A stretch of DNA of 64,000 nt, from the NCBI GenBank assembly GCA_934168305.1, contig CAKPNF010000001.1, positions 69,923 through 133,922 on the forward strand, in the 5' to 3' direction. The stretch is from an uncultured Clostridia bacterium. GTDB lineage: Bacteria; Bacillota; Clostridia; TANB77; CAG-508. This document shows positions 1-64,000 of this stretch, piece by piece (positions within the stretch are counted from its first letter, which is position 1; every line of letters begins with the position of its first letter). Position numbers and translations under genes: made by a program. The notes beneath the pieces are model-generated. The model was not told the DNA's origin. It did no database searches and worked only from the letters and a program-made list of their open reading frames with translations.

Positions 1-1
1 A

Positions 2-1672
2 GAAATCTTATTAAAAAAATTAAGTATACATGGAGGACACTTTGGACCAAACTTTGGAATGGTAGAAGCAATAATTGCAATGCACTATGTATTTGAATCA
101 CCAAAAGACAAATTTGTATTTGATGTATCACACCAAAGCTATCCACACAAAATATTAACAGGAAGAAAAGACGCATTCATATACGAAGATAAATATGATG
201 ATGTAACAGGTTACACAAATCCAAATGAAAGTGAACACGACTTATTTAATGTAGGACACACATCAACATCAATAAGTCTTGCATCAGGATTAGTAAAAGC
301 AAGAGATGTAAAAGGTGAAAATTACAATGTTGTAGCAGTTATTGGAGATGGTTCATTAAGTGGTGGAGAAGCACTAGAAGGACTTGACTTTGCAGGAGAA
401 CAAAATAGTAATTTTATTATAATTGTAAATGATAATGACATGTCAATTGCAGAAAATCATGGAGGACTATACAAAAACTTAAAACAATTAAGAGAAACAA
501 ACGGAACTTGTGAATGCAATTTATTTAAAGCAATGGGACTAGACTACGTTTATTTAAATGAAGGAAATAACCTAGAAAAATTAATAGAAACATTTTCAAA
601 AATCAAAGATATAGACCATCCAATAGTTGTACACATCAACACTCAAAAAGGAAAAGGATACAAAATAGCAGAAGAAAATAAAGAAGAATGGCACTGGACA
701 ATGCCATTTGACATCGAAACAGGTAAATCTAAATTCACATTTGATGGCGAAGACTATGGAAACCTTACAGGAAAATATCTATTAGAAAAAATGAAAAAAG
801 ATCCAAAAGTTGTTACAATAGTAGCAGGTGTTCCAACAAATATAGGATTTACAAAAGACAGAAGAATTGAAGCGGGAGACCAATTTGTAGATGTTGGAAT
901 AGCAGAAGAACATGCAGTAGCCTTAGCATCTGGAATTGCAAAAAATGGTGGAAAACCAATATTTGCAACACACTCAAGCTTTATGCAAAGAACATATGAC
1001 CAATTATCACAAGACTTATGTATAAACAATAATCCTGCAACAATTTTAGTAAACACTGCTTCAGTATATGGATTAAATGATGTTACACATTTAGGTTTAT
1101 ATGATATTCCAATGATTTCAAATATTCCAAACATGGTATATTTAGCACCAACATCAAAAGAAGAATATTTTGCAATGCTAGACTGGTCAATAGAGCAAAA
1201 TGAACATCCAGTTGCAATTCGTATTCCTTGCAATGGAGTTATATCAGATGATAGAAAAGTTGATACAGATTACAGCAACATAAATAAATTCAAAGTTGAA
1301 GAAAAAGGAGAAAAAGTTGCAATAATTGCATTAGGAGATTTCTATCAATTAGGAGAAGAAGTTTCAAAAGAATTAAAAGAAAAATTAAACATAAATGCAA
1401 CTTTAATCAACCCTAGATATATCACAGGGATAGACAAAGAATTGTTAGAAGGAATAAAAGCAAATCATAATGTTGTTATAATTCTTGAAGATGGAATTTT
1501 ACAAGGTGGATTTGGAGAAAAAATTGCAAGTTTCTACGGTGATAGTGATGTCAAGGTTAAAAATTATGGAATTGAAAAGGCTTTTTATGATAAATTTGAT
1601 GCAAATGAATTGCTAAAAGAAAATGGTGTTTCTAAAGAGCAAATTGTAAAAGATGTAGAAAAAATGCTTTAG
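2..1672 (+). CDS. dxs: 1-deoxy-D-xylulose-5-phosphate synthase, 5'-truncated at window edge
   Basis: Reading frame runs open to position 2. Upstream translation HGGHFGPNFG matches the Dxs TPP-binding region. Transketolase-like pyrimidine and C-terminal domains (GDGSLSGG, IAEEHAV). Confidence 0.9.
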   Translation, partial: EILLKKLSIHGGHFGPNFGMVEAIIAMHYVFESPKDKFVFDVSHQSYPHKILTGRKDAFIYEDKYDDVTGYTNPNESEHDLFNVGHTSTSISLASGLVKARDVKGENYNVVAVIGDGSLSGGEALEGLDFAGEQNSNFIIIVNDNDMSIAENHGGLYKNLKQLRETNGTCECNLFKAMGLDYVYLNEGNNLEKLIETFSKIKDIDHPIVVHINTQKGKGYKIAEENKEEWHWTMPFDIETGKSKFTFDGEDYGNLTGKYLLEKMKKDPKVVTIVAGVPTNIGFTKDRRIEAGDQFVDVGIAEEHAVALASGIAKNGGKPIFATHSSFMQRTYDQLSQDLCINNNPATILVNTASVYGLNDVTHLGLYDIPMISNIPNMVYLAPTSKEEYFAMLDWSIEQNEHPVAIRIPCNGVISDDRKVDTDYSNINKFKVEEKGEKVAIIALGDFYQLGEEVSKELKEKLNINATLINPRYITGIDKELLEGIKANHNVVIILEDGILQGGFGEKIASFYGDSDVKVKNYGIEKAFYDKFDANELLKENGVSKEQIVKDVEKML

Positions 1673-1753
1673 AAAATTTCAAGAAAATAATTTTAAACAA
1701 GAGAGAAAATTCAAGGCAAAATAGTTTTTGTCAAAGGAAGGAATGATAGTAAA

Positions 1754-2245
1754 ATGGAAAATAGTAAAAAATTAATTGTATATTATTCATATACAGGACA
1801 CACAAAAATGATAGCTGAAAGCATACAAAAAGAATTAAATTGCGATATTTTGGAAATAAAACCGGTAAAACCATATTCAACAGACTATCAAACGGTTGTA
1901 GACGAAGAACAAAATAACAGCAGTGTAAATAAAGTACCAGAAATACAGAAAATAGACAAAGATATAAGCAAATATGATGAAGTTATTGTAGGAAGTCCAG
2001 TTTGGTGGTACACAATAGCGCCAGTTATTAGAACATTTTTAACTCAAAATGATTTAAAAGGGAAAACAATAAAACCGTTTGCTACAAATGCTGGCTGGCT
2101 TGGACATACATTTCAAGAAATACAAAAATTATGCCCAGATTCAAAGGTAGAAAAGGGTATGAATATTGTATTTACTGAAGATTATAATGAAAATCAATTG
2201 GTGACTTCACCAGATGAAATTGATAAATGGATTAAAGAATTATAG
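1754..2245 (+). CDS. flavodoxin family protein
   Basis: 163 aa. N-terminal LIVYYSYTGHTKMIAE flavodoxin-like FMN-binding signature. RBS upstream. Confidence 0.65.
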   Translation: MENSKKLIVYYSYTGHTKMIAESIQKELNCDILEIKPVKPYSTDYQTVVDEEQNNSSVNKVPEIQKIDKDISKYDEVIVGSPVWWYTIAPVIRTFLTQNDLKGKTIKPFATNAGWLGHTFQEIQKLCPDSKVEKGMNIVFTEDYNENQLVTSPDEIDKWIKEL

Positions 2246-2317
2246 TTTTTTAAGCAGATAATTAGTTGATAATTATCTGCTTTTATGATATAAAACTAAT
2301 AAAAAAGGAAGAAAAGT

Positions 2318-2872
2318 ATGGAATACAAAGATAATAAAAACAGATGCAAATGGTGTAATCCCAAAAACGACTTATATATAAAATATCATGACGAAGAATG
2401 GGGACAACCATCATATGAAGACAAATATCTATTTGAAATGCTAATACTAGAATCATTTCAAGCAGGATTATCATGGGAATGCGTATTAAATAAAAGAGAG
2501 TCATTTAGAAAAGCATTTGATAATTTTGATATAGATAAAATATGCAATTACGATGAAAAGAAAATTAAAGAATTATTAGAAAATCCTAATATAATTAGAA
2601 ATAAACTAAAAATAAATGCTACTATAAATAATAGCAAAATATTTAAAGAAATACAAAAAGAATATCAAACATTTTCTAATTACATATGGCATTTTGCAAA
2701 AAATAAAGTCATATACGAAAATGATAAAACAAGTTCGGAATTATCAGATACAATTTCAAAAGACTTGAAAAAGCATGGAATGAAATTTGTCGGAACAACA
2801 ATTATTTATTCTTATTTGCAGGCTATTGGATTAATAAATTCACATGAAGATGAGTGCTTTTTAAAAAACTGA
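2318..2872 (+). CDS. tag: DNA-3-methyladenine glycosylase I
   Basis: 184 aa. Tag-family motifs (CxWC zinc site, [22 protein letters not shown]). Confidence 0.85.
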
Positions 2873-2997
2873 CCACAAAATTGCAAGAAAATAGCCAAAA
2901 ATACTACACAAATAAAATAAAATGTGATAAAATAAGAAAGATTTATAAAAATAGAAAATTTAAAACAAATATAAACAAAAATAAAGGAGGAATTAAA

Positions 2998-3717
2998 ATG
3001 TCAGGACATAGCAAATGGCACAACATACAAGCAAAGAAAGGAAAAGCAGACGCAGCAAGAGGAAAAATCTTTACAAAATTAGGAAGAGAACTATTAATAG
3101 CAACAAAAGAAGGTGGACCAGACCCAGCAGGAAACTCAAAATTAAAAGCAGTTATAGCAAAATGTAAAGCAGCAAACATGCCAAACGACACAATAAACAA
3201 CGCAATCAAAAAGGCATCAACAAGTAACGAAAACTATGAAGAAATAGTATATGAAGGATATGGACCAAACGGAGTTGCAGTAATTGTAGAAACATCAACA
3301 GACAACAAAAACAGAACAGCAGCAGACGTAAGACACGTATTTGACAAAGCAGGTGGAAACTTAGGAACAACAGGATGTGTATCATACATGTTTAATAAAA
3401 AAGGTGTAATAGTAATAGAAAAAGCATCAACAGAAATGTCAGAAGACGATGTAATGATGCTAGCACTAGATGCAGGAGCAGAAGACTTCTCAGCAGACGA
3501 AGAAGTATATGAAATAACAACAGAACCTTCAGATTTCACACAAGTAAGTGAAAAATTAGAAGAAGCTGGATTAGAATTCTTAGAAGCAGGTGTTCAAATG
3601 GTTCCAACTACAACAGTTCAATTAGACGAAAAAGGTGTAGAAAAAATGGAAAGATTAATAGAACGACTAGATGAACTTGATGATGTAGCAAACATCTATC
3701 ATAACTGGGAAGAATAA
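2998..3717 (+). CDS. yebC: YebC/PmpR family DNA-binding transcriptional regulator
   Basis: Start relocated to ATG 2998, preceded by AAAGGAGG. N-terminus [15 protein letters not shown] is diagnostic of the YebC family. The track ORF 2854.. is an unsupported 5' extension. Confidence 0.9.
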
Positions 3718-3718
3718 A

Positions 3719-3834
3719 GAGGGATTGAGGGGCCACCACACAAAATCCCTCTTTTATTTAATTTTTGTATAAAGTAAACATTTTAAATTTTTTATAAAAA
3801 AGAGGGATTTTGTGTGGTGGCCCCTCAATCCCTC
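3719..3834. repeat. palindromic intergenic element, locus 1: two perfectly inverted 33-bp GGGATT..GGGGCCACCAC..AATCCC units around a 50-nt AT spacer
   Basis: 3719-3751 is the exact reverse complement of 3802-3834. The element fills the whole yebC-rlmD intergenic gap. Confidence 0.85.
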
Positions 3835-3849
3835 ATTTAGGAGATATAT

Positions 3850-5217
3850 ATGGGAAAAACACCAGTAGAAAAAAACAAAGAATATATAGTAGAAATAATT
3901 GATAATGGATTTGAAGGAGAAGGAATTGCAAAAATAGACAATTTTACAATTTTTATTAATGGTGCAATAAAAGGAGAAAAAGTAAAAATACTAATTGTAA
4001 AAGTTTTATCATCACATGCATTTGGAAAAATAGTAGAAATACTAGAAAAATCATATGCCAGACAAGAAGTAGACTGCACAACATATAAAAGATGTGGTGG
4101 ATGCAACATGAGACATATAAAATATGAAGATACACTAAAAATGAAACAAAATGCAGTTCAATCATTAGTAAATAAAACACTAAAAAACAAAATTCAAGTC
4201 AAGCCTACACTAGGCATGGAAAATCCATTACATTACAGAAATAAAGCACAATATCCAATAGGTATAAATAAGAATGGAGAGCCAGTAATTGGCGTATTTG
4301 CGAATAGAACACATGAAGTAATAACTATGGAAAAATGCTTAATTCAAAATCCAATATCAGAAGAAATAGCAAAAACAGTATTAGAATTTATAAAGAAAAA
4401 TAAAATTTCAATATATAACGAAAAAACAGTAAAAGGACTATTTAGACACATTGTAATAAAAGTTGGAATAAAAACAAATGAAGTAATGTGTATATTAGTT
4501 ATAAACGGTAACAAAATTCCAAAAGAAGATGAATTAGTAGAAATTCTAACACAAAAATATCCTAATATAAAAACAATAGTAAAAAATATAAATACCAAAA
4601 ACACAAATGTTATATTAGGAAAAGAAAATATCAATATATATGGAAATGGATATATTGAAGATAAATTAGGAGAATATACGTTTAAAATATCACCACTTTC
4701 ATTTTACCAAGTAAACCCTGTACAGGCTGAAAGACTTTACAATATTGGCGTAGAGGCAGCAAAAATAACAAAAAATGATACAGTGTTTGACTTATATTGT
4801 GGTATTGGAACAATTTCATTATTTATGGCAAAACATGCTAAAAAAGTGTATGGAGTTGAAATTGTAGAACAGGCAATTAAAGATGCAAAAGAAAATGCAA
4901 AAATTAATAATGTTGATAATGCTGAATTTATTGCAGGTGATACGGAAATTGTTTTGGATGACCTAATAAATAACAAAAATATTATTCCGGATGTTGTTAT
5001 GATTGACCCTCCAAGAAAAGGGCTTGATAATAAATCTATTGATAATATTTTAAAGATTAAACCTGATAGATTTGTGTATATTAGTTGTAATCCTGCTACT
5101 TTGGTTAGAGATTTGGCTAAATTTGAAGAGGTTTATGATGTTAAAGAGATTCAACCAGTAGATATGTTCCCTTTTACAGGACATGTTGAATGTGTATGTG
5201 TTCTAAATCTTAAATAA
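3850..5217 (+). CDS. rlmD: 23S rRNA (uracil-C5)-methyltransferase RlmD/RumA (TRAM + 4Fe-4S + SAM MTase)
   Basis: 455 aa. TRAM domain N-terminus. Cys cluster CTTYKRCGGCNMRH. C-terminal DPPRKG methyltransferase motif and nucleophile Cys. Confidence 0.85.
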   Translation: MGKTPVEKNKEYIVEIIDNGFEGEGIAKIDNFTIFINGAIKGEKVKILIVKVLSSHAFGKIVEILEKSYARQEVDCTTYKRCGGCNMRHIKYEDTLKMKQNAVQSLVNKTLKNKIQVKPTLGMENPLHYRNKAQYPIGINKNGEPVIGVFANRTHEVITMEKCLIQNPISEEIAKTVLEFIKKNKISIYNEKTVKGLFRHIVIKVGIKTNEVMCILVINGNKIPKEDELVEILTQKYPNIKTIVKNINTKNTNVILGKENINIYGNGYIEDKLGEYTFKISPLSFYQVNPVQAERLYNIGVEAAKITKNDTVFDLYCGIGTISLFMAKHAKKVYGVEIVEQAIKDAKENAKINNVDNAEFIAGDTEIVLDDLINNKNIIPDVVMIDPPRKGLDNKSIDNILKIKPDRFVYISCNPATLVRDLAKFEEVYDVKEIQPVDMFPFTGHVECVCVLNLK

Positions 5218-5328
5218 AACCTTGTATTTCAAGGAAAATCAACTGTTCAGTGCCTAACTCATACCATATTAGGTGGTATGGGTTTAACTAAACAAAATAA
5301 AAAGTAGAGATTATAGGAGAAATAAAAA

Positions 5329-5844
5329 ATGGTATTTAGTATTTTAGCATTATTAGCAGTGTGTATTAGTATATGTATTAAAGATAGAAAAAAATCATTA
5401 TATGTTCAATCATTAAACTGCTTTTTTGAAGCAATATATGATTTTTTAATATCTGCTTTTACAGGCGCAATTTTAAGTATAATAAATTTAATAAGGACTT
5501 TTATATTTATAAATAAAAATAAATTTAGTAAATCTGTATATTTAATAATACTATTTATTTTTGAAGGAATAATTATGATAAATTGTTATTTTTCATGGAC
5601 AGGGTGGGTTTCGCTATTACCAACAATTGGTTCAATGATTAGATCATATTGTCTATGGCAATCAAATATGAAATTAGTTAGAATATCTGGAATAACAACA
5701 GGAATTTTATACGGCTCTTATTATATTTATTACCATAGTTGGTTCATGGTATTAGGTGATTTTATTTTATTACTTACAGGAATATACACACTTTACAAAA
5801 ATGATATAAGGAGGAAAAGTAACAATGAAGTTATATGTAATTAG
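5329..5844 (+). CDS. hypothetical integral membrane protein
   Basis: 171 aa with 4-5 hydrophobic helices. No recognisable catalytic motif. Confidence 0.35.
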   Translation: MVFSILALLAVCISICIKDRKKSLYVQSLNCFFEAIYDFLISAFTGAILSIINLIRTFIFINKNKFSKSVYLIILFIFEGIIMINCYFSWTGWVSLLPTIGSMIRSYCLWQSNMKLVRISGITTGILYGSYYIYYHSWFMVLGDFILLLTGIYTLYKNDIRRKSNNEVICN

Positions 5845-6364
5845 ACATGGAAACACAGATAGTAATAGATTAGATATATATAATGGAAAATTATTAAATG
5901 AAGATATAAATAATATTGGAATAAAACAAGCACAGGAAGCATCTAAAAAAATTAAAAATTTAAATTTAGATTTGATTATTTGTTCACCACTTTTAAGAAC
6001 AAGACATACCTGTGATATTATAAATTCTAATAAGATAAAAGTAATATATGATGATCGAATAGAAGAAAGAAATTGTGGAGTTTTAACAAATACGAAAATC
6101 GATAATTTTTATTATACGGAATATTGGAATTATTATTCTAAAGTTAAAATCGATAATTTAGAAACAGTTCCAGAATTATTTAAAAGGGTTAATTTATTTT
6201 TAGATGAAATCAAGAAAAAATATAGTGGTCAAAATATACTTTTAGTAACACATGGTGGTGTAGCTAGAGCAATCCATTTTTATTTTAATGAATTGCCAGA
6301 AGATGGACAGGTGGAAAAATATTTGCCAGATAATTGTGAAATAAGAGAATATAGTTTTAATTAA
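5825..6364 (+). CDS. histidine phosphatase family protein (phosphoglycerate mutase-like)
   Basis: 179 aa. N-terminal LYVIRHGNT RHG catalytic motif. C-terminal LLVTHGGV. Confidence 0.8.
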   Translation: MKLYVIRHGNTDSNRLDIYNGKLLNEDINNIGIKQAQEASKKIKNLNLDLIICSPLLRTRHTCDIINSNKIKVIYDDRIEERNCGVLTNTKIDNFYYTEYWNYYSKVKIDNLETVPELFKRVNLFLDEIKKKYSGQNILLVTHGGVARAIHFYFNELPEDGQVEKYLPDNCEIREYSFN

Positions 6365-6552
6365 TTTAAATAAAAATAGATATATGTATAATACACATTC
6401 AACCATTAAGAGTGTTTATTATGTAGATATAAAAAGCAACTATTCATAATTAACGAACACGGCATGTGGAGTGTGTAGCAGTGCTACATCTAAAAGATTA
6501 TATCTAAATTTGAAGATGTATGATTTAGAAATAGTTAAGAAAGGAATAAAAC

Positions 6553-7101
6553 ATGGGAAAAGTTTTAAAAATAAGAGAAGTAGGAGATCCTATTCTTCAA
6601 AAAAAATGTGATGAAATAGATATAAAGAACATAAATAGAGAAATTTTAGACATCATAGAAGATTTAAAAGCAACATTGGAATTCGGTACAGGACTAGGCG
6701 TAGCCGCACCGCAAATAGGAGTAAATAAGAGAATAATTGTAGTAGGGGCTAAAAAAGAAAACATAAAATATAATGATGCAGAAGAAATACCAATAACTGC
6801 AATGATAAATCCAATTTGGAAAAAAATATCAGAAGATACTGACATACAATATGAAGGATGCATGAGTGTTCCAGTAATTAGGGGAAAAGTAGAAAGATAT
6901 AAAAATATAGAATTAACTTATTTTAACGAAAATGGAGAAAAAATTGTAAGACAAGTGAATGGATTTTTTGCAAGACTTGTTCAACATGAATGTGACCACT
7001 TAGATGGTATTGTATTTTTAGAAAAAGTAAAAGAACATAATGGTTTTGCAACAGTTGATAATATAAATAAATATAATTTAAGATATAAAGAAAGAATTTA
7101 G
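6553..7101 (+). CDS. def: peptide deformylase
   Basis: 182 aa. Motifs GLGVAAPQIG, EGCMSVP, QHECDHLDG (HExxH). Confidence 0.9.
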   Translation: MGKVLKIREVGDPILQKKCDEIDIKNINREILDIIEDLKATLEFGTGLGVAAPQIGVNKRIIVVGAKKENIKYNDAEEIPITAMINPIWKKISEDTDIQYEGCMSVPVIRGKVERYKNIELTYFNENGEKIVRQVNGFFARLVQHECDHLDGIVFLEKVKEHNGFATVDNINKYNLRYKERI

Positions 7102-7103
7102 AC

Positions 7104-7328
7104 ATGAAAATTTATAATATTAAACCAGAAGATTATAAAATAAAAATAGTTATGAAAGGTGAAAATATGAAATTACCTACAAGTATAGAAAATAGACTAA
7201 ATGAAAACATTGTAGAAAAAGCAAGAAACAATATGTTAACGAAATTATTTGTTTCTATTCAGATAATGACCCATAGTAGAAATCAAATTTTCACTTTTCA
7301 AAACTATACAGATTTATTTTTGAAATAA
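7104..7328 (+). CDS. hypothetical small protein
   Basis: 74-aa ORF abutting the def stop. No conserved motif recognised. Could be non-coding. Confidence 0.2.
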   Translation: MKIYNIKPEDYKIKIVMKGENMKLPTSIENRLNENIVEKARNNMLTKLFVSIQIMTHSRNQIFTFQNYTDLFLK

Positions 7329-7369
7329 AATTTTTAAGTCAAAAAAATAAAAAAATTATATAAATACTT

Positions 7370-7415
7370 GTCGGAAAGTCTCGTAAATGATATAATATTT
7401 ACGAGACTTTCCGAC
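7370..7415 (+). promoter_or_regulatory. 19-bp perfect inverted repeat (GTCGGAAAGTCTCGTAAAT / ATTTACGAGACTTTCCGAC) enclosing a sigma-A-like promoter: -35 TTGTCG (7368-7373), 17-nt spacer, -10 TATAAT (7391-7396). Probable AbiEi autoregulatory operator.
   Basis: Read directly from the sequence. Lies 15 nt upstream of the abiEi RBS. AbiEi antitoxins are known to autorepress through promoter inverted repeats. Confidence 0.6.
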
Positions 7416-7429
7416 AAAGGAGAAAAAAG

Positions 7430-8023
7430 ATGGATAATATAGAAAGAATTGAAAAATTATTAAAAAAGAATAATGGAATTATAACAACAAGTGAGGTTGA
7501 AAAAATAGGAATTAATAGCAGAGTTTTAACAAGGATGATAGAAAAAGGAATAATAGAAAGAGTTGCAAGAGGAATTTATATAAGTACTGATACATTAGAA
7601 GATAAATATTTTATTACACAAGCTATTTGTAAAAAAGGAATATTCTCGCATGAAACCGCTTTATATTTTCATGACTTGTGTGATAGAACACCAATAAAAT
7701 ATCAATTAACCATACCAAGTTATTATAATCATACACTTATAAAAAATAAAAATTATGAATTCTTTTATTTAAAAGAAGAATTGTATGAAGTTGGTATAAC
7801 AGAAATGATAACACCGTATGGAAACAAAATAAGAGTATATGATTTAGAAAGAACAATTTGTGATATTATTAGAAACAAAAAAAGAATAGAAATAGCATTA
7901 TTTACAGATGCAATGAAAAGATATGCAGAAAGAAAAGATAGAAACTCAATTAGATTACACAAATATGCGAAATTATTTAATATTGAAGATGAGATAAGAA
8001 AATATTTGGAGGTGTTGCTATGA
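7430..8023 (+). CDS. abiEi: type IV toxin-antitoxin system AbiEi family antitoxin (wHTH)
   Basis: 197 aa. N-terminus IEKLLKKNNGIITTSEVEKIGINSRVLTRMIEKGIIERVARGIY matches the AbiEi_4 domain. 4-nt overlap (ATGA) with the downstream toxin gene. Confidence 0.8.
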   Translation: MDNIERIEKLLKKNNGIITTSEVEKIGINSRVLTRMIEKGIIERVARGIYISTDTLEDKYFITQAICKKGIFSHETALYFHDLCDRTPIKYQLTIPSYYNHTLIKNKNYEFFYLKEELYEVGITEMITPYGNKIRVYDLERTICDIIRNKKRIEIALFTDAMKRYAERKDRNSIRLHKYAKLFNIEDEIRKYLEVLL

Positions 8024-8868
8024 TTGCTAAAAATAGAGCACAATTAAAAGCATGGATAAAAAAAGTGTCATCAAAAGTTGACGTAAATGAAAATATTATT
8101 TTACAAAACTACATGCTAGAAAGATTATTGGAAAGAATTTCAGTATCAGATTACAAATATAAATTTGTATTAAAAGGTGGAATGTTAATAACCGCTATAG
8201 TTGGAATAGATATGAGAAATACATTGGATATGGATACGACAATAAAAGGATTTGATTTAGAAAAAGACAACCTAGAAAATATATTAAATGAAATATTCAA
8301 TATAGATTTAGATGATGGAGTTACTTTTGAATTTACAAATATAAAGGAAATAAGACAAGAAGACGAATATGGAGGATATAGAGTTTCATTAAATGCTAAA
8401 TTTGACAAATTAGTTGTACCAATGAAATTAGATATAACAACAGGAGATGTTATTGTACCTAAAGAAGTAAATTATAAATTTGGTTTGATGTTTGAAAATC
8501 GTTCTATAGAAATACTTGCATATAATATGGAAACTGTAATAGCAGATAAATTTGAAACAATTATATCAAGAAATGTTGATACAACTAGAGCAAGGGATTT
8601 TTACGATATATATATACTTTGGACTACACAGTCACAAAATTTTAATAAGGAATTATTAGGACAAGCGATTGTAGAAAAATTTAAATATAGAGAATCTACA
8701 GACAAATTAAACAATATAGATGAGATAATGGGAGTTATAAAAGAAAGTGATGCTTTAAAAGAACACTGGAAGAATTACCAGTCTAAATTTAGTTATGCAG
8801 AAGATATTAGCTATGAAGATACAATAGAAGTGTTAGAAAAAATAATAAATTTATTAAGACAGAAATAA
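8020..8868 (+). CDS. abiEii: nucleotidyltransferase AbiEii/AbiGii toxin family protein (DUF1814)
   Basis: 282 aa. LKGGMLITAIVGIDMRNTLDMDTTIKGF, the GG..R.T.DxD nucleotidyltransferase signature. Translationally coupled to abiEi. Confidence 0.8.
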   Translation: MIAKNRAQLKAWIKKVSSKVDVNENIILQNYMLERLLERISVSDYKYKFVLKGGMLITAIVGIDMRNTLDMDTTIKGFDLEKDNLENILNEIFNIDLDDGVTFEFTNIKEIRQEDEYGGYRVSLNAKFDKLVVPMKLDITTGDVIVPKEVNYKFGLMFENRSIEILAYNMETVIADKFETIISRNVDTTRARDFYDIYILWTTQSQNFNKELLGQAIVEKFKYRESTDKLNNIDEIMGVIKESDALKEHWKNYQSKFSYAEDISYEDTIEVLEKIINLLRQK

Positions 8869-8913
8869 ATTTTTGTAATTAATAAAAAAATTCATGAAAA
8901 AGAATGAAGGGTT

Positions 8914-9414
8914 ATGGAAAATAATTATATTGAATTAGATTGGGATTTAGTTGAAAAAATATATGTTGATAAAGCAAAAATACTAAAGAGAATTGCATAT
9001 AAAAGAGTTCATAATATAGAAGTTGCAGAGGATATTGTGCAAAATACAATGGAATCAATCTGCAAAATAGTAAATAAAAATAATAGAATATACAATTTGG
9101 ATGCATGGATAAATACAATATTAAAATATAGATGGATAGATGTTTATAGAAAAAACAATTCTATACAGTATTTTTCTAATGATGTTATAGAAAATTGTTT
9201 GATAGAGGAAGAGATAGATACAATTGAAAATATAAATTTATATCATGCATTAAAAGATTTGGAAGAATTGGATATGAAATTTATTATATATAAATTTATT
9301 TATGGCTTTAACAATACAGAAATTTCTAGAATTTTTGGATGTTGTAGTCAAACAGTAACAAGGAAAATAAATAAAGCATTGGAAATAATGAGAAACAAAT
9401 TAAGAATAGAGTAA
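8914..9414 (+). CDS. sigma-70 family (ECF-like) RNA polymerase sigma factor, no adjacent anti-sigma
   Basis: 166 aa. Region 2 VAEDIVQNTMESI and RWIDVYRKN. Region 4.2 HTH NTEISRIFGCCSQTVTRKINKALEIMRNKL. Confidence 0.75.
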   Translation: MENNYIELDWDLVEKIYVDKAKILKRIAYKRVHNIEVAEDIVQNTMESICKIVNKNNRIYNLDAWINTILKYRWIDVYRKNNSIQYFSNDVIENCLIEEEIDTIENINLYHALKDLEELDMKFIIYKFIYGFNNTEISRIFGCCSQTVTRKINKALEIMRNKLRIE

Positions 9415-9439
9415 AAGAAACAAAAAATAGGAGGAGAAT

Positions 9440-12400
9440 ATGTCATTTGAAGCAGGGGGAAGAACAGACAAAGCAGGAAATAGATTTGAAATAAGATATT
9501 TTATATTACAATTATTAAAAGTAATAGAAGAAGAAATAAGAAGTGCAACATTAGAGGCTTTGGGTGATGATGAAAAAGGTACAGATATTTGGATTGAAAA
9601 TAAAAATGGAACAAGAGAAAGTCAACAATGCAAAGGAAGATATGGAAACAATGATAATTGGAATTTTTCTGCCATGGATCAATACGAAATTTTTAAAAAT
9701 TGGAAATATCAATTAGATAGAGATAATAACTTTTTCGTTAGTTTAGTATCTCCAATTTCATTTATAGTTTTTGAAGACCTAATAAAAAGAGCTAAAAATA
9801 CAAGTGATAATCCAAGAGACTTTTATGAAAACCAGATAAAAAAGTCTGATGATAAAATGACAAATTGTTATAGTAATTATTGCAAAAGAATGAAATTAAA
9901 TCCAGAAGATGAAAGAGATTTGATTCAGAGTATTGATTATTTAAATAGAACGAATTATCATCAAATACCAGATGAAGAACTAAAAAATATTATTTTGAAT
10001 AAAATAAAATATTTATTTATAGGTGATACTGAAATAATATATAATTGTTTTGTTGAACTGGTGCTAGATGAAAATATCTTAGCACAAAAAATAGATGTTA
10101 TATATCTAGATAATTTTATAAAATCCAAAAATATAATGTTTAGAAATTTATCGAAAGATGATAGAATTCTTCCAAGAATAACAGAATTAAACAATGAATA
10201 TAATCAGTTTTTTTCTCCAATTAATGGTAATTTGATAGAAAGAGAAGAATTTACAAAATGCAAGGAATTAATTGAAGAAGGTAAATCTATAATTATTCAT
10301 GGAAAAGCAGGATATGGAAAAAGTGGTATTACACAATTAATTATTCAGTATTGCGAACAAAAAACAATACCTCATATTGCAATAAAATTAGATAAAAGAG
10401 TTCCAAGAGACAATGTAGAAGAATGGAGTAAAAAACTAGGATTGCCAACATCAATAGGATTTTGCATAGATAGTATTTCTAAAGATAAAAATGCAGTGAT
10501 AATTTTAGATCAGTTAGATGCGTTAAGGTGGACACAGTCACATTCTAGAGATGCGTTATTAGTATGTACAGAGTTAATAGAACAAATAAAAAAACTTAAT
10601 TTTGAAAGACAAAATAAAATTTCGATTATTTTTGTGTGTAGAACCTATGATTTGGAAAATGATAATAGCATTAAATTGTTGTTTAAAGATGAGAGAAAAG
10701 AAAAAATTTGGAAAAAAATAAATGTAGAAAAATTCTCGAAAGAGATGCTAAAATCATTAATAGGAACGGAATATGCTGGGTTCTCAAAAAAATTACAAGA
10801 ATTACTTAGAATTCCAAGCAACTTGTACATATGGAGCAAATTAGATAAAAATCAAAGATATGATGATTGTAATACTACTAATATGTTAATACAAAAATGG
10901 TGGAGTCAATTATTGCAAAAAGCAAATGAATTAGAAATTAGTGAAAAAGAATTACAAGAATGTAAGAATAATATAGTAACAGTATTAGATAAGGCAGGAA
11001 GAATAAGCATATTAAGAAAATTTTTAGATGTTAATGCTAGTGCTTTAGATTATTTATATTCAAATGGTTTCTTAATTATAGAGAATAATATTGTATCATT
11101 TACGCATCAAAGTTTATTAGACTATTTCTTAGAGGAAAATATGTTATATAAATATCAAAATGGAAACAATATTGAAGATATAATTGGAGACAAATCAAAA
11201 CAAATACCTGCAAGAAGATATCAAATTCAAATGCTTTTGGAAGACTTAGCTAATAGTGATACACAAGATTTTATTTGTGTTGGAAGAGAATTATTGGAAT
11301 CTAATAATATAAGATTCTATATAAAATATGTGTTTTTTGAAGTCTTGGGACAAATTACAGATATTGATTATGACATAGAACAATTTATTTTAGAATATTA
11401 TGACAATCAAATGTATGGTGTTCATGTCCTAAATAATGTCATATATTCGCATCCTCAATATGTCAGAATATTAATTAAAAATGGAATTTTTGACATTTGG
11501 ATGAAAGATGATAAAAAGAAAGATATATGTATTAATTTATTAGGAAGTATTAAAGAAAAATATTGTGTGGAAGATGTAAAATTCATAGAAAAGTATTTAT
11601 TCAATTGTGAAGAAGATGATAAAAAAATATACAGGTGTTTTAATTATGATATAAATGACGACATAGATGAAATGTTTGAATTAAGAATGAAACTATATAA
11701 TAAATATCCGGAATTAAGTGATGAATACATTAATTTAAAGAAAATGTTACAAGACAATGAATTAAGAGCAATAAGATTAATAAAATTTTGGCTTGATAAT
11801 AAAGTAAAGAACAAAAACAAGAGAATATATAAATATGAAGAAGAATTGATTACAGAAGAATCAGATATTATTGTTAATAACGATGAAAAAATAATTGAAA
11901 TATTATTGCCATGCATACCAAAAGAAACTAAAACGCATTTTGGAGATTGGACAGGTAGACATAGATTTTCTATTGGAATAGAAAGAGCTTGTGTTGAATT
12001 AATAAAAAAAGCAAATGCTAATTTAATAAAACGAAATCCAGATAGATTTTTAGAAATATATGAAATATATATGGGAAAAGGTTATCCAATATTTAATGAA
12101 TTTATACTGAATGGATTAGAAAGGTTACCGGTAAAATATAGTGACTATGTTATTGGATATTTATGTGCTGATTTTAAAAAGAATATTTTTGATGAAAGTA
12201 GTGGAAATGGTGATGAGTTGTTATTAACCAAAAATATCCTGAAAAAACATTCAGTTAAATGCAGTAAAGAAGTTTTTGAAAACTTAGAAGAAAAAATATA
12301 TTTTTATCAAGAAGATAAAATAGTCGAAATATATAAGAGGATTCGAGAATATAAATTAAATTATACATCTAAAAGAATGTATTGGGATTGCTGGGGAAAT

Positions 12401-13984
12401 GTACAAGTTGAACTTTTGCCATATTTACCATATCAAAGATTAAATTATAAAACACGACAATTAATGAAAGTGCTTAATCGCAAATTTAAAAAAGGTAGCA
12501 ATTATTACAAGTACGATAATGGGCATAGTGGTTCAGTATGGTCTCCAATAAGTAATAAAAATTTAAGTAATAAACAATGGATAAGACTATTTTCAAATAA
12601 AAAATTAGAAAATTTAAAGAGACATACTTGGAAAGAAGTAACCGGTGGCTTTATAGAAAGTAGTATGAGAGAGTTTACCAATAGTTTTAATCAAGCAGTT
12701 TCTAATGAACCAATAAGGGTGATTAATTTAGTTTTATCTAATTCAAATATCATATTGAATGAATTTGTAGATGCACTATATAGTGGATTACAATCAAGCG
12801 AAAACATAGATAAAGTTCCAATAGATCTATTAGAAAAAGTGTTTAAAGTATTTCCGTGTGATAATGAATCGCAGAGAGCTAATTGTATCTGTTGGATAAT
12901 TTATAAAAGAAAGAATATAAATTGGTCTCAGAATACATTAAATTTATTAAAGAATATAGCAATAAATCATAAAGATCCAATAATGGGGAAGCCTAATATA
13001 AAAAATGATAAAGATAAAGAAATTAAAAGCATAGATATGTTACAAAGTAATTCACTTAATTGTACAAGAGGTGAGGCAGCACAAGCAATAGGACATCTTT
13101 TATGGGAAAACATAGAATTATTTGAAGAATTTAAAGAAACAATCCAATTATTAAGTGAAGATATTAATCCTGTAGTGAGATTTGCAAGTTTACACTGCTT
13201 ATTGCCTGCATATAATATTCAAAGGGATTGGGCGAGAGAAAAAATTTTAAATTTATTTGAAACAGATATTAGACTAGTATCTTTTTGGCGTGCAAAAGAT
13301 ATATTATTCTTTTCGTATGATAAAGAAAAGGATAGAGTACTAAAAATAATAGAAAATTGCTATTATTCTGAGGATAAAAAATTAAAGGAAATAGGAAGTT
13401 ACTGTGTAGTAGAAATGTATATATTAAAAAATGAATTTTCATATATAATGAATGAGATTGATTCGATGGATGAAAATCAAATTAAGGCCATTTTGCATAT
13501 GGCAATAAATTATTTTAATAATGTTAAATATAATCAAAAAGTAAAAAATATTATTTCTAGATTTAAAGAAAAAAATTATGATATAGAACAATCTATTTGT
13601 AGATTATTTTATGATAATTTAATAGATTTGAATAGGGACAAAGAATTTCTAAAAGATATTATGAATAGTACTGCAGGAAGACGTTCTATACATTCTTTTA
13701 TTCATTATATTGATGAAAATGCAGTATCTATATTAGATTTTAAAGAAATTATTATAGAATCAATAAACTCTATTTTAGAAAATAGTGAATTAGAAAAAGA
13801 GAACATTTACTATTATGGTGATGAATTATCAAAATTAATTGTAGGTTTATATGATGAAACTGTAGGTAAAAAACAAAGAGAGATGAAAAATCTTTCAGAA
13901 AAATGTTTAGATATCTGGGATGAAATGTTTGAAAAACAAATCGGATCAATTAAGAAATTAAGCAGGGATATTTTGGATAGATAG
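9440..13984 (+). CDS. 1514-aa Avs/NLR-like candidate defense protein: N-terminal DUF4297/Cap4-like PD-(D/E)xK nuclease signature + STAND-like P-loop NTPase + ~1100-aa helical repeat region
   Basis: N-terminus FEAGGRTDKAGNRFEIRYFILQLLKV ... EALGDDEKGTDIWIENK ... ESQQCKG fits the DUF4297 consensus (GG..G.fe..y..lL.LL / E.DD / QxK). Walker A IIIHGKAGYGKSG at nt 10301-10327. Walker B VIILDQLDAL about 65 aa later, then sensor-1-like IIFVCRT. The remaining ~1100 aa is repeat-like and helical (by composition). RBS GGAGG 8 nt upstream. Confidence 0.6.
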   Translation: MSFEAGGRTDKAGNRFEIRYFILQLLKVIEEEIRSATLEALGDDEKGTDIWIENKNGTRESQQCKGRYGNNDNWNFSAMDQYEIFKNWKYQLDRDNNFFVSLVSPISFIVFEDLIKRAKNTSDNPRDFYENQIKKSDDKMTNCYSNYCKRMKLNPEDERDLIQSIDYLNRTNYHQIPDEELKNIILNKIKYLFIGDTEIIYNCFVELVLDENILAQKIDVIYLDNFIKSKNIMFRNLSKDDRILPRITELNNEYNQFFSPINGNLIEREEFTKCKELIEEGKSIIIHGKAGYGKSGITQLIIQYCEQKTIPHIAIKLDKRVPRDNVEEWSKKLGLPTSIGFCIDSISKDKNAVIILDQLDALRWTQSHSRDALLVCTELIEQIKKLNFERQNKISIIFVCRTYDLENDNSIKLLFKDERKEKIWKKINVEKFSKEMLKSLIGTEYAGFSKKLQELLRIPSNLYIWSKLDKNQRYDDCNTTNMLIQKWWSQLLQKANELEISEKELQECKNNIVTVLDKAGRISILRKFLDVNASALDYLYSNGFLIIENNIVSFTHQSLLDYFLEENMLYKYQNGNNIEDIIGDKSKQIPARRYQIQMLLEDLANSDTQDFICVGRELLESNNIRFYIKYVFFEVLGQITDIDYDIEQFILEYYDNQMYGVHVLNNVIYSHPQYVRILIKNGIFDIWMKDDKKKDICINLLGSIKEKYCVEDVKFIEKYLFNCEEDDKKIYRCFNYDINDDIDEMFELRMKLYNKYPELSDEYINLKKMLQDNELRAIRLIKFWLDNKVKNKNKRIYKYEEELITEESDIIVNNDEKIIEILLPCIPKETKTHFGDWTGRHRFSIGIERACVELIKKANANLIKRNPDRFLEIYEIYMGKGYPIFNEFILNGLERLPVKYSDYVIGYLCADFKKNIFDESSGNGDELLLTKNILKKHSVKCSKEVFENLEEKIYFYQEDKIVEIYKRIREYKLNYTSKRMYWDCWGNVQVELLPYLPYQRLNYKTRQLMKVLNRKFKKGSNYYKYDNGHSGSVWSPISNKNLSNKQWIRLFSNKKLENLKRHTWKEVTGGFIESSMREFTNSFNQAVSNEPIRVINLVLSNSNIILNEFVDALYSGLQSSENIDKVPIDLLEKVFKVFPCDNESQRANCICWIIYKRKNINWSQNTLNLLKNIAINHKDPIMGKPNIKNDKDKEIKSIDMLQSNSLNCTRGEAAQAIGHLLWENIELFEEFKETIQLLSEDINPVVRFASLHCLLPAYNIQRDWAREKILNLFETDIRLVSFWRAKDILFFSYDKEKDRVLKIIENCYYSEDKKLKEIGSYCVVEMYILKNEFSYIMNEIDSMDENQIKAILHMAINYFNNVKYNQKVKNIISRFKEKNYDIEQSICRLFYDNLIDLNRDKEFLKDIMNSTAGRRSIHSFIHYIDENAVSILDFKEIIIESINSILENSELEKENIYYYGDELSKLIVGLYDETVGKKQREMKNLSEKCLDIWDEMFEKQIGSIKKLSRDILDR

Positions 13985-14036
13985 TATAGATAATTGAGAT
14001 GGAGGATATATCTTAAAAAAAGAAGGGGGAATATAT

Positions 14037-15116
14037 ATGTTAAAAGACTTATGTTTTGAAATAATACAAACATGCCCTAATAAATGCAAATTTTGTTCTT
14101 CCAATTCCTCAAAAGACAAAAAAACAATAATAACATTAGAAGATTTTAAGAAAACAGTTATGTATTTTATTACTCATGGTGGAATTGGAGAAATATCAAT
14201 TTCAGGAGGAGAACCTTTTTTACATCCAGATTTATTCGAAATGATAAAGTTTTGTAAAGACAATGGAATTAGAACAGTTATATTCACTAGTGGAATAAAA
14301 AGAGCACCTGCAATACCAGAAAAAACGATAGAATATATAAAAAATAAATGTAAAAAAGATTTAGAAGAAATAGAAGAACATGAACCATGGAATGAAAGAC
14401 TAAAAAGAAATGTGAAGGCATATTATAAAAGAATGATTAGTCCAGGAGAATTTACTTCACTAACAAGGCAAGAACTAGAAAAAATAAAAGAATTAGGAGT
14501 AGATAAAATCGTATTTGATTGGCAAGCATTAGATGAAAATATTGATAATGAGTTAATGGGAAGAAAAGCATTAAATACATATCTAATGGATTCTTTGATT
14601 AGAGCAAGCATTGTTGGGTTAAATGTAGATGTTCATTTTATTCCTATGAAGCCAAATTATAAGCAATTTCCAGATATAATAGAATGTTTACAAATAGCAA
14701 AAGTAAAAAATATTAGTATTTTAAATTTTGTACCACAAGGTAGAGGATTAGAAAACAAAAGAGAACTAATGTTAAACGAAACAGAGTTAAGAGAATTTGG
14801 AGAAATATTAAAAAAAGAAAAAGAGCATTATAGCGGTAACATAAGAATTGGAATTCCTTTAAATGGAAAAATATCTCATTTATGCACAGCTGGAACTGAA
14901 AAATTGGATATAAAATATGACGGAACAATACTACCATGTCCAGCATTCAAGGAAATGAGCGTAGAGAAAATGGAAAAGTACGGTATAAAATTACATAGTA
15001 TATATGAGGATTTGGAAAAAGTAGTTATACATGAAGGAAAAAGAAAATCGCCATTATGTAAGCAAGTATATGGATTTAAAGGAAAGTTGACAGAAAGTGA
15101 AGAGATAGAGTTTTAA
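14037..15116 (+). CDS. radical SAM protein, with a possible auxiliary Cys cluster
   Basis: 359 aa. CPNKCKFC (Cx3Cx2C) at nt 14073-14095. GGEPFL glycine-rich SAM motif. Three further Cys in the C-terminal 80 aa (HLC, LPCP, PLCK). 52 nt downstream of the giant ORF, same strand. Confidence 0.8.
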   Translation: MLKDLCFEIIQTCPNKCKFCSSNSSKDKKTIITLEDFKKTVMYFITHGGIGEISISGGEPFLHPDLFEMIKFCKDNGIRTVIFTSGIKRAPAIPEKTIEYIKNKCKKDLEEIEEHEPWNERLKRNVKAYYKRMISPGEFTSLTRQELEKIKELGVDKIVFDWQALDENIDNELMGRKALNTYLMDSLIRASIVGLNVDVHFIPMKPNYKQFPDIIECLQIAKVKNISILNFVPQGRGLENKRELMLNETELREFGEILKKEKEHYSGNIRIGIPLNGKISHLCTAGTEKLDIKYDGTILPCPAFKEMSVEKMEKYGIKLHSIYEDLEKVVIHEGKRKSPLCKQVYGFKGKLTESEEIEF

Positions 15117-15128
15117 GGAGGAATAGTT

Positions 15129-15299
15129 ATGAAAATATTAATTGGAACAAAAAATCCAGGAAAAATAGAAGGAGCAAAACAAGCATTTGAAAAATATTTT
15201 AACAATGTAGAAATAGAAGGAATACCAGTAAAATCAAATGTAGGAGACCAACCAGTAAACGAAGAAATACAAATTCTTTGGGAGAATGGATTGATATAA
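15129..15299 (+). pseudogene. rdgB: truncated N-terminal fragment (57 aa) of a non-canonical purine NTP pyrophosphatase (RdgB/Ham1 family)
   Basis: MKILIGTKNPGKIEGAKQAFEKYF..VEIEG matches the Ham1 N-terminus (MKxxxATxNxGKxxExxxxL). The ORF stops after 57 codons, and the remaining ~140 aa of the family is absent. Has an RBS (AGGAGG). Confidence 0.5.
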
Positions 15300-15331
15300 A
15301 TGCAGTAGTCGTAGAAGATTAGAGGAAAATT

Positions 15332-15937
15332 ATGATAAAAAGATACAAACAAACAGAAATAGAAAAAATAGCAGAAATACTAAAAAATGATGGAGTAATC
15401 AGTGTTCCAACAGACACAGTATATGGAGTATGTGCTAGAATAAACTCAAAAAAAGCACACGATAATTTAGTAAAAACAAAAAATAGACCAATTACGAAAC
15501 CATTTCCAATAATGTGTTCAGATAAAGAACAAATAAAAAGCATAGCAATAGTAGATGAAAAAGCAGAAAAACTAATAAAAAAATTTATGCCTGGTCCAAT
15601 AACACTAATTTTAGAGAAAAGACCAGAAGTACCAGAATATGTAAGCAATGGGAAAGCAACAATAGCAGTACGAATGGCAACATCAAAAGAGATAAAAGAA
15701 TTGATTATAAAAACAGGATGTCCAATATTTATGAGCAGTGCTAATCAAAGTGGAGAGCCAACATGTACAAACCTAGATGAAATAGAAAATGAATGCCCAA
15801 ATCTAGATGGAATGATGGAAGGAACAGTTAAATTTGGAAAAGGAAGTACAATAGTTGACTGCGTTTCAAAAGAATTAAAGATTTTAAGAGAGGGACCAAT
15901 TACAATAGAACAAATTAGAAAAATTATTGAAAGATAA
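15332..15937 (+). CDS. tsaC: L-threonylcarbamoyladenylate synthase (YrdC-type, short form)
   Basis: 201 aa. ISVPTDTVYGVCAR, KNRPITKPFPIM, MSSANQSGEP are YrdC/Sua5 motifs. Confidence 0.85.
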   Translation: MIKRYKQTEIEKIAEILKNDGVISVPTDTVYGVCARINSKKAHDNLVKTKNRPITKPFPIMCSDKEQIKSIAIVDEKAEKLIKKFMPGPITLILEKRPEVPEYVSNGKATIAVRMATSKEIKELIIKTGCPIFMSSANQSGEPTCTNLDEIENECPNLDGMMEGTVKFGKGSTIVDCVSKELKILREGPITIEQIRKIIER

Positions 15938-15962
15938 GATATATAAAAGCTAGGAGATAGTT

Positions 15963-17498
15963 ATGATAAAGAATAATATAAGAGATTACCAACAAGAAAT
16001 AATTAATGTTATTATAAAAAAATTACAACAAAATTCAAAAGAAATATTTATAGAAATGCCATCAGGAACAGGAAAAAGTATAGTCATTGAAGAAGTAATT
16101 AAGTTATTAGAAGCTAAAAGCAATATTTTAATAATCAATAAAAACAAAATAGCAGAACAACAATTTAAGGAACAATTTAAAAATTATAAAAACGTGACAA
16201 TAGAAAATTACTATAATTATCAGTCAATAATAGATAAATTTGATTATATTATATTTAGCGATATGGAAGAATTGTCTGAAGAAAAATATAAAAATATATA
16301 TCAAATATTTAAAAAAGCAAGAATAATAGGATTTTGTAATAAAAGTCAAAGAATAAGTAAGCGAGGGGAATGGTTAGATAAAAAAACTATAGATTATTCC
16401 ATAACTATTCAACAGATAATTAATGACGGCTATATGAATCCAAATCAATTAGAAAATCAATTTCAATATTTTATCGAAGAACTCTTAAAGAAATTAAGAT
16501 TTATTAATTTAGAAAAAGAAAGAGCTTTAAAAACTAAAAAAGGAATAATGAGAGTAGATTTTATTATTCATAATAATGAAAAAGAAATAATTGTAGAAAC
16601 TAAGGACTACAGGAGTAAATTTGTAGAAGGTACTATCATTAATCGAGCAATAGAACAATTAGATTATTATAAGAGTATATTGCAAGAAGAAAATAAAAAT
16701 GATATAGAAGCCATATTAATTGTGAATTGCTATGTTTCAGAAAAAATAAAGGAAAGTACTTATAATGAAAAGAAAATTTTGATTTTAGATATTTCTAATT
16801 TAATATATTTATCACAAAAAAATGAAGAATTGATGAAAAATCTAATAGAAAGTACACAATATAATATTTATGATATAGTTCCAAAAGAACCTATAAAGAT
16901 GGAATTGCTAAAATTACAAAAGAAAGAAAATATAAGCAAGAGTGTTGAAAATGAAATAGATAGTGCAAAAAAATTTATACAAAGATTAGAAAATATGAAA
17001 TATGGTAACAAAGAAAAGAATGACAAAGAATATGAAAAATTATGTGTACAAATTATTAGATATTTATTTGAAACAGAGTTTACAAGAATATTAGAACAAA
17101 GTAGTACAGAAGATAAAATGTTCAGAATGGATTTAGTTTGTGGATTAAAAGGAACTTCAGAATTTTGGAAAATACTTATTCAACATTACAATACAAGATT
17201 TGTTGTTTTTGAATTTAAAAATTATAAAGAAGAAATTGATCAAAATCTTATTTATATAACTGAAAAATACCTATATAATGCAGTTTTAAGAAACGTAGCA
17301 ATTATTGTATCAAGGAAAGGTTTTTCATATAATGCTCATAAGGCTGCAATAGGAGTATTAACCGAAAATGGAAAATTAATTATAGAAATAAAAGATGATG
17401 ATTTAATTACAATGTTAAGAATGAAAGCTGATGGACAAGATGCATCAGATTATTTATTAAATATATTAGAAGAATATTTAATATCTATTAGTAAATAA
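15963..17498 (+). CDS. hypothetical protein with degenerate SF2-helicase-like N-terminus and two PD-(D/E)xK nuclease-like motifs (candidate defense protein)
   Basis: 511 aa. RDYQQEII + EMPSGTGKS (Q-motif/Walker A) and DYIIFSDMEE (weak motif II). MRVDFIIHNNEKEIIVETKDY (D..ExK). RMDLVCG...FVVFEFKNY (second D..ExK). Confidence 0.45.
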   Translation: MIKNNIRDYQQEIINVIIKKLQQNSKEIFIEMPSGTGKSIVIEEVIKLLEAKSNILIINKNKIAEQQFKEQFKNYKNVTIENYYNYQSIIDKFDYIIFSDMEELSEEKYKNIYQIFKKARIIGFCNKSQRISKRGEWLDKKTIDYSITIQQIINDGYMNPNQLENQFQYFIEELLKKLRFINLEKERALKTKKGIMRVDFIIHNNEKEIIVETKDYRSKFVEGTIINRAIEQLDYYKSILQEENKNDIEAILIVNCYVSEKIKESTYNEKKILILDISNLIYLSQKNEELMKNLIESTQYNIYDIVPKEPIKMELLKLQKKENISKSVENEIDSAKKFIQRLENMKYGNKEKNDKEYEKLCVQIIRYLFETEFTRILEQSSTEDKMFRMDLVCGLKGTSEFWKILIQHYNTRFVVFEFKNYKEEIDQNLIYITEKYLYNAVLRNVAIIVSRKGFSYNAHKAAIGVLTENGKLIIEIKDDDLITMLRMKADGQDASDYLLNILEEYLISISK

Positions 17499-17570
17499 GA
17501 AATATAAAATCAAATAATAGACATCTAATAATAACAACGATGATGATAAAAATGAAGAAGAGAAAAACAA

Positions 17571-17627
17571 AAAGCAAGATTTTTTAAGTATATAATTAAC
17601 TTAAGAAATCTTGCTTTAATTTTTTAA
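17571..17627. terminator. bidirectional rho-independent terminator between convergent genes
   Basis: 12-bp stem AAAGCAAGATTT / AAATCTTGCTTT. T-runs on both sides. Confidence 0.6.
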
Positions 17628-17630
17628 ATT

Positions 17631-17873
17631 TTAAGCATTAAATTTTTGCTTAACAGTATCAATTTTTTGTTGTTCAACAGTGTCCATTTTATACCAACCT
17701 TTTTCAGACATCAAATTAAAAATTTTATTCTGAATATCTAAAGATTCATTTAAAGCACATTTAAAAGCTTCATGAACTTCAGCAGTAGATGATTCAATAG
17801 TTCCATGAAGATATAAATCACAAACACCTTTTATAATTAGTAATTCATTTTCCATTAAATCCTTATCTTCCAT
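17631..17873 (-). CDS. spore coat protein, CotF-like domain
   Basis: 80 aa. EDKDLMENELL...YLHGTIESSTAEVHEAFKCALNESLDIQNKIFNLMSEKGWY fits the Coat_F pattern (..GWY). Confidence 0.55.
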   Translation of the reverse strand: MEDKDLMENELLIIKGVCDLYLHGTIESSTAEVHEAFKCALNESLDIQNKIFNLMSEKGWYKMDTVEQQKIDTVKQKFNA

Positions 17874-17883
17874 AATATCCCCC

Positions 17884-18057
17884 TTAAAGTAAATTTAAAA
17901 ACTTATTAAAAATTTCATTATGTTTTTCTTCTAATTGTCCAATATAAGTTGAAAGATTAACATCTTTTAATTTGCTTGCAGTTTCTTTACTACAAGTTTT
18001 CATAAAACATTCGTGTCCTAATGCATCTTCTATATATAAAAGCTCTTTACTTGTCAT
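17884..18057 (-). CDS. small spore-coat-associated protein, partner of the CotF-like gene
   Basis: 57 aa (MTSKELLYIEDALGHECFMK...), not in the ORF track. RBS GGAGG on the reverse strand. Typical small partner ORF of clostridial CotF-like pairs. Confidence 0.4.
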   Translation of the reverse strand: MTSKELLYIEDALGHECFMKTCSKETASKLKDVNLSTYIGQLEEKHNEIFNKFLNLL

Positions 18058-18245
18058 ATTATCAACCTCCTTAAAATATGATTTCCTGAATATGAAAAAA
18101 TATACAAAAAGATTTATACTATTTTGAACCTGAGTGAAAGAACATAAAAGGATTTTTTGAAAATTAATATTAAAATTTTATTGTTATTTTTTTATCATTA
18201 TGATATGCTTATAATATAAGAATATAAAAACTTGGGAGGACAAGT

Positions 18246-19943
18246 ATGAAAACAAAAGAAAATGGTGTAACGTTAATAGCATTAGTAATTACAATAATAT
18301 TAATCCTTATTTTAGCTTCTTTAGGAACGACAATAGGAACTGAAACAATCAATTCAACAGCATTTACACAATTTAAAGCTGAACTTAAAATAATGCAAGA
18401 TAAGGTAAATGAGTTGAATCAAGAAAATAAGATTGAAAATGGAAGAGATTTAACAAAAGATGAACAAGAAAAAATTTTTAATAATCAAGAAACATCAGAC
18501 ATATCAGACATTATATTTAATAGCGTAACAACAGATGAAGAAAAAAATAATATAAAAAATGGATTTAAGTATTTAACAAAAGATAATATAAGTGAAAAAT
18601 TTGGGTTAGATAGTATTAAAAGGGATTATATTATAAATGTTGAGTATAGATATGTTATTTTTCCGTACGGATTTGAATATGAAGGAAAAAAATATTATAT
18701 GATAGATCAAATTGATGGTGAAATATATAATGTTCGTTATCATAATAAAAATGATAAATACGGTGGAAATGGTGAAAATGGAAAAAATTTTAATGTAAAT
18801 GTGACAAATGAAAAAAATAGAAGCAAAATTGAGATTACTAATATCAACTATAATGGATATGTAGATAAATGGCAGGTTAAATATAGACTTGAAGGAAATT
18901 CTTATTGGGAAACAAGTAATGATTTAACTTTTTATATAAAAAAAGAAGGAACATATACTATAAAAGTTGTACATGGAGATGAAATAGATTTAGGAGAGCA
19001 GAAAATAATGGTATTATATGATGGAACAATATCAGAAAAAGTTAGAAACGATGTAATAAAAATAGGGGATTATGTAAATTACACACCAGATGCAGTAAGC
19101 ACAACAGACGAAAAATATACAAATCTAATTTCAGAATTAGGAACTTATTCAGGAAGTACAGAAAATAATACAAGCACATTAATACAAGAAAATTTAAATT
19201 GGAGAGTATTGGATGTCGTAGATGGAGAAGTAAGATTAATAAGTGAAGTGCCAACAACAAGCGTAATAAAACTGTACGGGTATAATGGATATAATAATGC
19301 TGTTTATTTAATAGATAAAGCTTGTAGTACACTATATAGTAAGTCTGGATATATAGATAAGGTTCAAAATTTAAAAATAGAAGATTTAGAAAAGTATATG
19401 AAAAAAATTCCAGCAAAAGATGAATTACCATATTCACCACCTAGTCCAAGCACATATTACCCTAGCATATTAATACAAGAGAAAAATCAAACAGTAATAC
19501 CAGATGACGATACAATTCAATCTGAAACTATATTGGACCTAAGCGAACAAACAGAACCAATAAATCAAACAAAAGCAAAGAAAGTAAACTCTTGGAAAAT
19601 AAAGAAAACAAATTATTGGGTTTTATCTTCAAAAGTAGAAGATTTTAAACAAACTGAATATTATAATTTATTTATATTAAATGAAGAAAAAAACAATTAC
19701 TACACATCATATTGGATGTCATCACGTTGTGTGAATTGTGATTCGGATAATGCTGCATTTAGAGTACGTTGTATAAATTCTGGTGATATAAAAGCCGAAG
19801 CAACTTATGGATCACTTAATAATTCATTCACACTTACAAAATCCTTTAGACCTATTATAACTTTAAATTCAGATGTACAAATAGATGCAACAAACACAGA
19901 AAAAGACGGAACAACAGCTGCCAATGCATACATATTAAAATAA
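18246..19943 (+). CDS. large protein with type IV prepilin-like N-terminal signal (pseudopilin/minor-pilin-like), orphan
   Basis: 565 aa. MKTKENG|VTLIALVITIILILIL resembles a class III signal (G-1, hydrophobic +1..+20, no E+5). The remainder is Thr/Asn/Tyr-rich and beta-like. No pilB/C/D genes nearby. Confidence 0.45.
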   Translation: MKTKENGVTLIALVITIILILILASLGTTIGTETINSTAFTQFKAELKIMQDKVNELNQENKIENGRDLTKDEQEKIFNNQETSDISDIIFNSVTTDEEKNNIKNGFKYLTKDNISEKFGLDSIKRDYIINVEYRYVIFPYGFEYEGKKYYMIDQIDGEIYNVRYHNKNDKYGGNGENGKNFNVNVTNEKNRSKIEITNINYNGYVDKWQVKYRLEGNSYWETSNDLTFYIKKEGTYTIKVVHGDEIDLGEQKIMVLYDGTISEKVRNDVIKIGDYVNYTPDAVSTTDEKYTNLISELGTYSGSTENNTSTLIQENLNWRVLDVVDGEVRLISEVPTTSVIKLYGYNGYNNAVYLIDKACSTLYSKSGYIDKVQNLKIEDLEKYMKKIPAKDELPYSPPSPSTYYPSILIQEKNQTVIPDDDTIQSETILDLSEQTEPINQTKAKKVNSWKIKKTNYWVLSSKVEDFKQTEYYNLFILNEEKNNYYTSYWMSSRCVNCDSDNAAFRVRCINSGDIKAEATYGSLNNSFTLTKSFRPIITLNSDVQIDATNTEKDGTTAANAYILK

Positions 19944-20096
19944 AAACTACATATTTTATATGGTTTTATACTTAAAAGAAAAATATTACAAAATAGGAAC
20001 AATATTACAGAACTGTTAAATATATATTACAATTCTATTAATTCTATTGACATTATACAAAAAAAGAATAAAATTATAATATAGGAGAAAAGCAAA

Positions 20097-20654
20097 ATGA
20101 GAATAATAAGTGGAACTGCAAGAGGAACAAAATTATATACATTAGAAGGACAAATAACTAGACCAACATTAGACAGAGTTAAAGAATCCTTATTTAATAT
20201 AATTCAAAATGATATAGCTAATTCAATATTTTTAGATTTATTTTCTGGAAGTGGAGCAATAGGATTAGAAGCAGCAAGTAGAGGTGCTAAAAAAGTAATT
20301 CTATGTGATAAATCAAAAGAAGCCATTAAAATAATAGAAAAAAATATTGAAAAAACACACTTAAATAAAAAAGTAGAATTATACAACATAGATTATGAAG
20401 CGTTAATAAAAACAAAAATAAAAGAAAAAATAGATATTGTATATATAGATCCACCATACAATTCAGATTTTGCAATTAAATCAATTAAATATATTATTGA
20501 AAAAGAATTGATTGATGAAAATTCTAACATAATTATAGAAACAGACGATGATAAAAAAGTGTTAGAAAATCTGAAAAATATAGAGGTTGAAATAACAGAT
20601 AAAAGAAAATATGGACGAGCAATCTTGATATTTTTAAAAATTAGAAAGGGGTAA
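20097..20654 (+). CDS. rsmD: 16S rRNA (guanine966-N2)-methyltransferase
   Basis: 185 aa. RIISGTARGTKL, LDLFSGSGAIGLEA, IDPPYN motifs. Confidence 0.85.
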   Translation: MRIISGTARGTKLYTLEGQITRPTLDRVKESLFNIIQNDIANSIFLDLFSGSGAIGLEAASRGAKKVILCDKSKEAIKIIEKNIEKTHLNKKVELYNIDYEALIKTKIKEKIDIVYIDPPYNSDFAIKSIKYIIEKELIDENSNIIIETDDDKKVLENLKNIEVEITDKRKYGRAILIFLKIRKG

Positions 20655-20658
20655 AACC

Positions 20659-21162
20659 ATGGAAATATTTGAACTATTAGAGTCTCTTGAAGATATAATA
20701 GAAAGAAGTAGAAATCTACCATTTTCTGCAAAAGGAGTAGTAGACAAAGACGAAATTTTAGATTTAATAAAAGAAATAAGATTAAAACTTCCTGATGAAC
20801 TTAAACAAGCAAAATGGGTGAAAGAAGAAAGACAACGTATATTAGTTGAAGCACAAAAAGAAGCAGATGGAATAGTAAAAGAGGCTGAAAATAGAATAAT
20901 TTCAATGATAGACGAACATGAAATAACAAGAAAAGCATATGAACAGAAAAAAGAAATAATAGAAAGTGCCAACGAAAGGTCAAGAGAAATTTCAAATGGA
21001 ACAAAAGAATATGCTGATGAATTATTAGCACATACAGAAGAAGTATTAAATCAAACATTAGGCGGATTAGAGAAAAACATTTCGGAAGCTTTAAAATTAA
21101 TGGAAATATCAATTGAAGATACTTTAAAAACAGTACAAAATAGTAGAAAAGAACTAAATTAA
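20659..21162 (+). CDS. hypothetical coiled-coil protein
   Basis: 167 aa, E/K-rich helical. No catalytic motif. Confidence 0.35.
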   Translation: MEIFELLESLEDIIERSRNLPFSAKGVVDKDEILDLIKEIRLKLPDELKQAKWVKEERQRILVEAQKEADGIVKEAENRIISMIDEHEITRKAYEQKKEIIESANERSREISNGTKEYADELLAHTEEVLNQTLGGLEKNISEALKLMEISIEDTLKTVQNSRKELN

Positions 21163-21224
21163 AATATTCAAGGAGGGAAACGGAGGAAGGTCTATTCTCT
21201 CCTTGTATTTTTGGAGGAAATAAT

Positions 21225-23661
21225 ATGGCAAAGAGAAAATATAAAAAAAGAAAAGCAACCAAAACAACAAAAAAAAGAGCATCAAATATAGATTTAACAA
21301 TTGTAGCATTAATAATATTAAGTATTCTATTAGGAGTATTAATTTATGGAAAATCAGGAGTCATTGGAATAAAGTTAAACGAAATTTTAGGTGGAATGAT
21401 GGGAATTATAAAATATGTTCTACCTATAGGAATATTCGCAATTGCAATTAAAATAGCATGCGTGGACAATGAATATATATCTTCAAAATTGATTCAATAT
21501 ACAATATTATTAATAAGTTTTTCAGTGTTAATGAGTGTATATCAAATAAATACAGGAGAATTAACAATATTAGATAAAGATTTATCAACGGTTGTTAAAG
21601 ATGCATATAATTTACGGAGCACAAGGAAATGGTGGAGGAGCACTTGGGGCTATTATTGCAACACCATTAGTTAATCTTTTAGGGAAAATAGGTGCAGCTA
21701 TACTATGTATAGGTGTGGTTATAATGTTTGCAGTATTTACATTCGGAATAAATATGTCAGAAATTATAAATAATATAGTAGAAAAATCTGAAGAAAACAG
21801 GGAAGAAAGATTAGAAAGAAAACAAAAATTAAAAGAAGAACAATATAAAGCAAGACAAGAAACTATTGAAAATAGAAAAAAAGAGAAAAGTCAAAGAGAA
21901 TTAATGAAAACAGCTGCAAGACAAGAAGCATTAGAAGATGACAATATAGGAGAACAAATTAAAATTAATTTTGGTGGAAGAATTTTAGATGATGATGATT
22001 CTAAAAAAAGAAAGAAATATGATCATAAAGATGATGATTTAACACCTTTAACTAAAGAAACTAAAAAAGCACAAGACATACAACCAGACGTTATAGAAAA
22101 CAATCTATTTAGACAAGAAGAAGAGAAAAAAGAAGAAAAAACAAAAGAAGTATTACAATTAGAACATGCTATGATAGTTGAAGATGAAAATTATGAATAC
22201 CCACCAGTTGAATTATTAGGAAAAACACCTAAAAAAGGATTAAAAGGTGGAGCAAAAGCACTAACTGATACTGCAACAAAATTACAGAAAACACTATATA
22301 GTTTTGGTGTGTCAGCAAAAGTAGAAAATGTATCAGTTGGTCCAGCGATAACAAGATATGAATTAAAACCAGCTGAAGGTGTAAGAGTAAGCAAAATTGC
22401 AAATCTGGCAGATGATATAGCTTTAAATTTAGCTGCTGAGACAATAAGAATAGAAGCTCCGATTCCTGGAAAACAAGCAGTTGGAATAGAAGTTCCAAAC
22501 AAAGAAAAAGAAGCAGTACATTTAAGAGAAGTGCTAGAAAGTGAAGAATTTAGAAACAATAAATCTAAACTAACAGTAGCACTTGGCAAAGACGTTGCAG
22601 GAAATATACAATTAGCTGATATAGCAAAGATGCCTCATGTCTTGATTGCAGGTTCAACAGGTTCAGGAAAAAGTGTATGTATAAATACAATAATAACAAG
22701 TATAATTTATAATGCAAAACCAAGTGAAGTAAAAATGGTAATGGTAGACCCTAAAGTAGTAGAATTATCGGTATATAACGGAATACCACATTTATTAATA
22801 CCTGTTGTAACTGACCCTAAAAAAGCAGCAGGGGCATTAGCTTGGGCTGTACAAGAAATGGATAATAGATACAATTTATTTGCAAGTAAAGGTGTAAGAG
22901 ATATAAAAGGATACAACAAAGCAATTGAAAAAGAAGAAGGAATGGGTAAATTACCACAAATAGTAATAATAGTTGATGAGTTAGCAGATTTAATGATGGT
23001 TGCTGCAAAGGATGTAGAAGAAGCTATATGTAGACTAGCACAAAAAGCAAGAGCAGCTGGAATGCACCTTGTAATTGCAACACAAAGACCATCAGTAGAT
23101 GTTATTACAGGACTTATTAAAGCAAATGTACCATCAAGAATAGCATTTGCTGTATCATCACAAGTAGATTCAAGAACAATATTAGATTCAGTTGGTGCTG
23201 AAAAATTATTAGGAAAAGGTGATATGCTATTTTTTCCAACAGGAGCACCAAAACCAGTCAGAGTACAAGGAGCATTTGTATCTGACGAAGAAGTAGAGAA
23301 AATAGTAGGGTTTGTAAAACAAAATGGAACAGCAAATTATAGTGAAGATATATTAGAAACAATAGAAAATAGTAATAAAACAGAAAAAGAACTTATCCAA
23401 GAACAAGCAGAGGATGATGACACAGACCCATTTTTAATGGATGCAATAGATGCAGTGGTAGAACAAGGAACAGCTTCAACATCATTTATTCAAAGAAGAT
23501 TTAAAGTAGGATATGCAAGAGCTGGAAGAATAATAGATCAAATGGAAGAAAGAGGCATCATCTCTGGATATCAAGGAAGTAAACCAAGAGAAGTTTTAAT
23601 TACTAAAGATAGATTAGAAGAATTAAAAATGGGAACAGACGTACAAGAAACAGAAGAGTAA
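21225..23661 (+). CDS. ftsK: DNA translocase FtsK/SpoIIIE, interrupted by an apparent +1 frameshift near 21600-21630
   Basis: The 149-aa N-terminal membrane-domain ORF (21225-21674) and the 689-aa ORF (21592-23661) overlap in adjacent frames. The second ORF carries GAQGNGGGALG, Walker A AGSTGSGKS, and the C-terminal gamma wHTH. Confidence 0.8.
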
Positions 23662-23709
23662 AAATATGTAATGGATAACAATGAACGAAAATAAGTGAAA
23701 GGAGAGTAT

Positions 23710-25278
23710 ATGCAAAGAAAGAAAAAAAATCTACTAGAAAAAATCGTTAAAAAAGATTACAATAATGAGTTAGAAAAAATTTTAGAAGAAAAACAGTTTG
23801 ACGAAAATGTAAAAAATACTCTCCTAGGTATTTTATATAAAATAGAAGCAGCATATAAAGATTTAGAAACAGTAAAAAAAGACATAGAAACTAAAGAAGA
23901 ATATATATCAAATATACTAGATATTATGAAAAATGATTGTGATTCAATCAAAATAATTAAGATGAATGATGAAGAAAATAAAATACCTCAAAATAAAACA
24001 TATTTAATAAACAAAGAAAAAAAAGAAATAATAGCATATCCAATTGAAAGAAAATTATTATATTCAATAGCCAAAATAGGAAAAAAAGACAAAATAGTAA
24101 AGGATGATTATTTTATAATTAACAAAACGCTATCAGAATTAATAAATGTAGGAGATAACATTAATATAGTAGAACCATTAAGAGACTTTAATGGATACTC
24201 ATGGACAAGCATACCACAAGAAATAGAAAGTATCGACCATAATCTTATTTACCAAAATTTAAGAATTATAGTGGGACATAAATTCTTAAATAAATGGATA
24301 AAAAATAATGAATTTATAATCGATTATTTTGATTTATTTAAAGAAATTTTAGAAGAAAAATATGGAAAAGAAAACAAAAATAAATTTATAGATATATTAT
24401 CAAAAATATCAATTTTATTAAGTATGAAATTTGATAGTATTGAAAAAGAAAAATTATTTAAAGTAAAATATGAAATCGAAGAAAAACTAGAGGAGACACA
24501 GAACAGAGAATTATTTATTGAGAATATAACAAATAAAAAAATTGATATCTCAAATAGAATTAAAAGAATAGATACTATTATTAATGACAAAGAATTGCTA
24601 AAAAAAGAATATATAAAAAGAAATGAAAATTTAGAATTGGAAAATAAAATATTTAGTATAAGAATATTATCACAAATGATGGAAAAAGAAAGAGATAAAT
24701 ATTTTAAAGAATTAGAAGAATTAAATAAATTAATAAACCCACAAAATTTTATAAAATACAAAAAGGAAATTGAAGAAAAGTATAAATATTTAAAATTACT
24801 TGATACAGAAAATATAGATGAAGAATTAGAAAAATCAAAAATTCAATTACAAAAAATATTCTTAGACTTTATAAAAGTTGATATAAAAAAAGCAGAAAAT
24901 AAACAAGAAATAGAAAAGATAATATATAATTTTAGGTATTATTTATTATTACCATATAATTATGAGAAATATATACAAAATGTAGAAAAATTACAAAAAC
25001 AAATAAATCAAGTTGGAGAATTATTAATAAATAAAGCAATAGAATTAAAAGTTATACATGAGATATCAAAAGACAAGTATACAAATTATGAAATTTTAAA
25101 AAATATATTTAATATTAGAATAATAAAATTAGAAGATTCATATTTGAAAATAACTAAGGAAAAAGACAAATATTTTGTTAAAATATTTGATGAAAATATT
25201 TTTGAAGAAAAAATAGAAATATCAAAACCAAAAGATTTAGAAATAAAACTAAACAAAAAAATACCAATATGGGAGTGA
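23710..25278 (+). CDS. hypothetical K/E-rich coiled-coil protein
   Basis: About 522 aa from ATG 23710 (RBS AAAGGAGAG). No recognisable domain. Confidence 0.35.
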   Translation: MQRKKKNLLEKIVKKDYNNELEKILEEKQFDENVKNTLLGILYKIEAAYKDLETVKKDIETKEEYISNILDIMKNDCDSIKIIKMNDEENKIPQNKTYLINKEKKEIIAYPIERKLLYSIAKIGKKDKIVKDDYFIINKTLSELINVGDNINIVEPLRDFNGYSWTSIPQEIESIDHNLIYQNLRIIVGHKFLNKWIKNNEFIIDYFDLFKEILEEKYGKENKNKFIDILSKISILLSMKFDSIEKEKLFKVKYEIEEKLEETQNRELFIENITNKKIDISNRIKRIDTIINDKELLKKEYIKRNENLELENKIFSIRILSQMMEKERDKYFKELEELNKLINPQNFIKYKKEIEEKYKYLKLLDTENIDEELEKSKIQLQKIFLDFIKVDIKKAENKQEIEKIIYNFRYYLLLPYNYEKYIQNVEKLQKQINQVGELLINKAIELKVIHEISKDKYTNYEILKNIFNIRIIKLEDSYLKITKEKDKYFVKIFDENIFEEKIEISKPKDLEIKLNKKIPIWE

Positions 25279-25324
25279 ACCAATGGGAACGTTCTTAAAT
25301 TGGTTCAAAAGAAGGAGGAAATTT

Positions 25325-26974
25325 ATGAAAATTACATTTTTAGGAGCTACAAAAACAGTAACAGGCTCTAACTATTTAATAGAAGCTGCAGGAAAAAAAT
25401 TCTTAGTTGATTGCGGAATGTGGCAAGGAAGAAAAGAACTAGAGGAAGAAAATTTTGATGAATTTGATTTTAATCCAGCAGAAATAGACTTTATGTTATT
25501 AACACATGCACATATTGACCACTCAGGAAGAATACCAAAACTATACAACGAAGGATTTAAAAATAAAATATATGCACATAAAGCAACATGTGACTTATGT
25601 GCACTAATGTTACCAGACAGTGGACACATTCAAGAAATGGAAAATGAATGGAAGAACAGAAAGAGAATGAGAAAAGGCTTAGAAGCCAGAGAGCCACTAT
25701 ATACCGCAGAACAAGCAGCAAGATGTTTGGAAATATTTGAACCAGTTCAATATGACCAAATAATAGAGATAACACCAGATATTCACGTAAGATTCAATGA
25801 TGCTGGACATATGTTAGGTTCAAGTATAATTGAATTATGGGTAAATGAAGAAGGAAAACAAACTAAAACAGTATTTACAGGAGATTTAGGAAATAATGAT
25901 ATACCATTATTAAGTGAACCAACAATGATAGAAGATGCAGATTATTTAGTAATGGAATCAACATATGGAAGTAGAAAACACATAAAAAATGACCAAAAAG
26001 CAGAAATGTTTTTGGATATAGTATCAGAAACACTCGATAACAACGGAACTGTAGTAATACCATCATTCGCAGTAGGAAGAACACAAGAAATATTATATGA
26101 ATTAAATAAAATAAAAGAAACAAAAGATGACGAAAAATTCATGAAAGAATATGAAACATTAATGAAAGCACCAGTATATGTAGACAGTCCACTTGCAATA
26201 TCAGCAACAGAAGTATTCAAAGAAAATATGAATTTATTTGATGAAGAGACACAAGAAGAAATGAAAAGAGGAGACCAACCACTTGAATTTCCAGGATTAA
26301 AATTTACTACAACAGCTGACGAATCAAAAGCTTTAAACGAAAATCCAGAGCCATGTATAATAATATCAGCAAGTGGAATGTGTGAAGTAGGAAGAATAAA
26401 ACATCATTTAAAACACAATTTATGGAATCCAAACTCAACAATACTTTTTGTTGGATATCAAGCACCAGGAACACTAGGATATAGCATTGTAAATGGTGCA
26501 AAAAAAGTAAAAATATTTGGAGAAGAAATAGCAGTAAATGCAAGAATAGAATATATAGAAGGATATTCAGGACATGCAGACCAAGATGGATTAATGAATT
26601 TTGTATATTCATTTATTAAAAAACCTAAACAAGTATTTTTAATCCATGGTGAAGAAGAATCCCAAGAAATACTTGGAGAAAAAATTGAGAATGAAGCTCA
26701 ATTACCAGTAATAATACCAAACTATGGCGAAACATATGAACTAAATGTAAACGAAGATGTTAAATTAACACATAAAATTGATAAAAAATTACCTGTTAAT
26801 ATGAAAACTGAAGTATTAAAGAGACTAGAAAAATTAAAAGACGAATTAATAGATATGGAAACATCAGTTAAAGAAGATATGAATAATAAAGATTTAAAAG
26901 ATGATGATATTTTTAGGATTAGTGAAAAAATTAAAGACTTGGAAAAACAAATTTTAAATGTAATTGAAGGATAA
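25325..26974 (+). CDS. MBL-fold beta-CASP family ribonuclease (CPSF/RNase J-like)
   Basis: HAHIDHSG metallo-beta-lactamase motif. Beta-CASP and C-terminal RNA-MBL region. Start moved to ATG 25325 after GGAGG. Confidence 0.75.
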   Translation: MKITFLGATKTVTGSNYLIEAAGKKFLVDCGMWQGRKELEEENFDEFDFNPAEIDFMLLTHAHIDHSGRIPKLYNEGFKNKIYAHKATCDLCALMLPDSGHIQEMENEWKNRKRMRKGLEAREPLYTAEQAARCLEIFEPVQYDQIIEITPDIHVRFNDAGHMLGSSIIELWVNEEGKQTKTVFTGDLGNNDIPLLSEPTMIEDADYLVMESTYGSRKHIKNDQKAEMFLDIVSETLDNNGTVVIPSFAVGRTQEILYELNKIKETKDDEKFMKEYETLMKAPVYVDSPLAISATEVFKENMNLFDEETQEEMKRGDQPLEFPGLKFTTTADESKALNENPEPCIIISASGMCEVGRIKHHLKHNLWNPNSTILFVGYQAPGTLGYSIVNGAKKVKIFGEEIAVNARIEYIEGYSGHADQDGLMNFVYSFIKKPKQVFLIHGEEESQEILGEKIENEAQLPVIIPNYGETYELNVNEDVKLTHKIDKKLPVNMKTEVLKRLEKLKDELIDMETSVKEDMNNKDLKDDDIFRISEKIKDLEKQILNVIEG

Positions 26975-26978
26975 ATAA

Positions 26979-27066
26979 GCGGGATTACGGGGCCAGGACT
27001 CAAAATCCCTCATAAATAATATATAAATATTTATAAGGGATTTTGAGTCCTGGCCCCGTAATCCCT
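26979..27066. repeat. palindromic intergenic element, locus 3 (loop variant GGGGCCAGGACTC). Inverted pair around a 24-nt spacer, followed by a T-tract.
   Basis: 26979-27011 against 27036-27066 gives 29 bp of exact complementarity. TCTTTTTT follows, so it may act as an intrinsic terminator. Confidence 0.8.
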
Positions 27067-27089
27067 TCTTTTTTAGAAAGGAAACAAAA

Positions 27090-28994
27090 ATGGAAAACAA
27101 ATACTTAAACGAAGCAATAATTGGAAATAAAAAAATGATAGCAACATTTACAAGCAAAGGGGAGATGCAAAGAATATATTTTCCAAGTAAAGATAACAAA
27201 CAATATATAAATTACTTTCATACAGGAGTAAAAGTAAATGAATCGGATTTAATATATTTGCATGAAGATATAAATAACACATACAAACAATATTATGATA
27301 CAGATACAAATATATTAAATACTGAAATTACAAATACATACTTTAATTTAAAAATACTTCAAACAGATTATTTTTTAACTAAAGAAAATGTATTATCAAA
27401 AAAATATATCTTTATAAATGATGGAGCAATAGATTTAAATACAGAATTTTATGTCCATTCAGAATTATTATCTGATTTAAATAATTTTGTTGGATGCAAA
27501 ATAGTTGATGGTGGTATGATGCAATATGCACATGACTTTGCTTTTTCAACATTTTCTAAGGGTAAAGATATTATAAAACATCAAATAAATGGAAGTATAA
27601 ACAATATAAAAAGGACAGAAATACATGACAAAGATTATATAGGAATGTCAAAAGATACTTCCATCGCATACGAAATTGGTTTAATAAAACCTGGTGAAAA
27701 GAAAGAATTACAAATATGTATATTAATTGATGAAAATAAAAATATATCAGAAATAGAAGATGAAATTGAAAGAGTTAAAAGAATCGATTTTGAAAAAGAA
27801 TATATAAATACAAAAACATACTGGAGAAAATATGTAAAAAATCATAATGGGCTTAAATTAAAAGAACCAGAGACAGCATATGAAGAAAGAATTTATGAGA
27901 TATATAAAAGAAGTATATTACTATTCCCACTATTAACAAATGCTGAGACAGGTGCAATCATTGCCTCACCTGAGATCGATGAAAATTTCACAAAATGCGG
28001 ACGATATGCATATTGTTGGCCAAGAGATGCTGTTTTTACGACCAAAGCTATGGATATATTAAAAATGAACAAAGAAACAGAAAAGTTTTATAAAGTCTTT
28101 TGTAAAAAAACTCAAAGCAAAAATGGAATGTGGGAACAACGTTTTTACACAGATGGAAAATTAGCTCCATGTTGGGGATATCAAATAGATGAAACATCAA
28201 GCGTTGTTTATGGTGTACATGAACATTATAAGTATTCTAAATCAGAAAAATTTTTAAAAGATAATTTACAAATGTGCGAAAAAGCGATTGATTTCTTAAA
28301 AAGATATGTAAAAGATATATTTGAAAAAACCAATAAATATCATGTGAGCTATGATTTATGGGAAATGTCTGAAGGTATACACTTATATTCACTAGCAAGC
28401 ATTTATGCTGCATTTGAATGCATATTAAAAATATATAGTATATTAGGAAATGACGTATCAGAGTTTGAAAACAATAGATTAAAACAAGAAAAAGTTGAAA
28501 AAAATAAAAAAGAAATAGAAAAATTACAACTTGAGATTAAAAAATTTATCAATAAATATTTATATGATGAAGAAAAGAAATCATATATTAGAAATACTGA
28601 AGATAAAAAAATGGACATAAGCATAATTGGTTCAGTTACTCCATTTGAAGTGTTTAAACCAAAAGAAAATAAAATTCAAAACACTGTTGAGAGAATAAAT
28701 TTAAGTTTAAGAACTTATACTGGTGGATATCAAAGATTTGAAAACGATAATTATATGAATGGAAATCCATGGCCAATTGCTAATCTTTGGATGACATTAT
28801 ATTATTTAGAAACTGGTGAAAAAAAGAAAGCAAAAGAAACATTTGATTTTGTAATAAAGACAGTAGGAAAGCACAATTTATTGGGAGAACAGATAGACAA
28901 TAATACGTTAAAACCTAACTGGGTAATAGGACTTGGATGGTCACATGCAATGTTTATTATAGTGCTAGAAAAATTATATGGGAGAGAAGCATGA
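27090..28994 (+). CDS. glycoside hydrolase family 15 protein (glucoamylase/glucodextranase-like)
   Basis: 634 aa. YCWPRDAVFT and (alpha/alpha)6 GH15 signatures. Confidence 0.75.
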   Translation: MENKYLNEAIIGNKKMIATFTSKGEMQRIYFPSKDNKQYINYFHTGVKVNESDLIYLHEDINNTYKQYYDTDTNILNTEITNTYFNLKILQTDYFLTKENVLSKKYIFINDGAIDLNTEFYVHSELLSDLNNFVGCKIVDGGMMQYAHDFAFSTFSKGKDIIKHQINGSINNIKRTEIHDKDYIGMSKDTSIAYEIGLIKPGEKKELQICILIDENKNISEIEDEIERVKRIDFEKEYINTKTYWRKYVKNHNGLKLKEPETAYEERIYEIYKRSILLFPLLTNAETGAIIASPEIDENFTKCGRYAYCWPRDAVFTTKAMDILKMNKETEKFYKVFCKKTQSKNGMWEQRFYTDGKLAPCWGYQIDETSSVVYGVHEHYKYSKSEKFLKDNLQMCEKAIDFLKRYVKDIFEKTNKYHVSYDLWEMSEGIHLYSLASIYAAFECILKIYSILGNDVSEFENNRLKQEKVEKNKKEIEKLQLEIKKFINKYLYDEEKKSYIRNTEDKKMDISIIGSVTPFEVFKPKENKIQNTVERINLSLRTYTGGYQRFENDNYMNGNPWPIANLWMTLYYLETGEKKKAKETFDFVIKTVGKHNLLGEQIDNNTLKPNWVIGLGWSHAMFIIVLEKLYGREA

Positions 28995-29962
28995 ATAAAT
29001 ATGAGAAAAAAAATATAATAAAGACTATAACTTTTATAAATATATTATTGATTGTATTACTTTTCTTAATAAACGTACTAGCTAAAATAATATATAAATT
29101 CAATAATTTTAGTATATTTTTAATAGGTTGTGTTGCTTTAATATTGGGTGAAATTATACTAGGTATATTCTTCTATGTTATAAAAAAAGGAATGAGTATA
29201 TTTAAAATACTTCAAAATAAAGAAAATACTATAAATGTTAAAGAATATTTTAGAGACATATCAGAAGAATATTCTCCAGCAATAGTATCTAGAATTTTAG
29301 ATATGAATACAGAACCCAAAAAAGATTATAATTCTGTTATTTTGTATTTATGCGTTAAAGGCTATATAAGTATAAAAAAAGAAAATGAAGATATAAAATT
29401 TGAATTACAAGATAAAAATACAGACAATCTAGAATTACATGAAAAATATGTAATAGATTGTTTGTTTAAAGGAAAAAAATTTGATGAATTTTATTTTTCT
29501 GAATTAGTTCAAAATGATGCTATTAAATTAGGGTTAATACAGGATAAAAAAAATAAAATACACTTATTAAGAAATCTTAGTATAATTATAATTGGACTAA
29601 TAATATTATTGGGGTTATTAGAAAAAAATTATAATCCGATTTTTAATGTAATATGCTACATATTAATATTTGCACTATTTATTTTGTGTTGTAGCATGGT
29701 TTTCTCTGGAATACTTACATTATCAAATAATAATAAAAACAACAATAAACGAACATTAAAAGGATATGAAGAAGCCAAAAAATGGAGTGCATTTAAGAAT
29801 TATGTAAGAGATTATACTTTAATAAAAGATAGAAATATAGAATATATAGAAATATTAAATATGTATATACCTTATTCACTTGCACTAGGAGAAGCAAAAA
29901 TAATAGAAAAATATATATGCCAAAATGAAAATTATAAATCATTTATATATAAATATTTTTAA
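28992..29962 (+). CDS. hypothetical membrane protein
   Basis: Start at ATG 28992 (MNKYEKKNIIK), which overlaps the GH15 stop. Several TM helices. Confidence 0.4.
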
Positions 29963-30078
29963 TAATACTTGAAAACTATATTTTTTTGATATAGAATAGT
30001 ATTGCCCAATAAAATATAGGCAATACTAAAAAGAAAAAAGCAATAAATAAAGCTTTAAAATCAAAGGAGGAATTTTAA

Positions 30079-31095
30079 ATGTCAGTAAAAGTAGCCATTA
30101 ATGGTTTTGGACGTATAGGACGTCTAGCATTTAGACAAATGTTTGGAGCAGAAGGATATGAAATCGTTGCAATAAATGATTTAACAAGTCCTGCAATGCT
30201 AGCTCAATTATTAAAATATGATTCAGCACAAGGAAGATATGAAAAAGCTGAAACTGTAGTAGCAGGAGAAGATTCAATAACAGTAGATGGAAAAACAATC
30301 AAAATATATGCTGAAAAAGATGCAGCAAACTTACCTTGGGGAGAAATAGGAGTAGATGTAGTATTAGAATGTACAGGGTTCTACACATCAAAAGATAAAG
30401 CACAAGCTCATATAGATGCAGGAGCAAAAAAAGTTGTAATTTCAGCACCAGCTGGAAAAGACCTACCAACAGTTGTATTTGGTGTAAATGAGAAAGTATT
30501 AACACCAGAAGATAAAATAATATCAGCAGCATCATGTACAACAAACTGCTTAGCACCAATGGCAAAAGCATTAAATGATTATGCACCAATCCAATCAGGA
30601 ATAATGACAACAGTTCATGCATACACAGGAGATCAAATGCTTTTAGATGGACCACATAGAAAAGGAGATTTAAGAAGAGCAAGAGCAGCAGCAGTTAATA
30701 TAGTACCAAATTCAACAGGAGCAGCAAAAGCAATAGGATTAGTTATTCCAGAATTAAATGGAAAATTAATTGGTTCTGCACAAAGAGTTCCAGTTCCAAC
30801 AGGTTCAACAACAATACTAGTTGCAGTTGTAAAAGGAAACGATATAACAGAGGAAACAATAAATGCAGCTATGAAAGCTCAAAGCAGTGAATCATTTGGA
30901 TATACAGATGAATACTTAGTATCTTCAGATGTAATAGGAATGAGATATGGTTCATTATTTGATAGTACACAAACAATGGTAACAAAAATAGAAGATGGAT
31001 TATATCAAGTTCAAGTTGTTGCTTGGTATGATAATGAAAATTCATATACAAGCCAAATGGTAAGAACTATTAAATATTTTGCTGAATTAAACTAA
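30079..31095 (+). CDS. gap: type I glyceraldehyde-3-phosphate dehydrogenase
   Basis: 338 aa. NGFGRIGR Rossmann motif. [10 protein letters not shown] active site. Confidence 0.95.
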
Positions 31096-31140
31096 ATAAA
31101 AGATGAGGTACTTTTATAGTACCTCATGGGTTAAATATAT

Positions 31141-31215
31141 TGGGGTGTAGCCAAGCGGTAAGGCAGATGGCTCTGACCCATCGATGCGTAGGTTCGAATC
31201 CTACCACCCCAGCCA
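31141..31215 (+). tRNA. tRNA-Gln (anticodon CUG)
   Basis: Manual cloverleaf. Acceptor TGGGGTG/CACCCCA. Anticodon stem GATGG/CCATC with loop CTCTGAC. T-arm GTAGG-TTCGAAT-CCTAC. Discriminator G + CCA. Confidence 0.9.
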
Positions 31216-31232
31216 CATTATTATATTAAATT

Positions 31233-33704
31233 TTATAACTCTCTATTTAAATTTCCGTTCGTAAATTCTTTACCTTCTAATCTTTTTTTATCTAAAACTT
31301 GATTAACAATAGAATTTATTTCACTAACTGTCTCATCTAAAATATCAATTCTAGCACAATCAATATTAAAATCAGAAGTAACAATAGAAGTTATTTTACT
31401 ATTATAAATAGTTGAAACAGTTTGAAAATTATCAAATAAAATTCTAAATTTCATATTTAATCTATCTTTCAAATAATATCTGTTATTAGAATTACACTTA
31501 GATAAACAAGTAGGATAGCATTTATTTGAATTTCCAGTTAAACAATAATTTATATTCATTAATGGAGTATTTCCATAAACAATAAGTTCTTTATTTAAGC
31601 AATGATTATCACATAAATCAGTAATAATATTCTTATTAGATTCAGGTGAAATAGTAAATCTTGAAATTCCTAATTTTTTTAATTCATATACACTATAATT
31701 ATTAAATACATTAAATGTATAATTAGCAATCAATTCAAAATCTTTATTACTTAATACATTATCTAATAGTTTTAAATTTGATATATTAGATATAACAAAC
31801 CCTTGAATATTATATTTTTCAATAGTCTTCTCTATAATATTAAAAAATAAATTTCTATAATTAGCTTTTATGATAGTAGGTAAATAAATAAAAATTTTGA
31901 ATTTTTTTTGCAAACATTCTAAAATATTTAAATATTTTATATTTGAAAAATATTTTAAAGGAATGTATACATTATCAATACCATCTAAGTTAGAATAATC
32001 AAAATCTAAATTTAAGATATTTAACAAAACCGAAACTTGTTTTCTAGTAGAGTCTTTTTTGTTAATATCAATTTCTTTCAAATCTAAAGAACTAATTTTA
32101 TTATTATTATTTAAAACATTCTTTCTTTTTATATTATCAATAGCATAATTATAAACATCGTCTAAAGCATTTCTCCTAAGCTCATTTAAAGCACTTATTC
32201 TTGGTAAAAAAACACTATCATCTAATTCAATGTCAATATTTTTAAATTCATATATAGAATCTTTTGTTTTTGACAATTGAGTTATAATTCTATCTTTATC
32301 TAAAGGCTTATTTTGGGCCATTTCAGGAACAACATCTGATTTACAATTTATATTTAATCCAGAATATATATCTAGATTATTAGCTGAAGTAACATTCAAA
32401 CTAATAGGAAATCCTTTTTTTACAATTATTTTACAATTTAATGCAATTTTTCTATTTTCATTTTTTATACTTTGTTGGGCAAGTAAATTTAATTTTTTAG
32501 ATGATATTTTATATATCTTATCACCTAAATTTATATTTCCTTTCATTCTTCCAATTGTAACAGTTTGACCAATAAAAGTATCTTTTATATTTTTATCCTT
32601 TAACATTAATTCAGAAACATTATAAGTTCCAGATTCTTTTTCAAGAGATATTGTGTCACCAATCTCAATAGGTTCCTGTAATTTCACAGTAATATAACCT
32701 TTATTTTTATTATATTTTTCAACTTTTCCTAGAAACAATCCCATATTATTAGGTTTTTCCTTAAATATTAAATTTTTATTAGGTTCATTAGATAAGTGAC
32801 CTGATGAAGACATTCCTCTGTTGAATACTTGCAACAATGTTTTTCTATCAATTTCATCAACAATATATTCTTTACCGCTCTCAACTAAATCAATATATTT
32901 TCTATATATTCTAGTAACTGTTGCAACATATTCAGGGTTCTTCATTCTTCCTTCGATTTTTAAGCATGTAACACCAGCATTTATTAAATCTGGAATATAA
33001 TCTAATCCACATAAATCACGAGTGCTTAAAAGATGTCCTTGATTTATTTTTTTATCATTTTCTAATAATTGATAAGGAAGTCTACAAGGTTGAGCACATT
33101 TACCACGATTACCAGAACGCCCACCGACCATACTTGAAAACAAGCATTGACCAGAATAAGAAATACATAATGCTCCATGTATAAAACATTCAATTTCAAT
33201 ATTTGAATTACTGCAAATATATTCTATTTCTTGGATAGAAAGCTCACGTGATAATACAACTCTTTTAAAACCTAAATCTTCCATTTTTAAAACACCCTGC
33301 AAATTATGAATAGTCATTTGTGTACTTGCATGAATATCTAGGTCAGGAAATTGCTTTATTAGTTGTTTAGCTAATCCCAAATCCTGAACAATTATTGCAT
33401 CTATACCAAATTTGTAAGCTTTTTCAGCAAGTTCAAAAGCCTTATCAAATTCGTCATCTGTTACTAAAGTATTTAATGTTAAATTGGTTTTTACACCACG
33501 AGTTTTTGCGTATAATATAACATCCTCCAACTGCTTTAAATCAAAATTTGAAGCATAGGCTCTTGCACTAAATAAATTCGCACCAAAATAAACACTATTT
33601 GCTCCATTTTGAACAGCTGCTTTTAAACAATCAAAATCACCAACTGGTGAAAGTAAATCAATCATTTTTTTATCCTCCACACAAATTATAACATTTTTTG
33701 ACAA
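31233..33704 (-). CDS. peptidase U32 family protein (long form with C-terminal extension)
   Basis: 823 aa. ECFIHGALCISYSGQC U32 signature. N-terminal TIM-barrel-like region. Confidence 0.8.
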   Translation of the reverse strand: MSKNVIICVEDKKMIDLLSPVGDFDCLKAAVQNGANSVYFGANLFSARAYASNFDLKQLEDVILYAKTRGVKTNLTLNTLVTDDEFDKAFELAEKAYKFGIDAIIVQDLGLAKQLIKQFPDLDIHASTQMTIHNLQGVLKMEDLGFKRVVLSRELSIQEIEYICSNSNIEIECFIHGALCISYSGQCLFSSMVGGRSGNRGKCAQPCRLPYQLLENDKKINQGHLLSTRDLCGLDYIPDLINAGVTCLKIEGRMKNPEYVATVTRIYRKYIDLVESGKEYIVDEIDRKTLLQVFNRGMSSSGHLSNEPNKNLIFKEKPNNMGLFLGKVEKYNKNKGYITVKLQEPIEIGDTISLEKESGTYNVSELMLKDKNIKDTFIGQTVTIGRMKGNINLGDKIYKISSKKLNLLAQQSIKNENRKIALNCKIIVKKGFPISLNVTSANNLDIYSGLNINCKSDVVPEMAQNKPLDKDRIITQLSKTKDSIYEFKNIDIELDDSVFLPRISALNELRRNALDDVYNYAIDNIKRKNVLNNNNKISSLDLKEIDINKKDSTRKQVSVLLNILNLDFDYSNLDGIDNVYIPLKYFSNIKYLNILECLQKKFKIFIYLPTIIKANYRNLFFNIIEKTIEKYNIQGFVISNISNLKLLDNVLSNKDFELIANYTFNVFNNYSVYELKKLGISRFTISPESNKNIITDLCDNHCLNKELIVYGNTPLMNINYCLTGNSNKCYPTCLSKCNSNNRYYLKDRLNMKFRILFDNFQTVSTIYNSKITSIVTSDFNIDCARIDILDETVSEINSIVNQVLDKKRLEGKEFTNGNLNREL

Positions 33705-34045
33705 TAAAGTAAAATATCAAAAAAATAAAGTTTCATCAATAACCAAGAATGATTTGGGCGAATAATTTAATAGTGATAGATGGGGAACTTTTGTGGGAGA
33801 GGATTTATTTTCAGTACCATGTAATGACTTAAATGAAAATGAATATGTCGCATATTGGTTAACATTAGTTTCTAACGTAAAATTTGAAAAAAATAACGAA
33901 TCAGTTGACAATGGAAAAGTAGAATGGAACATAAAAATACAAAATCAACAAAAATATTACAAAAAAATAGTTGCATTATTTTTCCAATAATAGTATAATA
34001 GAAAATGTGAGATAATAAATATAAAGTATAAAGTGAGGTAAAAAA

Positions 34046-35308
34046 ATGGATTATGTTTATATACTAAGAGAAGCATTAGTATGGATTGTAACAATATTTT
34101 GGTTATATCAAATTGCTATTAGTTTATGCTCATTAGTAAAATTAAAAGAAAAACCATTAAAAGTGAACAAAGAACACAGATTTATGGCAATTATACCAGC
34201 ACACAATGAAGAAGCCGTAATAGGAAATCTTATAGAAAGTTTAAAAAGTCAAAATTACAATAAAGATTTGTATGATATATATGTAATTGCAGATAATTGT
34301 ACAGATAATACTGCAAAAGTATCAAGAAAATTAGGTGCTATAGTGTATGAAAGATTTGATGAAACTAAAAAAACAAAAGGATATGCATTAGATTGGTTTT
34401 TACAACAAAAAATAAAAGAAGATGCACCATATGATGCAATATGCATATTTGACGCAGACAATATAGTGGATAAGAATTTTATAAAAGCAATGAATAAAAA
34501 ATTATGCCAAGGTGAAGATGTAGTTCAAGGATATAGAGATATAAAAAATCCAGCAGATAACTGGATAACATCAGGATACGCTTTATTCTATTGGACAAAT
34601 CACAGATTTTATCACTTAGCAAGATATAACTTAGGTTTATCACCAATGTTAAATGGTACAGGATTTATGGTAAACTTTAATATTATAAAAGAAAACAACG
34701 GATGGAAAACTTTAACATTAACAGAAGATATTGAATTTTCATTACAAAGAATATTAAAAGGAAAAAGACTAGGTTGGGCAACAGATGCTATAGTATATGA
34801 TGAACAACCAACAGGATTTAAACAAAGTTGGTCACAAAGAAGCAGATGGACGGTAGGACATATGCAATGTATCAAAGAATACACAGGGAAATTAGCAGAA
34901 GAAGCAAAAGAAAATAAATCAATGATAACTATTGATGGTTTATTATATATGCTAGGAAGTACACCTATGTTTATACTAACAATATTATTATTGTTATCAA
35001 ACTTTGTATTATATGCTATAGATGGAATGACACAAGCCGAATTGATTTCAAACTTATTAAGATACTTTATACCAACATTTGTATTACCATCGGCAACAGC
35101 TGCATTTGTTATGTATTTGGATGGAAAACCAATTAAACCTATGATAAAAGGATTCTTTACATATCCATTATTTATGGGAAGTTGGATAATTATAAATATT
35201 AAATGCTTATTTAAAAGAGAAACAACATGGGAAAAAATTACTCATAATAGAAGCATAAAAATTGATGATGTAGAACAAAAAGATGTTATAAAAACAGAAA
35301 AAGTTTAA
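34046..35308 (+). CDS. processive family-2 glycosyltransferase (PgaC/IcaA/NodC-like synthase), orphan
   Basis: 420 aa. N- and C-terminal TM helices. D,D,D motifs. QRSRW processive-synthase motif (SQRSRWTVGHMQ). Confidence 0.75.
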   Translation: MDYVYILREALVWIVTIFWLYQIAISLCSLVKLKEKPLKVNKEHRFMAIIPAHNEEAVIGNLIESLKSQNYNKDLYDIYVIADNCTDNTAKVSRKLGAIVYERFDETKKTKGYALDWFLQQKIKEDAPYDAICIFDADNIVDKNFIKAMNKKLCQGEDVVQGYRDIKNPADNWITSGYALFYWTNHRFYHLARYNLGLSPMLNGTGFMVNFNIIKENNGWKTLTLTEDIEFSLQRILKGKRLGWATDAIVYDEQPTGFKQSWSQRSRWTVGHMQCIKEYTGKLAEEAKENKSMITIDGLLYMLGSTPMFILTILLLLSNFVLYAIDGMTQAELISNLLRYFIPTFVLPSATAAFVMYLDGKPIKPMIKGFFTYPLFMGSWIIINIKCLFKRETTWEKITHNRSIKIDDVEQKDVIKTEKV

Positions 35309-35315
35309 AAAAAGC

Positions 35316-35344
35316 TTGCATTCTTACCAAAAATTGGGTATAAT
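35316..35344 (+). promoter_or_regulatory. sigma-A promoter of the rimP-nusA-infB operon (-35 TTGCAT, 17-nt spacer, -10 TATAAT)
   Basis: Exact consensus -10 and a 5/6 match at -35 with canonical spacing, about 80 nt upstream of rimP. Confidence 0.65.
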
Positions 35345-35368
35345 ATATATATCAACATAAGAGATACT

Positions 35369-35395
35369 AGAGAGTGGGAACAAATCCCACTCTCT
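35369..35395 (+). promoter_or_regulatory. leader hairpin (AGAGAGTGGGA / TCCCACTCTCT) in the rimP-nusA 5'UTR, a possible NusA-autoregulatory attenuator
   Basis: 11-bp perfect stem between the promoter and the rimP RBS. Confidence 0.4.
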
Positions 35396-35422
35396 AATTG
35401 TTAGAATAAAAGGAGGTAAAAA

Positions 35423-35881
35423 TTGGCAAGTATAGAAGAAAAAGTTGAAAAATTAATACAACCTATAATTGAAGAAATAGGATATGACTTATACGATGTA
35501 GAATATGCAAAAGAGGGCAAAAACTACTTTCTAAGAATATTCATTGATAATGAAAAAGGAATTGATTTGAATGATTGTGAAAAGGTAAACGATGCAATAA
35601 CAGATATTTTAGACGAAGAAAATTATATTAAAGAGCAATATTTTTTAGAGGTATCATCACCAGGAATTGAAAGAGTATTAAGAAAAGATAAACATCTAGA
35701 ACAAAATATTGGAGAACAAATAAATATAAAACTATTTAAAAAAGATGAAAATGGAAAAAAAGAATATATAGGAAAACTAACAAAATATGATGATTCAAAT
35801 ATATTCATTGAACAAGATGAAAATGAAGTGAAAATTGAAAGAAAAAATATATCACAAATAAAAACGGTATATAATTGGTAA
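35423..35881 (+). CDS. rimP: ribosome maturation factor RimP
   Basis: 152 aa. Conserved position upstream of nusA. TTG start after AAAGGAGGT. Confidence 0.8.
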   Translation: MASIEEKVEKLIQPIIEEIGYDLYDVEYAKEGKNYFLRIFIDNEKGIDLNDCEKVNDAITDILDEENYIKEQYFLEVSSPGIERVLRKDKHLEQNIGEQINIKLFKKDENGKKEYIGKLTKYDDSNIFIEQDENEVKIERKNISQIKTVYNW

Positions 35882-35934
35882 TCAAATTTTATAATAAAGA
35901 AAAATTGTATTTAATTTAAAGGAGGAATTAAAAA

Positions 35935-37029
35935 ATGAAAGCTATTGATAACAAAGAATTAATATTAGCATTGGAGGAATTAGAAAAAGAAAAAGGAATA
36001 AAAAAAGAATATGTATTAGAATCAATAGAGACAGCACTTGTTACAGCATATAAAAGAAATTTTGATGCATTAGAAAATGTAAGAGTAGATATAGATAAAA
36101 CAACAGGAGCAACACATTTATATTCAATTAAAGATATTGTTGAGAATGCAAATGATGAAGTAACAGAAATAAATTTACAAGATGCTCATAAAATAAATAA
36201 GGACTTAAAATTAGGAGATACAGTAGAAGTAGAAATAGTACCTAAAGATTTTGGAAGAATAGCAGCACAAACAGCAAAACAAGTAATTGTTCAAAAATTA
36301 AGGGAAGTAGAAAGAGATTTGATATTTGATGAATATAGTCAAAGAAAAGGCGAAATCGTTTCAGGTATTATACAAAAAGCTGATAAAAATATAGTTGTTG
36401 TAGATTTAGGTAGAATAGAAGGAATAATGTTAGCTAAAGAACAAGTTCCAACTGAAAAATATAGAGTAAATGATAAAATAAAAGCATATATTGTAGATGT
36501 TGAAAGAGGACTAAAAGGTGCACCACAAGTAATTATATCTAGAAGTCACCCAGACTTTGTTAGAAAACTACTAGAATTCGAAATACCAGAAATATATGAA
36601 GGCTTAATAGAAATAAAAAGCGTATCAAGAGATGCTGGTTCAAGAAGCAAGGTTGCAGTATATTCACCAGATCCTAATATAGATCCAGTTGGTTCATGTG
36701 TTGGAGCAAAAGGTGTAAGAATTCAAAATGTAATAAATGAGCTAAATGGAGAAAAAATTGATGTAATAGAATGGGATGAAGACCCAAGTGTTTATATAGC
36801 AGCAGCATTACTTCCTGCTCAAATATTAGCTGTTGATATAAAAGAAGAAGAAAAATTTGCTGAAGTAATTGTGCCAGATGATCAATTATCATTAGCAATT
36901 GGAAAAGCTGGTCAAAATGCTAGATTAGCAGCAAAACTTACAAATTGGAAGATAGATATAAAATCAGAAACTCAATTTAGAGAAATATTAACTAAAAAAC
37001 AAGAAGAGGAGAATTCTGAAGAAGATTAA
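35935..37029 (+). CDS. nusA: transcription termination/antitermination factor NusA
   Basis: 364 aa. S1 and KH domains (GxxG). Confidence 0.95.
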   Translation: MKAIDNKELILALEELEKEKGIKKEYVLESIETALVTAYKRNFDALENVRVDIDKTTGATHLYSIKDIVENANDEVTEINLQDAHKINKDLKLGDTVEVEIVPKDFGRIAAQTAKQVIVQKLREVERDLIFDEYSQRKGEIVSGIIQKADKNIVVVDLGRIEGIMLAKEQVPTEKYRVNDKIKAYIVDVERGLKGAPQVIISRSHPDFVRKLLEFEIPEIYEGLIEIKSVSRDAGSRSKVAVYSPDPNIDPVGSCVGAKGVRIQNVINELNGEKIDVIEWDEDPSVYIAAALLPAQILAVDIKEEEKFAEVIVPDDQLSLAIGKAGQNARLAAKLTNWKIDIKSETQFREILTKKQEEENSEED

Positions 37030-37050
37030 AAAGCAACAAGAAAAAGGAAG

Positions 37051-37320
37051 GTGTATGTTATGAAGAAACAACCACAAAGAACATGCATGGGATGTAACGA
37101 AAAAAAAGATAAAAAAGATTTAATAAGAATAGTTAAAAATAAAGACAATGAAATATCAGTTGATAGAACTGGAAAAAAAGATGGACGTGGAGCATATATC
37201 TGTGATAACGAAAAATGTTTAGAGAAAGTTGTAAAAAATAAAAGACTAGAAAAAGTTTTTGAAATGCAAATAACACAAGAAATTTATGAAAGTTTAAGAG
37301 GTGTAATTCTTGATAAATAG
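37051..37320 (+). CDS. ylxR: YlxR/RnpM family protein (DUF448)
   Basis: 89 aa. RTCMGCNEKKDKKDLIRIV. Conserved position nusA-ylxR-L7Ae-infB. Confidence 0.85.
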   Translation: MYVMKKQPQRTCMGCNEKKDKKDLIRIVKNKDNEISVDRTGKKDGRGAYICDNEKCLEKVVKNKRLEKVFEMQITQEIYESLRGVILDK

Positions 37321-37630
37321 TAATATATTGGGATTAATTGGATTAGCAATGAAAGCTGGTAAAGTATGCTTTGGAGCAGACAGTGTTGAAGAAAATATAA
37401 TTAAACAAAAAGTAAGATTATTAATAATTTCAGAAGAAAGTTCAGAAAGAACAAAAAACAAGTTTGTAAAACTATGCGAAAAAAACAACATACCAGTAAT
37501 CATAGATGGAGATATTGAATCTTTAAGTAAAGCAATTGGGAAAAATAACAAAGCTGTAATAGGAATAAAAGATATAAACTTTGCAAGTTCAATACAAAAA
37601 AAGTATAATGGGGGTGATGTTATTGGGTAA
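37310..37630 (+). CDS. L7Ae/L30e family RNA-binding protein (YlxQ-like)
   Basis: 106 aa. Conserved operon position. Confidence 0.7.
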
Positions 37631-40490
37631 GATAAAAATATATGAAATAGCAAAAAAGCTAAACTTAACCAGTAAAGAAGTATTAGAAATGGCTAAAAAA
37701 CTAAATATAGACGCCAAAAGTCATATGAGTGGGGTAGATGAAGAAGATGCTAAAAAAATAGAAAAAAATTTTGATAATAACAAAAAACAAGAACAACAAC
37801 CAAAACAAGCAACAAATACACAAAAAAAAGAAGAAAAAGCTCCGGTTATTATAAGAAGAGAAGTTATAATAACTGATGAAGAACAAAATAAAAAACATGA
37901 AGATAAAAAGCAAAAAGAAAGAAATAATAATATAGGATTTGTAGAAAGAAAGCAAAATAAAGATTTCAATTTAGTATATAGAAATAAACCAAACAAGCCA
38001 AAAACAGTAAATGAATTATTTGGACTAAATAAAACAGAGCCAAAAAAGGAAATAAAAAAAGAAACAATAAAAGAACAAGAGGATAATAATATAAAAATGC
38101 AAACAGAAACACCAGTAATTGAAAAACAACAATCAAATAATAGAAAAAATGAAAATGTAAATAAATTTAATAATCAAAACAGAAACAACAGCAGACCAAA
38201 CAATTTCAACAACAGAAATAACGAAAATAGAAACTATGATAATAGAAACAATGAAAATAGAAATACTGAAAACAGAAATAGCAGATATAATAATTACAAT
38301 AATAATGGTACAAACAATAATTTCAAGAGAAATAATAATAATAATAATAGAAACAATAATAATGGCAACAATAATACAAACAGATTTAATAACAGAAAGC
38401 CATTAGATGAAAGAGGAATAGAAAAAAATATAAAAAATATTATGACTGTTGAAACTGTTGAAAAAGAAATTGTTAGAGATTACAGCAAAAATATAGACAA
38501 ACAAAAAGCTAATAATAAATTTGAAGAAAATAAAAACAAAAAAAATAAATCAAGAAAAAATGATAACGGTTTTGATGAGGGAAAATTAAAATCATTAAAA
38601 CAAGCAAACAAATTATCAAACATGTTTGAAGATCAAGAAGGTGGAATGTTAGATTATTATGATTTAACAACACAAAGAGGAAGAAAAGGAAAGAAAAAAG
38701 CAAATAGAGACGAAGATAGAAACAAACAAAAAATATTTGAATTAACAGAAATAGAAATTCCTGATTCTATAACAGTAAAAGACTTAGCTGCTGAAATGAA
38801 AAAAACGACAGCAGATGTAATAAAGAAATTACTAGGATATGGAATAATGGCTACAATTAATCAAGAAGTAGATTTTGATACAGCATTTTTAGTAGCAGGA
38901 GAATTTGGAATCACAGCTAAAAAGAAAGAAACAATAACAGATGAGGATATTTTATTTGATGATTCTGAAGACAAAGAAGAAGACTTAGAAGTAAGACCAC
39001 CAGTAGTAGTTGTTATGGGACACGTTGACCATGGTAAAACATCATTATTAGACACAATAAGAAAAACAAACGTAATTGGAGGAGAAGCAGGTGGAATTAC
39101 ACAAGCAATAGGTGCATACAAAGTTAAAGTAAATGATAGAGAAATAACATTCTTAGATACACCAGGACATGAAGCATTTACAGCGATGAGAGCTAGAGGT
39201 GCACAAATAACTGATATAGCAATATTAGTAGTTGCTGCAAATGATGGTATAATGCCACAAACAATAGAAGCAATAAATCATGCTAAATCTGCAGGAATAC
39301 CAATAATAGTTGCAATAAATAAAATTGACTTACCAGATGCAAATGTTGATAAAGTAAAACAAGAATTAATGAATTATGAACTAGTACCAGAAGAATGGGG
39401 TGGAGACACAATATGTGTTCCTATTTCAGCAAAAAATAATATAAATATAGACCAATTATTAGAAATGGTATTATTAGAAGCAGATGTTTTAGAATTAAAA
39501 GCAAATCCACATAAACAATCAAAGGGTGTTGTTATAGAAGCAAGACTTGACAAAAACAAAGGTGCAATAGCTACAATGCTTGTACAAAGAGGAACATTAG
39601 ATGTTGGAGATACAATAATAGTTGGTTCATCAATTGGTAGAATAAGAGCAATGGTAAACGAAAATGGTAAAAAAGTTAAATCTGCCGGACCATCAACACC
39701 AGTAGAAATAATGGGATTAACTGATGTACCAGAAGCTGGAGATACATTCTACGAAGTAAAAGATGAAAAAACAGCAAAACACTTAATTGAAAAGAGAAAA
39801 CGTGAAGCAAGAGAAAAAACAATTAATTCTGGAACAAAAATCACATTGGATAATTTATTTAGCCAAATGGAAGAAGGAAATTTAAAACATCTAAATCTAA
39901 TTGTAAAAGCAGATGTTCAAGGTTCTGTTGAAGCAGTAAAACAATCAATGGAAAAATTACAAAATGAAGAAGTAAAAGTAAAAGTTATCCATGCAGCACC
40001 AGGAGCAGTAAATGAATCAGATGTAACACTTGCAAAAGTATCAAATGCAATAATAATAGCATTTAATGTTAGACCAATACCAGCTGCAAAAGAAATGGCA
40101 GAAAAAGAAGAAGTAGAAATAAAACAATACTCTGTAATATATCAAGCAATAGAAGAAGTTGAAGCTGCAATGAAGGGAATGTTAGCACCAAAATATGAAG
40201 AAAAAATCATAGGAAATGCAGAAGTAAGACAAACATTTAAGATATCAAATGTTGGAACAATTGCAGGTGCTTATGTCTTAACAGGTAAAGTTGAAAGAAA
40301 TGCAGGAGTAAGAATTATAAGAGACAATATCGTAATTCATGAAGGAAAACTTGCAACATTAAAGAGATTTAAAGATGATGCTAAGGAAGTATCAAAAGGA
40401 TTTGAATGTGGTATTCAAATTGAAAATTACAATGATATTAAAGAAGGAGATATCATTGAAGCATATATTATGGAAGAAATAAAAAGATAA
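37617..40490 (+). CDS. infB: translation initiation factor IF-2 (start uncertain: GTG 37614, ATG 37617 or TTG 37623)
   Basis: N-terminus [13 protein letters not shown]-domain [24 protein letters not shown]. Long Asn/Arg-rich low-complexity N-terminal linker. Confidence 0.95.
38140..38400 (+). repeat. in-frame tandem ~30-nt repeats (AACAGAAATAACGAAAATAGAAA..) encoding the N/R-rich linker of IF-2
   Basis: Visible repetition [10 protein letters not shown] / [10 protein letters not shown] / [10 protein letters not shown]. Confidence 0.7.
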
Positions 40491-40498
40491 TAATTAAA

Positions 40499-40531
40499 GA
40501 GGGATTAAGGGGCCACCACACCAAATCCCTC
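40499..40531. repeat. palindromic intergenic element, locus 2: single 33-bp unit (GAGGGATTAAGGGGCCACCACACCAAATCCCTC)
   Basis: 8-bp internal stem GAGGGATT/AATCCCTC. No inverted partner downstream. Confidence 0.75.
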
Positions 40532-40583
40532 CAAAATGAAGAAAATAAAAATTTAGAAACGAAATTAAGAGGAGGTAGATAAA

Positions 40584-40880
40584 ATGCCTAATAAACATCA
40601 AATTCAAAAAGATTTTTATACAAAAATGAGTGAGTGGAAAGAAAACTATAAAGTAAATACAGAGACTCAAAATGAAGAAAATAAAAAAGAAGAACATCAA
40701 AAATTAATATTAAGAGAATCATGTTTTAAAGGAATTGATGGAACAAGAATAGAAAGTATGGCTTTTAAAGATACTCCAGAACATAAATCTATAGTAGAGG
40801 AAGCTAACAAAAGAATTGAAGAAGGCAGAAGAAGAGAAGCAAAAGCTTGGAATGATGCAAAATATTATTTTGGAAGATAA
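40584..40880 (+). CDS. hypothetical 98-aa protein inserted between infB and rbfA, using a duplicated rbfA initiation region
   Basis: The 34 nt GAAATTAAGAGGAGGTAGANAAAATGCCTAATAAA occurs both at 40559-40595 and at 40891-40927 (the rbfA start). Both proteins begin MPNK. Confidence 0.45.
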   Translation: MPNKHQIQKDFYTKMSEWKENYKVNTETQNEENKKEEHQKLILRESCFKGIDGTRIESMAFKDTPEHKSIVEEANKRIEEGRRREAKAWNDAKYYFGR

Positions 40881-40915
40881 AAATATAGAAATGAAATTAA
40901 GAGGAGGTAGACAAA

Positions 40916-41278
40916 ATGCCTAATAAAAACAATAATAGAATGGGACGTATTGACGAAGAATACAGAAAAGAATTAAGTCAAATTATTGGTTTTGAATTAA
41001 AAAATTCAAGCATTACAGGTATGATAAGTGTTACAAAAGTAAAAGTAACACCAGACTTAAAATATGCAAAAGTATATGTAAGTATATTTAATTCAAAGAA
41101 TATAAAAGATACAATGGAAGGACTTAAAAAATCATCAGGCTTTATAAGAACAGAATTAGCAAAAAGAATTAATTTAAGAAATACACCAGAATTAATATTT
41201 GAAATAGACGATTCAATGGAATATGGAGCAAAAATTGATTCAATATTAAAAGAAATAATGCCAAATGAGATAGACTAA
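40916..41278 (+). CDS. rbfA: ribosome-binding factor A
   Basis: 120 aa. RVGEEIRKELS-like N-terminus. Conserved position after infB. Confidence 0.85.
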   Translation: MPNKNNNRMGRIDEEYRKELSQIIGFELKNSSITGMISVTKVKVTPDLKYAKVYVSIFNSKNIKDTMEGLKKSSGFIRTELAKRINLRNTPELIFEIDDSMEYGAKIDSILKEIMPNEID

Positions 41279-41320
41279 AATGTCTCATTTGACAAATTTC
41301 GACAAAAATGTGAGACAAAT

Positions 41321-42314
41321 TTGGACTGTCCCAAATGTCTCAGAAGGGATAAAAATATGACTTTAGATAATATATTAGAAGAAATAAAAAAAGCTGAAAC
41401 AATTGTAATAATGGCACACGAAACACCAGATGGAGATGCGATAGGAAGTTGTTTAGCAATGAAAGTTGCATTAAAACAGTTAGGAAAGAATGCTGATGTA
41501 ATAATAAGAGAAGTTCCAAAAATATTTGATTTCTTACCATATAGAGATGAAATAAAATCTGATTCAGATATTAAAAAATATGATTTAGCAATAAGTTTAG
41601 ATTGTGCAGATTTTAAAAGATTAGTAGGAAGTGAATATTTTGAAAATGCAAAACAAACTATAGTAATAGACCATCATGGAAGTAATAAAATGTATGGTGA
41701 AATCAATTTTGTAAATCCTGTTGCACCAGCATGTTGCCAAATATTGATTGGTATGTTTCAATATTTTAATATAAACATAGATAAAGAATTAGGAACATGC
41801 ATATTAACTGGAATAATTACAGATACAGGTGGATTTAGATATTCAGGAGTAACACCAGAAACATTTGAATTTACAGCAGATTTACTACAAAAAGGAGTAA
41901 ATGTATCAGATATATATAAAAGAGCTTTAGAAACAAAAACAAAAGCTAATTTTGAATTAATGAAAAAAACAATTGACAGAATGGAGTTCTTGGAAGATGG
42001 AAAAGTTACATTTACATATATAACAAATGAAGATTTAGAAGAAGTAAATGCCCGGAATAGGTGACCATGAAGGTTTAGTTGAAACAGGTAGAGATATTGA
42101 AGGTGTTGAAGTTTCAGTATTTATTAGACAAAAAGAAGAACAAGAAAATTTATATAAAATTTCTATGCGTTCAAATGATTATGTTAATGTTTCAGATGTA
42201 TGCTTAATGTTCGGTGGCGGTGGACATGAAAAAGCAGCAGGAGCTGTTATTCAAGGAGATATTGAAACTGTAAAACAAAAAATTATGAATGAATTAAGAA
42301 AAGCTTTAAAATAA
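41321..42314 (+). CDS. nrnA: bifunctional oligoribonuclease/pAp phosphatase NrnA (DHH-DHHA1), interrupted by an apparent 1-nt frameshift at ~42050-42062
   Basis: The 247-aa ORF (DHH motifs HETPDGDAIGS, DHH) and the 88-aa ORF (DHHA1 GGGH) are in adjacent frames and overlap at GCCCGG. Confidence 0.75.
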
Positions 42315-42322
42315 TATTGTAG

Positions 42323-42436
42323 GAGGGATTAAGGGGCCACCACTCCAAATCCCTTTTAATTTAATTATTATTTTATAGTTATATATATTAATTTAATATA
42401 AAGAAAGGGATTTGGAGTGGTGGCCCCTTAATCCCT
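42323..42436. repeat. palindromic intergenic element, locus 4 (loop variant CCACTCC). Inverted pair around a 49-nt AT spacer.
   Basis: 42323-42355 against 42404-42436 is 32/33 complementary. Fills the nrnA-truB gap. Confidence 0.85.
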
Positions 42437-42448
42437 GAAAGGATATGT

Positions 42449-43324
42449 ATGGACGGAATAATAATAATAAATAAACCAATCGGATGCACATCACATGATA
42501 TAGTATATAAAGTAAAAAAAATGTTTAATGAAAAAGTAGGACATACTGGAACATTAGATCCGATGGCAGAAGGTGTATTACCAATTCTAGTTGGAAAAGG
42601 TACATTACTTTCTAAGTATCTAATAGATCATAATAAAAAATATATAGTTGAATTACAACTTGGAATAAAAACAGATACAGCCGATAGTGAAGGAAAAATA
42701 GTTGAACAAAAAACAGTAAATGAAGAAAAAATATCAAAAGAAAATATTGAAAAAGTATTCCAATCTTTTATAGGAAAGCAAGAGCAAATGCCGCCAATGT
42801 ATTCAGCTATAAAAGTAAATGGAAAAAAATTATATGAATATGCGCGAAAAGGGCAAGAGGTAGAGATAAAACCAAGGCAAATAGAAATCTATAATATAAA
42901 TTTAATTCAATATTCTATAGAAAAAAAACAAATTAAATTTGAAGTATTCTGTGGAAAAGGTACATATATAAGGAGTTTGTGTGAAGATATAGCTCAAAGA
43001 TTTGAAACAGTTGGTTATATGAAAAGTTTAAAAAGAATTCAAGTTGGAGATTTTAAAATAGAAGATAGTATAGCAATTAATCAATTAGAAGAAAATATAC
43101 AAGATAATAACTTTATAAAAGATAAAATTATTTCAATAGAAAAACTATTTAATGAAAAAACAGGTATTAAATTAGATAATAAAAAATTGAAATTATTTCT
43201 AAATGGTGGTAGAATAACTCAAACATTAAATGATGGTATATACAAAATTTATACCGAGAATAAAATTTTTGTAGGAATTGGTGTTGTTGAAAATCAATTA
43301 CTAAAAAGAGATATAATTTTATAA
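42449..43324 (+). CDS. truB: tRNA pseudouridine(55) synthase
   Basis: 291 aa. GHTGTLDPMAEGVLPI catalytic Asp motif. Confidence 0.9.
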   Translation: MDGIIIINKPIGCTSHDIVYKVKKMFNEKVGHTGTLDPMAEGVLPILVGKGTLLSKYLIDHNKKYIVELQLGIKTDTADSEGKIVEQKTVNEEKISKENIEKVFQSFIGKQEQMPPMYSAIKVNGKKLYEYARKGQEVEIKPRQIEIYNINLIQYSIEKKQIKFEVFCGKGTYIRSLCEDIAQRFETVGYMKSLKRIQVGDFKIEDSIAINQLEENIQDNNFIKDKIISIEKLFNEKTGIKLDNKKLKLFLNGGRITQTLNDGIYKIYTENKIFVGIGVVENQLLKRDIIL

Positions 43325-43384
43325 AAAGAAACATAAATATTAAAACATTTCATATACTTAAGTAAAAGTATGTGAGGTGTTTTA

Positions 43385-44224
43385 ATGTTTTATATAGAAA
43401 AAAATGACAAGCCTAATTGGATAGAGAAAAAATTGAATTTGATTAAAATACAAGACAATACAATTTTATTGCCAATTACAAAAGAAATTGGCAATAAAAA
43501 AATAGAAATATTAGCACAAAAAACAAGAAAATCGATTCAAAAATATTCTAATAGTAAAAAAATAGTTTTAAGTAAAGAAATGTATAATGAAAAAATATAC
43601 TTAAATTATTTAAACACATATGGGTTAGAAATCCAAGATGGAAGATGGTTATTTGAAATATTGTTACCTGATACAGTAGAATACATAATAGATAAGAAAA
43701 AAATAGAAAAAACAAATATATCAATAATGATAAATGATTTAACCGATATTGAATTAGAAAACATCAAAATTCTTGCAAAAAAATATAAAAATATAAACAT
43801 AGTAACAAATCATATTGAGAAATTCAGAAAATTAGAAAAACAATTAGATGAAAATGAAGGAATAATAATAACAATAACAAACAATAAAAAGAAAAGCCTA
43901 ATGAAATCACAAATTATTTTAAACATTGATTTTCCACAAGAATTAATCAATAAATACAACATATATGATGATGCAGTAATTGTAAATTTAAAAGGAAATA
44001 TTAAAATCAATAAAAAAAGATTTAATGGACTAAATATAAATAATTATGAAATAAACTTTAGATTTGATAAGCAAAACAATAAAGCACTAAATAATAAATA
44101 TTATTTAAAAGATTTGTATCAGTCTGAGTTATATAAAAGGCAAAGAATAAGTGAAATAAAAAAACAAATAAAAAATGATAAAGTAGTTATTAAAAATCTT
44201 ATAATAAATAATGGAGAATTATAA
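43385..44224 (+). CDS. hypothetical protein (occupies the position where ribF often follows truB)
   Basis: 279 aa, N/K-rich. No FAD synthetase or riboflavin kinase motifs. Confidence 0.3.
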   Translation: MFYIEKNDKPNWIEKKLNLIKIQDNTILLPITKEIGNKKIEILAQKTRKSIQKYSNSKKIVLSKEMYNEKIYLNYLNTYGLEIQDGRWLFEILLPDTVEYIIDKKKIEKTNISIMINDLTDIELENIKILAKKYKNINIVTNHIEKFRKLEKQLDENEGIIITITNNKKKSLMKSQIILNIDFPQELINKYNIYDDAVIVNLKGNIKINKKRFNGLNINNYEINFRFDKQNNKALNNKYYLKDLYQSELYKRQRISEIKKQIKNDKVVIKNLIINNGEL

Positions 44225-44314
44225 TAAAAATTTTATTAAAGTCTTTTTTTTTTATAAAAAATATAATATAATGGATGTATTAAATGCAAAAGATTGGCAA
44301 GGAGGTATAGAAAG

Positions 44315-46861
44315 ATGCCAAATAGTAGTAATAATCATTCAAAAAGAGCAAAAACAAAAAGAACTAATAAAGAAACAAATAAAAACACAGCAACAAAGAA
44401 AAAAAATGTAAAAGAAAAAAACTCAAACAAAAAGAAAAAAGCAAATCAAAAATTTAAATTAATTTTAAAGATTTTACTTATTCTATTTTTGCTGTTATGT
44501 GTAGTAGGAGCTGGAATTATAGCTGCAATGTTCTTTGGTTTGTTTGGAGATGAATTCGAAATAACAAAAGAAGAACTCACAAGCGGATCATCTGATACCG
44601 TTGTATACGATATAGACAATAATGAGATAGCAAGCTTAAGTGCAAAAGAAAAAAGAAAAAAAATATCATTAAGCGAAATGCCTCAGTATTTACCAAAAGC
44701 ATATATTGCAATAGAGGATAAAAGATTTTATTCTCATAGTGGTGTTGATATAAAAAGAACAGCCGGAGCAATACTAGGAGTAGTTACAGGAAAATCTTCA
44801 TACGGTGGAAGTTCAATCACACAACAATTAGTAAAAAACATAACTGATGATAAGCAAAGGTCAGGAATCGCAGGTGTAACTAGAAAATTAAAAGAATGGA
44901 CAAAAGCAATTCAAATAGAAAGAATGATTTCAAAAGATCAAATATTGGAATTATATCTAAACATCATATTTGTAGGGGGACCTGAACTACATGGTGTTGA
45001 GTTAGGTTCAATATATTATTTTAATAAAAATGCAAAAGACTTAGACTTAGCAGAATGTGCGTTTTTAGCAGGAATTAACCATTCACCAAACGCATATAAT
45101 CCATACAATGATAACCTAGACCAAGAAAAAGTTGCAAAATCAACAAAAGACAGAACTTTAACTGTTTTAAAAGAAATGAAAAATCAAGGCTTAATTGAAA
45201 ATGAAGATGAATACAATAATGCAGTTGCTAAAGTAGAATCAGGATTAAAATTTGAAAAAGGAAATACAGGTGGACAATATCAATATTCATATCACACAGA
45301 AGCAGCAATCGAACAAATAGTAGAACAAGTAATGGAAGAAAAAGGTGTAAGCAAATCATTTGCTGAAGATTATGTTTATGGTAGCGGGTTAAAAATATAC
45401 ACTACTCAAAATTCAACAATTCAATCTAGAGTGGAAGAAGAATTTGCAAAAACAAAATATCAAATATCAGGTAGAGAAAAAAATAGTGAAACAGGAAAGT
45501 TAAAAAATGATCATACACAATCTGCTATTGTTATAATAGATAATTCAACATCGCAAGTAGTTGCAGTTGGAGGAGAGTTAGGAAATAATTTAGCAACAGG
45601 AATGAACAGAGCAACTGATGCTGTGAGACAAACTGGTTCATCTATGAAGCCTTTAGCTGATGTAGTACCAGGATTGCAAGAAAAAATAATAACAGCAGCA
45701 ACAGTATATGATGATAAAAAGACAAATTTTGGTGGAACTTATGAACCAGGAAACTATAATAATGAAAAAGGTTTAATAAACATTAGAAGTTGTATAAGAA
45801 CATCTCAAAATATACCAATGGTTAAGATAATGGCAGAATTAACACCTAAGAAATCAGTTGAATATTTAGAAAAAATGGGAATAACAACATTGGGAAATGA
45901 GACTTTACCATTAGCAATTGGTGGAATGAATATAGGAATTACACCATTAGAGATGGCTGGTGCTTATGCAGCAATAGCAAATGATGGAGTCTATACAAAA
46001 CCTACATTTTATACAAAAGTTGTAGATAATAATGGAAATACAGTTTTAACACCAAACCAGCCAAAAACAAAAGTTATATCAGAACAAAACGCCTATATAT
46101 CAAGGTCAATAATGAAAGAACCAACTTTATCTGGAGGAACTGCAACATACTGTTCAATATCTGGAATGGAAACATGTGCAAAAACAGGTTCAACAGATAG
46201 TTATAAAGATAGATGGTTATGTGGTATGACACCATATTATACAGCAGCTTGTTGGTGGGGATTTGATACACCAGAACCATTAACATATGCAAATGGAAGT
46301 GTTTATAGTGTAGATGGAAGAAACCCAGCCGGACAAATGTGGGCTTCAATTATGAAAGATATACACAAAGGGTTAACAAATAAAAATTTCAACAAACCAA
46401 CATCCGGATTAACACAAGCAAGTGTATGTAAAATTACTGGATGTTTAGCTACAAATTCTTGTACAGATAAATATACAGAGATATTCACAACAGATAATTT
46501 ACCACAAAAATGTGAAGGACACGGAACTCAAAGAATATGTCAAGTGTCTGGAAAAGTTGCAAATGAATATTGTCCAGCAGAAAGTGTAAAAGATGTAGCA
46601 TATGGTGGAACAATTCCAAAAGAAAAATTAGGACTATGGAAAACTCTAAATCCATCAAAAACAGGAAATGAACAAATAACAGAAACATGTACAGTTCATA
46701 AAAAAACTGAAGAAAAACCAATAACAAATATAGAAACTAACAATACGAATAATAGTAAAACAAACACAGTAACAAACGACGTAATAGATGATAACAAAAC
46801 AAATACTGTAACAAACAGTACAACTGATGATGATACAGTTGAAAACAAAACAGAAAATTAA
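44315..46861 (+). CDS. penicillin-binding protein 1A (bifunctional transglycosylase/transpeptidase) with Cys-rich and Thr/Asn-rich C-terminal tail
   Basis: Start at ATG 44315 after AAGGAGG. GT51 motifs (EDKRFYSHSGVD, RKLKEW). Transpeptidase SxxK (TGSSMKP), SxN, KTGS. Confidence 0.9.
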   Translation: MPNSSNNHSKRAKTKRTNKETNKNTATKKKNVKEKNSNKKKKANQKFKLILKILLILFLLLCVVGAGIIAAMFFGLFGDEFEITKEELTSGSSDTVVYDIDNNEIASLSAKEKRKKISLSEMPQYLPKAYIAIEDKRFYSHSGVDIKRTAGAILGVVTGKSSYGGSSITQQLVKNITDDKQRSGIAGVTRKLKEWTKAIQIERMISKDQILELYLNIIFVGGPELHGVELGSIYYFNKNAKDLDLAECAFLAGINHSPNAYNPYNDNLDQEKVAKSTKDRTLTVLKEMKNQGLIENEDEYNNAVAKVESGLKFEKGNTGGQYQYSYHTEAAIEQIVEQVMEEKGVSKSFAEDYVYGSGLKIYTTQNSTIQSRVEEEFAKTKYQISGREKNSETGKLKNDHTQSAIVIIDNSTSQVVAVGGELGNNLATGMNRATDAVRQTGSSMKPLADVVPGLQEKIITAATVYDDKKTNFGGTYEPGNYNNEKGLINIRSCIRTSQNIPMVKIMAELTPKKSVEYLEKMGITTLGNETLPLAIGGMNIGITPLEMAGAYAAIANDGVYTKPTFYTKVVDNNGNTVLTPNQPKTKVISEQNAYISRSIMKEPTLSGGTATYCSISGMETCAKTGSTDSYKDRWLCGMTPYYTAACWWGFDTPEPLTYANGSVYSVDGRNPAGQMWASIMKDIHKGLTNKNFNKPTSGLTQASVCKITGCLATNSCTDKYTEIFTTDNLPQKCEGHGTQRICQVSGKVANEYCPAESVKDVAYGGTIPKEKLGLWKTLNPSKTGNEQITETCTVHKKTEEKPITNIETNNTNNSKTNTVTNDVIDDNKTNTVTNSTTDDDTVENKTEN

Positions 46862-46916
46862 AAATTAAGACACTTTAAAAATTGAAGTGTCTTAAACAAA
46901 ATGCAAGGGGGGAAAA

Positions 46917-48317
46917 ATGGATATATATTTTTATAATACATTAACAAGAAAAAAGGACAAATTTAAACCAATTAATCCAAAAGAAGTACGAATATATTCA
47001 TGCGGACCAACAGTTTATAAAGATGCTACAATAGGAAATATGAGAACAAACATATTTCAAGATGTCTTAAGAAGAGTATTAAGATATAATGGGTACAAAA
47101 TAAAACACGCAATGAATATAACTGATGTTGGGCATTTAGTATCAGATGGTGATGAAGGTGAGGACAAGATGCTCAAATCAGCAAGAGAAGAACACAAAAC
47201 GCCATTACAAATAGCAGAATATTATACAAAATTATTTTTTAATGATTTAGCAAGTTTAAACATAGAAACACCTGAAATAGTATGTAAAGCAACAGAACAT
47301 ATAAAAGAAATGCTTGAATATGTTGAAAAATTAATAGAAAATGGATATGCATATGAAACATCAACAGCAATATATTTTGATATTTCTAAATTAGATAAAT
47401 ATCCAATATTATCAAATTTAGAAGTTGAAAAACAAAAAGCAGGAGCAAGAGTAGAAGTAGATTCAGAAAAAAGAAATCCAGCAGACTTTGCACTTTGGAT
47501 AAAAGCACCAGAAAATCATTTAATGAAATGGGATAGTCCTTGGGGACCAAGTTATCCAGGATGGCATATAGAATGTTCTGCAATGGGTCAAAAATACTTA
47601 GGTGACCAATTTGATATACATACAGGCGGAATAGATTTAATACCAACACACCATGAAAATGAAATTGCACAAAGCAAAGGAAAATGTGGTAAAATACCTG
47701 CAAATTATTGGATGCATGGAGAATATTTACTAATTAATGGTGGAAAAATGTCAAAATCTTTAGGAAACGTATATTTAGTTAAAGACATAAAAGAAAAAGG
47801 ATATGACCCAATAGTATACAAATTATTTAGTTATTCTTGCCATTACAGGAACAAATTGAACTTTACATGGGAAGGAATAGATGCAGCATCAAAATCACTA
47901 GAAAGATTACGTAACAGTTATCAAATAAACTTGAATGGAACAGATGAATTAACAGCAGAAGATAAGGAAAAATTAGCACAAATAGAAGAAAACTTCCATA
48001 AAGCAATAAATGATGATTTAAACATGCCACTTGCAATGAGCTTTGTTTGGGAGGCAGCTAGATTCGAAAAGAAGAATCCAGAGGTTGCAAAATTACTTGC
48101 ACAATTTGACACAGTTCTTGGAATTAAAATTGACGAAGTAAATACAGAAAAAGGGGAAATTCCACAAGAGATATTAGATTTAGTAGAACAAAGAAAAATT
48201 GCAAGAGAAAATAAAGATTGGGCTAAATCAGATGAATTAAGAGACTTGATTAATGAAAAAGGATATGTAGTAAAAGATACAAAAAATGGAGCTGAAATTA
48301 ATAAAGTTAGTAAATAA
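46917..48317 (+). CDS. cysS: cysteine--tRNA ligase
   Basis: 466 aa. KMSKS present. The HIGH-equivalent reads TIGN (Firmicute enzymes usually have HIGN). Zn-binding Cys present. Confidence 0.9.
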   Translation: MDIYFYNTLTRKKDKFKPINPKEVRIYSCGPTVYKDATIGNMRTNIFQDVLRRVLRYNGYKIKHAMNITDVGHLVSDGDEGEDKMLKSAREEHKTPLQIAEYYTKLFFNDLASLNIETPEIVCKATEHIKEMLEYVEKLIENGYAYETSTAIYFDISKLDKYPILSNLEVEKQKAGARVEVDSEKRNPADFALWIKAPENHLMKWDSPWGPSYPGWHIECSAMGQKYLGDQFDIHTGGIDLIPTHHENEIAQSKGKCGKIPANYWMHGEYLLINGGKMSKSLGNVYLVKDIKEKGYDPIVYKLFSYSCHYRNKLNFTWEGIDAASKSLERLRNSYQINLNGTDELTAEDKEKLAQIEENFHKAINDDLNMPLAMSFVWEAARFEKKNPEVAKLLAQFDTVLGIKIDEVNTEKGEIPQEILDLVEQRKIARENKDWAKSDELRDLINEKGYVVKDTKNGAEINKVSK

Positions 48318-48327
48318 GGTGAAATAA

Positions 48328-48876
48328 ATGAAAAAAATTCAATATGGTAAAGACGAAAAAACTGTATATAATAATGAAGTAAATAAAGTAAGAGCAATTG
48401 TATTAAATCAAAATGGAAGAGCTTTAATTGTTAAGTATGCCGGATTATATATGTTACCAGGTGGGAGAGTTGATAATGGAGAGCAACCATTAGAAGCATT
48501 AAAAAGAGAAATATTAGAAGAATCAGGAATTGAAATTAATATTAATGAAGTAAAAGAATTTTTACAAATAGATAGTTATAATGAAAAATATTATAGCAGA
48601 AAATATAAAGAACTCATAAGTAGAGTTACACATACTAAAATTTATTTTGTTGAAACAGATCAAGATATAAACGAACAAAAGAAGAAATTGACACCAAGTG
48701 AAATTGAAAAAAATCATAGAATAAGCTTTGAAAATCTATCAATAATTCCATATTTAGTACAAACAAATCAAAGTGATAATATTAAGAAAATTGAATTTGA
48801 TAGAGAAATATTGACTGCATTAAAAGAGTTTGCTATACACAGAAATATAGAAGAAAACAAGTGTAAAGAAAAATAA
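48328..48876 (+). CDS. NUDIX hydrolase
   Basis: Nudix box GGRVDNGEQPLEALKREILEESG. Confidence 0.8.
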   Translation: MKKIQYGKDEKTVYNNEVNKVRAIVLNQNGRALIVKYAGLYMLPGGRVDNGEQPLEALKREILEESGIEININEVKEFLQIDSYNEKYYSRKYKELISRVTHTKIYFVETDQDINEQKKKLTPSEIEKNHRISFENLSIIPYLVQTNQSDNIKKIEFDREILTALKEFAIHRNIEENKCKEK

Positions 48877-48914
48877 ATATGAACTAATTTTTTAGAAATT
48901 AAGGAGGAATAAAA

Positions 48915-49943
48915 ATGGCAATATTATTACCAGGAGGAGCAGGATTTATAGGAAGTCATACTGCTGTAGAATTATTAAATAAAGGAAAAGAAATAGTCAT
49001 AATAGACAACTTCTCAAACAGTACACCAAAAGCATTAGAAGCAATAAAAAAAATAACAGGAAAAGATTTTAAATTTTATGAAATGGATTATCTAGACAGA
49101 GAAAAATTAGAAAAAGTATTTGAAGAAAATAATATAGAAGCAGTAATGAACTTTGCAGGGTACAAAGCAGTTGGAGAATCAGTAAAAGAGCCATTAAAAT
49201 ACTATTATAATAACGTATCAGGCGCTATCATTTTATTAGAAACAATGAAAAAATATAATGTTAAAAAATTTGTTTTTAGTTCATCAGCAACAATCTATGG
49301 TGACCCAGGAAATCCAAAATATATTGAAGAATTTGGAAGAGGAAAAACAACAAATCCATATGGAACAACAAAGTCAATGATTGAACAAATTTTAGAAGAT
49401 TTATATAATTCAGACAATAATTGGGATATTGCAATTCTAAGATATTTCAATCCTGTAGGTGCACATGAAAGCGGTTTAATAGGAGAAGAACCACAAGGAA
49501 TTCCAAATAACTTAATGCCATTTATAATGAAAGTAGCAAATAAAGAATTAGATCACTTAAATATATTTGGAAATGACTACGAAGGAACCAAAGACGGAAC
49601 CGGTGCAAGAGACTATTTACATGTTGTTGATTTAGCTATAGGACATGTAAAAGCCTTAGAAAAATTAGACAAAGAACAACAAGGAATATATATTTATAAT
49701 TTAGGTACAGGGACAGCGTATACAGTCCTAGAAATGGTTGAAACATTTAAAAAAGTAAATAATATAGATGTACCTTATAAAATCACATCAAGGAGAGATG
49801 GAGATTTAGCAGTATATTATGCAGATCCTACAAAAGCAAAAAATGAATTAGGATGGACAGCAACTAGAACATTAGAAGATATGTGTAGAGACAGTTGGAA
49901 TTATATAAAAAATTCATCTAAAGGTGAAAAAAATGATATATGA
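48915..49943 (+). CDS. galE: UDP-glucose 4-epimerase
   Basis: 342 aa. GGAGFIGSH Rossmann motif. YxxxK. GalE-like C-terminus. Confidence 0.9.
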   Translation: MAILLPGGAGFIGSHTAVELLNKGKEIVIIDNFSNSTPKALEAIKKITGKDFKFYEMDYLDREKLEKVFEENNIEAVMNFAGYKAVGESVKEPLKYYYNNVSGAIILLETMKKYNVKKFVFSSSATIYGDPGNPKYIEEFGRGKTTNPYGTTKSMIEQILEDLYNSDNNWDIAILRYFNPVGAHESGLIGEEPQGIPNNLMPFIMKVANKELDHLNIFGNDYEGTKDGTGARDYLHVVDLAIGHVKALEKLDKEQQGIYIYNLGTGTAYTVLEMVETFKKVNNIDVPYKITSRRDGDLAVYYADPTKAKNELGWTATRTLEDMCRDSWNYIKNSSKGEKNDI

Positions 49944-50343
49944 GTTTGAAGTACCAGGAAAAGTAATAGGAAAAGGAAGACCAAGATTAAATACTTACTC
50001 AGGTATTGTATATACACCAACAAAAACAAAAGATTATGAAACACTTGTAGAACAATATTTTTTATTAAAGTACCCAAAATTTAAAGTATTTGAAGGTCGA
50101 GTAAAAGTAAGTATTATTGCATACTTTGCTATTCCAAAAGTAACAAAAAAATCAGATATAAATGAAATGTTAGATAATAATATTAGTCCAACAAAAAAAC
50201 CTGACATAGACAACATAGTAAAAGTAGTTTTAGATAGCATGAATAAATTTGCGTTTAAAGATGATAATCAAATTACTAAATTAGAAGTAGAAAAAAAGTA
50301 TTCAATTGAAGACAAAATATATATAAAAATTGAAGAATATTAA
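49924..50343 (+). CDS. rusA: RusA family crossover junction endodeoxyribonuclease (orphan, prophage-type)
   Basis: 139 aa. GKGRPR...YTPTKTKDYE and DIDNIVK RusA motifs. Overlaps galE by 20 nt. Confidence 0.6.
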   Translation: MKKMIYEFEVPGKVIGKGRPRLNTYSGIVYTPTKTKDYETLVEQYFLLKYPKFKVFEGRVKVSIIAYFAIPKVTKKSDINEMLDNNISPTKKPDIDNIVKVVLDSMNKFAFKDDNQITKLEVEKKYSIEDKIYIKIEEY

Positions 50344-50362
50344 TAATTTAATAAATAACTAA

Positions 50363-50401
50363 AAAACATATTTGTAATATAATATACAGATATGTTTTTT
50401 T
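50363..50401 (+). terminator. rho-independent terminator after rusA
   Basis: Stem AAAACATAT/ATATGTTTT followed by TTTTTTT. Confidence 0.6.
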
Positions 50402-50588
50402 ACATTTATAAAATAAAAAAAGTTATTAATATTAAAAAGAAAACGATATTTAAAGTAAGTGGGGCAATATTAAAAGTTCAAAATACGGGAAAGTTTATGT
50501 TCAAATATTTATAGGAAAATAAATATTAACTAAGTATATTTTGTCAAAAATATATCCTGAAACATATAATATTACTAAGGGTGATATT

Positions 50589-51161
50589 ATGAAAAATTTT
50601 TTTAAAGGATTATATGAAGATGCAAAAAACATACAAGAAAAAGACCCTGCTTGTAGAAATGTAATTGAAGCAATAATTTTATATCCAGGATTCCATGCAA
50701 TTTTTTTTCACAGAATAGCTCATTATTTATATTGTAAAAAATTATATTTTTTTGCAAGGTTAATATCGCAAATATCAAGACATATTACAGGAATAGAAAT
50801 TCATCCAGGAGCAAAAATAGGAAGAAAACTATTTATAGACCATGGAATGGGAATAGTAATTGGAGAAACAGCAACAATTGGAAATAATTGTACAATATAT
50901 CATAATAGTACATTAGGAGGAACAGGAAAAGATAAGTATAAAAGGCATCCTGACTTAGGGAATAATGTAATGGTCGGGTCTGGAGCAAAAGTTTTAGGTC
51001 CAATAAAAATAGGGGATAATGTAAAAATAGGAGCAAATAGTGTTGTATTAAAAGATATCCCTAATAATGTAACAGTAGTAGGAATACCTCGGAAAAATAA
51101 AATAAATAAAACAAAAAGGATGCAATATTTTAATGCATCCTTCTATTCGTCATATTTATAA
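50589..51161 (+). CDS. cysE: serine O-acetyltransferase
   Basis: Start at ATG 50589 ([13 protein letters not shown]). Hexapeptide repeats [11 protein letters not shown]...[15 protein letters not shown]. Confidence 0.85.
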
Positions 51162-51307
51162 CTTGAACATTTAGATTCATCAGGTTGTTTTGTATTGCAA
51201 TCCTTTGTTGGAGTAACCATAATTTCATTCAAAGTACAAAGTCCTTCTGATTTTTCGTTATATTTACAACTCTCAACAGTACAAGATATTTTTTGATTTC
51301 CTTCCAT
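51143..51307 (-). CDS. DUF1540-like small Cys-rich protein
   Basis: 54 aa, not in the ORF track. [34 protein letters not shown]. Overlaps the cysE 3' end convergently. Confidence 0.5.
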
Positions 51308-51370
51308 TTTATACCTCCATAATATTATTAAAAAAGTTTAATAATATTATTATGTGTAAATTTGAAATTA

Positions 51371-51994
51371 CTATTCACAATTACAATTTTCAGAAGAATT
51401 TTCTTCGCAATTTTCAGATGTATTTTTATTGCAAATTGCAGGTGGCTCTTTAAAACTTAAATACCAACTAATTCCATTTTTATTTTCATTAATATAATTT
51501 TGTCTTTCTTCCAATTCACAGAAAGTTTGAGGAGGAGGAACAATTACTGGTTGACCTGGCATCCAATTTGCAGCTGTAGAACCTTTACTACAATCTGCCA
51601 TTTGTAGAGCTTGAACAGTTCTAATAATTTCGGGAATAAATCTTCCAACATTTAGTGGGTAAACAAAAATAGTTCTAACAATACCTTTATCATCAATTAT
51701 AAAAACATTTCTAACAGTTTGTGTTGTACTTACATCATTTGAAATCATACCATATTTTCTTGCAATTTGACCATTTCTATCAGCAATAATAGGAAATGGA
51801 AGTTTAATTCCAGTTCTACAATAAATATCATAAATCCAAGCTAAATGAGAAGGATTGCTATCAATACTCAAACCTAAAAGTTCTGTATTTATTTGTTGGA
51901 AATATGTATATGCCCTAGCATAAGCAATCATTTCAGTTGTACACACAGGTGTCCCAGTATGTTCAAGTTTCAAGAATTGAAAAACTTGAAACAA
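51371..51994 (-). CDS. peroxiredoxin (Prx, TPVCTTE peroxidatic Cys) with short N-terminus and Cys-rich C-terminal tail
   Basis: The peroxidatic motif sits at residue 14-20 rather than ~45. C-terminus CNKNTSENCEENSSENCNCE. TTG start with no clear RBS. Confidence 0.6.
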   Translation of the reverse strand: MFQVFQFLKLEHTGTPVCTTEMIAYARAYTYFQQINTELLGLSIDSNPSHLAWIYDIYCRTGIKLPFPIIADRNGQIARKYGMISNDVSTTQTVRNVFIIDDKGIVRTIFVYPLNVGRFIPEIIRTVQALQMADCSKGSTAANWMPGQPVIVPPPQTFCELEERQNYINENKNGISWYLSFKEPPAICNKNTSENCEENSSENCNCE

Positions 51995-52063
51995 AAATAT
52001 ATATTTTTTATTAATAAAATGATATAATGAGAAAAATTTAATAAAGGGGAATGAATTAATAAA

Positions 52064-53074
52064 ATGTTAAATGATAATAAAAAAATAAAAATGTTTTATA
52101 TAAGTCTATGTATTTTAGTATTATTAATTTTAGTAGGAATTTACTTTATCTTTTTTAATCAGCAAAAGAACAGTAATAATAAAGAGAACATAAATGAAAA
52201 TATAGAATCTAATCAATTAGAAAATAATAATAACATAATAGAAGAAACAGAAGTAAAACATACAAAAAATTATAGTAGTGAGACTAAAATTGCCTATCAA
52301 AACGAAAATGATAAAGAAAATAGTACATTTGTATATTTGAATGAGAATAATAAAAATGATTATAAATGGAATGATTACATATTTGAAAATAAAATAATTT
52401 TAACAACTATGCCAGACATTGATTTTACACAATTTGAAGAATTGGAAGAAAATTTTTATACTTTAAAGATAACCGATAGTAAAATCTATAATGAATTTGC
52501 AGAAAAATATAATTTTAAAAAGCTAAATGAAAGTGATTTTGATAATATTTTTGCACAAATTATTGTTATGAAAGATACTGATAGTTTAATAAAATATAGG
52601 GATGTAATAAAAGGAGAAGAATTTATAGCAGACGGTAATGTAAATTATACTTTACCTGTATCAAAAGGTGGAATAATTGATACATCAGAACCTTTTAAAT
52701 CTTCTTGTATAATAGCTTATCTTCCAAACTATATGATGAGTAATGATTATTTTGATGTAATAGTACAAAACGAAAAGATAAAAGTAAATAAAGAAACTGC
52801 ACTAAATACAGCTAAAACTTATTTGAAAAATTTAAAATATAAAGGATGTACTAATTTTTCTTATCTAAATTATATTAGAGTTGTAAAAGCATATAAAAAT
52901 GATTTCTTGAGCATAGATGATAAAGAAAATCCTAAGGAAGATACCAATAAAAAATATACTGTTTGGAAAGTATTATCGTATTCTGAAGAAGATCCTTGTA
53001 CTTCAGCTATTTTATATATTGATGCTAATACAGGAAAAATAATTGGTGGAAAAATAAATTATGCAACGGATTAG
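52064..53074 (+). CDS. hypothetical membrane-anchored/exported protein
   Basis: 336 aa. N-terminal TM or signal anchor. Confidence 0.35.
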   Translation: MLNDNKKIKMFYISLCILVLLILVGIYFIFFNQQKNSNNKENINENIESNQLENNNNIIEETEVKHTKNYSSETKIAYQNENDKENSTFVYLNENNKNDYKWNDYIFENKIILTTMPDIDFTQFEELEENFYTLKITDSKIYNEFAEKYNFKKLNESDFDNIFAQIIVMKDTDSLIKYRDVIKGEEFIADGNVNYTLPVSKGGIIDTSEPFKSSCIIAYLPNYMMSNDYFDVIVQNEKIKVNKETALNTAKTYLKNLKYKGCTNFSYLNYIRVVKAYKNDFLSIDDKENPKEDTNKKYTVWKVLSYSEEDPCTSAILYIDANTGKIIGGKINYATD

Positions 53075-53894
53075 TTCTCAAATATCAAAAATTATATATG
53101 CTATTATAACTTTATTTACTGCGTTAGTAGCAGGAAAAATGTTTAATGTAAATAATTATTTGCCAATGTATTTATCAATAATAATATATGTTTTAGTATT
53201 AGGAACAGCATTTTTATATTATGAATCAAAAGTAAATAATGAACTAGAAACGAAAAAAGAACATAAAAAACTAAAGATAACATCAATAATATTCTATGTA
53301 ATATTATCAAATGCAGTATTTTATTCAATAATAAAAATGGGACAAAACAATAGTAAATTATTTATGCAATATGATTTTCAAAAATTCTTATCTGTTGAAA
53401 TGGTAACATACTACATAACAACAATAGTATTTATATCAAGAATAGCAAGATTAGTAGGCAATGTAATATTTGGAAAAGTATATTCAAAAATAAAAGATAA
53501 AATGAGCGTTGTTCTAACAATATGTTTGGCATTAGCATTTTCATTATTGATTATAGGACACTTTATAGAATCGGCGTTCATTTGTAAAGTGATAATTATG
53601 TCTTTAGGATTTTTCTTAATATTAGCGATAAGAGATTCATTCCAAACATATATAGAAGATGTTGCCTTGACTATTTCAAATAAAGAGGAACAACAAGAAA
53701 TTATAATTAAAATTGAAGTTTATAGAAGATTAGGAACATTAATATTAAGTGCTATTTTTACATTAATATTAATGAAATATGAACTAATTGTAATAGAATT
53801 TATTTTATTGAGCTTAAGTATTATTGAAATATTTATTAATAAAAGCTTATGTAATAAGTTATCAAATTATAGTATAGTAGCAAAAAATGGATAG
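53061..53894 (+). CDS. hypothetical polytopic membrane protein
   Basis: 277 aa, about 6 TM helices. Confidence 0.35.
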   Translation: MQRISSQISKIIYAIITLFTALVAGKMFNVNNYLPMYLSIIIYVLVLGTAFLYYESKVNNELETKKEHKKLKITSIIFYVILSNAVFYSIIKMGQNNSKLFMQYDFQKFLSVEMVTYYITTIVFISRIARLVGNVIFGKVYSKIKDKMSVVLTICLALAFSLLIIGHFIESAFICKVIIMSLGFFLILAIRDSFQTYIEDVALTISNKEEQQEIIIKIEVYRRLGTLILSAIFTLILMKYELIVIEFILLSLSIIEIFINKSLCNKLSNYSIVAKNG

Positions 53895-53995
53895 CAAATT
53901 AAATGCTATCTATTTTCAGTTAAATTTATAAAAAAATACCTGTTGAACATATACTTCTAAATAATGTATAATCTATTTAAGAGGTGCAATAATTT

Positions 53996-55243
53996 ATGAG
54001 AATAATAAAAAAATATGGAAAAGACATATTATATAAGGAATTAAAGAAAAGCTATAATTTTTTTATTAAAGAAGCAAATACAGATAAAAAAAGCAAAGGC
54101 TATGGACTAATAAAAGATAAAACAATTTTAGCTGATAATATAGCAAGTATAGCATCAGTAGGATATGGTTTAGCAGCATTAGTTATCGGAGTAGAACATA
54201 ATTGGATAAAATATAAAAAGGCTTATGATAGAGTAAACAGAACACTAGAAACCTTTATAAATAACGTAGAAGGAAAAAACGGGTTTTATTATCATTTTGT
54301 GAATATGCAAACAGGAAAAAGAGAATGGAATTGTGAAGTATCAATAATAGATACAGCAATTTTTATATGTGGTGCTATAACTGCAGGTGAATATTTCGGA
54401 AAAGAAGTAAAAAATAAAGCAAATATTTTATATAAAAGAATAAATTGGAAATGGTATAGAAACGAAACAAACAATTTATTTTATATGGGATATAAACCTG
54501 AAAAAGGATTTTGGGGACAATGGGATGGATATGCTGAACAATTAATGATGTATGTATTAGGAGTTAGTTCACCAACATATCCAATAGATAAAAGTATGTA
54601 TTATGAATTTAATAGAAAAAAGAAAGATTATAAAGATATAAAGGATATAATATATACATATTGTGGAACATTATTTACATATCAATATTCACATGCATGG
54701 ATTGATTTTAGAAATTTAACAGATATTAATGGAGTTAATTGGTTTGAAAATTCAATAAAAGCGACAAAAGCAAATAGAGAATATTGTATAGATAATAAGA
54801 GCAAATTTAAAACTTATGGAGAAAATTCCTGGGGATTAACTGGTTGTCTTTCTCCTAAAGGGTATATAGGACCAGGAGCTGAACCTTGTGATACTAATTT
54901 AGAAATAGAAAACGATGGAACAATATCTCCATGTGGTGCAATTGGTTCAATAGTGTTTACACCAAAGGAAAGCATACAGTCCATGGAATATTATTATAAT
55001 ACATTTAGAAAATTGTGGGGAAAATACGGCTTTAAAGATGGCTTTAATTTAGAAGGGAAAAAAGGCTGGTTTGCAAATGAATACATAGGAATTGATAAAG
55101 GAATAGGAATGTTAATGATAGAAAATTATTTAAATGAAACTATATGGAAATATTTTATGAAAAATGAGTATGTCATTAAAGGATTAGAAATGTTAGAATT
55201 TACTGATACTAAATCAGAAGATTTGAAATTTAACAAAATATAA
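53996..55243 (+). CDS. glucoamylase-like (DUF3131 / GH144-like alpha-alpha toroid) family protein
   Basis: 415 aa. The family resemblance is tentative. Confidence 0.4.
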   Translation: MRIIKKYGKDILYKELKKSYNFFIKEANTDKKSKGYGLIKDKTILADNIASIASVGYGLAALVIGVEHNWIKYKKAYDRVNRTLETFINNVEGKNGFYYHFVNMQTGKREWNCEVSIIDTAIFICGAITAGEYFGKEVKNKANILYKRINWKWYRNETNNLFYMGYKPEKGFWGQWDGYAEQLMMYVLGVSSPTYPIDKSMYYEFNRKKKDYKDIKDIIYTYCGTLFTYQYSHAWIDFRNLTDINGVNWFENSIKATKANREYCIDNKSKFKTYGENSWGLTGCLSPKGYIGPGAEPCDTNLEIENDGTISPCGAIGSIVFTPKESIQSMEYYYNTFRKLWGKYGFKDGFNLEGKKGWFANEYIGIDKGIGMLMIENYLNETIWKYFMKNEYVIKGLEMLEFTDTKSEDLKFNKI

Positions 55244-55364
55244 TTTGGAAGAAATTACAATTGAAATAGTATATAAAAATTGATATAATATATGTAGATG
55301 TGTAATATCACATAATAGTAGTAACAAATAACCAAAATGTTTTAACTAAAATGGAGGCATTAAG

Positions 55365-55607
55365 ATGAAAATTTGTATTTTACGGAGAGATGGAGAAAAT
55401 GTTCATAATGGAATGGTAGAAGTGATGTTTGCAATAACAGAGAAATATTTTGGAAAAAGAAAATTATTTTTAGATAAGAACGAAAAAGAATTCACACAGA
55501 TGATTACTTTTTCAGTTTCTGATAATGAAGATTCGTCCAATATAGTTCGATTTATAATTGCAGTATCAGAAGTAAATCCATTATATGCTGTGAGGATTTT
55601 GAAGTAA
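55365..55607 (+). CDS. hypothetical protein
   Basis: 80 aa, followed by the terminator at 55617-55660. Confidence 0.3.
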   Translation: MKICILRRDGENVHNGMVEVMFAITEKYFGKRKLFLDKNEKEFTQMITFSVSDNEDSSNIVRFIIAVSEVNPLYAVRILK

Positions 55608-55616
55608 AAGCAATGA

Positions 55617-55660
55617 AAAACTCTAACCTAGCAAATGCTTGATTAGAGTTTTTATTTTTT
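55617..55660. terminator. intrinsic terminator shared by convergent genes
   Basis: Stem AAAACTCTAA/TTAGAGTTTT followed by TTTATTTTTT. Confidence 0.6.
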
Positions 55661-56051
55661 ACTTTGAATGGAAAATGCTCTTTTCAATTTCTGCCATACA
55701 CTCATTAGCAATACTTGCAACAGCTGACCATGAACCAACCTGTGTAGAAATAGGTTTTACCATACTGTGCAATTCTGATATTGTTTTAAGTGCTTCATTC
55801 TTGGTAGAGCAGAAAGCTTCTAAAGTCTTTTTGAAGTGCCTTGCTGTTTCATCAGAAGAATCAACAGATTTAAACTGTTTTTCGACTTCTTGCTTAAATC
55901 CAGCCGGAGAGAATGTACCGTTATTCACAAACGATTTCAAATTTTCTAAAATATTAGATAATTTTGTGAATGGATAATTACTCTGTTCGTTTGGATTTTG
56001 CATAGCATCTAACATCCGTTTTTGATAGTTTTCAAAAGTCTTATCGTTCAT
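55659..56051 (-). CDS. hypothetical protein (locally GC-richer segment)
   Basis: 130 aa. RBS GGAGG on the reverse strand. Confidence 0.4.
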   Translation of the reverse strand: MNDKTFENYQKRMLDAMQNPNEQSNYPFTKLSNILENLKSFVNNGTFSPAGFKQEVEKQFKSVDSSDETARHFKKTLEAFCSTKNEALKTISELHSMVKPISTQVGSWSAVASIANECMAEIEKSIFHSK

Positions 56052-56326
56052 ATAGAATTCCTCCTAAAAATATTTATTTTTACATTGCTGATTTACTTTG
56101 AAGAAAAAAGGTTAAAACTACAAAAAACTAATTATAGTATAACACAAAATTATGTAAAATACAAATGTACTATTGAAAATAACTGGATTTTCCTTTACTT
56201 TTACGTGAAATCATGATACACTATTTACATAATTTTAGCGATTTGCTAATCAAATTTTTTTAATCCTGTTTTACAGGTTGATATAGAGTCAGTTATTATA
56301 AAATGAATATTTTAAGGAGGAAAAAT

Positions 56327-57103
56327 ATGGAGAAAGTATTGATTTTGTTAGCGTTTGCCTTTTGCAGTCCGTGTGTTATATTGATTGTAGTAGCATATAT
56401 TGATGAAATTAATAATAAGCGTATTATGAAAAAAGCAAAGAAAAGCTATGACAAAAAACTAAACGATGCAATGAGATTTTATCTATTAGCTACTTCATTG
56501 AAATATAAAATAAGAAGCGGCTGGGATGAAACTCATTGGAACGTGAGTAAAGAACGGATTGAAAGCATAGCAGAACATGTTTATGGTACATGCATATTAG
56601 CATTAAGCATTGATTCTGAATTTGAAACAAATTTAGACATTAATAAAGTTGTGAAAATGCTTGTTATCCATGAATTAGGAGAGGTTGTAATAGGAGATAT
56701 TACACCATTTGATAATATTACTCCTGAAGAAAAGATGGAAAAAGAACATGAAGCTATCAAAGAAGTTCTTGGAGACTTAATCAAGAAAGATGAGTTTTAT
56801 TCATTACTATTAGAATTTGATGACAAGAAAACAAAAGAAGCTGTTTTTGCACATCATTGTGACAAACTGGAAGCAGATATTCAAGCTAAAGTTTATCAGG
56901 ATATGGGATGTCAACATTCTTTAGATGAGCAGAAGAATAATGTTGTTTTCAAAAGTCAGAGAGTTCAGCAAATGGTAAAAGATGGAGCTAAATCTGCATT
57001 CGATATTTGGTATGAATGGGATAAATCATTGTATTTTGATGATGAGATATTCGCCAATATTCTTGATTATGTGAAAGAGATTAATACTCAACAAGATTTT
57101 TAA
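56327..57103 (+). CDS. HD-domain phosphohydrolase (YfbR-like 5'-deoxynucleotidase) with N-terminal membrane anchor
   Basis: IAEHVYGTCILA (H), HELGEVVIGDITP (HE..D), HHCDKLEADIQ. Start at 56327 after AAGGAGG. Confidence 0.6.
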   Translation: MEKVLILLAFAFCSPCVILIVVAYIDEINNKRIMKKAKKSYDKKLNDAMRFYLLATSLKYKIRSGWDETHWNVSKERIESIAEHVYGTCILALSIDSEFETNLDINKVVKMLVIHELGEVVIGDITPFDNITPEEKMEKEHEAIKEVLGDLIKKDEFYSLLLEFDDKKTKEAVFAHHCDKLEADIQAKVYQDMGCQHSLDEQKNNVVFKSQRVQQMVKDGAKSAFDIWYEWDKSLYFDDEIFANILDYVKEINTQQDF

Positions 57104-57138
57104 TGTAACTCGTAAACAGATTTGTTAAGGAGGTATCA

Positions 57139-57717
57139 ATGTCTAAAAGAAAAAAGCAGTCAGCAAACTTAAATAAACAATCTAAAGTAAAAAGAAAAAT
57201 TATACAGCTAGAAGATTGTTCGAAAAATGATGAATGTGGTGTTTCAGTAGTAGATGATGTTAAAGTAATTGTTTTTTATAATGGTCCAAATTACAAAGTG
57301 AAAATTTCAATTCCTAAACGGAGCATAACCAAGAAGATACTAAAAGTTCAAAACAGTAAGTTTGATTTATATATTCGATTTGAAGATACTGATTATAGTA
57401 AATCAGGAGGACACCTTTATATAGAACTAAAGGGAAGATACAAATTGGATGATAGATTTAAAAAGCCAAATGAATGTAATGAAGTAAAACTTGGAATTAG
57501 TGCTAAAAGATATCATGGTAATATTGTATTGCAACCAGATTTTTTTATTCCAGAGAATTGGTCTTCATCAGTTGATTCAAAGGAAGATGAAATTGCATTT
57601 AGACATTATAAGAGTGATATTAGGAAAATGGGAACAAATGCAAGTAATTATACTAATTATGAGAAAAGCAACGTTTATCGACCATTTCAGGGTGGAGATT
57701 GTACAGGAGGAAAATAG
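57139..57717 (+). CDS. hypothetical protein
   Basis: 192 aa. RBS AAGGAGG. Confidence 0.35.
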   Translation: MSKRKKQSANLNKQSKVKRKIIQLEDCSKNDECGVSVVDDVKVIVFYNGPNYKVKISIPKRSITKKILKVQNSKFDLYIRFEDTDYSKSGGHLYIELKGRYKLDDRFKKPNECNEVKLGISAKRYHGNIVLQPDFFIPENWSSSVDSKEDEIAFRHYKSDIRKMGTNASNYTNYEKSNVYRPFQGGDCTGGK

Positions 57718-58179
57718 TATGGCATTTGAAGATTACAAGGATCTAGATTTAAAACCTGAAAAAGCAACACAGGAAGAAATTGAACAACTTGAAAAGAAAT
57801 ATGGAGTATCAGAGTTTCATGATACAAGTTTAAGAGCAAAAGAATTTCTTCGTAGACAGGAAGAACAAAATTAAAGAAAACTATTTAAGTTATATTAGAT
57901 ATTGAGTGAATGGAAGAAGGAGATTATCATGGCAATAATTTCCTCCTTTTTTTATTTTAAATTTTTTCTCAACTTTGTTTTTGATATCGCACTCTTTAAA
58001 ATAAAGTATGAGGTCAAAAGATGAATAAAATATTAGAAAAATTTAAAAAATATTTTGCTATATTCATGTTTTATGCTATAATGTTAAAAACAAGGAAGAT
58101 AGTTAAGTACTAGAAGTCATAAAAGTCTTATATCATAGAAGTATTAAAATAAATAAAAATATATTAAAAGGATGTAGAT

Positions 58180-58506
58180 ATGAATAAAGAAGAAATAATA
58201 AAATATTGTTTGACATTAGAGGATACATATAAAGACTGTCCATTTCCAAATGATTTTGAATCAGTAACAATGAAACATATTAAAAATAACAAATGGTTTG
58301 TTCTAGTTATGAACGTTAATGATAAGTTATATATTAATGTAAAAACAAATCCAGATTATTCTGACATATTAAGAAATACTTATGATTATATAATACCTGC
58401 TTATCACATGAACAAAGAACATTGGAATACGATTATTGTAGATGAAAAAGTGGACAAAACATTAGTAAAAGAATTGATAGAACAAAGTTATCAACTAACA
58501 AAATAA
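58180..58506 (+). CDS. MmcQ/YjbR family DNA-binding protein
   Basis: 108 aa. Typical YjbR-family length and N-terminal pattern. Confidence 0.55.
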   Translation: MNKEEIIKYCLTLEDTYKDCPFPNDFESVTMKHIKNNKWFVLVMNVNDKLYINVKTNPDYSDILRNTYDYIIPAYHMNKEHWNTIIVDEKVDKTLVKELIEQSYQLTK

Positions 58507-59803
58507 AAGCAAATAATAAGCAAAATAGGAGATTACTATGATAATAACGGAAATATTTCAGAAACAATCTAAATAATGTTATTAAAATTGAATTATGTGG
58601 GCAAGGATTGTGGGATTATGAAAGTTTGAATTTTTATTATAGTGATGGTAAAAGCAAATCTGTTAATTTATATACTACTGAACAACATTATTACATAGAA
58701 GAATATTTATATAATAATACATCTAACTATGATTATATATTTAAAATTTCTATATTTATAAGTTTGGCAACAATTGCTTTTACTATATATGTTGGTATAA
58801 GAAAAAAAAACAATTTTAAAATTAGTAAATTATTAAAAAATAGTATTTTAGAAGGAAAATGTATTTTATGAAAAAAAGATTATATTAACAATTTTATTTA
58901 TAATTATAATGATATTTATTTGTTATTGGTTATATTCAAATACAGGATTAAAAAAATTTGAAAAAGAAATTTCCAGTTTTATATTACCAGAAGGAATTGA
59001 AAAAGTTACAATAAAAAGTGGAATAGGAGATTCGGGAGGTAATGGAGAATATTCAACATATCGTGTAGTTTTGGTTGTGAAGTCAAAAATGCCAATAGAG
59101 CAATTAAATCAGGAATTTGAAAAACAAAACTTAACATTTTCAAGCCATATTGAAAATAGTAGTACACCTATTTGTTACATTACTCATTGCGAAGATAGTA
59201 TATTTAAATCAGAAAGAAATTTTATATTAGAATTTGATGAACTAAAAAAAGTAAAGGATTTTACTGATTATTATTTTATTGAATTTATTAAATAAAATAC
59301 AAATGTAGATTATAATTGTATGTTTGGTATCTTGCAAATGTTATTAAGGAATGATATATTAAAATTGGTTTATGAACAATAATAAAGAAGGGAGATGTTT
59401 TTAATTATGAATAAATCAAATAAAGTTTTTGAAGGAATAATAATTGTATTGATTATTGCTTTAATAATAATGTCTATTTTATACTTTGACATGAGAGCCA
59501 AAGCAAAGAAAAATTTAAATGACTTCTTGAATCAATGTGAAGTAACTTCTAATTTATATAAAGAATTAGATGAATTAAAAAATAATGATAATAATTTAGA
59601 TGGTAATTTCTTATTTTCAGAAGAAGGAAAATAATGATGAATAACAAATATAAATAAATTTTTATTTATTATATAAATATTTTTTTGATATTGAGCCTCA
59701 AAGGCTCTTTTTTTTATAAAATATTTAATTAAAAAATAATGTTACCTTTTTCAAAAAAATGGTAATATATAAATAGATATCTAAAAAGGAGCTCTAAAGC
59801 AAA

Positions 59804-60362
59804 ATGAAAAACAAAAAAATAAAAGAATATATTATTAATGGAAACATTGATATGGAAAAAATAATTAATGATTTTGCACGGATATATATTTATAATAATA
59901 AAAAATAGTGGATATTTATTCAGCAATGAAGACATAGAAGAAATAGCATCAGATGTATTTCTTGTAATATGGAAAAACAAAGAAAAACTAGACATTAACA
60001 AAGAAATTGCTCCATATATAGCAGGAATAACAAAAAAATTGATATTAAAAAGAAAAAATAATTTTAAAAATAATAATGAAAACATTGAAGAATATGAAAA
60101 CTTTTTATATGAAAAAAATAATGATATACATATTAAAATAGAAGAAAACGAAAAAATAAATATATTAACTAACGAACTAACAAAAATGAAAGAAGAAGAT
60201 AAAAATATTTTTACATATTATTATTACCAATCAAAATCAATAAAAGATATATCAAGTTTATTAAAAATATCACAAATTAAAGTTAAATCAAGACTATCAA
60301 GAATACGAAAAAGATTAAAAAATGAATTAGAAAAAAGGGGGTATGGTTATGAAAGAAGATAA
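59804..60362 (+). CDS. ECF sigma factor, apparent +1 frameshift at ~59885-59905 between region 1/2.1 and the rest
   Basis: The 59804-59907 ORF gives KEYIINGNIDMEKIINDFARIYIY, a typical ECF N-terminus, then a stop. The 59868-60362 ORF continues with region 2.2 NEDIEEIASDVFLVIWKN and region 4 KSIKDISSLLKISQIKVKSRLSRIRKRL. Confidence 0.7.
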
Positions 60363-61506
60363 AATAATAGAAAATATTATAAAAAAATCACAAATGAAAA
60401 TAGCTGTATCTGAATTTGCAAAGGAGAGAAAAGAAATGCCTAAAATAAATAAAATTTCAAAATATGTTGCAACAGCAATTATAACATTAGGAATTGGAAC
60501 AGGAATCGTATATGCAACTGGAACTACTATTTATGATAAAATATGGAAACAACCAGAAACGTATAAAATATCTAATGAAATTACAGAAAAAGATAAGGAA
60601 AATGCAATTAGTGAAGAAGAGGCAAGAAAAAAAGCAGAAGAATATTTAAGAAAAATAGGATTAGAAGATGAAATAAACGGACTAGGATTAATGAAAAGTT
60701 GGAGAGGAAATGATGTTATATGGGATATAGGGTTCACAAAAGGAACAATGCAGATGGATAGTAAAGGAAATTTTCAAAGTCTAAATATTCCATCATATAA
60801 TTATAAAATTCCATATAATTACGGAATAACAAGAGAAGAAGCAAGAAAAACAGCAAAAGAATTATTATTAAAATATAATCCTAACAATAATTCTGATGAA
60901 TACGAATTAGTATCACTTCATAGAAATATGGAAAATGATAAGGCTTCATATATTTGGTATGCAGATTTTTATAAAAAATATGGAGATTTATATAATCAGT
61001 ACGAAAAAATATCAATTGGGTGGATACCAACAATTAATGGTCTATATAGTTTAAATATAGAAAACTCAAAATATGAAAATAATGAACAAATTATTACAAA
61101 AGAGGAAGCAATAAAAATTGCAACAGAAAGAGATAAAAAAATTGAAACAAGACATAATATAGCAACTACCAAAGCACAAATTGGTATCGATAAAATGAAT
61201 GCAGATGTTGTATATAGAGAAAAAGATATAGAAAATTACAATAAAGGAACAATTAATTATGAATGTGATGAAAATGGAACATATAAAATAAAAGATAATG
61301 CAGAATTTTACAAAGTTGATAATCGTGTCAGAAAAGTTTGGGAAGTAAAGATTTTTTATGATTATTATAATGAATATTATCAAGAAAGATATGTTTATTA
61401 TGTTGATGCAACAACAGGAGAAATTATTGGTGGAAATAGCTGGAGTGGCTCAACTGAACAAGTAGCACAATTAATTGAAAGTCAATATAATCTTATAGAA
61501 AAATAA
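60349..61506 (+). CDS. anti-sigma factor: single TM + extracytoplasmic PepSY-like repeats
   Basis: TM helix VATAIITLGIGTGIVYATG. Repeated ..EEARKKAEEYL.. / ITREEARKTAKELL / ITKEEAIKIATER PepSY-like units. Overlaps the sigma gene by 14 nt. Confidence 0.6.
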   Translation: MKEDKIIENIIKKSQMKIAVSEFAKERKEMPKINKISKYVATAIITLGIGTGIVYATGTTIYDKIWKQPETYKISNEITEKDKENAISEEEARKKAEEYLRKIGLEDEINGLGLMKSWRGNDVIWDIGFTKGTMQMDSKGNFQSLNIPSYNYKIPYNYGITREEARKTAKELLLKYNPNNNSDEYELVSLHRNMENDKASYIWYADFYKKYGDLYNQYEKISIGWIPTINGLYSLNIENSKYENNEQIITKEEAIKIATERDKKIETRHNIATTKAQIGIDKMNADVVYREKDIENYNKGTINYECDENGTYKIKDNAEFYKVDNRVRKVWEVKIFYDYYNEYYQERYVYYVDATTGEIIGGNSWSGSTEQVAQLIESQYNLIEK

Positions 61507-61759
61507 AAAGAAGTCCAGTATGAACTCTATTTTTTAGAGGTATAGTTCAGTTTGGACTTCTTTTTTGATAATAGAGTATGATACAATAAAAAATATTTAT
61601 ATAAAATTTAAAACTAAAAGATGTAAATTTATATTTAAAAGATTAGAGTTATTAGATAAAAAGTATAAATATGTTGTTTGAAAATATTTTTTGTGTTAGA
61701 ATATAAAAAACAATCATACTACTTTGTGAGAAAATATTGTAATTGGAGGTAATGATATA

Positions 61760-61963
61760 ATGGAAAAATGGAAATGTCCAAAATGTGGAAATGAAGAATA
61801 TGAAAAGGACCAATTTCAGGCAACTGGAGGAAATTTTGCGAAAATTTTTGATGTTCAAAATAAGAAGTTTATAACAATTAGTTGTACCAAATGCGGATAC
61901 ACGGAATTATACAAAACAGGAACAAGTGCAGCAATGAACATATTTGATTTTCTAATGAACTAG
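61760..61963 (+). CDS. zinc-ribbon domain protein (two CxxC pairs)
   Basis: CPKCG ... CTKCG, 67 aa. Confidence 0.55.
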   Translation: MEKWKCPKCGNEEYEKDQFQATGGNFAKIFDVQNKKFITISCTKCGYTELYKTGTSAAMNIFDFLMN

Positions 61964-61979
61964 GTACAAAATAAAAAAT

Positions 61980-62651
61980 ATGGAGAAAAGATATATGAAA
62001 AAAATATTAAAATATGGAACAATTGCAATTATTATAATGGTAACAATTATTATAGGTATAAATTTATATGTGAAAATATCTACTAATAAACAAATAGTGC
62101 AAGGAGCAGACTATACAAAATTATCAAACATAGATTGTATAATAGTTTTAGGCGCTGGAATATGGAATAATGAGCCTAGTCCTATGCTAGAAGATAGATT
62201 ATTAGAAGGAATAAATTTATATAAAAATAATGTATCAAATAAAATAATAATGAGTGGAGACCATGGTAGAGCAGAATATGATGAAGTAAATATAATGAAA
62301 AACTATGCTATTGAAAGAGGAGTTAAATCAGAAGATATTTTTATGGACCATGCAGGATTTTCAACTTATGAAAGTATTTATAGAGCAAAAGCAATTTTTA
62401 AAGCGAAAAGAATTGTTATAGTAACTCAAAAATATCATTTGTATAGAGCATTATATATTGCAAAACAACTAGATTTAGAAGCATATGGAGTTGGAGCAGA
62501 TCCAAGACAATATGTAGGAGCAACATATAGAGAAATAAGAGAAATATTGGCAAGAGATAAAGATTTTATAAAATGTATATTTAAGCCAGAACCTACATAC
62601 TTAGGAGAAACAATTCCTGTCAGTGGTAATGGGGATGTTACAAATGATTAA
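61980..62651 (+). CDS. SanA/YdcF (DUF218) family protein
   Basis: N-terminal TM. DCIIVLGAG...IIMSGDHG DUF218 core. Confidence 0.7.
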   Translation: MEKRYMKKILKYGTIAIIIMVTIIIGINLYVKISTNKQIVQGADYTKLSNIDCIIVLGAGIWNNEPSPMLEDRLLEGINLYKNNVSNKIIMSGDHGRAEYDEVNIMKNYAIERGVKSEDIFMDHAGFSTYESIYRAKAIFKAKRIVIVTQKYHLYRALYIAKQLDLEAYGVGADPRQYVGATYREIREILARDKDFIKCIFKPEPTYLGETIPVSGNGDVTND

Positions 62652-62745
62652 ATAAGCAAGTGATTAATACCCACTTGCTTTTATGCTATTATATATGAAA
62701 CTTTATTTAATGTTACTGTTATATATAAATGAAAGCAGGTAAAAA

Positions 62746-64000
62746 ATGGAGAAAGATTTAGATAAAAAATTGTACAATGATTATTTGAATGGAGAAAAAG
62801 AAGCATTTGAAATTCTTTATAACAAATACAAAAATAAAATTGAATATTTCATTTATAACATAGTAAAAGACTATCAAAAAGCAGAGGACATAGCTCAAGA
62901 AACTTTTATATACGTTATACAGCACCAAATGAGAAAAAATAGTTCGTTTAAATACTATATATATCTTGTTGCAAGAAGCAAAGCACTAAATTATATAAAT
63001 GTAGAAAAAAGAAGAAATGAAATAACTGAAAAATATCTTGCAAATGATAATGAACAAATTGAAAAAGATGTATTAGATATTATTACAACAGAGGAAAGTA
63101 AAAAAGAACTATTAGAATCAATAGAATTGTTAGACGAAAGATATAAAAATGCAATTTATCTCGTAAATATTGAAGGACTATCTTATGAAGAAACATCTAA
63201 AATATTAGGAGAAACTCTACAAAACACAAAGAATTTAATACATAGAGGAAAAAAACAATTAAGAAAAATCCTGCTAAAGAAAGGATTTAATGAAATGAAT
63301 AAAGTTTTGAAAATTTTTGTAATAATTATATGCGCAACAATCGCATTATCGGGAATAGTCTATGCTACAACAGTTATATATAATAAGTATATAAAAAACA
63401 ATACAAATCATAATATTACAATGAACCCATCATATCAAAGTACACTAGATGAGAATACAATAAATAATTTATGGGTGGGAACACTAGATTTAGCATGGAA
63501 AGACCTAGAAGAAAAAATTGGATTAAATAAGATAGAATTAGAAGGCGAAATGCCACAAATTGCAAATGATTTAAATGAAAGTACATTTTCAAAAGAAATG
63601 CTAAATCCAAATGATTATAAAATAGATGTAGAAAGAACAGTTACAAATGGATACAAAATAGATGCTACACTTAACAAAGAATTGAACTTTTTAGAATCAT
63701 TTGATAATTTTAATGATTATAAATGGACATTTGGAAATAGTGAAGAATATATTAAATATTTTGGAATAAATAATGCAAGTCCAGAAAAAATGAATAAAAA
63801 TGTGGAAATTTTATTTTACAATAAATTAAACAATGGCAGTCTATTAAGTAATGATATGGCAATAAAATTAAAAACTAAAGAAGGGGACGAAATAATACTT
63901 TATAGAACAGATGATAAAAAATCATTTGATAAATATTATGAAGATGTAAAAACAAAATCTAAAAACTATACAGGACGTACAGAGTTTGCGAAAGATGATG
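62746..64000 (+). CDS. ECF sigma factor fused in-frame to a TM anti-sigma-like domain (3' partial at window end)
   Basis: Region 2 AEDIAQETFIYVIQH. Region 4 LSYEETSKILGETLQNTKNLIHRGKKQLRKIL. The frame continues without a stop into TM helix IIICATIALSGIVYATT and an extracytoplasmic region. Not in the ORF track because no stop is reached. Confidence 0.6.
   Translation, partial: MEKDLDKKLYNDYLNGEKEAFEILYNKYKNKIEYFIYNIVKDYQKAEDIAQETFIYVIQHQMRKNSSFKYYIYLVARSKALNYINVEKRRNEITEKYLANDNEQIEKDVLDIITTEESKKELLESIELLDERYKNAIYLVNIEGLSYEETSKILGETLQNTKNLIHRGKKQLRKILLKKGFNEMNKVLKIFVIIICATIALSGIVYATTVIYNKYIKNNTNHNITMNPSYQSTLDENTINNLWVGTLDLAWKDLEEKIGLNKIELEGEMPQIANDLNESTFSKEMLNPNDYKIDVERTVTNGYKIDATLNKELNFLESFDNFNDYKWTFGNSEEYIKYFGINNASPEKMNKNVEILFYNKLNNGSLLSNDMAIKLKTKEGDEIILYRTDDKKSFDKYYEDVKTKSKNYTGRTEFAKDD

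What the first reader, a model, noticed from the sequence alone, without database searches (positions are those of the whole stretch)
9440..13984. 1514-aa protein with DUF4297/Cap4-like nuclease signature, STAND-type P-loop and giant helical C-terminus (Avs/NLR-like)
The first ~70 aa (AGGRTDKAGNRFEIRYFILQLLKV; EALGDDEKGTDIWIENK; ESQQCKG) fit my recollection of the DUF4297 PD-(D/E)xK consensus (GG..G.fe.y..lL.LL, E.DD, QxK). Walker A GKAGYGKSG is at nt 10301-10327. Walker B ILDQLD lies only ~65 aa later, which is STAND/AAA+-like spacing and not ABC/SMC-like, so I do not think this is Lamassu LmuA/B. Another ~1100 aa of helical repeat follows, consistent with a phage-protein sensor. The nuclease-STAND-sensor order is that of antiviral STAND (Avs) proteins. 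Homology to any Avs clade cannot be confirmed by eye.
Basis: partly seen in the sequence, partly recalled or inferred. Interest (0 to 1): 0.85.

Follow-up and report, generated by a model that had tools for sequence, protein, structure and literature searches.

The report
Avs7-type antiviral STAND nuclease gene
This 1514-residue gene encodes a single-protein phage sensor: a DNA-cutting domain, an ATP-driven switch and a large helical sensor. It is a distant Gram-positive relative of the Salmonella Avs7 protein characterised in 2026, so it is a sound find but belongs to a known kind.

Summary
The N-terminal 260 residues model confidently. Their best structural matches are all Cap4-type PD-(D/E)xK nucleases: SeAvs3, HamA, LmuA and CBASS Cap4. 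Residues 261-574 are a STAND NTPase. The last 940 residues form a HEAT/ARM-like solenoid.

A profile of 97 family members hits one solved protein significantly: Salmonella enterica Avs7 (PDB 9N00, 1523 aa; E=2.4e-37). Profile-profile alignment with 21 SeAvs7-like proteins is collinear over 1340 columns (probability 100%, E=2e-39). Tested separately, the nuclease, the NTPase and the C-terminal half of the sensor are each significant. The N-terminal half of the sensor is not. The EF-Tu contact residues of SeAvs7 are not conserved.

Homologues are solitary genes in defence islands and mobilisable elements of Clostridium, Paenibacillus and Sporomusa. Strains with the same chromosomal backbone lack the block that carries this gene.

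Verdict: this is an Avs7-type single-gene abortive-infection nuclease of a Gram-positive branch. Its trigger is probably, but not certainly, a phage major capsid protein. It is a new member of a known kind, of modest interest.

The parts
9429..9436 (+). Ribosome-binding site AGGAGGAG. Its GGAGG core ends 5 nt before the ATG.
   Evidence: Read directly from the sequence.
9440..13984 (+). Complete ORF, 1514 aa: an Avs7-type antiviral STAND protein.
   Evidence: Full-length homologues of 1511-1520 aa. hhalign against SeAvs7-like proteins gives probability 100%, E=2.2e-39, over 1340 columns.
9440..10219 (+). N-terminal Cap4-like PD-(D/E)xK nuclease effector domain (residues 1-260).
   Evidence: AF2 model pLDDT 87.4, pTM 0.82. 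Foldseek top hits are SeAvs3, HamA, LmuA and Cap4, probability 1.00, TM 0.43-0.58. Domain-only hhalign against the SeAvs7 Cap4 domain: probability 97.8%, E=1e-12.
9584..9634 (+). Predicted nuclease active-site strands: D49 (9584-9586) and Q63-C64-K65 (9626-9634).
   Evidence: Invariant in 30 homologues; Q63, C64 and K65 are at least 90% conserved in 97. Aligned to D...QCK of SeAvs7. They lie on strands E50-53 and E59-64 of the model.
10220..11161 (+). STAND NTPase module: nucleotide-binding, helical and winged-helix subdomains (residues 261-574).
   Evidence: Profile hit to SeAvs7 residues 268-557. Domain-only hhalign probability 99.4%, E=2.6e-21. Weak Pfam nSTAND3/NPHP3_N/AAA hits. PADLOC PDC-M54A E=8.9e-16.
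10301..10327 (+). Walker A P-loop GKAGYGKSG (residues 288-296; K294).
   Evidence: Invariant across 97 homologues. Aligns to GLPGSGKT of SeAvs7.
10502..10519 (+). Walker B ILDQLD (residues 355-360; D357).
   Evidence: D357, Q358 and D360 are invariant. Aligns to VIDSLD of SeAvs7, whose D358 coordinates Mg-ATP.
10640..10642 (+). Sensor-1 arginine R401, in VCRTYD.
   Evidence: At least 90% conserved. Aligns to ACRDFD of SeAvs7, whose R395 contacts ATP.
11105..11107 (+). Winged-helix histidine H556, in SFTHQSLLD.
   Evidence: Invariant. Aligns to H545 of SeAvs7 (FGHQTLLD).
11162..12394 (+). Sensor, N-terminal part (residues 575-985): alpha-solenoid. Homology to the SeAvs7 N-lobe is not shown beyond residues ~588-666.
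   Evidence: All-helical AF2 model. Lobe-only hhalign probability 8.9%, 78 columns.
12395..13981 (+). Sensor, C-terminal part (residues 986-1514): homologous to the SeAvs7 C-lobe, with the shared non-helical motif GHSGSVWSPIS (1028-1038).
   Evidence: hhalign of the C-part alone: probability 98%, E=2e-13. Sensor-only run: 986-1497 aligned to 980-1507, probability 98.3%. HMMER second domain 1087-1482 to 1071-1486. Motif.
13949..13978 (+). Conserved C-terminal helix (residues 1504-1513). It may correspond to the autoinhibitory terminal helix of SeAvs7 (residues 1511-1521).
   Evidence: Helix H940-949 of the model. Flanking I1501, G1502 and R1514 are invariant. Role of the helix in SeAvs7 from PMC13581612. 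The helix itself fell outside the hhalign alignment, so the equivalence is inferred.

Best explanation
The gene encodes a stand-alone antiviral STAND (Avs) protein of the Avs7 type. It is a member of a large Gram-positive branch that is distantly but collinearly homologous to Salmonella enterica Avs7. By analogy with the solved SeAvs7 structures, the resting protein is an ADP-bound, autoinhibited monomer. In that state the C-terminal part of the sensor packs against the NTPase and sequesters the Cap4 nuclease. During infection a newly made phage protein is clasped by the two-part solenoid sensor. This protein is most likely an HK97-fold major capsid protein, though that step is about 50% likely even given the rest. 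Binding releases the NTPase, ATP replaces ADP, and the protein oligomerises (a tetramer in SeAvs7). The Cap4-like PD-(D/E)xK domains assemble into an active nuclease that degrades double-stranded DNA indiscriminately and aborts the infection. Shown here: the ORF, the domain folds, conservation of the catalytic and nucleotide-binding residues, homology to SeAvs7 for the nuclease, NTPase and C-terminal sensor half, solitary occurrence in defence or mobile contexts, and strain-variable presence. Inferred: defence activity, oligomeric state, DNA as substrate, and the identity of the trigger. Dependence on host EF-Tu, as in SeAvs7, is not expected, because the contact residues are not conserved.
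For: Only one solved protein matches the family profile significantly. That protein is SeAvs7 (9N00/9N01/9YIX): E=1.1e-5 with 30 sequences and E=2.4e-37 with 97 sequences. Domain 1 covers residues 48-642 against 45-626, and domain 2 covers 1087-1482 against 1071-1486. hhalign of the family against 21 SeAvs7-like proteins gives probability 100%, E=2.2e-39, 1340 aligned columns, 16-1487 against 9-1486. Domains tested separately: Cap4 97.8%/1e-12, NTPase 99.4%/3e-21, C-terminal sensor half 98%/2e-13. In the reciprocal direction, a SeAvs7-family HMM finds members that my sensor profile had retrieved (P0363 3e-18, P0329 1e-17, with E-values scaled to a 1.8e9-sequence library). The nuclease fold is supported. 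Key SeAvs7 residues (K291/T292, D358, R395, H545) align with invariant K294/S295, D357, R401 and H556. Function and mechanism of SeAvs7 come from Lee et al. 2026. Genomic context also fits. Homologues are solitary genes beside an integrase and relaxase, AbiE and a relaxase, PIN/AbiEii/DUF3800, or between type I R-M and McrBC. Strains with an identical TsaC protein keep the radical-SAM/TsaC/ResIII backbone but lack the AbiE-sigma-Avs block. A Clostridium cagae protein whose NTPase is 52% identical to this one is among the 656 STAND seed sequences of Lee et al..
Confidence: 0.8

Rival explanations
1. Same machine, different trigger. The protein is a Cap4-STAND defence nuclease descended from the same ancestor as Avs7, but its remodelled sensor N-terminal half recognises a different conserved phage protein (for example portal, terminase or a tail protein). 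Functionally it would then be a distinct Avs family. This rival differs from the best explanation only in the sensing step.
For: The N-terminal sensor half is not detectably homologous to that of SeAvs7. EF-Tu contact residues are not conserved. In the broad family the sensor parts are less conserved than the NTPase module (0.24 against 0.35 mean pairwise identity). Lee et al. describe at least 90 sensor clusters with many different triggers.
Against: Full-length collinearity and nearly identical length (1514 against 1523 aa), plus a clearly homologous C-terminal sensor half. According to Lee et al. the Avs7-type sensor keeps capsid recognition even when transplanted to Dsr1. The failure of the N-lobe test may only reflect the shallow SeAvs7-side profile (Neff about 2.5).
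Confidence: 0.4
2. It is one component of a multi-gene system together with the flanking ECF-type sigma factor (8914-9414) and/or the radical SAM/SPASM protein (14037-15116). One such arrangement would be a PADLOC PDC-M54-like multi-gene candidate.
For: The genes are tightly packed on the same strand: 25 nt separate the sigma factor from the ORF, and 52 nt separate the ORF from the radical SAM gene. The best PADLOC hit is to a model of a multi-gene candidate, PDC-M54A.
Against: Neither neighbour recurs next to homologues. The 70%-identical homologue follows AbiEii directly, with no sigma factor gene. The radical SAM gene belongs to the chromosomal backbone and is present in strains that lack this ORF. 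The PDC-M54A match covers only the NTPase (residues 266-563 against a 1621-position model), and SeAvs7-like proteins, which act alone, hit the same model.
Confidence: 0.04
3. It is a non-defence STAND protein: a housekeeping factor or a signal-transducing regulator of the MalT/AfsR type, possibly working with the adjacent sigma factor.
For: STAND NTPases include transcription regulators, and a sigma factor gene lies immediately upstream.
Against: The protein has a nuclease effector, not a DNA-binding output domain. It shows patchy, strain-variable presence and sits in mobilisable elements and defence islands. Its only solved homologue is a proven defence protein.
Confidence: 0.02
4. It is a Lamassu-like or ABC/SMC-type system in which the Cap4 nuclease is coupled to an SMC-family ATPase.
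For: The nuclease domain resembles LmuA.
Against: The Walker A to Walker B spacing is 63 residues. The NTPase aligns to a STAND module that includes the winged-helix His. No LmuB/SMC-like gene is in the neighbourhood. The ABC_tran Pfam score is negligible (E=0.06-0.13).
Confidence: 0.01

Closest known systems
Salmonella enterica Avs7 (SeAvs7; WP_079981830.1; PDB 9N00 apo, 9N01 monomeric complex, 9YIX tetramer; Lee et al., Nature 2026, PMC13581612)
   Same: Same domain order and almost the same length (1514 against 1523 aa): Cap4 nuclease, STAND NTPase with winged-helix His, and a large helical sensor ending in a short terminal helix. Profile-profile homology spans 1340 columns. The D...QCK nuclease motif and the nucleotide-binding residues are in register. 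It is a single-gene system in defence contexts.
   Different: About 19% pairwise identity. Gram-positive hosts rather than Proteobacteria. The N-terminal sensor half is not demonstrably homologous. The five EF-Tu contact residues are replaced by variable residues, so this is not the EF-Tu-dependent clade (192 of 1757 clusters in the paper). Trigger untested.
SeAvs3 / EcAvs4 (antiviral STANDs that sense terminase and portal; PDB 8DGC)
   Same: SeAvs3 carries the structurally closest solved nuclease domain (Foldseek E=3e-6, TM 0.57). The logic is the same: phage protein, then STAND oligomer, then tetrameric Cap4 nuclease.
CBASS Cap4 (DUF4297 nuclease-SAVED; PDB 6VM5, 6VM6, 6WAM, 6WAN, 7YIB)
   Same: Same nuclease fold (probability 1.00, TM 0.43-0.58) and a D...QxK-type active site.
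   Different: Cap4 is switched on by cyclic oligonucleotides through a SAVED domain. Here the switch is a STAND NTPase and a protein sensor. The Pfam DUF4297 model does not detect this domain.
Lamassu LmuA and Hachiman HamA nucleases (PDB 9NXX, 9HR5, 9UXL; 8ZUE)
   Same: Cap4-like nuclease fold. SeAvs7-like proteins even hit the PADLOC LmuA model.
   Different: Those nucleases work with separate SMC-like (LmuB) or helicase (HamB) partners. No such partner is present here.
PADLOC candidate PDC-M54A (PDLC04702/04701)
   Same: Best defence-database hit (E=8.9e-16) over the NTPase. A weak second hit (E=0.011) falls in the C-terminal sensor. SeAvs7-like proteins hit the same model (15 of 21).
   Different: Only about 300 of the 1621 model positions match. 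PDC-M54 is an uncharacterised multi-gene candidate, and no paper in the library describes it.
Dsr1 (defence-associated sirtuin 1)
   Same: According to Lee et al., Dsr1 shares the Avs7-type capsid-sensing domain. It would therefore be a sensor relative.
   Different: It has a SIR2 effector and no STAND NTPase. Not tested here: no PADLOC Dsr1 hit appeared for this protein at E<=1 or for the SeAvs7-like proteins at E<=0.001.

Membership tests
Avs7 (Lee et al. 2026) | STAND NTPase homologous to that of SeAvs7, with Walker A Lys, Walker B Asp, sensor-1 Arg and winged-helix His | tested here: met
   HMMER profile against 9N00. Domain-only hhalign probability 99.4%, E=2.6e-21. K294, D357, R401 and H556 are in register and conserved.
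Avs7 (Lee et al. 2026) | C-terminal sensor homologous to the Avs7 sensor: C-lobe | tested here: met
   hhalign of the C-part alone: probability 98%, E=2e-13. Residues 986-1497 align to 980-1507. HMMER domain i-E=6.6e-4.
Avs7 (Lee et al. 2026) | C-terminal sensor homologous to the Avs7 sensor: N-lobe | tested here: inconclusive
   Lobe-only hhalign probability 8.9%, covering only 78 columns at the lobe's start. The lobe is aligned collinearly in the full-length run, but that may be carried by the flanks. The SeAvs7-side profile is shallow.
Avs7 (Lee et al. 2026) | Bilobed, sharply bent sensor fold comparable with 9N00 | not testable with these tools
Avs7 (Lee et al. 2026) | Conserved short C-terminal helix | tested here: inconclusive
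   A family-conserved terminal helix exists (residues 1504-1513), but it lies outside the aligned region.
Avs7 (Lee et al. 2026) | Listed in the authors' Avs7 table (S7) or the Avs7 sensor cluster (S5/S8) | not testable with these tools
   These tables are truncated in the held supplement. Only Table S1 shows a family member, WP_105177080.1 (C. cagae), as a STAND seed.
Avs7 (Lee et al. 2026) | Activated by a phage major capsid protein | not testable with these tools
   Needs a co-expression screen or a binding assay.
Avs7, EF-Tu-associated clade | Conserved EF-Tu interface residues (SeAvs7 Q999, D1003, K1044, H1048, D1059) | tested here: not met
   Four of the five positions (Q, D, H, D) are conserved in the 21 SeAvs7-like proteins, while the K1044 position varies there too. 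All five aligned columns in this family are variable: K/N/R, K/E/A, K/Q/N, N/T/S and G/T/A. The alignment in this region has low identity.
Cap4 / DUF4297 PD-(D/E)xK nuclease | Match to Pfam PF14130 (DUF4297) | tested here: not met
   No Pfam family at E<=5 for residues 1-260 and none in the full-length scan.
Cap4 / DUF4297 PD-(D/E)xK nuclease | Cap4-type fold | tested here: met
   The top 18 Foldseek PDB hits are all Cap4-type nucleases, probability 1.00, about 250 aligned columns. Model pLDDT 87.
Cap4 / DUF4297 PD-(D/E)xK nuclease | Conserved acidic and QxK catalytic residues on the core strands | tested here: met
   E39, D49, E60, Q63 and K65 are invariant in 30 sequences; Q63, C64 and K65 are at least 90% conserved in 97. 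They lie on strands 2-3 of the model and align to D...QCK of SeAvs7. Catalysis itself is untested.
STAND NTPase (Pfam nSTAND3 / NACHT-like) | Pfam model above the gathering score | tested here: not met
   nSTAND3 scores 18-19 bits against a cut-off of 27.2; NPHP3_N 20.7 against 24.8; NACHT 14.9 against 26.7. Several homologues do carry a precomputed PF20720 annotation.
Lamassu | SMC-like LmuB partner and an ABC/SMC-type ATPase | tested here: not met
   No such neighbour. The ATPase is STAND-type.
PADLOC PDC-M54 | Full-length match to PDC-M54A and presence of its partner gene(s) | tested here: not met
   Only residues 266-563 match 303-604 of a 1621-position model. Neighbours hit no PDC-M54 model.

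The most novel reading that the evidence does not exclude
The Gram-positive branch keeps the Avs7 chassis: the Cap4 nuclease, the NTPase and the autoinhibitory C-terminal sensor half. Its N-terminal sensor half has been rebuilt, so it recognises either a non-capsid phage protein or capsid proteins of Firmicutes phages in an EF-Tu-independent way. That would make it a case of modular re-targeting within one Avs family, with a large natural series (at least 1560 clusters at 50% identity) in which to map specificity determinants.
Probability: 0.35. Interest if true: 0.5.

Novelty: new member of a known kind. Interest (0 to 1): 0.3.

Why it matters
This result assigns a concrete, testable mechanism to a large family of roughly 1515-residue proteins. 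In Clostridium (including C. botulinum and C. butyricum), Paenibacillus and Sporomusa these proteins are named only 'hypothetical protein', 'ATP-binding protein' or 'AAA ATPase'. The sensor profile finds at least 1560 representative clusters at 50% identity.

The family also gives a Gram-positive counterpart to the only characterised Avs7. One half of the sensor is conserved between them and the other is not. This fits the idea that the C-lobe is constrained by autoinhibitory contacts while the rest can evolve with the target.

It does not reveal a new kind of system.

Tried and rejected
- Pfam, NCBIfam and PHROGs scans of the whole protein and of four segments gave no family above threshold.
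- A homologous-protein search with the SeAvs7 NTPase fragment returned only fragments of 507 aa or fewer. It was useless for building full-length profiles.
- tblastn of that fragment against plasmids found only ~35%-identical cyanobacterial STANDs annotated as caspase, pentapeptide-repeat or ATP-binding proteins.
- Single-sequence phmmer of two distant family members (P0377, P0387) against PDB sequences found nothing. Only profiles bridge the gap to SeAvs7.
- The afdb50 library was unavailable.
- Family accessions were searched in the supplement of Lee et al. They are absent from the stored (truncated) text, and the Nature version has no held supplements.
- Pfam scans of seven family members with shorter or longer N-termini (P0291 and six others) showed no alternative effector domains.
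- No island-flanking direct repeats were found.
- The organism could not be named. Exact copies of neighbouring housekeeping proteins occur only in unnamed metagenome or MAG records.
- The sigma factor and the radical SAM protein were considered as partners and rejected. Lamassu/ABC and regulator readings were also rejected (see the rival explanations).

Full report
**1. The observation**

The window carries an uninterrupted ORF at 9440-13984 on the + strand, 1514 codons plus the stop. An AGGAGGAG ribosome-binding site lies at 9429-9436. Walker A GKAGYGKSG is residues 288-296 (nt 10301-10327) and Walker B ILDQLD is residues 355-360, so D357 lies 63 residues after K294.

These motifs are under selection. 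In 30 full-length homologues of 47-70% identity, the invariant residues include G7, D10, K11, G13, N14, E17, E39, D49, E60, Q63, C64, K65, the P-loop, D357/Q358/D360, R401 and H556. In 97 homologues reaching down to 25% identity, the P-loop G/G/K, D357, Q358, D360 and H556 remain invariant. Q63, C64, K65 and R401 remain at least 90% conserved there.

**2. Curated libraries say little**

- Pfam gives only sub-threshold nSTAND3, NPHP3_N, AAA and NACHT hits around the P-loop. It gives nothing for residues 1-260, even at E<=5.
- NCBIfam and PHROGs give nothing useful.
- PADLOC's best hit is the uncharacterised candidate PDC-M54A (E=8.9e-16), over the NTPase only.

**3. The N-terminal domain is a Cap4-type nuclease**

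An AlphaFold2 model of residues 1-260, built with 50 homologues, is confident (pLDDT 87.4, pTM 0.82). It has an alpha-beta-beta-beta-alpha-beta core, with D49 and Q63-x-K65 on consecutive strands.

In a Foldseek search of the PDB, the 18 hits with E<=1e-3 are all Cap4-type PD-(D/E)xK nucleases. They are the Cap4 domain of SeAvs3 (8DGC, E=3e-6, TM 0.57), Hachiman HamA, Lamassu LmuA and several CBASS Cap4 structures. All have probability 1.00 over about 250 columns.

**4. The whole protein is a remote, collinear homologue of Salmonella Avs7**

A profile of 30 family members searched against all PDB sequences hit one protein, 9N00/9N01/9YIX, a 1523-residue 'AAA family ATPase' (E=1.1e-5). The aligned pieces were collinear from the NTPase to the C-terminus.

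These entries are apo and capsid/EF-Tu-bound Salmonella enterica Avs7, from Lee et al. (bioRxiv January 2026; Nature 29 July 2026, PMC13581612). In that work:
- SeAvs7 is a Cap4 nuclease-STAND NTPase-bilobed TPR sensor protein that protects E. coli from Drexlerviridae phages.
- It is triggered by the phage major capsid protein, with host EF-Tu as an enhancer.
- It assembles into an asymmetric tetramer whose Cap4 domains cleave dsDNA.

To test the link properly I took three steps.

(a) I searched my sensor-only profile against 1.84 billion representative proteins. It found 1560 hits at E<=1e-3 and 434 at E<=1e-30. Most are 1500-1557 residues long, with the sensor starting near residue 575.

(b) I built a 97-sequence family alignment from those hits. 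I re-searched the PDB sequences with it, and SeAvs7 now scores E=2.4e-37. One domain spans residues 48-642 against 45-626. It includes the nuclease motif D...QCK, all NTPase motifs and the winged-helix FxHQxLLD. A second domain spans 1087-1482 against 1071-1486. Nothing else in the PDB is significant.

(c) I fetched 39 SeAvs7-like loci from reference genomes (Kluyvera, Brenneria, Klebsiella, Pectobacterium, Pseudomonas and others). I aligned 21 full-length proteins from them and ran a profile-profile comparison. The result was probability 100%, E=2.2e-39, with 1340 aligned columns, 16-1487 against 9-1486.

A long chained alignment can be carried by its strongest part, so I re-ran hhalign on separate pieces:

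| Piece | Probability | E-value | Extent |
|---|---|---|---|
| Cap4 domain | 97.8% | 1e-12 | 206 columns |
| NTPase | 99.4% | 3e-21 | 290 columns |
| Sensor as a whole | 98.3% | 1.5e-14 | only residues ~986-1497 against 980-1507 |
| C-terminal sensor part alone | 98% | 2e-13 | 398 columns |
| N-terminal sensor part alone | 8.9% | 0.0037 | 78 columns at its start |

The reverse search agrees. A SeAvs7-family HMM retrieves members that my sensor profile had found: P0363 at 3e-18 and P0329 at 1e-17, with E-values scaled to the size of the full library. Direct pairwise identity is only about 19%.

The SeAvs7 residues reported to bind ATP-Mg or ADP (K291/T292, D358, R395, H545) align with the invariant K294/S295, D357, R401 and H556.

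**5. What differs from SeAvs7**

The N-terminal sensor half, roughly residues 670-985, is not demonstrably homologous.

The five SeAvs7 residues mutated at the EF-Tu interface are Q999, D1003, K1044, H1048 and D1059. Four of them (Q, D, H, D) are conserved in my 21 SeAvs7-like sequences. All five align to variable positions in this family: K/N/R, K/E/A, K/Q/N, N/T/S and G/T/A. Lee et al. state that only one clade, 192 of 1757 clusters, is predicted to use EF-Tu, so this does not exclude Avs7 membership. It does predict EF-Tu independence.

The conserved C-terminal half is the part that, in SeAvs7, packs on the NTPase and the Cap4 domain to keep the protein off. That is a plausible reason for its slower divergence. 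This last point is an inference.

**6. Genomic context**

In this window the gene sits in a strain-variable block of a low-GC chromosome (about 25% GC). The order is def, a 74-aa ORF, abiEi (7430-8023), abiEii (8020-8868), an ECF-type sigma factor (8914-9414), this gene, then radical SAM/SPASM, tsaC and a ResIII-family gene. The rest of the window is housekeeping: dxs, ftsK, RNase J, infB and a class A PBP.

Contigs that encode an identical TsaC fall into two types. Five carry this block. At least seven keep the radical SAM-TsaC-ResIII-CotF backbone but have an ABC transporter cassette in place of the block. The radical SAM gene is therefore backbone, not a partner.

The 70%-identical homologue follows abiEii directly, with no sigma factor gene, next to a relaxase. 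Other homologues are solitary:
- beside an integrase in a mobilisable element that also carries other defence genes;
- among PIN, AbiEii and DUF3800 genes;
- between a type I R-M system and McrBC in Paenibacillus sp. Y412MC10;
- among ordinary genes in Sporomusa malonica.

No neighbour is conserved, so this is a one-gene system that travels in defence islands.

**7. Mechanism proposed**

By homology with SeAvs7, the resting protein is an ADP-bound, autoinhibited monomer. A phage protein made during infection is clasped by the sensor. The NTPase exchanges ADP for ATP and the protein oligomerises. The Cap4 domains then form an active nuclease that degrades DNA and aborts the infection.

- Shown here: the folds, the motifs, the homology and the context.
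- Inferred: the activity, the oligomeric state and the trigger.

I put the identification as an Avs7-type defence nuclease at about 0.8. Given that, I put a capsid-protein trigger at about 0.5.

**8. Rivals**

- A different trigger on the same chassis is a live alternative (about 0.4, conditional on the identification).
- A multi-gene system with the sigma factor or radical SAM neighbour is disfavoured by the comparative context.
- A regulatory or housekeeping STAND is disfavoured by the nuclease effector and the patchy, mobile distribution.
- Lamassu/ABC is excluded by the STAND classification and the lack of an SMC partner.

**9. Novelty**

The architecture and mechanism were published in 2026. 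The STAND census in that paper even used a Clostridium cagae protein as one of its 656 seeds, and that protein's NTPase is 52% identical to this one. I could not see which Avs number or sensor cluster the authors gave it, because their large tables are truncated in the held copy.

In the source names returned here, family members are called only 'hypothetical protein', 'ATP-binding protein' or 'AAA ATPase'. No member of this branch has been tested. I therefore class it as a new member of a known kind, with interest 0.3. The most novel reading still open is a re-targeted sensor within the Avs7 chassis (probability about 0.35).

Noticed in passing
window 7430-8868: A complete AbiE-type toxin-antitoxin/abortive-infection pair lies just upstream: AbiEi at 7430-8023 (PADLOC 1e-71) and AbiEii at 8020-8868 (5e-97). 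The two genes overlap by 4 nt. The same abiEii-Avs adjacency recurs in the 70%-identical homologue's locus next to a relaxase, so the two systems seem to travel together.
   Followed up: partly
window 7368-7417: A perfect 21-nt inverted repeat (TTGTCGGAAAGTCTCGTAAAT / ATTTACGAGACTTTCCGACAA, 8-nt loop) lies 13 nt upstream of abiEi. It overlaps a promoter-like site (TTGTCG-17-TATAAT with a TG extension). It could be an AbiEi operator or a terminator of the upstream gene.
   Followed up: no
window 8914-9414: A 166-aa ECF-type sigma-70 factor gene (TIGR02937 9e-16; PHROG 'RNA polymerase sigma factor' 1e-19) is wedged between abiEii and the Avs gene, 25 nt before its start. It is absent at the same position in the related locus L006. 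Its role is unknown: island regulator or phage-derived.
   Followed up: partly
window 5329-14000 versus L053-L056: Strains with an identical TsaC protein have an ABC transporter cassette and a 190-aa protein upstream of the radical SAM gene. This window instead has YgjV, a histidine phosphatase, Def, AbiE, the sigma factor and Avs there. The site is a variable hotspot. No flanking direct repeats were found.
   Followed up: partly
window 15963-17498: A 511-aa protein has an N-terminal ResIII/DEAD helicase motif region and a C-terminal part matching phrog_31260 (1.6e-62), with weak NERD and PADLOC PDC-M36A hits (1e-12). It is conserved in the chromosomal backbone of all strains seen.
   Followed up: no
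window 14037-15116 and 15129-15299: A 359-aa radical SAM/SPASM protein (PqqE-like; its viperin-model hits are confined to the generic radical SAM core) is followed by a 56-aa ORF with a fragmentary NTPase_I-T match. Both are backbone genes, and no RiPP precursor gene is evident.
   Followed up: no
window 18246-19943 and 23695-25278: Two conserved ORFs of 565 and 527 aa have no Pfam match; the 565-aa ORF also has no PHROG match. Both sit in the chromosomal backbone.
   Followed up: no
representative hits P0253, P0258, P0280, P0326, P0331, P0358, P0372, P0380: About 960-1020-residue proteins consist almost only of this sensor domain, which starts at residues 25-64. They could be split genes, assembly fragments or sensor-only proteins paired with a separate effector.
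   Followed up: no

Follow-up and report, generated by a model that had tools for sequence, protein, structure and literature searches.

A palindrome behind an RNase J-like gene in uncultured low-GC Clostridia as a probable REPIN of a RAYT-associated repeat family

The locus 3 palindrome and its repeat unit

The 64-kb stretch of DNA analyzed here (the window, always meaning the whole stretch) contains a near-perfect palindrome, locus 3, between two co-directional genes, one for an RNase J-like protein and one for a protein of glycoside hydrolase family 15 (GH15). Coordinates of these features are listed in Table 1. The palindrome has two 38-nt arms (26981-27018 and 27028-27065) that are 97% complementary; the 9 nt separating them (27019-27027) form the central loop. 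The stop codon of the RNase J-like gene lies 6 nt ahead of the first arm, and the GH15 gene starts 24 nt past the second, the T-tract being followed by the Shine-Dalgarno-like AGAAAGGAAA (27075-27084) and then by the ATG at 27090. RNA folding of the region 26960-27095 gave -70 kcal/mol, with z = -11.3 relative to shuffled sequences.

Table 1. Features at locus 3 and the other copies of the repeat in the window.
Feature	Position	Strand	Description
Locus 1 doublet	3721..3832	.	Both arms GGGATTGAGGGGCCACCACACAAAATCCC, 54-nt spacer; orthologues L021, L025
Upstream gene of locus 3	25283..26974	+	Metallo-beta-lactamase / beta-CASP / RMMBL protein, RNase J-like
REP unit, arm 1 of locus 3 doublet	26981..27009	+	GGGATTACGGGGCCAGGACTCAAAATCCC, AGGAC-TC subfamily
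Locus 3 spacer	27010..27036	.	27 nt, AT-rich; homologous spacer in orthologues L049, L050
REP unit, arm 2 of locus 3 doublet	27037..27065	-	Exact reverse complement of arm 1
T-tract	27066..27074	+	TTCTTTTTT, directly 3' of the locus 3 long hairpin
Downstream gene of locus 3	27090..28994	+	Glycoside hydrolase family 15 protein
Locus 2 single unit	40501..40529	+	Orthologue L066; variant-loop unit in L002
Locus 4 doublet	42325..42435	.	Both arms GGGATTAAGGGGCCACCACTCCAAATCCC, 53-nt spacer

The repeated entity is not the long palindrome but a unit of about 33 nt, GAGGGATT-NN-GGGGCCACCAC-NNN-AAATCCCTC, and locus 3 is an inverted doublet of it. Arm 1 reads GGGATTACGGGGCCAGGACTCAAAATCCC and arm 2 reads GGGATTTTGAGTCCTGGCCCCGTAATCCC, while the outer 9 nt on each side of the spacer (27010-27018 and 27028-27036) lengthen the palindrome beyond the units themselves. 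Each unit is also a hairpin in its own right, with an 8-bp stem and a conserved 17-nt loop. Six pairs of this stem, GGGATT/AATCCC, are invariant and the two outer pairs covary (AT, CG, or TA at the first and GC, TA, or AT at the second); the observed outer pairing was reached in 0/2000 shuffles at both pairs, and the bases 5' of GGGATT vary among GA, GC, TC, AC, AA, and others. The arm-1 unit of locus 3 has this stem complete, GGGATT/AATCCC plus two outer pairs. The loop is conserved save at seven positions; we looked for pairing inside it, and for a partner of the CC to GG change within a unit, and found none that was consistent in either case.

The original prediction held that the locus 3 variant CCAGGACTC is mirrored by exact complementary changes in the partner arm, and that CCACTCC of locus 4 is likewise paired with GGAGTGG. 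Both statements were confirmed in the two arms concerned. The name "loop core" that it gave to the variable bases is a misnomer for the doublet: in the long hairpin these bases are part of the stem, and it is in the hairpin of a single unit that they fall within the loop.

A relaxed pattern finds seven units in the window, vs. 0.00 expected in shuffles, and these make up three doublets (loci 1, 3, and 4) and one single unit (locus 2). Their density is about one per 9 kb and their placement strictly extragenic. Locus 1 carries CCACCACAC in both arms, and the gene upstream of the locus 2 unit, which encodes 969 aa, has its stop codon 10 nt before the unit. An nhmmer profile search of the window gave no copies beyond these seven, and a 2-mismatch match at 54505 was set aside as a chance match within coding sequence.

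An Rfam scan of the whole window at gathering level returned one tRNA gene (31141-31212) and no match at the repeat elements. This tRNA gene adjoins the one long block of minus-strand genes (31233-33704), over which the GC skew is briefly reversed; elsewhere the skew is positive almost throughout, and about 45 of the 49 long ORFs are on the plus strand. The window also holds a perfect palindrome with a 20-bp stem (TGTCGGAAAGTCTCGTAAAT...ATTTACGAGACTTTCCGACA, 7369-7416, in the intergenic gap 7101-7430) that is unrelated to the REP family. Two further hairpins, at 17563-17625 and 61505-61565, are flanked by A-runs and T-runs (AAAAA...TTTTT) and have the look of bidirectional terminators. The second begins at the stop codon of a gene ending at 61506; both have loops of 9-11 nt and are hence missed by a standard terminator scan.

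The repeat, a RAYT-like transposase, and the concordance of doublet arms in related genomes

Scanning one genome per species with the exact pattern yielded 73 loci, all from MAGs of uncultured Clostridia with a low GC content (about 26-30%), several of them from human-gut samples. Units were counted by a fixed-register scan allowing at most two mismatches to the fixed bases, and nhmmer was also used. The 73 loci and the window (584 kb of related loci) contain 131 units, namely 40 doublets (80 units) and 51 singles. All 40 doublets are convergent (+/- order), with spacers of 12 to 204 nt and several unrelated spacer sequences. The sole divergent (-/+) pair, at L062 4677-4744, has its units 10 nt apart and one of them degenerate (GGGTTT..., CCAGTAC). 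The "AGGAC" variant forms a small subfamily of about 12 units.

Apart from one case that is an artefact of crude ORF calling, all units are intergenic, and relative to genes they are found in either orientation. The neighbours of doublets are co-directional genes in 23 cases, convergent genes in seven, and divergent genes in two; doublets typically follow a stop codon by a few nucleotides and precede the next start by anything from a few to about 25 nt. For singles, the 5' side falls 0-19 nt past a same-strand stop codon in 32 of 51. No target-site duplications are visible in the doublet flanks.

Some copies are elaborated. At L032 3905-4135, tandem partial units, GGGATTAAGGGGCCACCAC(C/T)CGAAA with a period of 25, lie on the outer side of both arms, and similar tandems are found at L047 4983-5137, L058 6386-6513, and L007 6248-6410. 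Mirrored in this way, they bring the palindrome to a length above 200 nt. A mini-hairpin could form from CCC-GAAA-GGG at each junction, and the junctions may be sites of cutting or joining by the RAYT described below. Shorter stutters (GGGATTAAG, GGGATTACGG) are present in L018, L043, L048, L009, and L022. A doublet family of MAG CAYQBQ (L011 4991-5170, L028 7548-7731, L015 4972-5167) has a long spacer of 122-138 nt, in which a GC-richer core, GACCCATAGGTAGACCCCAGCTAT, sits between AT-rich inverted segments.

In MAG CAKPDN, units flank a candidate transposase gene. The locus L053 encodes a 251-aa RAYT-like Y1 transposase (1818-2573) with a unit in plus orientation on one side (1671-1699) and one in minus orientation on the other (2580-2608). 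The protein scores 41.5 bits against Pfam Y1_Tnp (cut-off 23) and 66.1 bits (E = 2.9e-18) against the NCBIfam model REP_Tyr_transpos NF047646, whose equivalog cut-off is 80 bits; its score against the NCBIfam IS200 model, 17.9 bits, is far under that of the RAYT model. The best PDB match, E. coli TnpA-REP (4ER8), is weak (E = 0.016), and the HxH and YIxxNP motifs align between the two proteins. The Clostridia protein has a C-terminal extension of about 110 aa. A gut metagenome contig (L074) encodes a RAYT 76% identical to this one behind the same ferredoxin gene, with a unit 95 nt upstream; only the left unit is present, as the contig ends. Among about 59 RAYT homologues (34-76% identity), most are flanked by inverted repeats of their own in +/- order, many with GGGAC or GGGGAC, and several of these repeats recur nearby. 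No RAYT was found by tblastn in the 64-kb window. In MAG CAKOUU, the region syntenic with L053 1671-2608 (L006 5435-6415) has a unit after the 59-aa ferredoxin gene and a LysR-type gene in place of the RAYT; that MAG has two exact-pattern units, vs. 53 units in the RAYT-bearing CAKPDN.

The arms of doublets agree far better than chance pairing of arms would give. Over the 29-nt cores, within-pair mismatches average 0.85, vs. 2.43 when partners are shuffled among loci (0/10000 as low), and 24 of the 40 doublets are perfect. An alignment of all 40 gives 90.1% standard pairs in the inter-arm helix, with 17 pairs changed on both sides and 123 double-change cells, vs. 56 +/- 5.7 in shuffles (0/500); sliding the helix as a control lowers pairing to 41-53%. 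The expectation that arm-to-arm complementarity is maintained despite divergence between loci is thus borne out by covariation above all shuffles. Independent divergence of the arms, which the original prediction had named as the outcome that would overturn it, is not general, because of these mismatch and double-change counts; exceptions are L054, L017, and several CAYQBQ doublets. Some doublets have 3-7 mismatches, and the arms of L054 and L017 are identical at only 22/29 and 25/29 positions. In L054 (3161-3230, 12-nt spacer), an AGGAC arm stands opposite an ACCAC arm (GGGGCCAGGACTCC opposite GGGGCCACCACATA), so that its arms come from different subfamilies; doublets therefore need not start perfect, or they tolerate heavy mismatch.

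Spacers indicate how part of this agreement arose. Seven CAKPDN loci that lack homology in their flanks share one 45-48-nt spacer together with an ATA arm type, five other loci share a spacer of about 54 nt, and spacers are also common to L004 and L038 and, in CAYQBQ, to L011 and L028. The concordance comes partly from copying of whole doublets and partly from compensated change in place.

Change in place can be followed at orthologous sites, where several related MAGs match the window at 77-97% identity over the aligning stretches. The locus 3 spacer is homologous in three species (the window, L049, and L050), all of which have AGGACTC in both arms. The AGGAC-TC bases are thus those of a subfamily inherited at locus 3 and not a one-off mutation. 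At the NN position, the C:G pair of the window corresponds to T:A in L050 and to a mismatch in L049, whose copy has two uncompensated mismatches. At locus 1, GA/TC in the window and L021 stands against AA/TT in L025, and L021 has one uncompensated C to T change. At orthologous loci 1 and 3, conservation is far stronger in the cores than in the spacers, and therefore some constraint or repeated conversion has acted on the cores.

Other sites differ in what they hold. The site of locus 4 in L002 has a single unit plus a T-run and no doublet, and orthologous sites are often single in one species and doublet in another, or have unrelated spacers (L004 vs. L028). These differences point to turnover at fixed sites. 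Occupancy of orthologous sites in several species fits conserved host elements and ancient insertions equally. The L002 orthologue (~5270-5300) of window positions 40499-40531 keeps its stem, with TCGGGATT/AATCCCGA compensated relative to GA/TC; its loop differs (AGGGGACGGGTCTCC) and could itself pair, and the GGGGAC motif of this variant-loop unit also occurs in the repeats found around genes for distant RAYT homologues.

Matching changes in the two arms could also be a by-product of mutation, through template switching or gene conversion in a quasi-palindrome, together with fresh doublet insertions replacing old ones. Template-switch mutation in quasi-palindromes is established in E. coli, and we give this account of the arm changes a little under an even chance. 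It draws on the position of both compensated differences at the hypervariable NN bases, on the uncompensated mismatches that coexist with them in L049 and L021, on the doublets with several mismatches, and on the orthologous sites whose doublets have unrelated spacers. It also draws on the share of perfect doublets, which is 19/21 in the RAYT-bearing CAKPDN vs. 2/12 in CAYQBQ. The present data fit selection as well, however, and the conservation of cores relative to spacers speaks for constraint or for conversion repeated many times over. Selection on the long stem, as first proposed, is consistent with the compensated orthologue changes and the covariation, both of which show the stem to be kept, but arm-to-arm conversion or template switching gives the same pattern.

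A probable REPIN and the alternative explanations

The locus 3 palindrome is very probably a REPIN belonging to a REP/REPIN-RAYT system. The association with a RAYT rests on the unit-flanked gene in CAKPDN and on RAYT homologues with flanking inverted repeats of their own. Counting against the REPIN reading are the score of this RAYT under the NCBIfam equivalog cut-off, the absence from the unit of a 5' GTAG or CGTC tag, the unusual size of the unit's conserved loop, the result that the 64-kb window has no RAYT, and the occupation of orthologous sites in several species. Under this reading, REP-type units and doublets would be moved by a single-copy RAYT, a Y1/HUH transposase. By analogy with E. 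coli TnpA-REP and IS200/IS605 elements, the enzyme would bind to the hairpin of a unit within single-stranded DNA, cleave beside it, and insert copies of units or of entire doublets at further intergenic positions. The locus 3 copy is probably old, given that at least three species have it at this site with homologous spacers, and its arms appear to have changed together since, so that the long stem is still perfect. The covariation is genuine but is expected for elements of the REPIN type. The idea of copy-paste of whole hairpins in the manner of a MITE holds for the family insofar as whole doublets have been copied, as seen from the shared spacers and the unit-flanked RAYT; the element is not a classical MITE with terminal inverted repeats (TIRs), being REPIN-like and of the Y1/HUH, single-stranded-DNA-hairpin type.

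Once transcribed, the locus 3 doublet would be a very stable hairpin between two co-directional genes, which may, as a secondary role, stabilize or end the transcript of the upstream RNase gene. A terminator role for the hairpin with its T-tract is possible, and the tract is conserved as TCTTTTT in L049 and L050. The claim that only this copy is followed by a T-tract applies to the outer side, among the doublets of the window; inner T-runs follow arm 1 of locus 1 (TCTTTTATTT) and of locus 4 (TTTTAATTT). T-runs (at least 5 of 8) are found 3' of 76% of singles and 66% of arms, vs. 28% in background, and it is because they are the norm in the family that the claim has to be limited in this way. 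A genuine role at locus 3 in forming or stabilizing a 3' end seems to us rather unlikely.

A broader version of the same idea would make the unit primarily a host RNA element, either an intrinsic terminator or an intercistronic hairpin for stabilization or processing, with the RAYT link secondary. Such a reading could amount to co-option and so coexist with the REPIN reading. The position of singles just past same-strand stop codons agrees with it, as do the T-runs after and A-runs before most of them (A-runs precede 75%), the presence of units at the same intergenic sites across species, and the conserved T-tract of locus 3. A single unit with its flanks (AAAAAAGC-unit-GCTTTTTT) folds at -13.5 kcal/mol (z = -5.7) and looks like a bidirectional terminator. 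Canonical terminator-like sites on the plus strand of the window number only two (43339-43386, weak; 59693-59707, good), a scarcity that leaves room for co-option of units.

Several features count against the host-element reading, which we judge unlikely. The conserved 17-nt loop is atypical of terminators and unnecessary for termination, and units occur in either orientation relative to genes. Doublets stand 3-25 nt from the next ribosome-binding site with no room for a promoter, so that efficient termination would silence housekeeping genes inside operons. At locus 3, the ribosome-binding site directly after the T-tract and the ATG within 24 nt likewise leave no promoter room. Promoter-like matches are at chance level (133 vs. 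138 expected), and spacers are therefore not read as promoters. Rfam has no match to the unit, and a consensus terminator scan did not call the locus 3 hairpin, whose 9-nt loop and 37-bp stem exceed the limits of the tool. Lastly, the spacer-sharing copies and the units around the RAYT gene indicate mobility.

The two ideas can be combined in a scheme that we find doubtful, in which REP units have been domesticated as gene-end hairpins of the host (terminators, attenuators, or mRNA stabilizing or processing sites), with arms kept by RNA selection. New REPINs, by preferentially landing on or converting sites that already bear units, would then refresh the same intergenic sites repeatedly.

A classical TIR-MITE derived from an insertion sequence with a DDE transposase (Correia- or NEMIS-like) would likewise have inverted ends, here of about 33 nt, around an AT-rich intergenic interior, but is very improbable: the interiors vary from 12 to 204 nt and belong to several unrelated sequences, target-site duplications are not visible in the flanks, each supposed TIR is a hairpin that also occurs alone (51 singles), and the flanked gene is for a Y1/HUH transposase and not a DDE enzyme. 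Least probable of all is a DNA-uptake-like motif with inverted-pair terminators (as in Neisseria DUS or Haemophilus USS) or a structured regulatory RNA, for although conserved inverted pairs do lie downstream of genes, the low density and strictly extragenic placement are unlike uptake sequences, Rfam gives no match to the unit, and the RAYT association would be unaccounted for. Readings as integron attC sites, CRISPR, or tRNA-like elements were rejected on the housekeeping genes, the wrong core sites and periods, and the absence of target duplications.

Comparison with known systems

To our knowledge, work on REPIN-RAYT systems has been confined almost entirely to Proteobacteria, and a REP/REPIN population with a RAYT in uncultured gut Clostridia of low GC content extends the range of known hosts. 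If domestication is true, this would be a REPIN-RAYT system in Firmicutes that supplies regulatory hairpins. The compact unit, an 8-bp stem with a conserved loop containing GGGGCC, suits tests of RAYT recognition, and orthologous copies in sister species make arm co-evolution, change from single to doublet, and turnover at fixed sites traceable. Identity as a REPIN also accounts for the conspicuous GC-rich palindromes of these MAGs, and counsels caution toward bespoke regulatory readings.

In published work, a survey of RAYTs places Group 1 RAYTs in Clostridia and ties abundant repeats only to groups 2 and 3 (PMC5581495). The REP superfamilies defined by a GTAG/CGTC tag were described with no mention of Clostridia or Firmicutes (Di Nocera et al., 2013; PMC3733652), and this tag is absent from our unit. 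A full-text literature search for the unit core sequence returned unrelated primers only.

The closest parallel is with the REPINs of Pseudomonas fluorescens SBW25, for which inverted doublets, decaying singlets, and common compensatory changes have been described (Bertels and Rainey, 2011; PMC3116915). In both systems a long hairpin is made of two inverted REP units and a spacer, changes across this hairpin are commonly compensated, and the repeat lies outside genes and also flanks a RAYT gene; doublets are in excess and show stronger conservation than singlets. The Clostridia system differs in the sequence of its unit and in the 8-bp stem with a conserved 17-nt loop, in having several unrelated spacer families over its 12-204-nt range, in its host (a ~26% GC uncultured gut Clostridia lineage), in the C-terminal extension of its RAYT, and in the tandem stuttering of partial units symmetrically on both arms.

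Likeness extends to the REP sequences and BIMEs of E. coli, which are also short extragenic palindromes after genes, often in inverted pairs, and whose TnpA-REP (RayT, 4ER8) is likewise a Y1/HUH enzyme with HxH and YIxxNP motifs. E. coli REPs can stabilize upstream mRNA. The Clostridia unit, however, has no 5' GTAG tag, and most copies are followed by T-runs that give them a terminator-like look.

With IS200/IS605 elements (IS608, ISDra2), the system shares the Y1 transposase fold (Pfam Y1_Tnp), the lack of target-site duplication, and subterminal hairpins recognized as single-stranded DNA, recognition of the unit by the Clostridia RAYT being predicted. It differs in that the RAYT is single-copy in what was sampled, while the hairpins have multiplied independently. 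Correia elements and DUS pairs of Neisseria resemble the repeat as abundant intergenic inverted repeats that form transcript hairpins by genes and have possible terminator or processing roles. Unlike the Clostridia repeat, Correia elements duplicate TA at the target and are conserved in their interior, DUS serve as signals for uptake, and neither is linked to a Y1 transposase.
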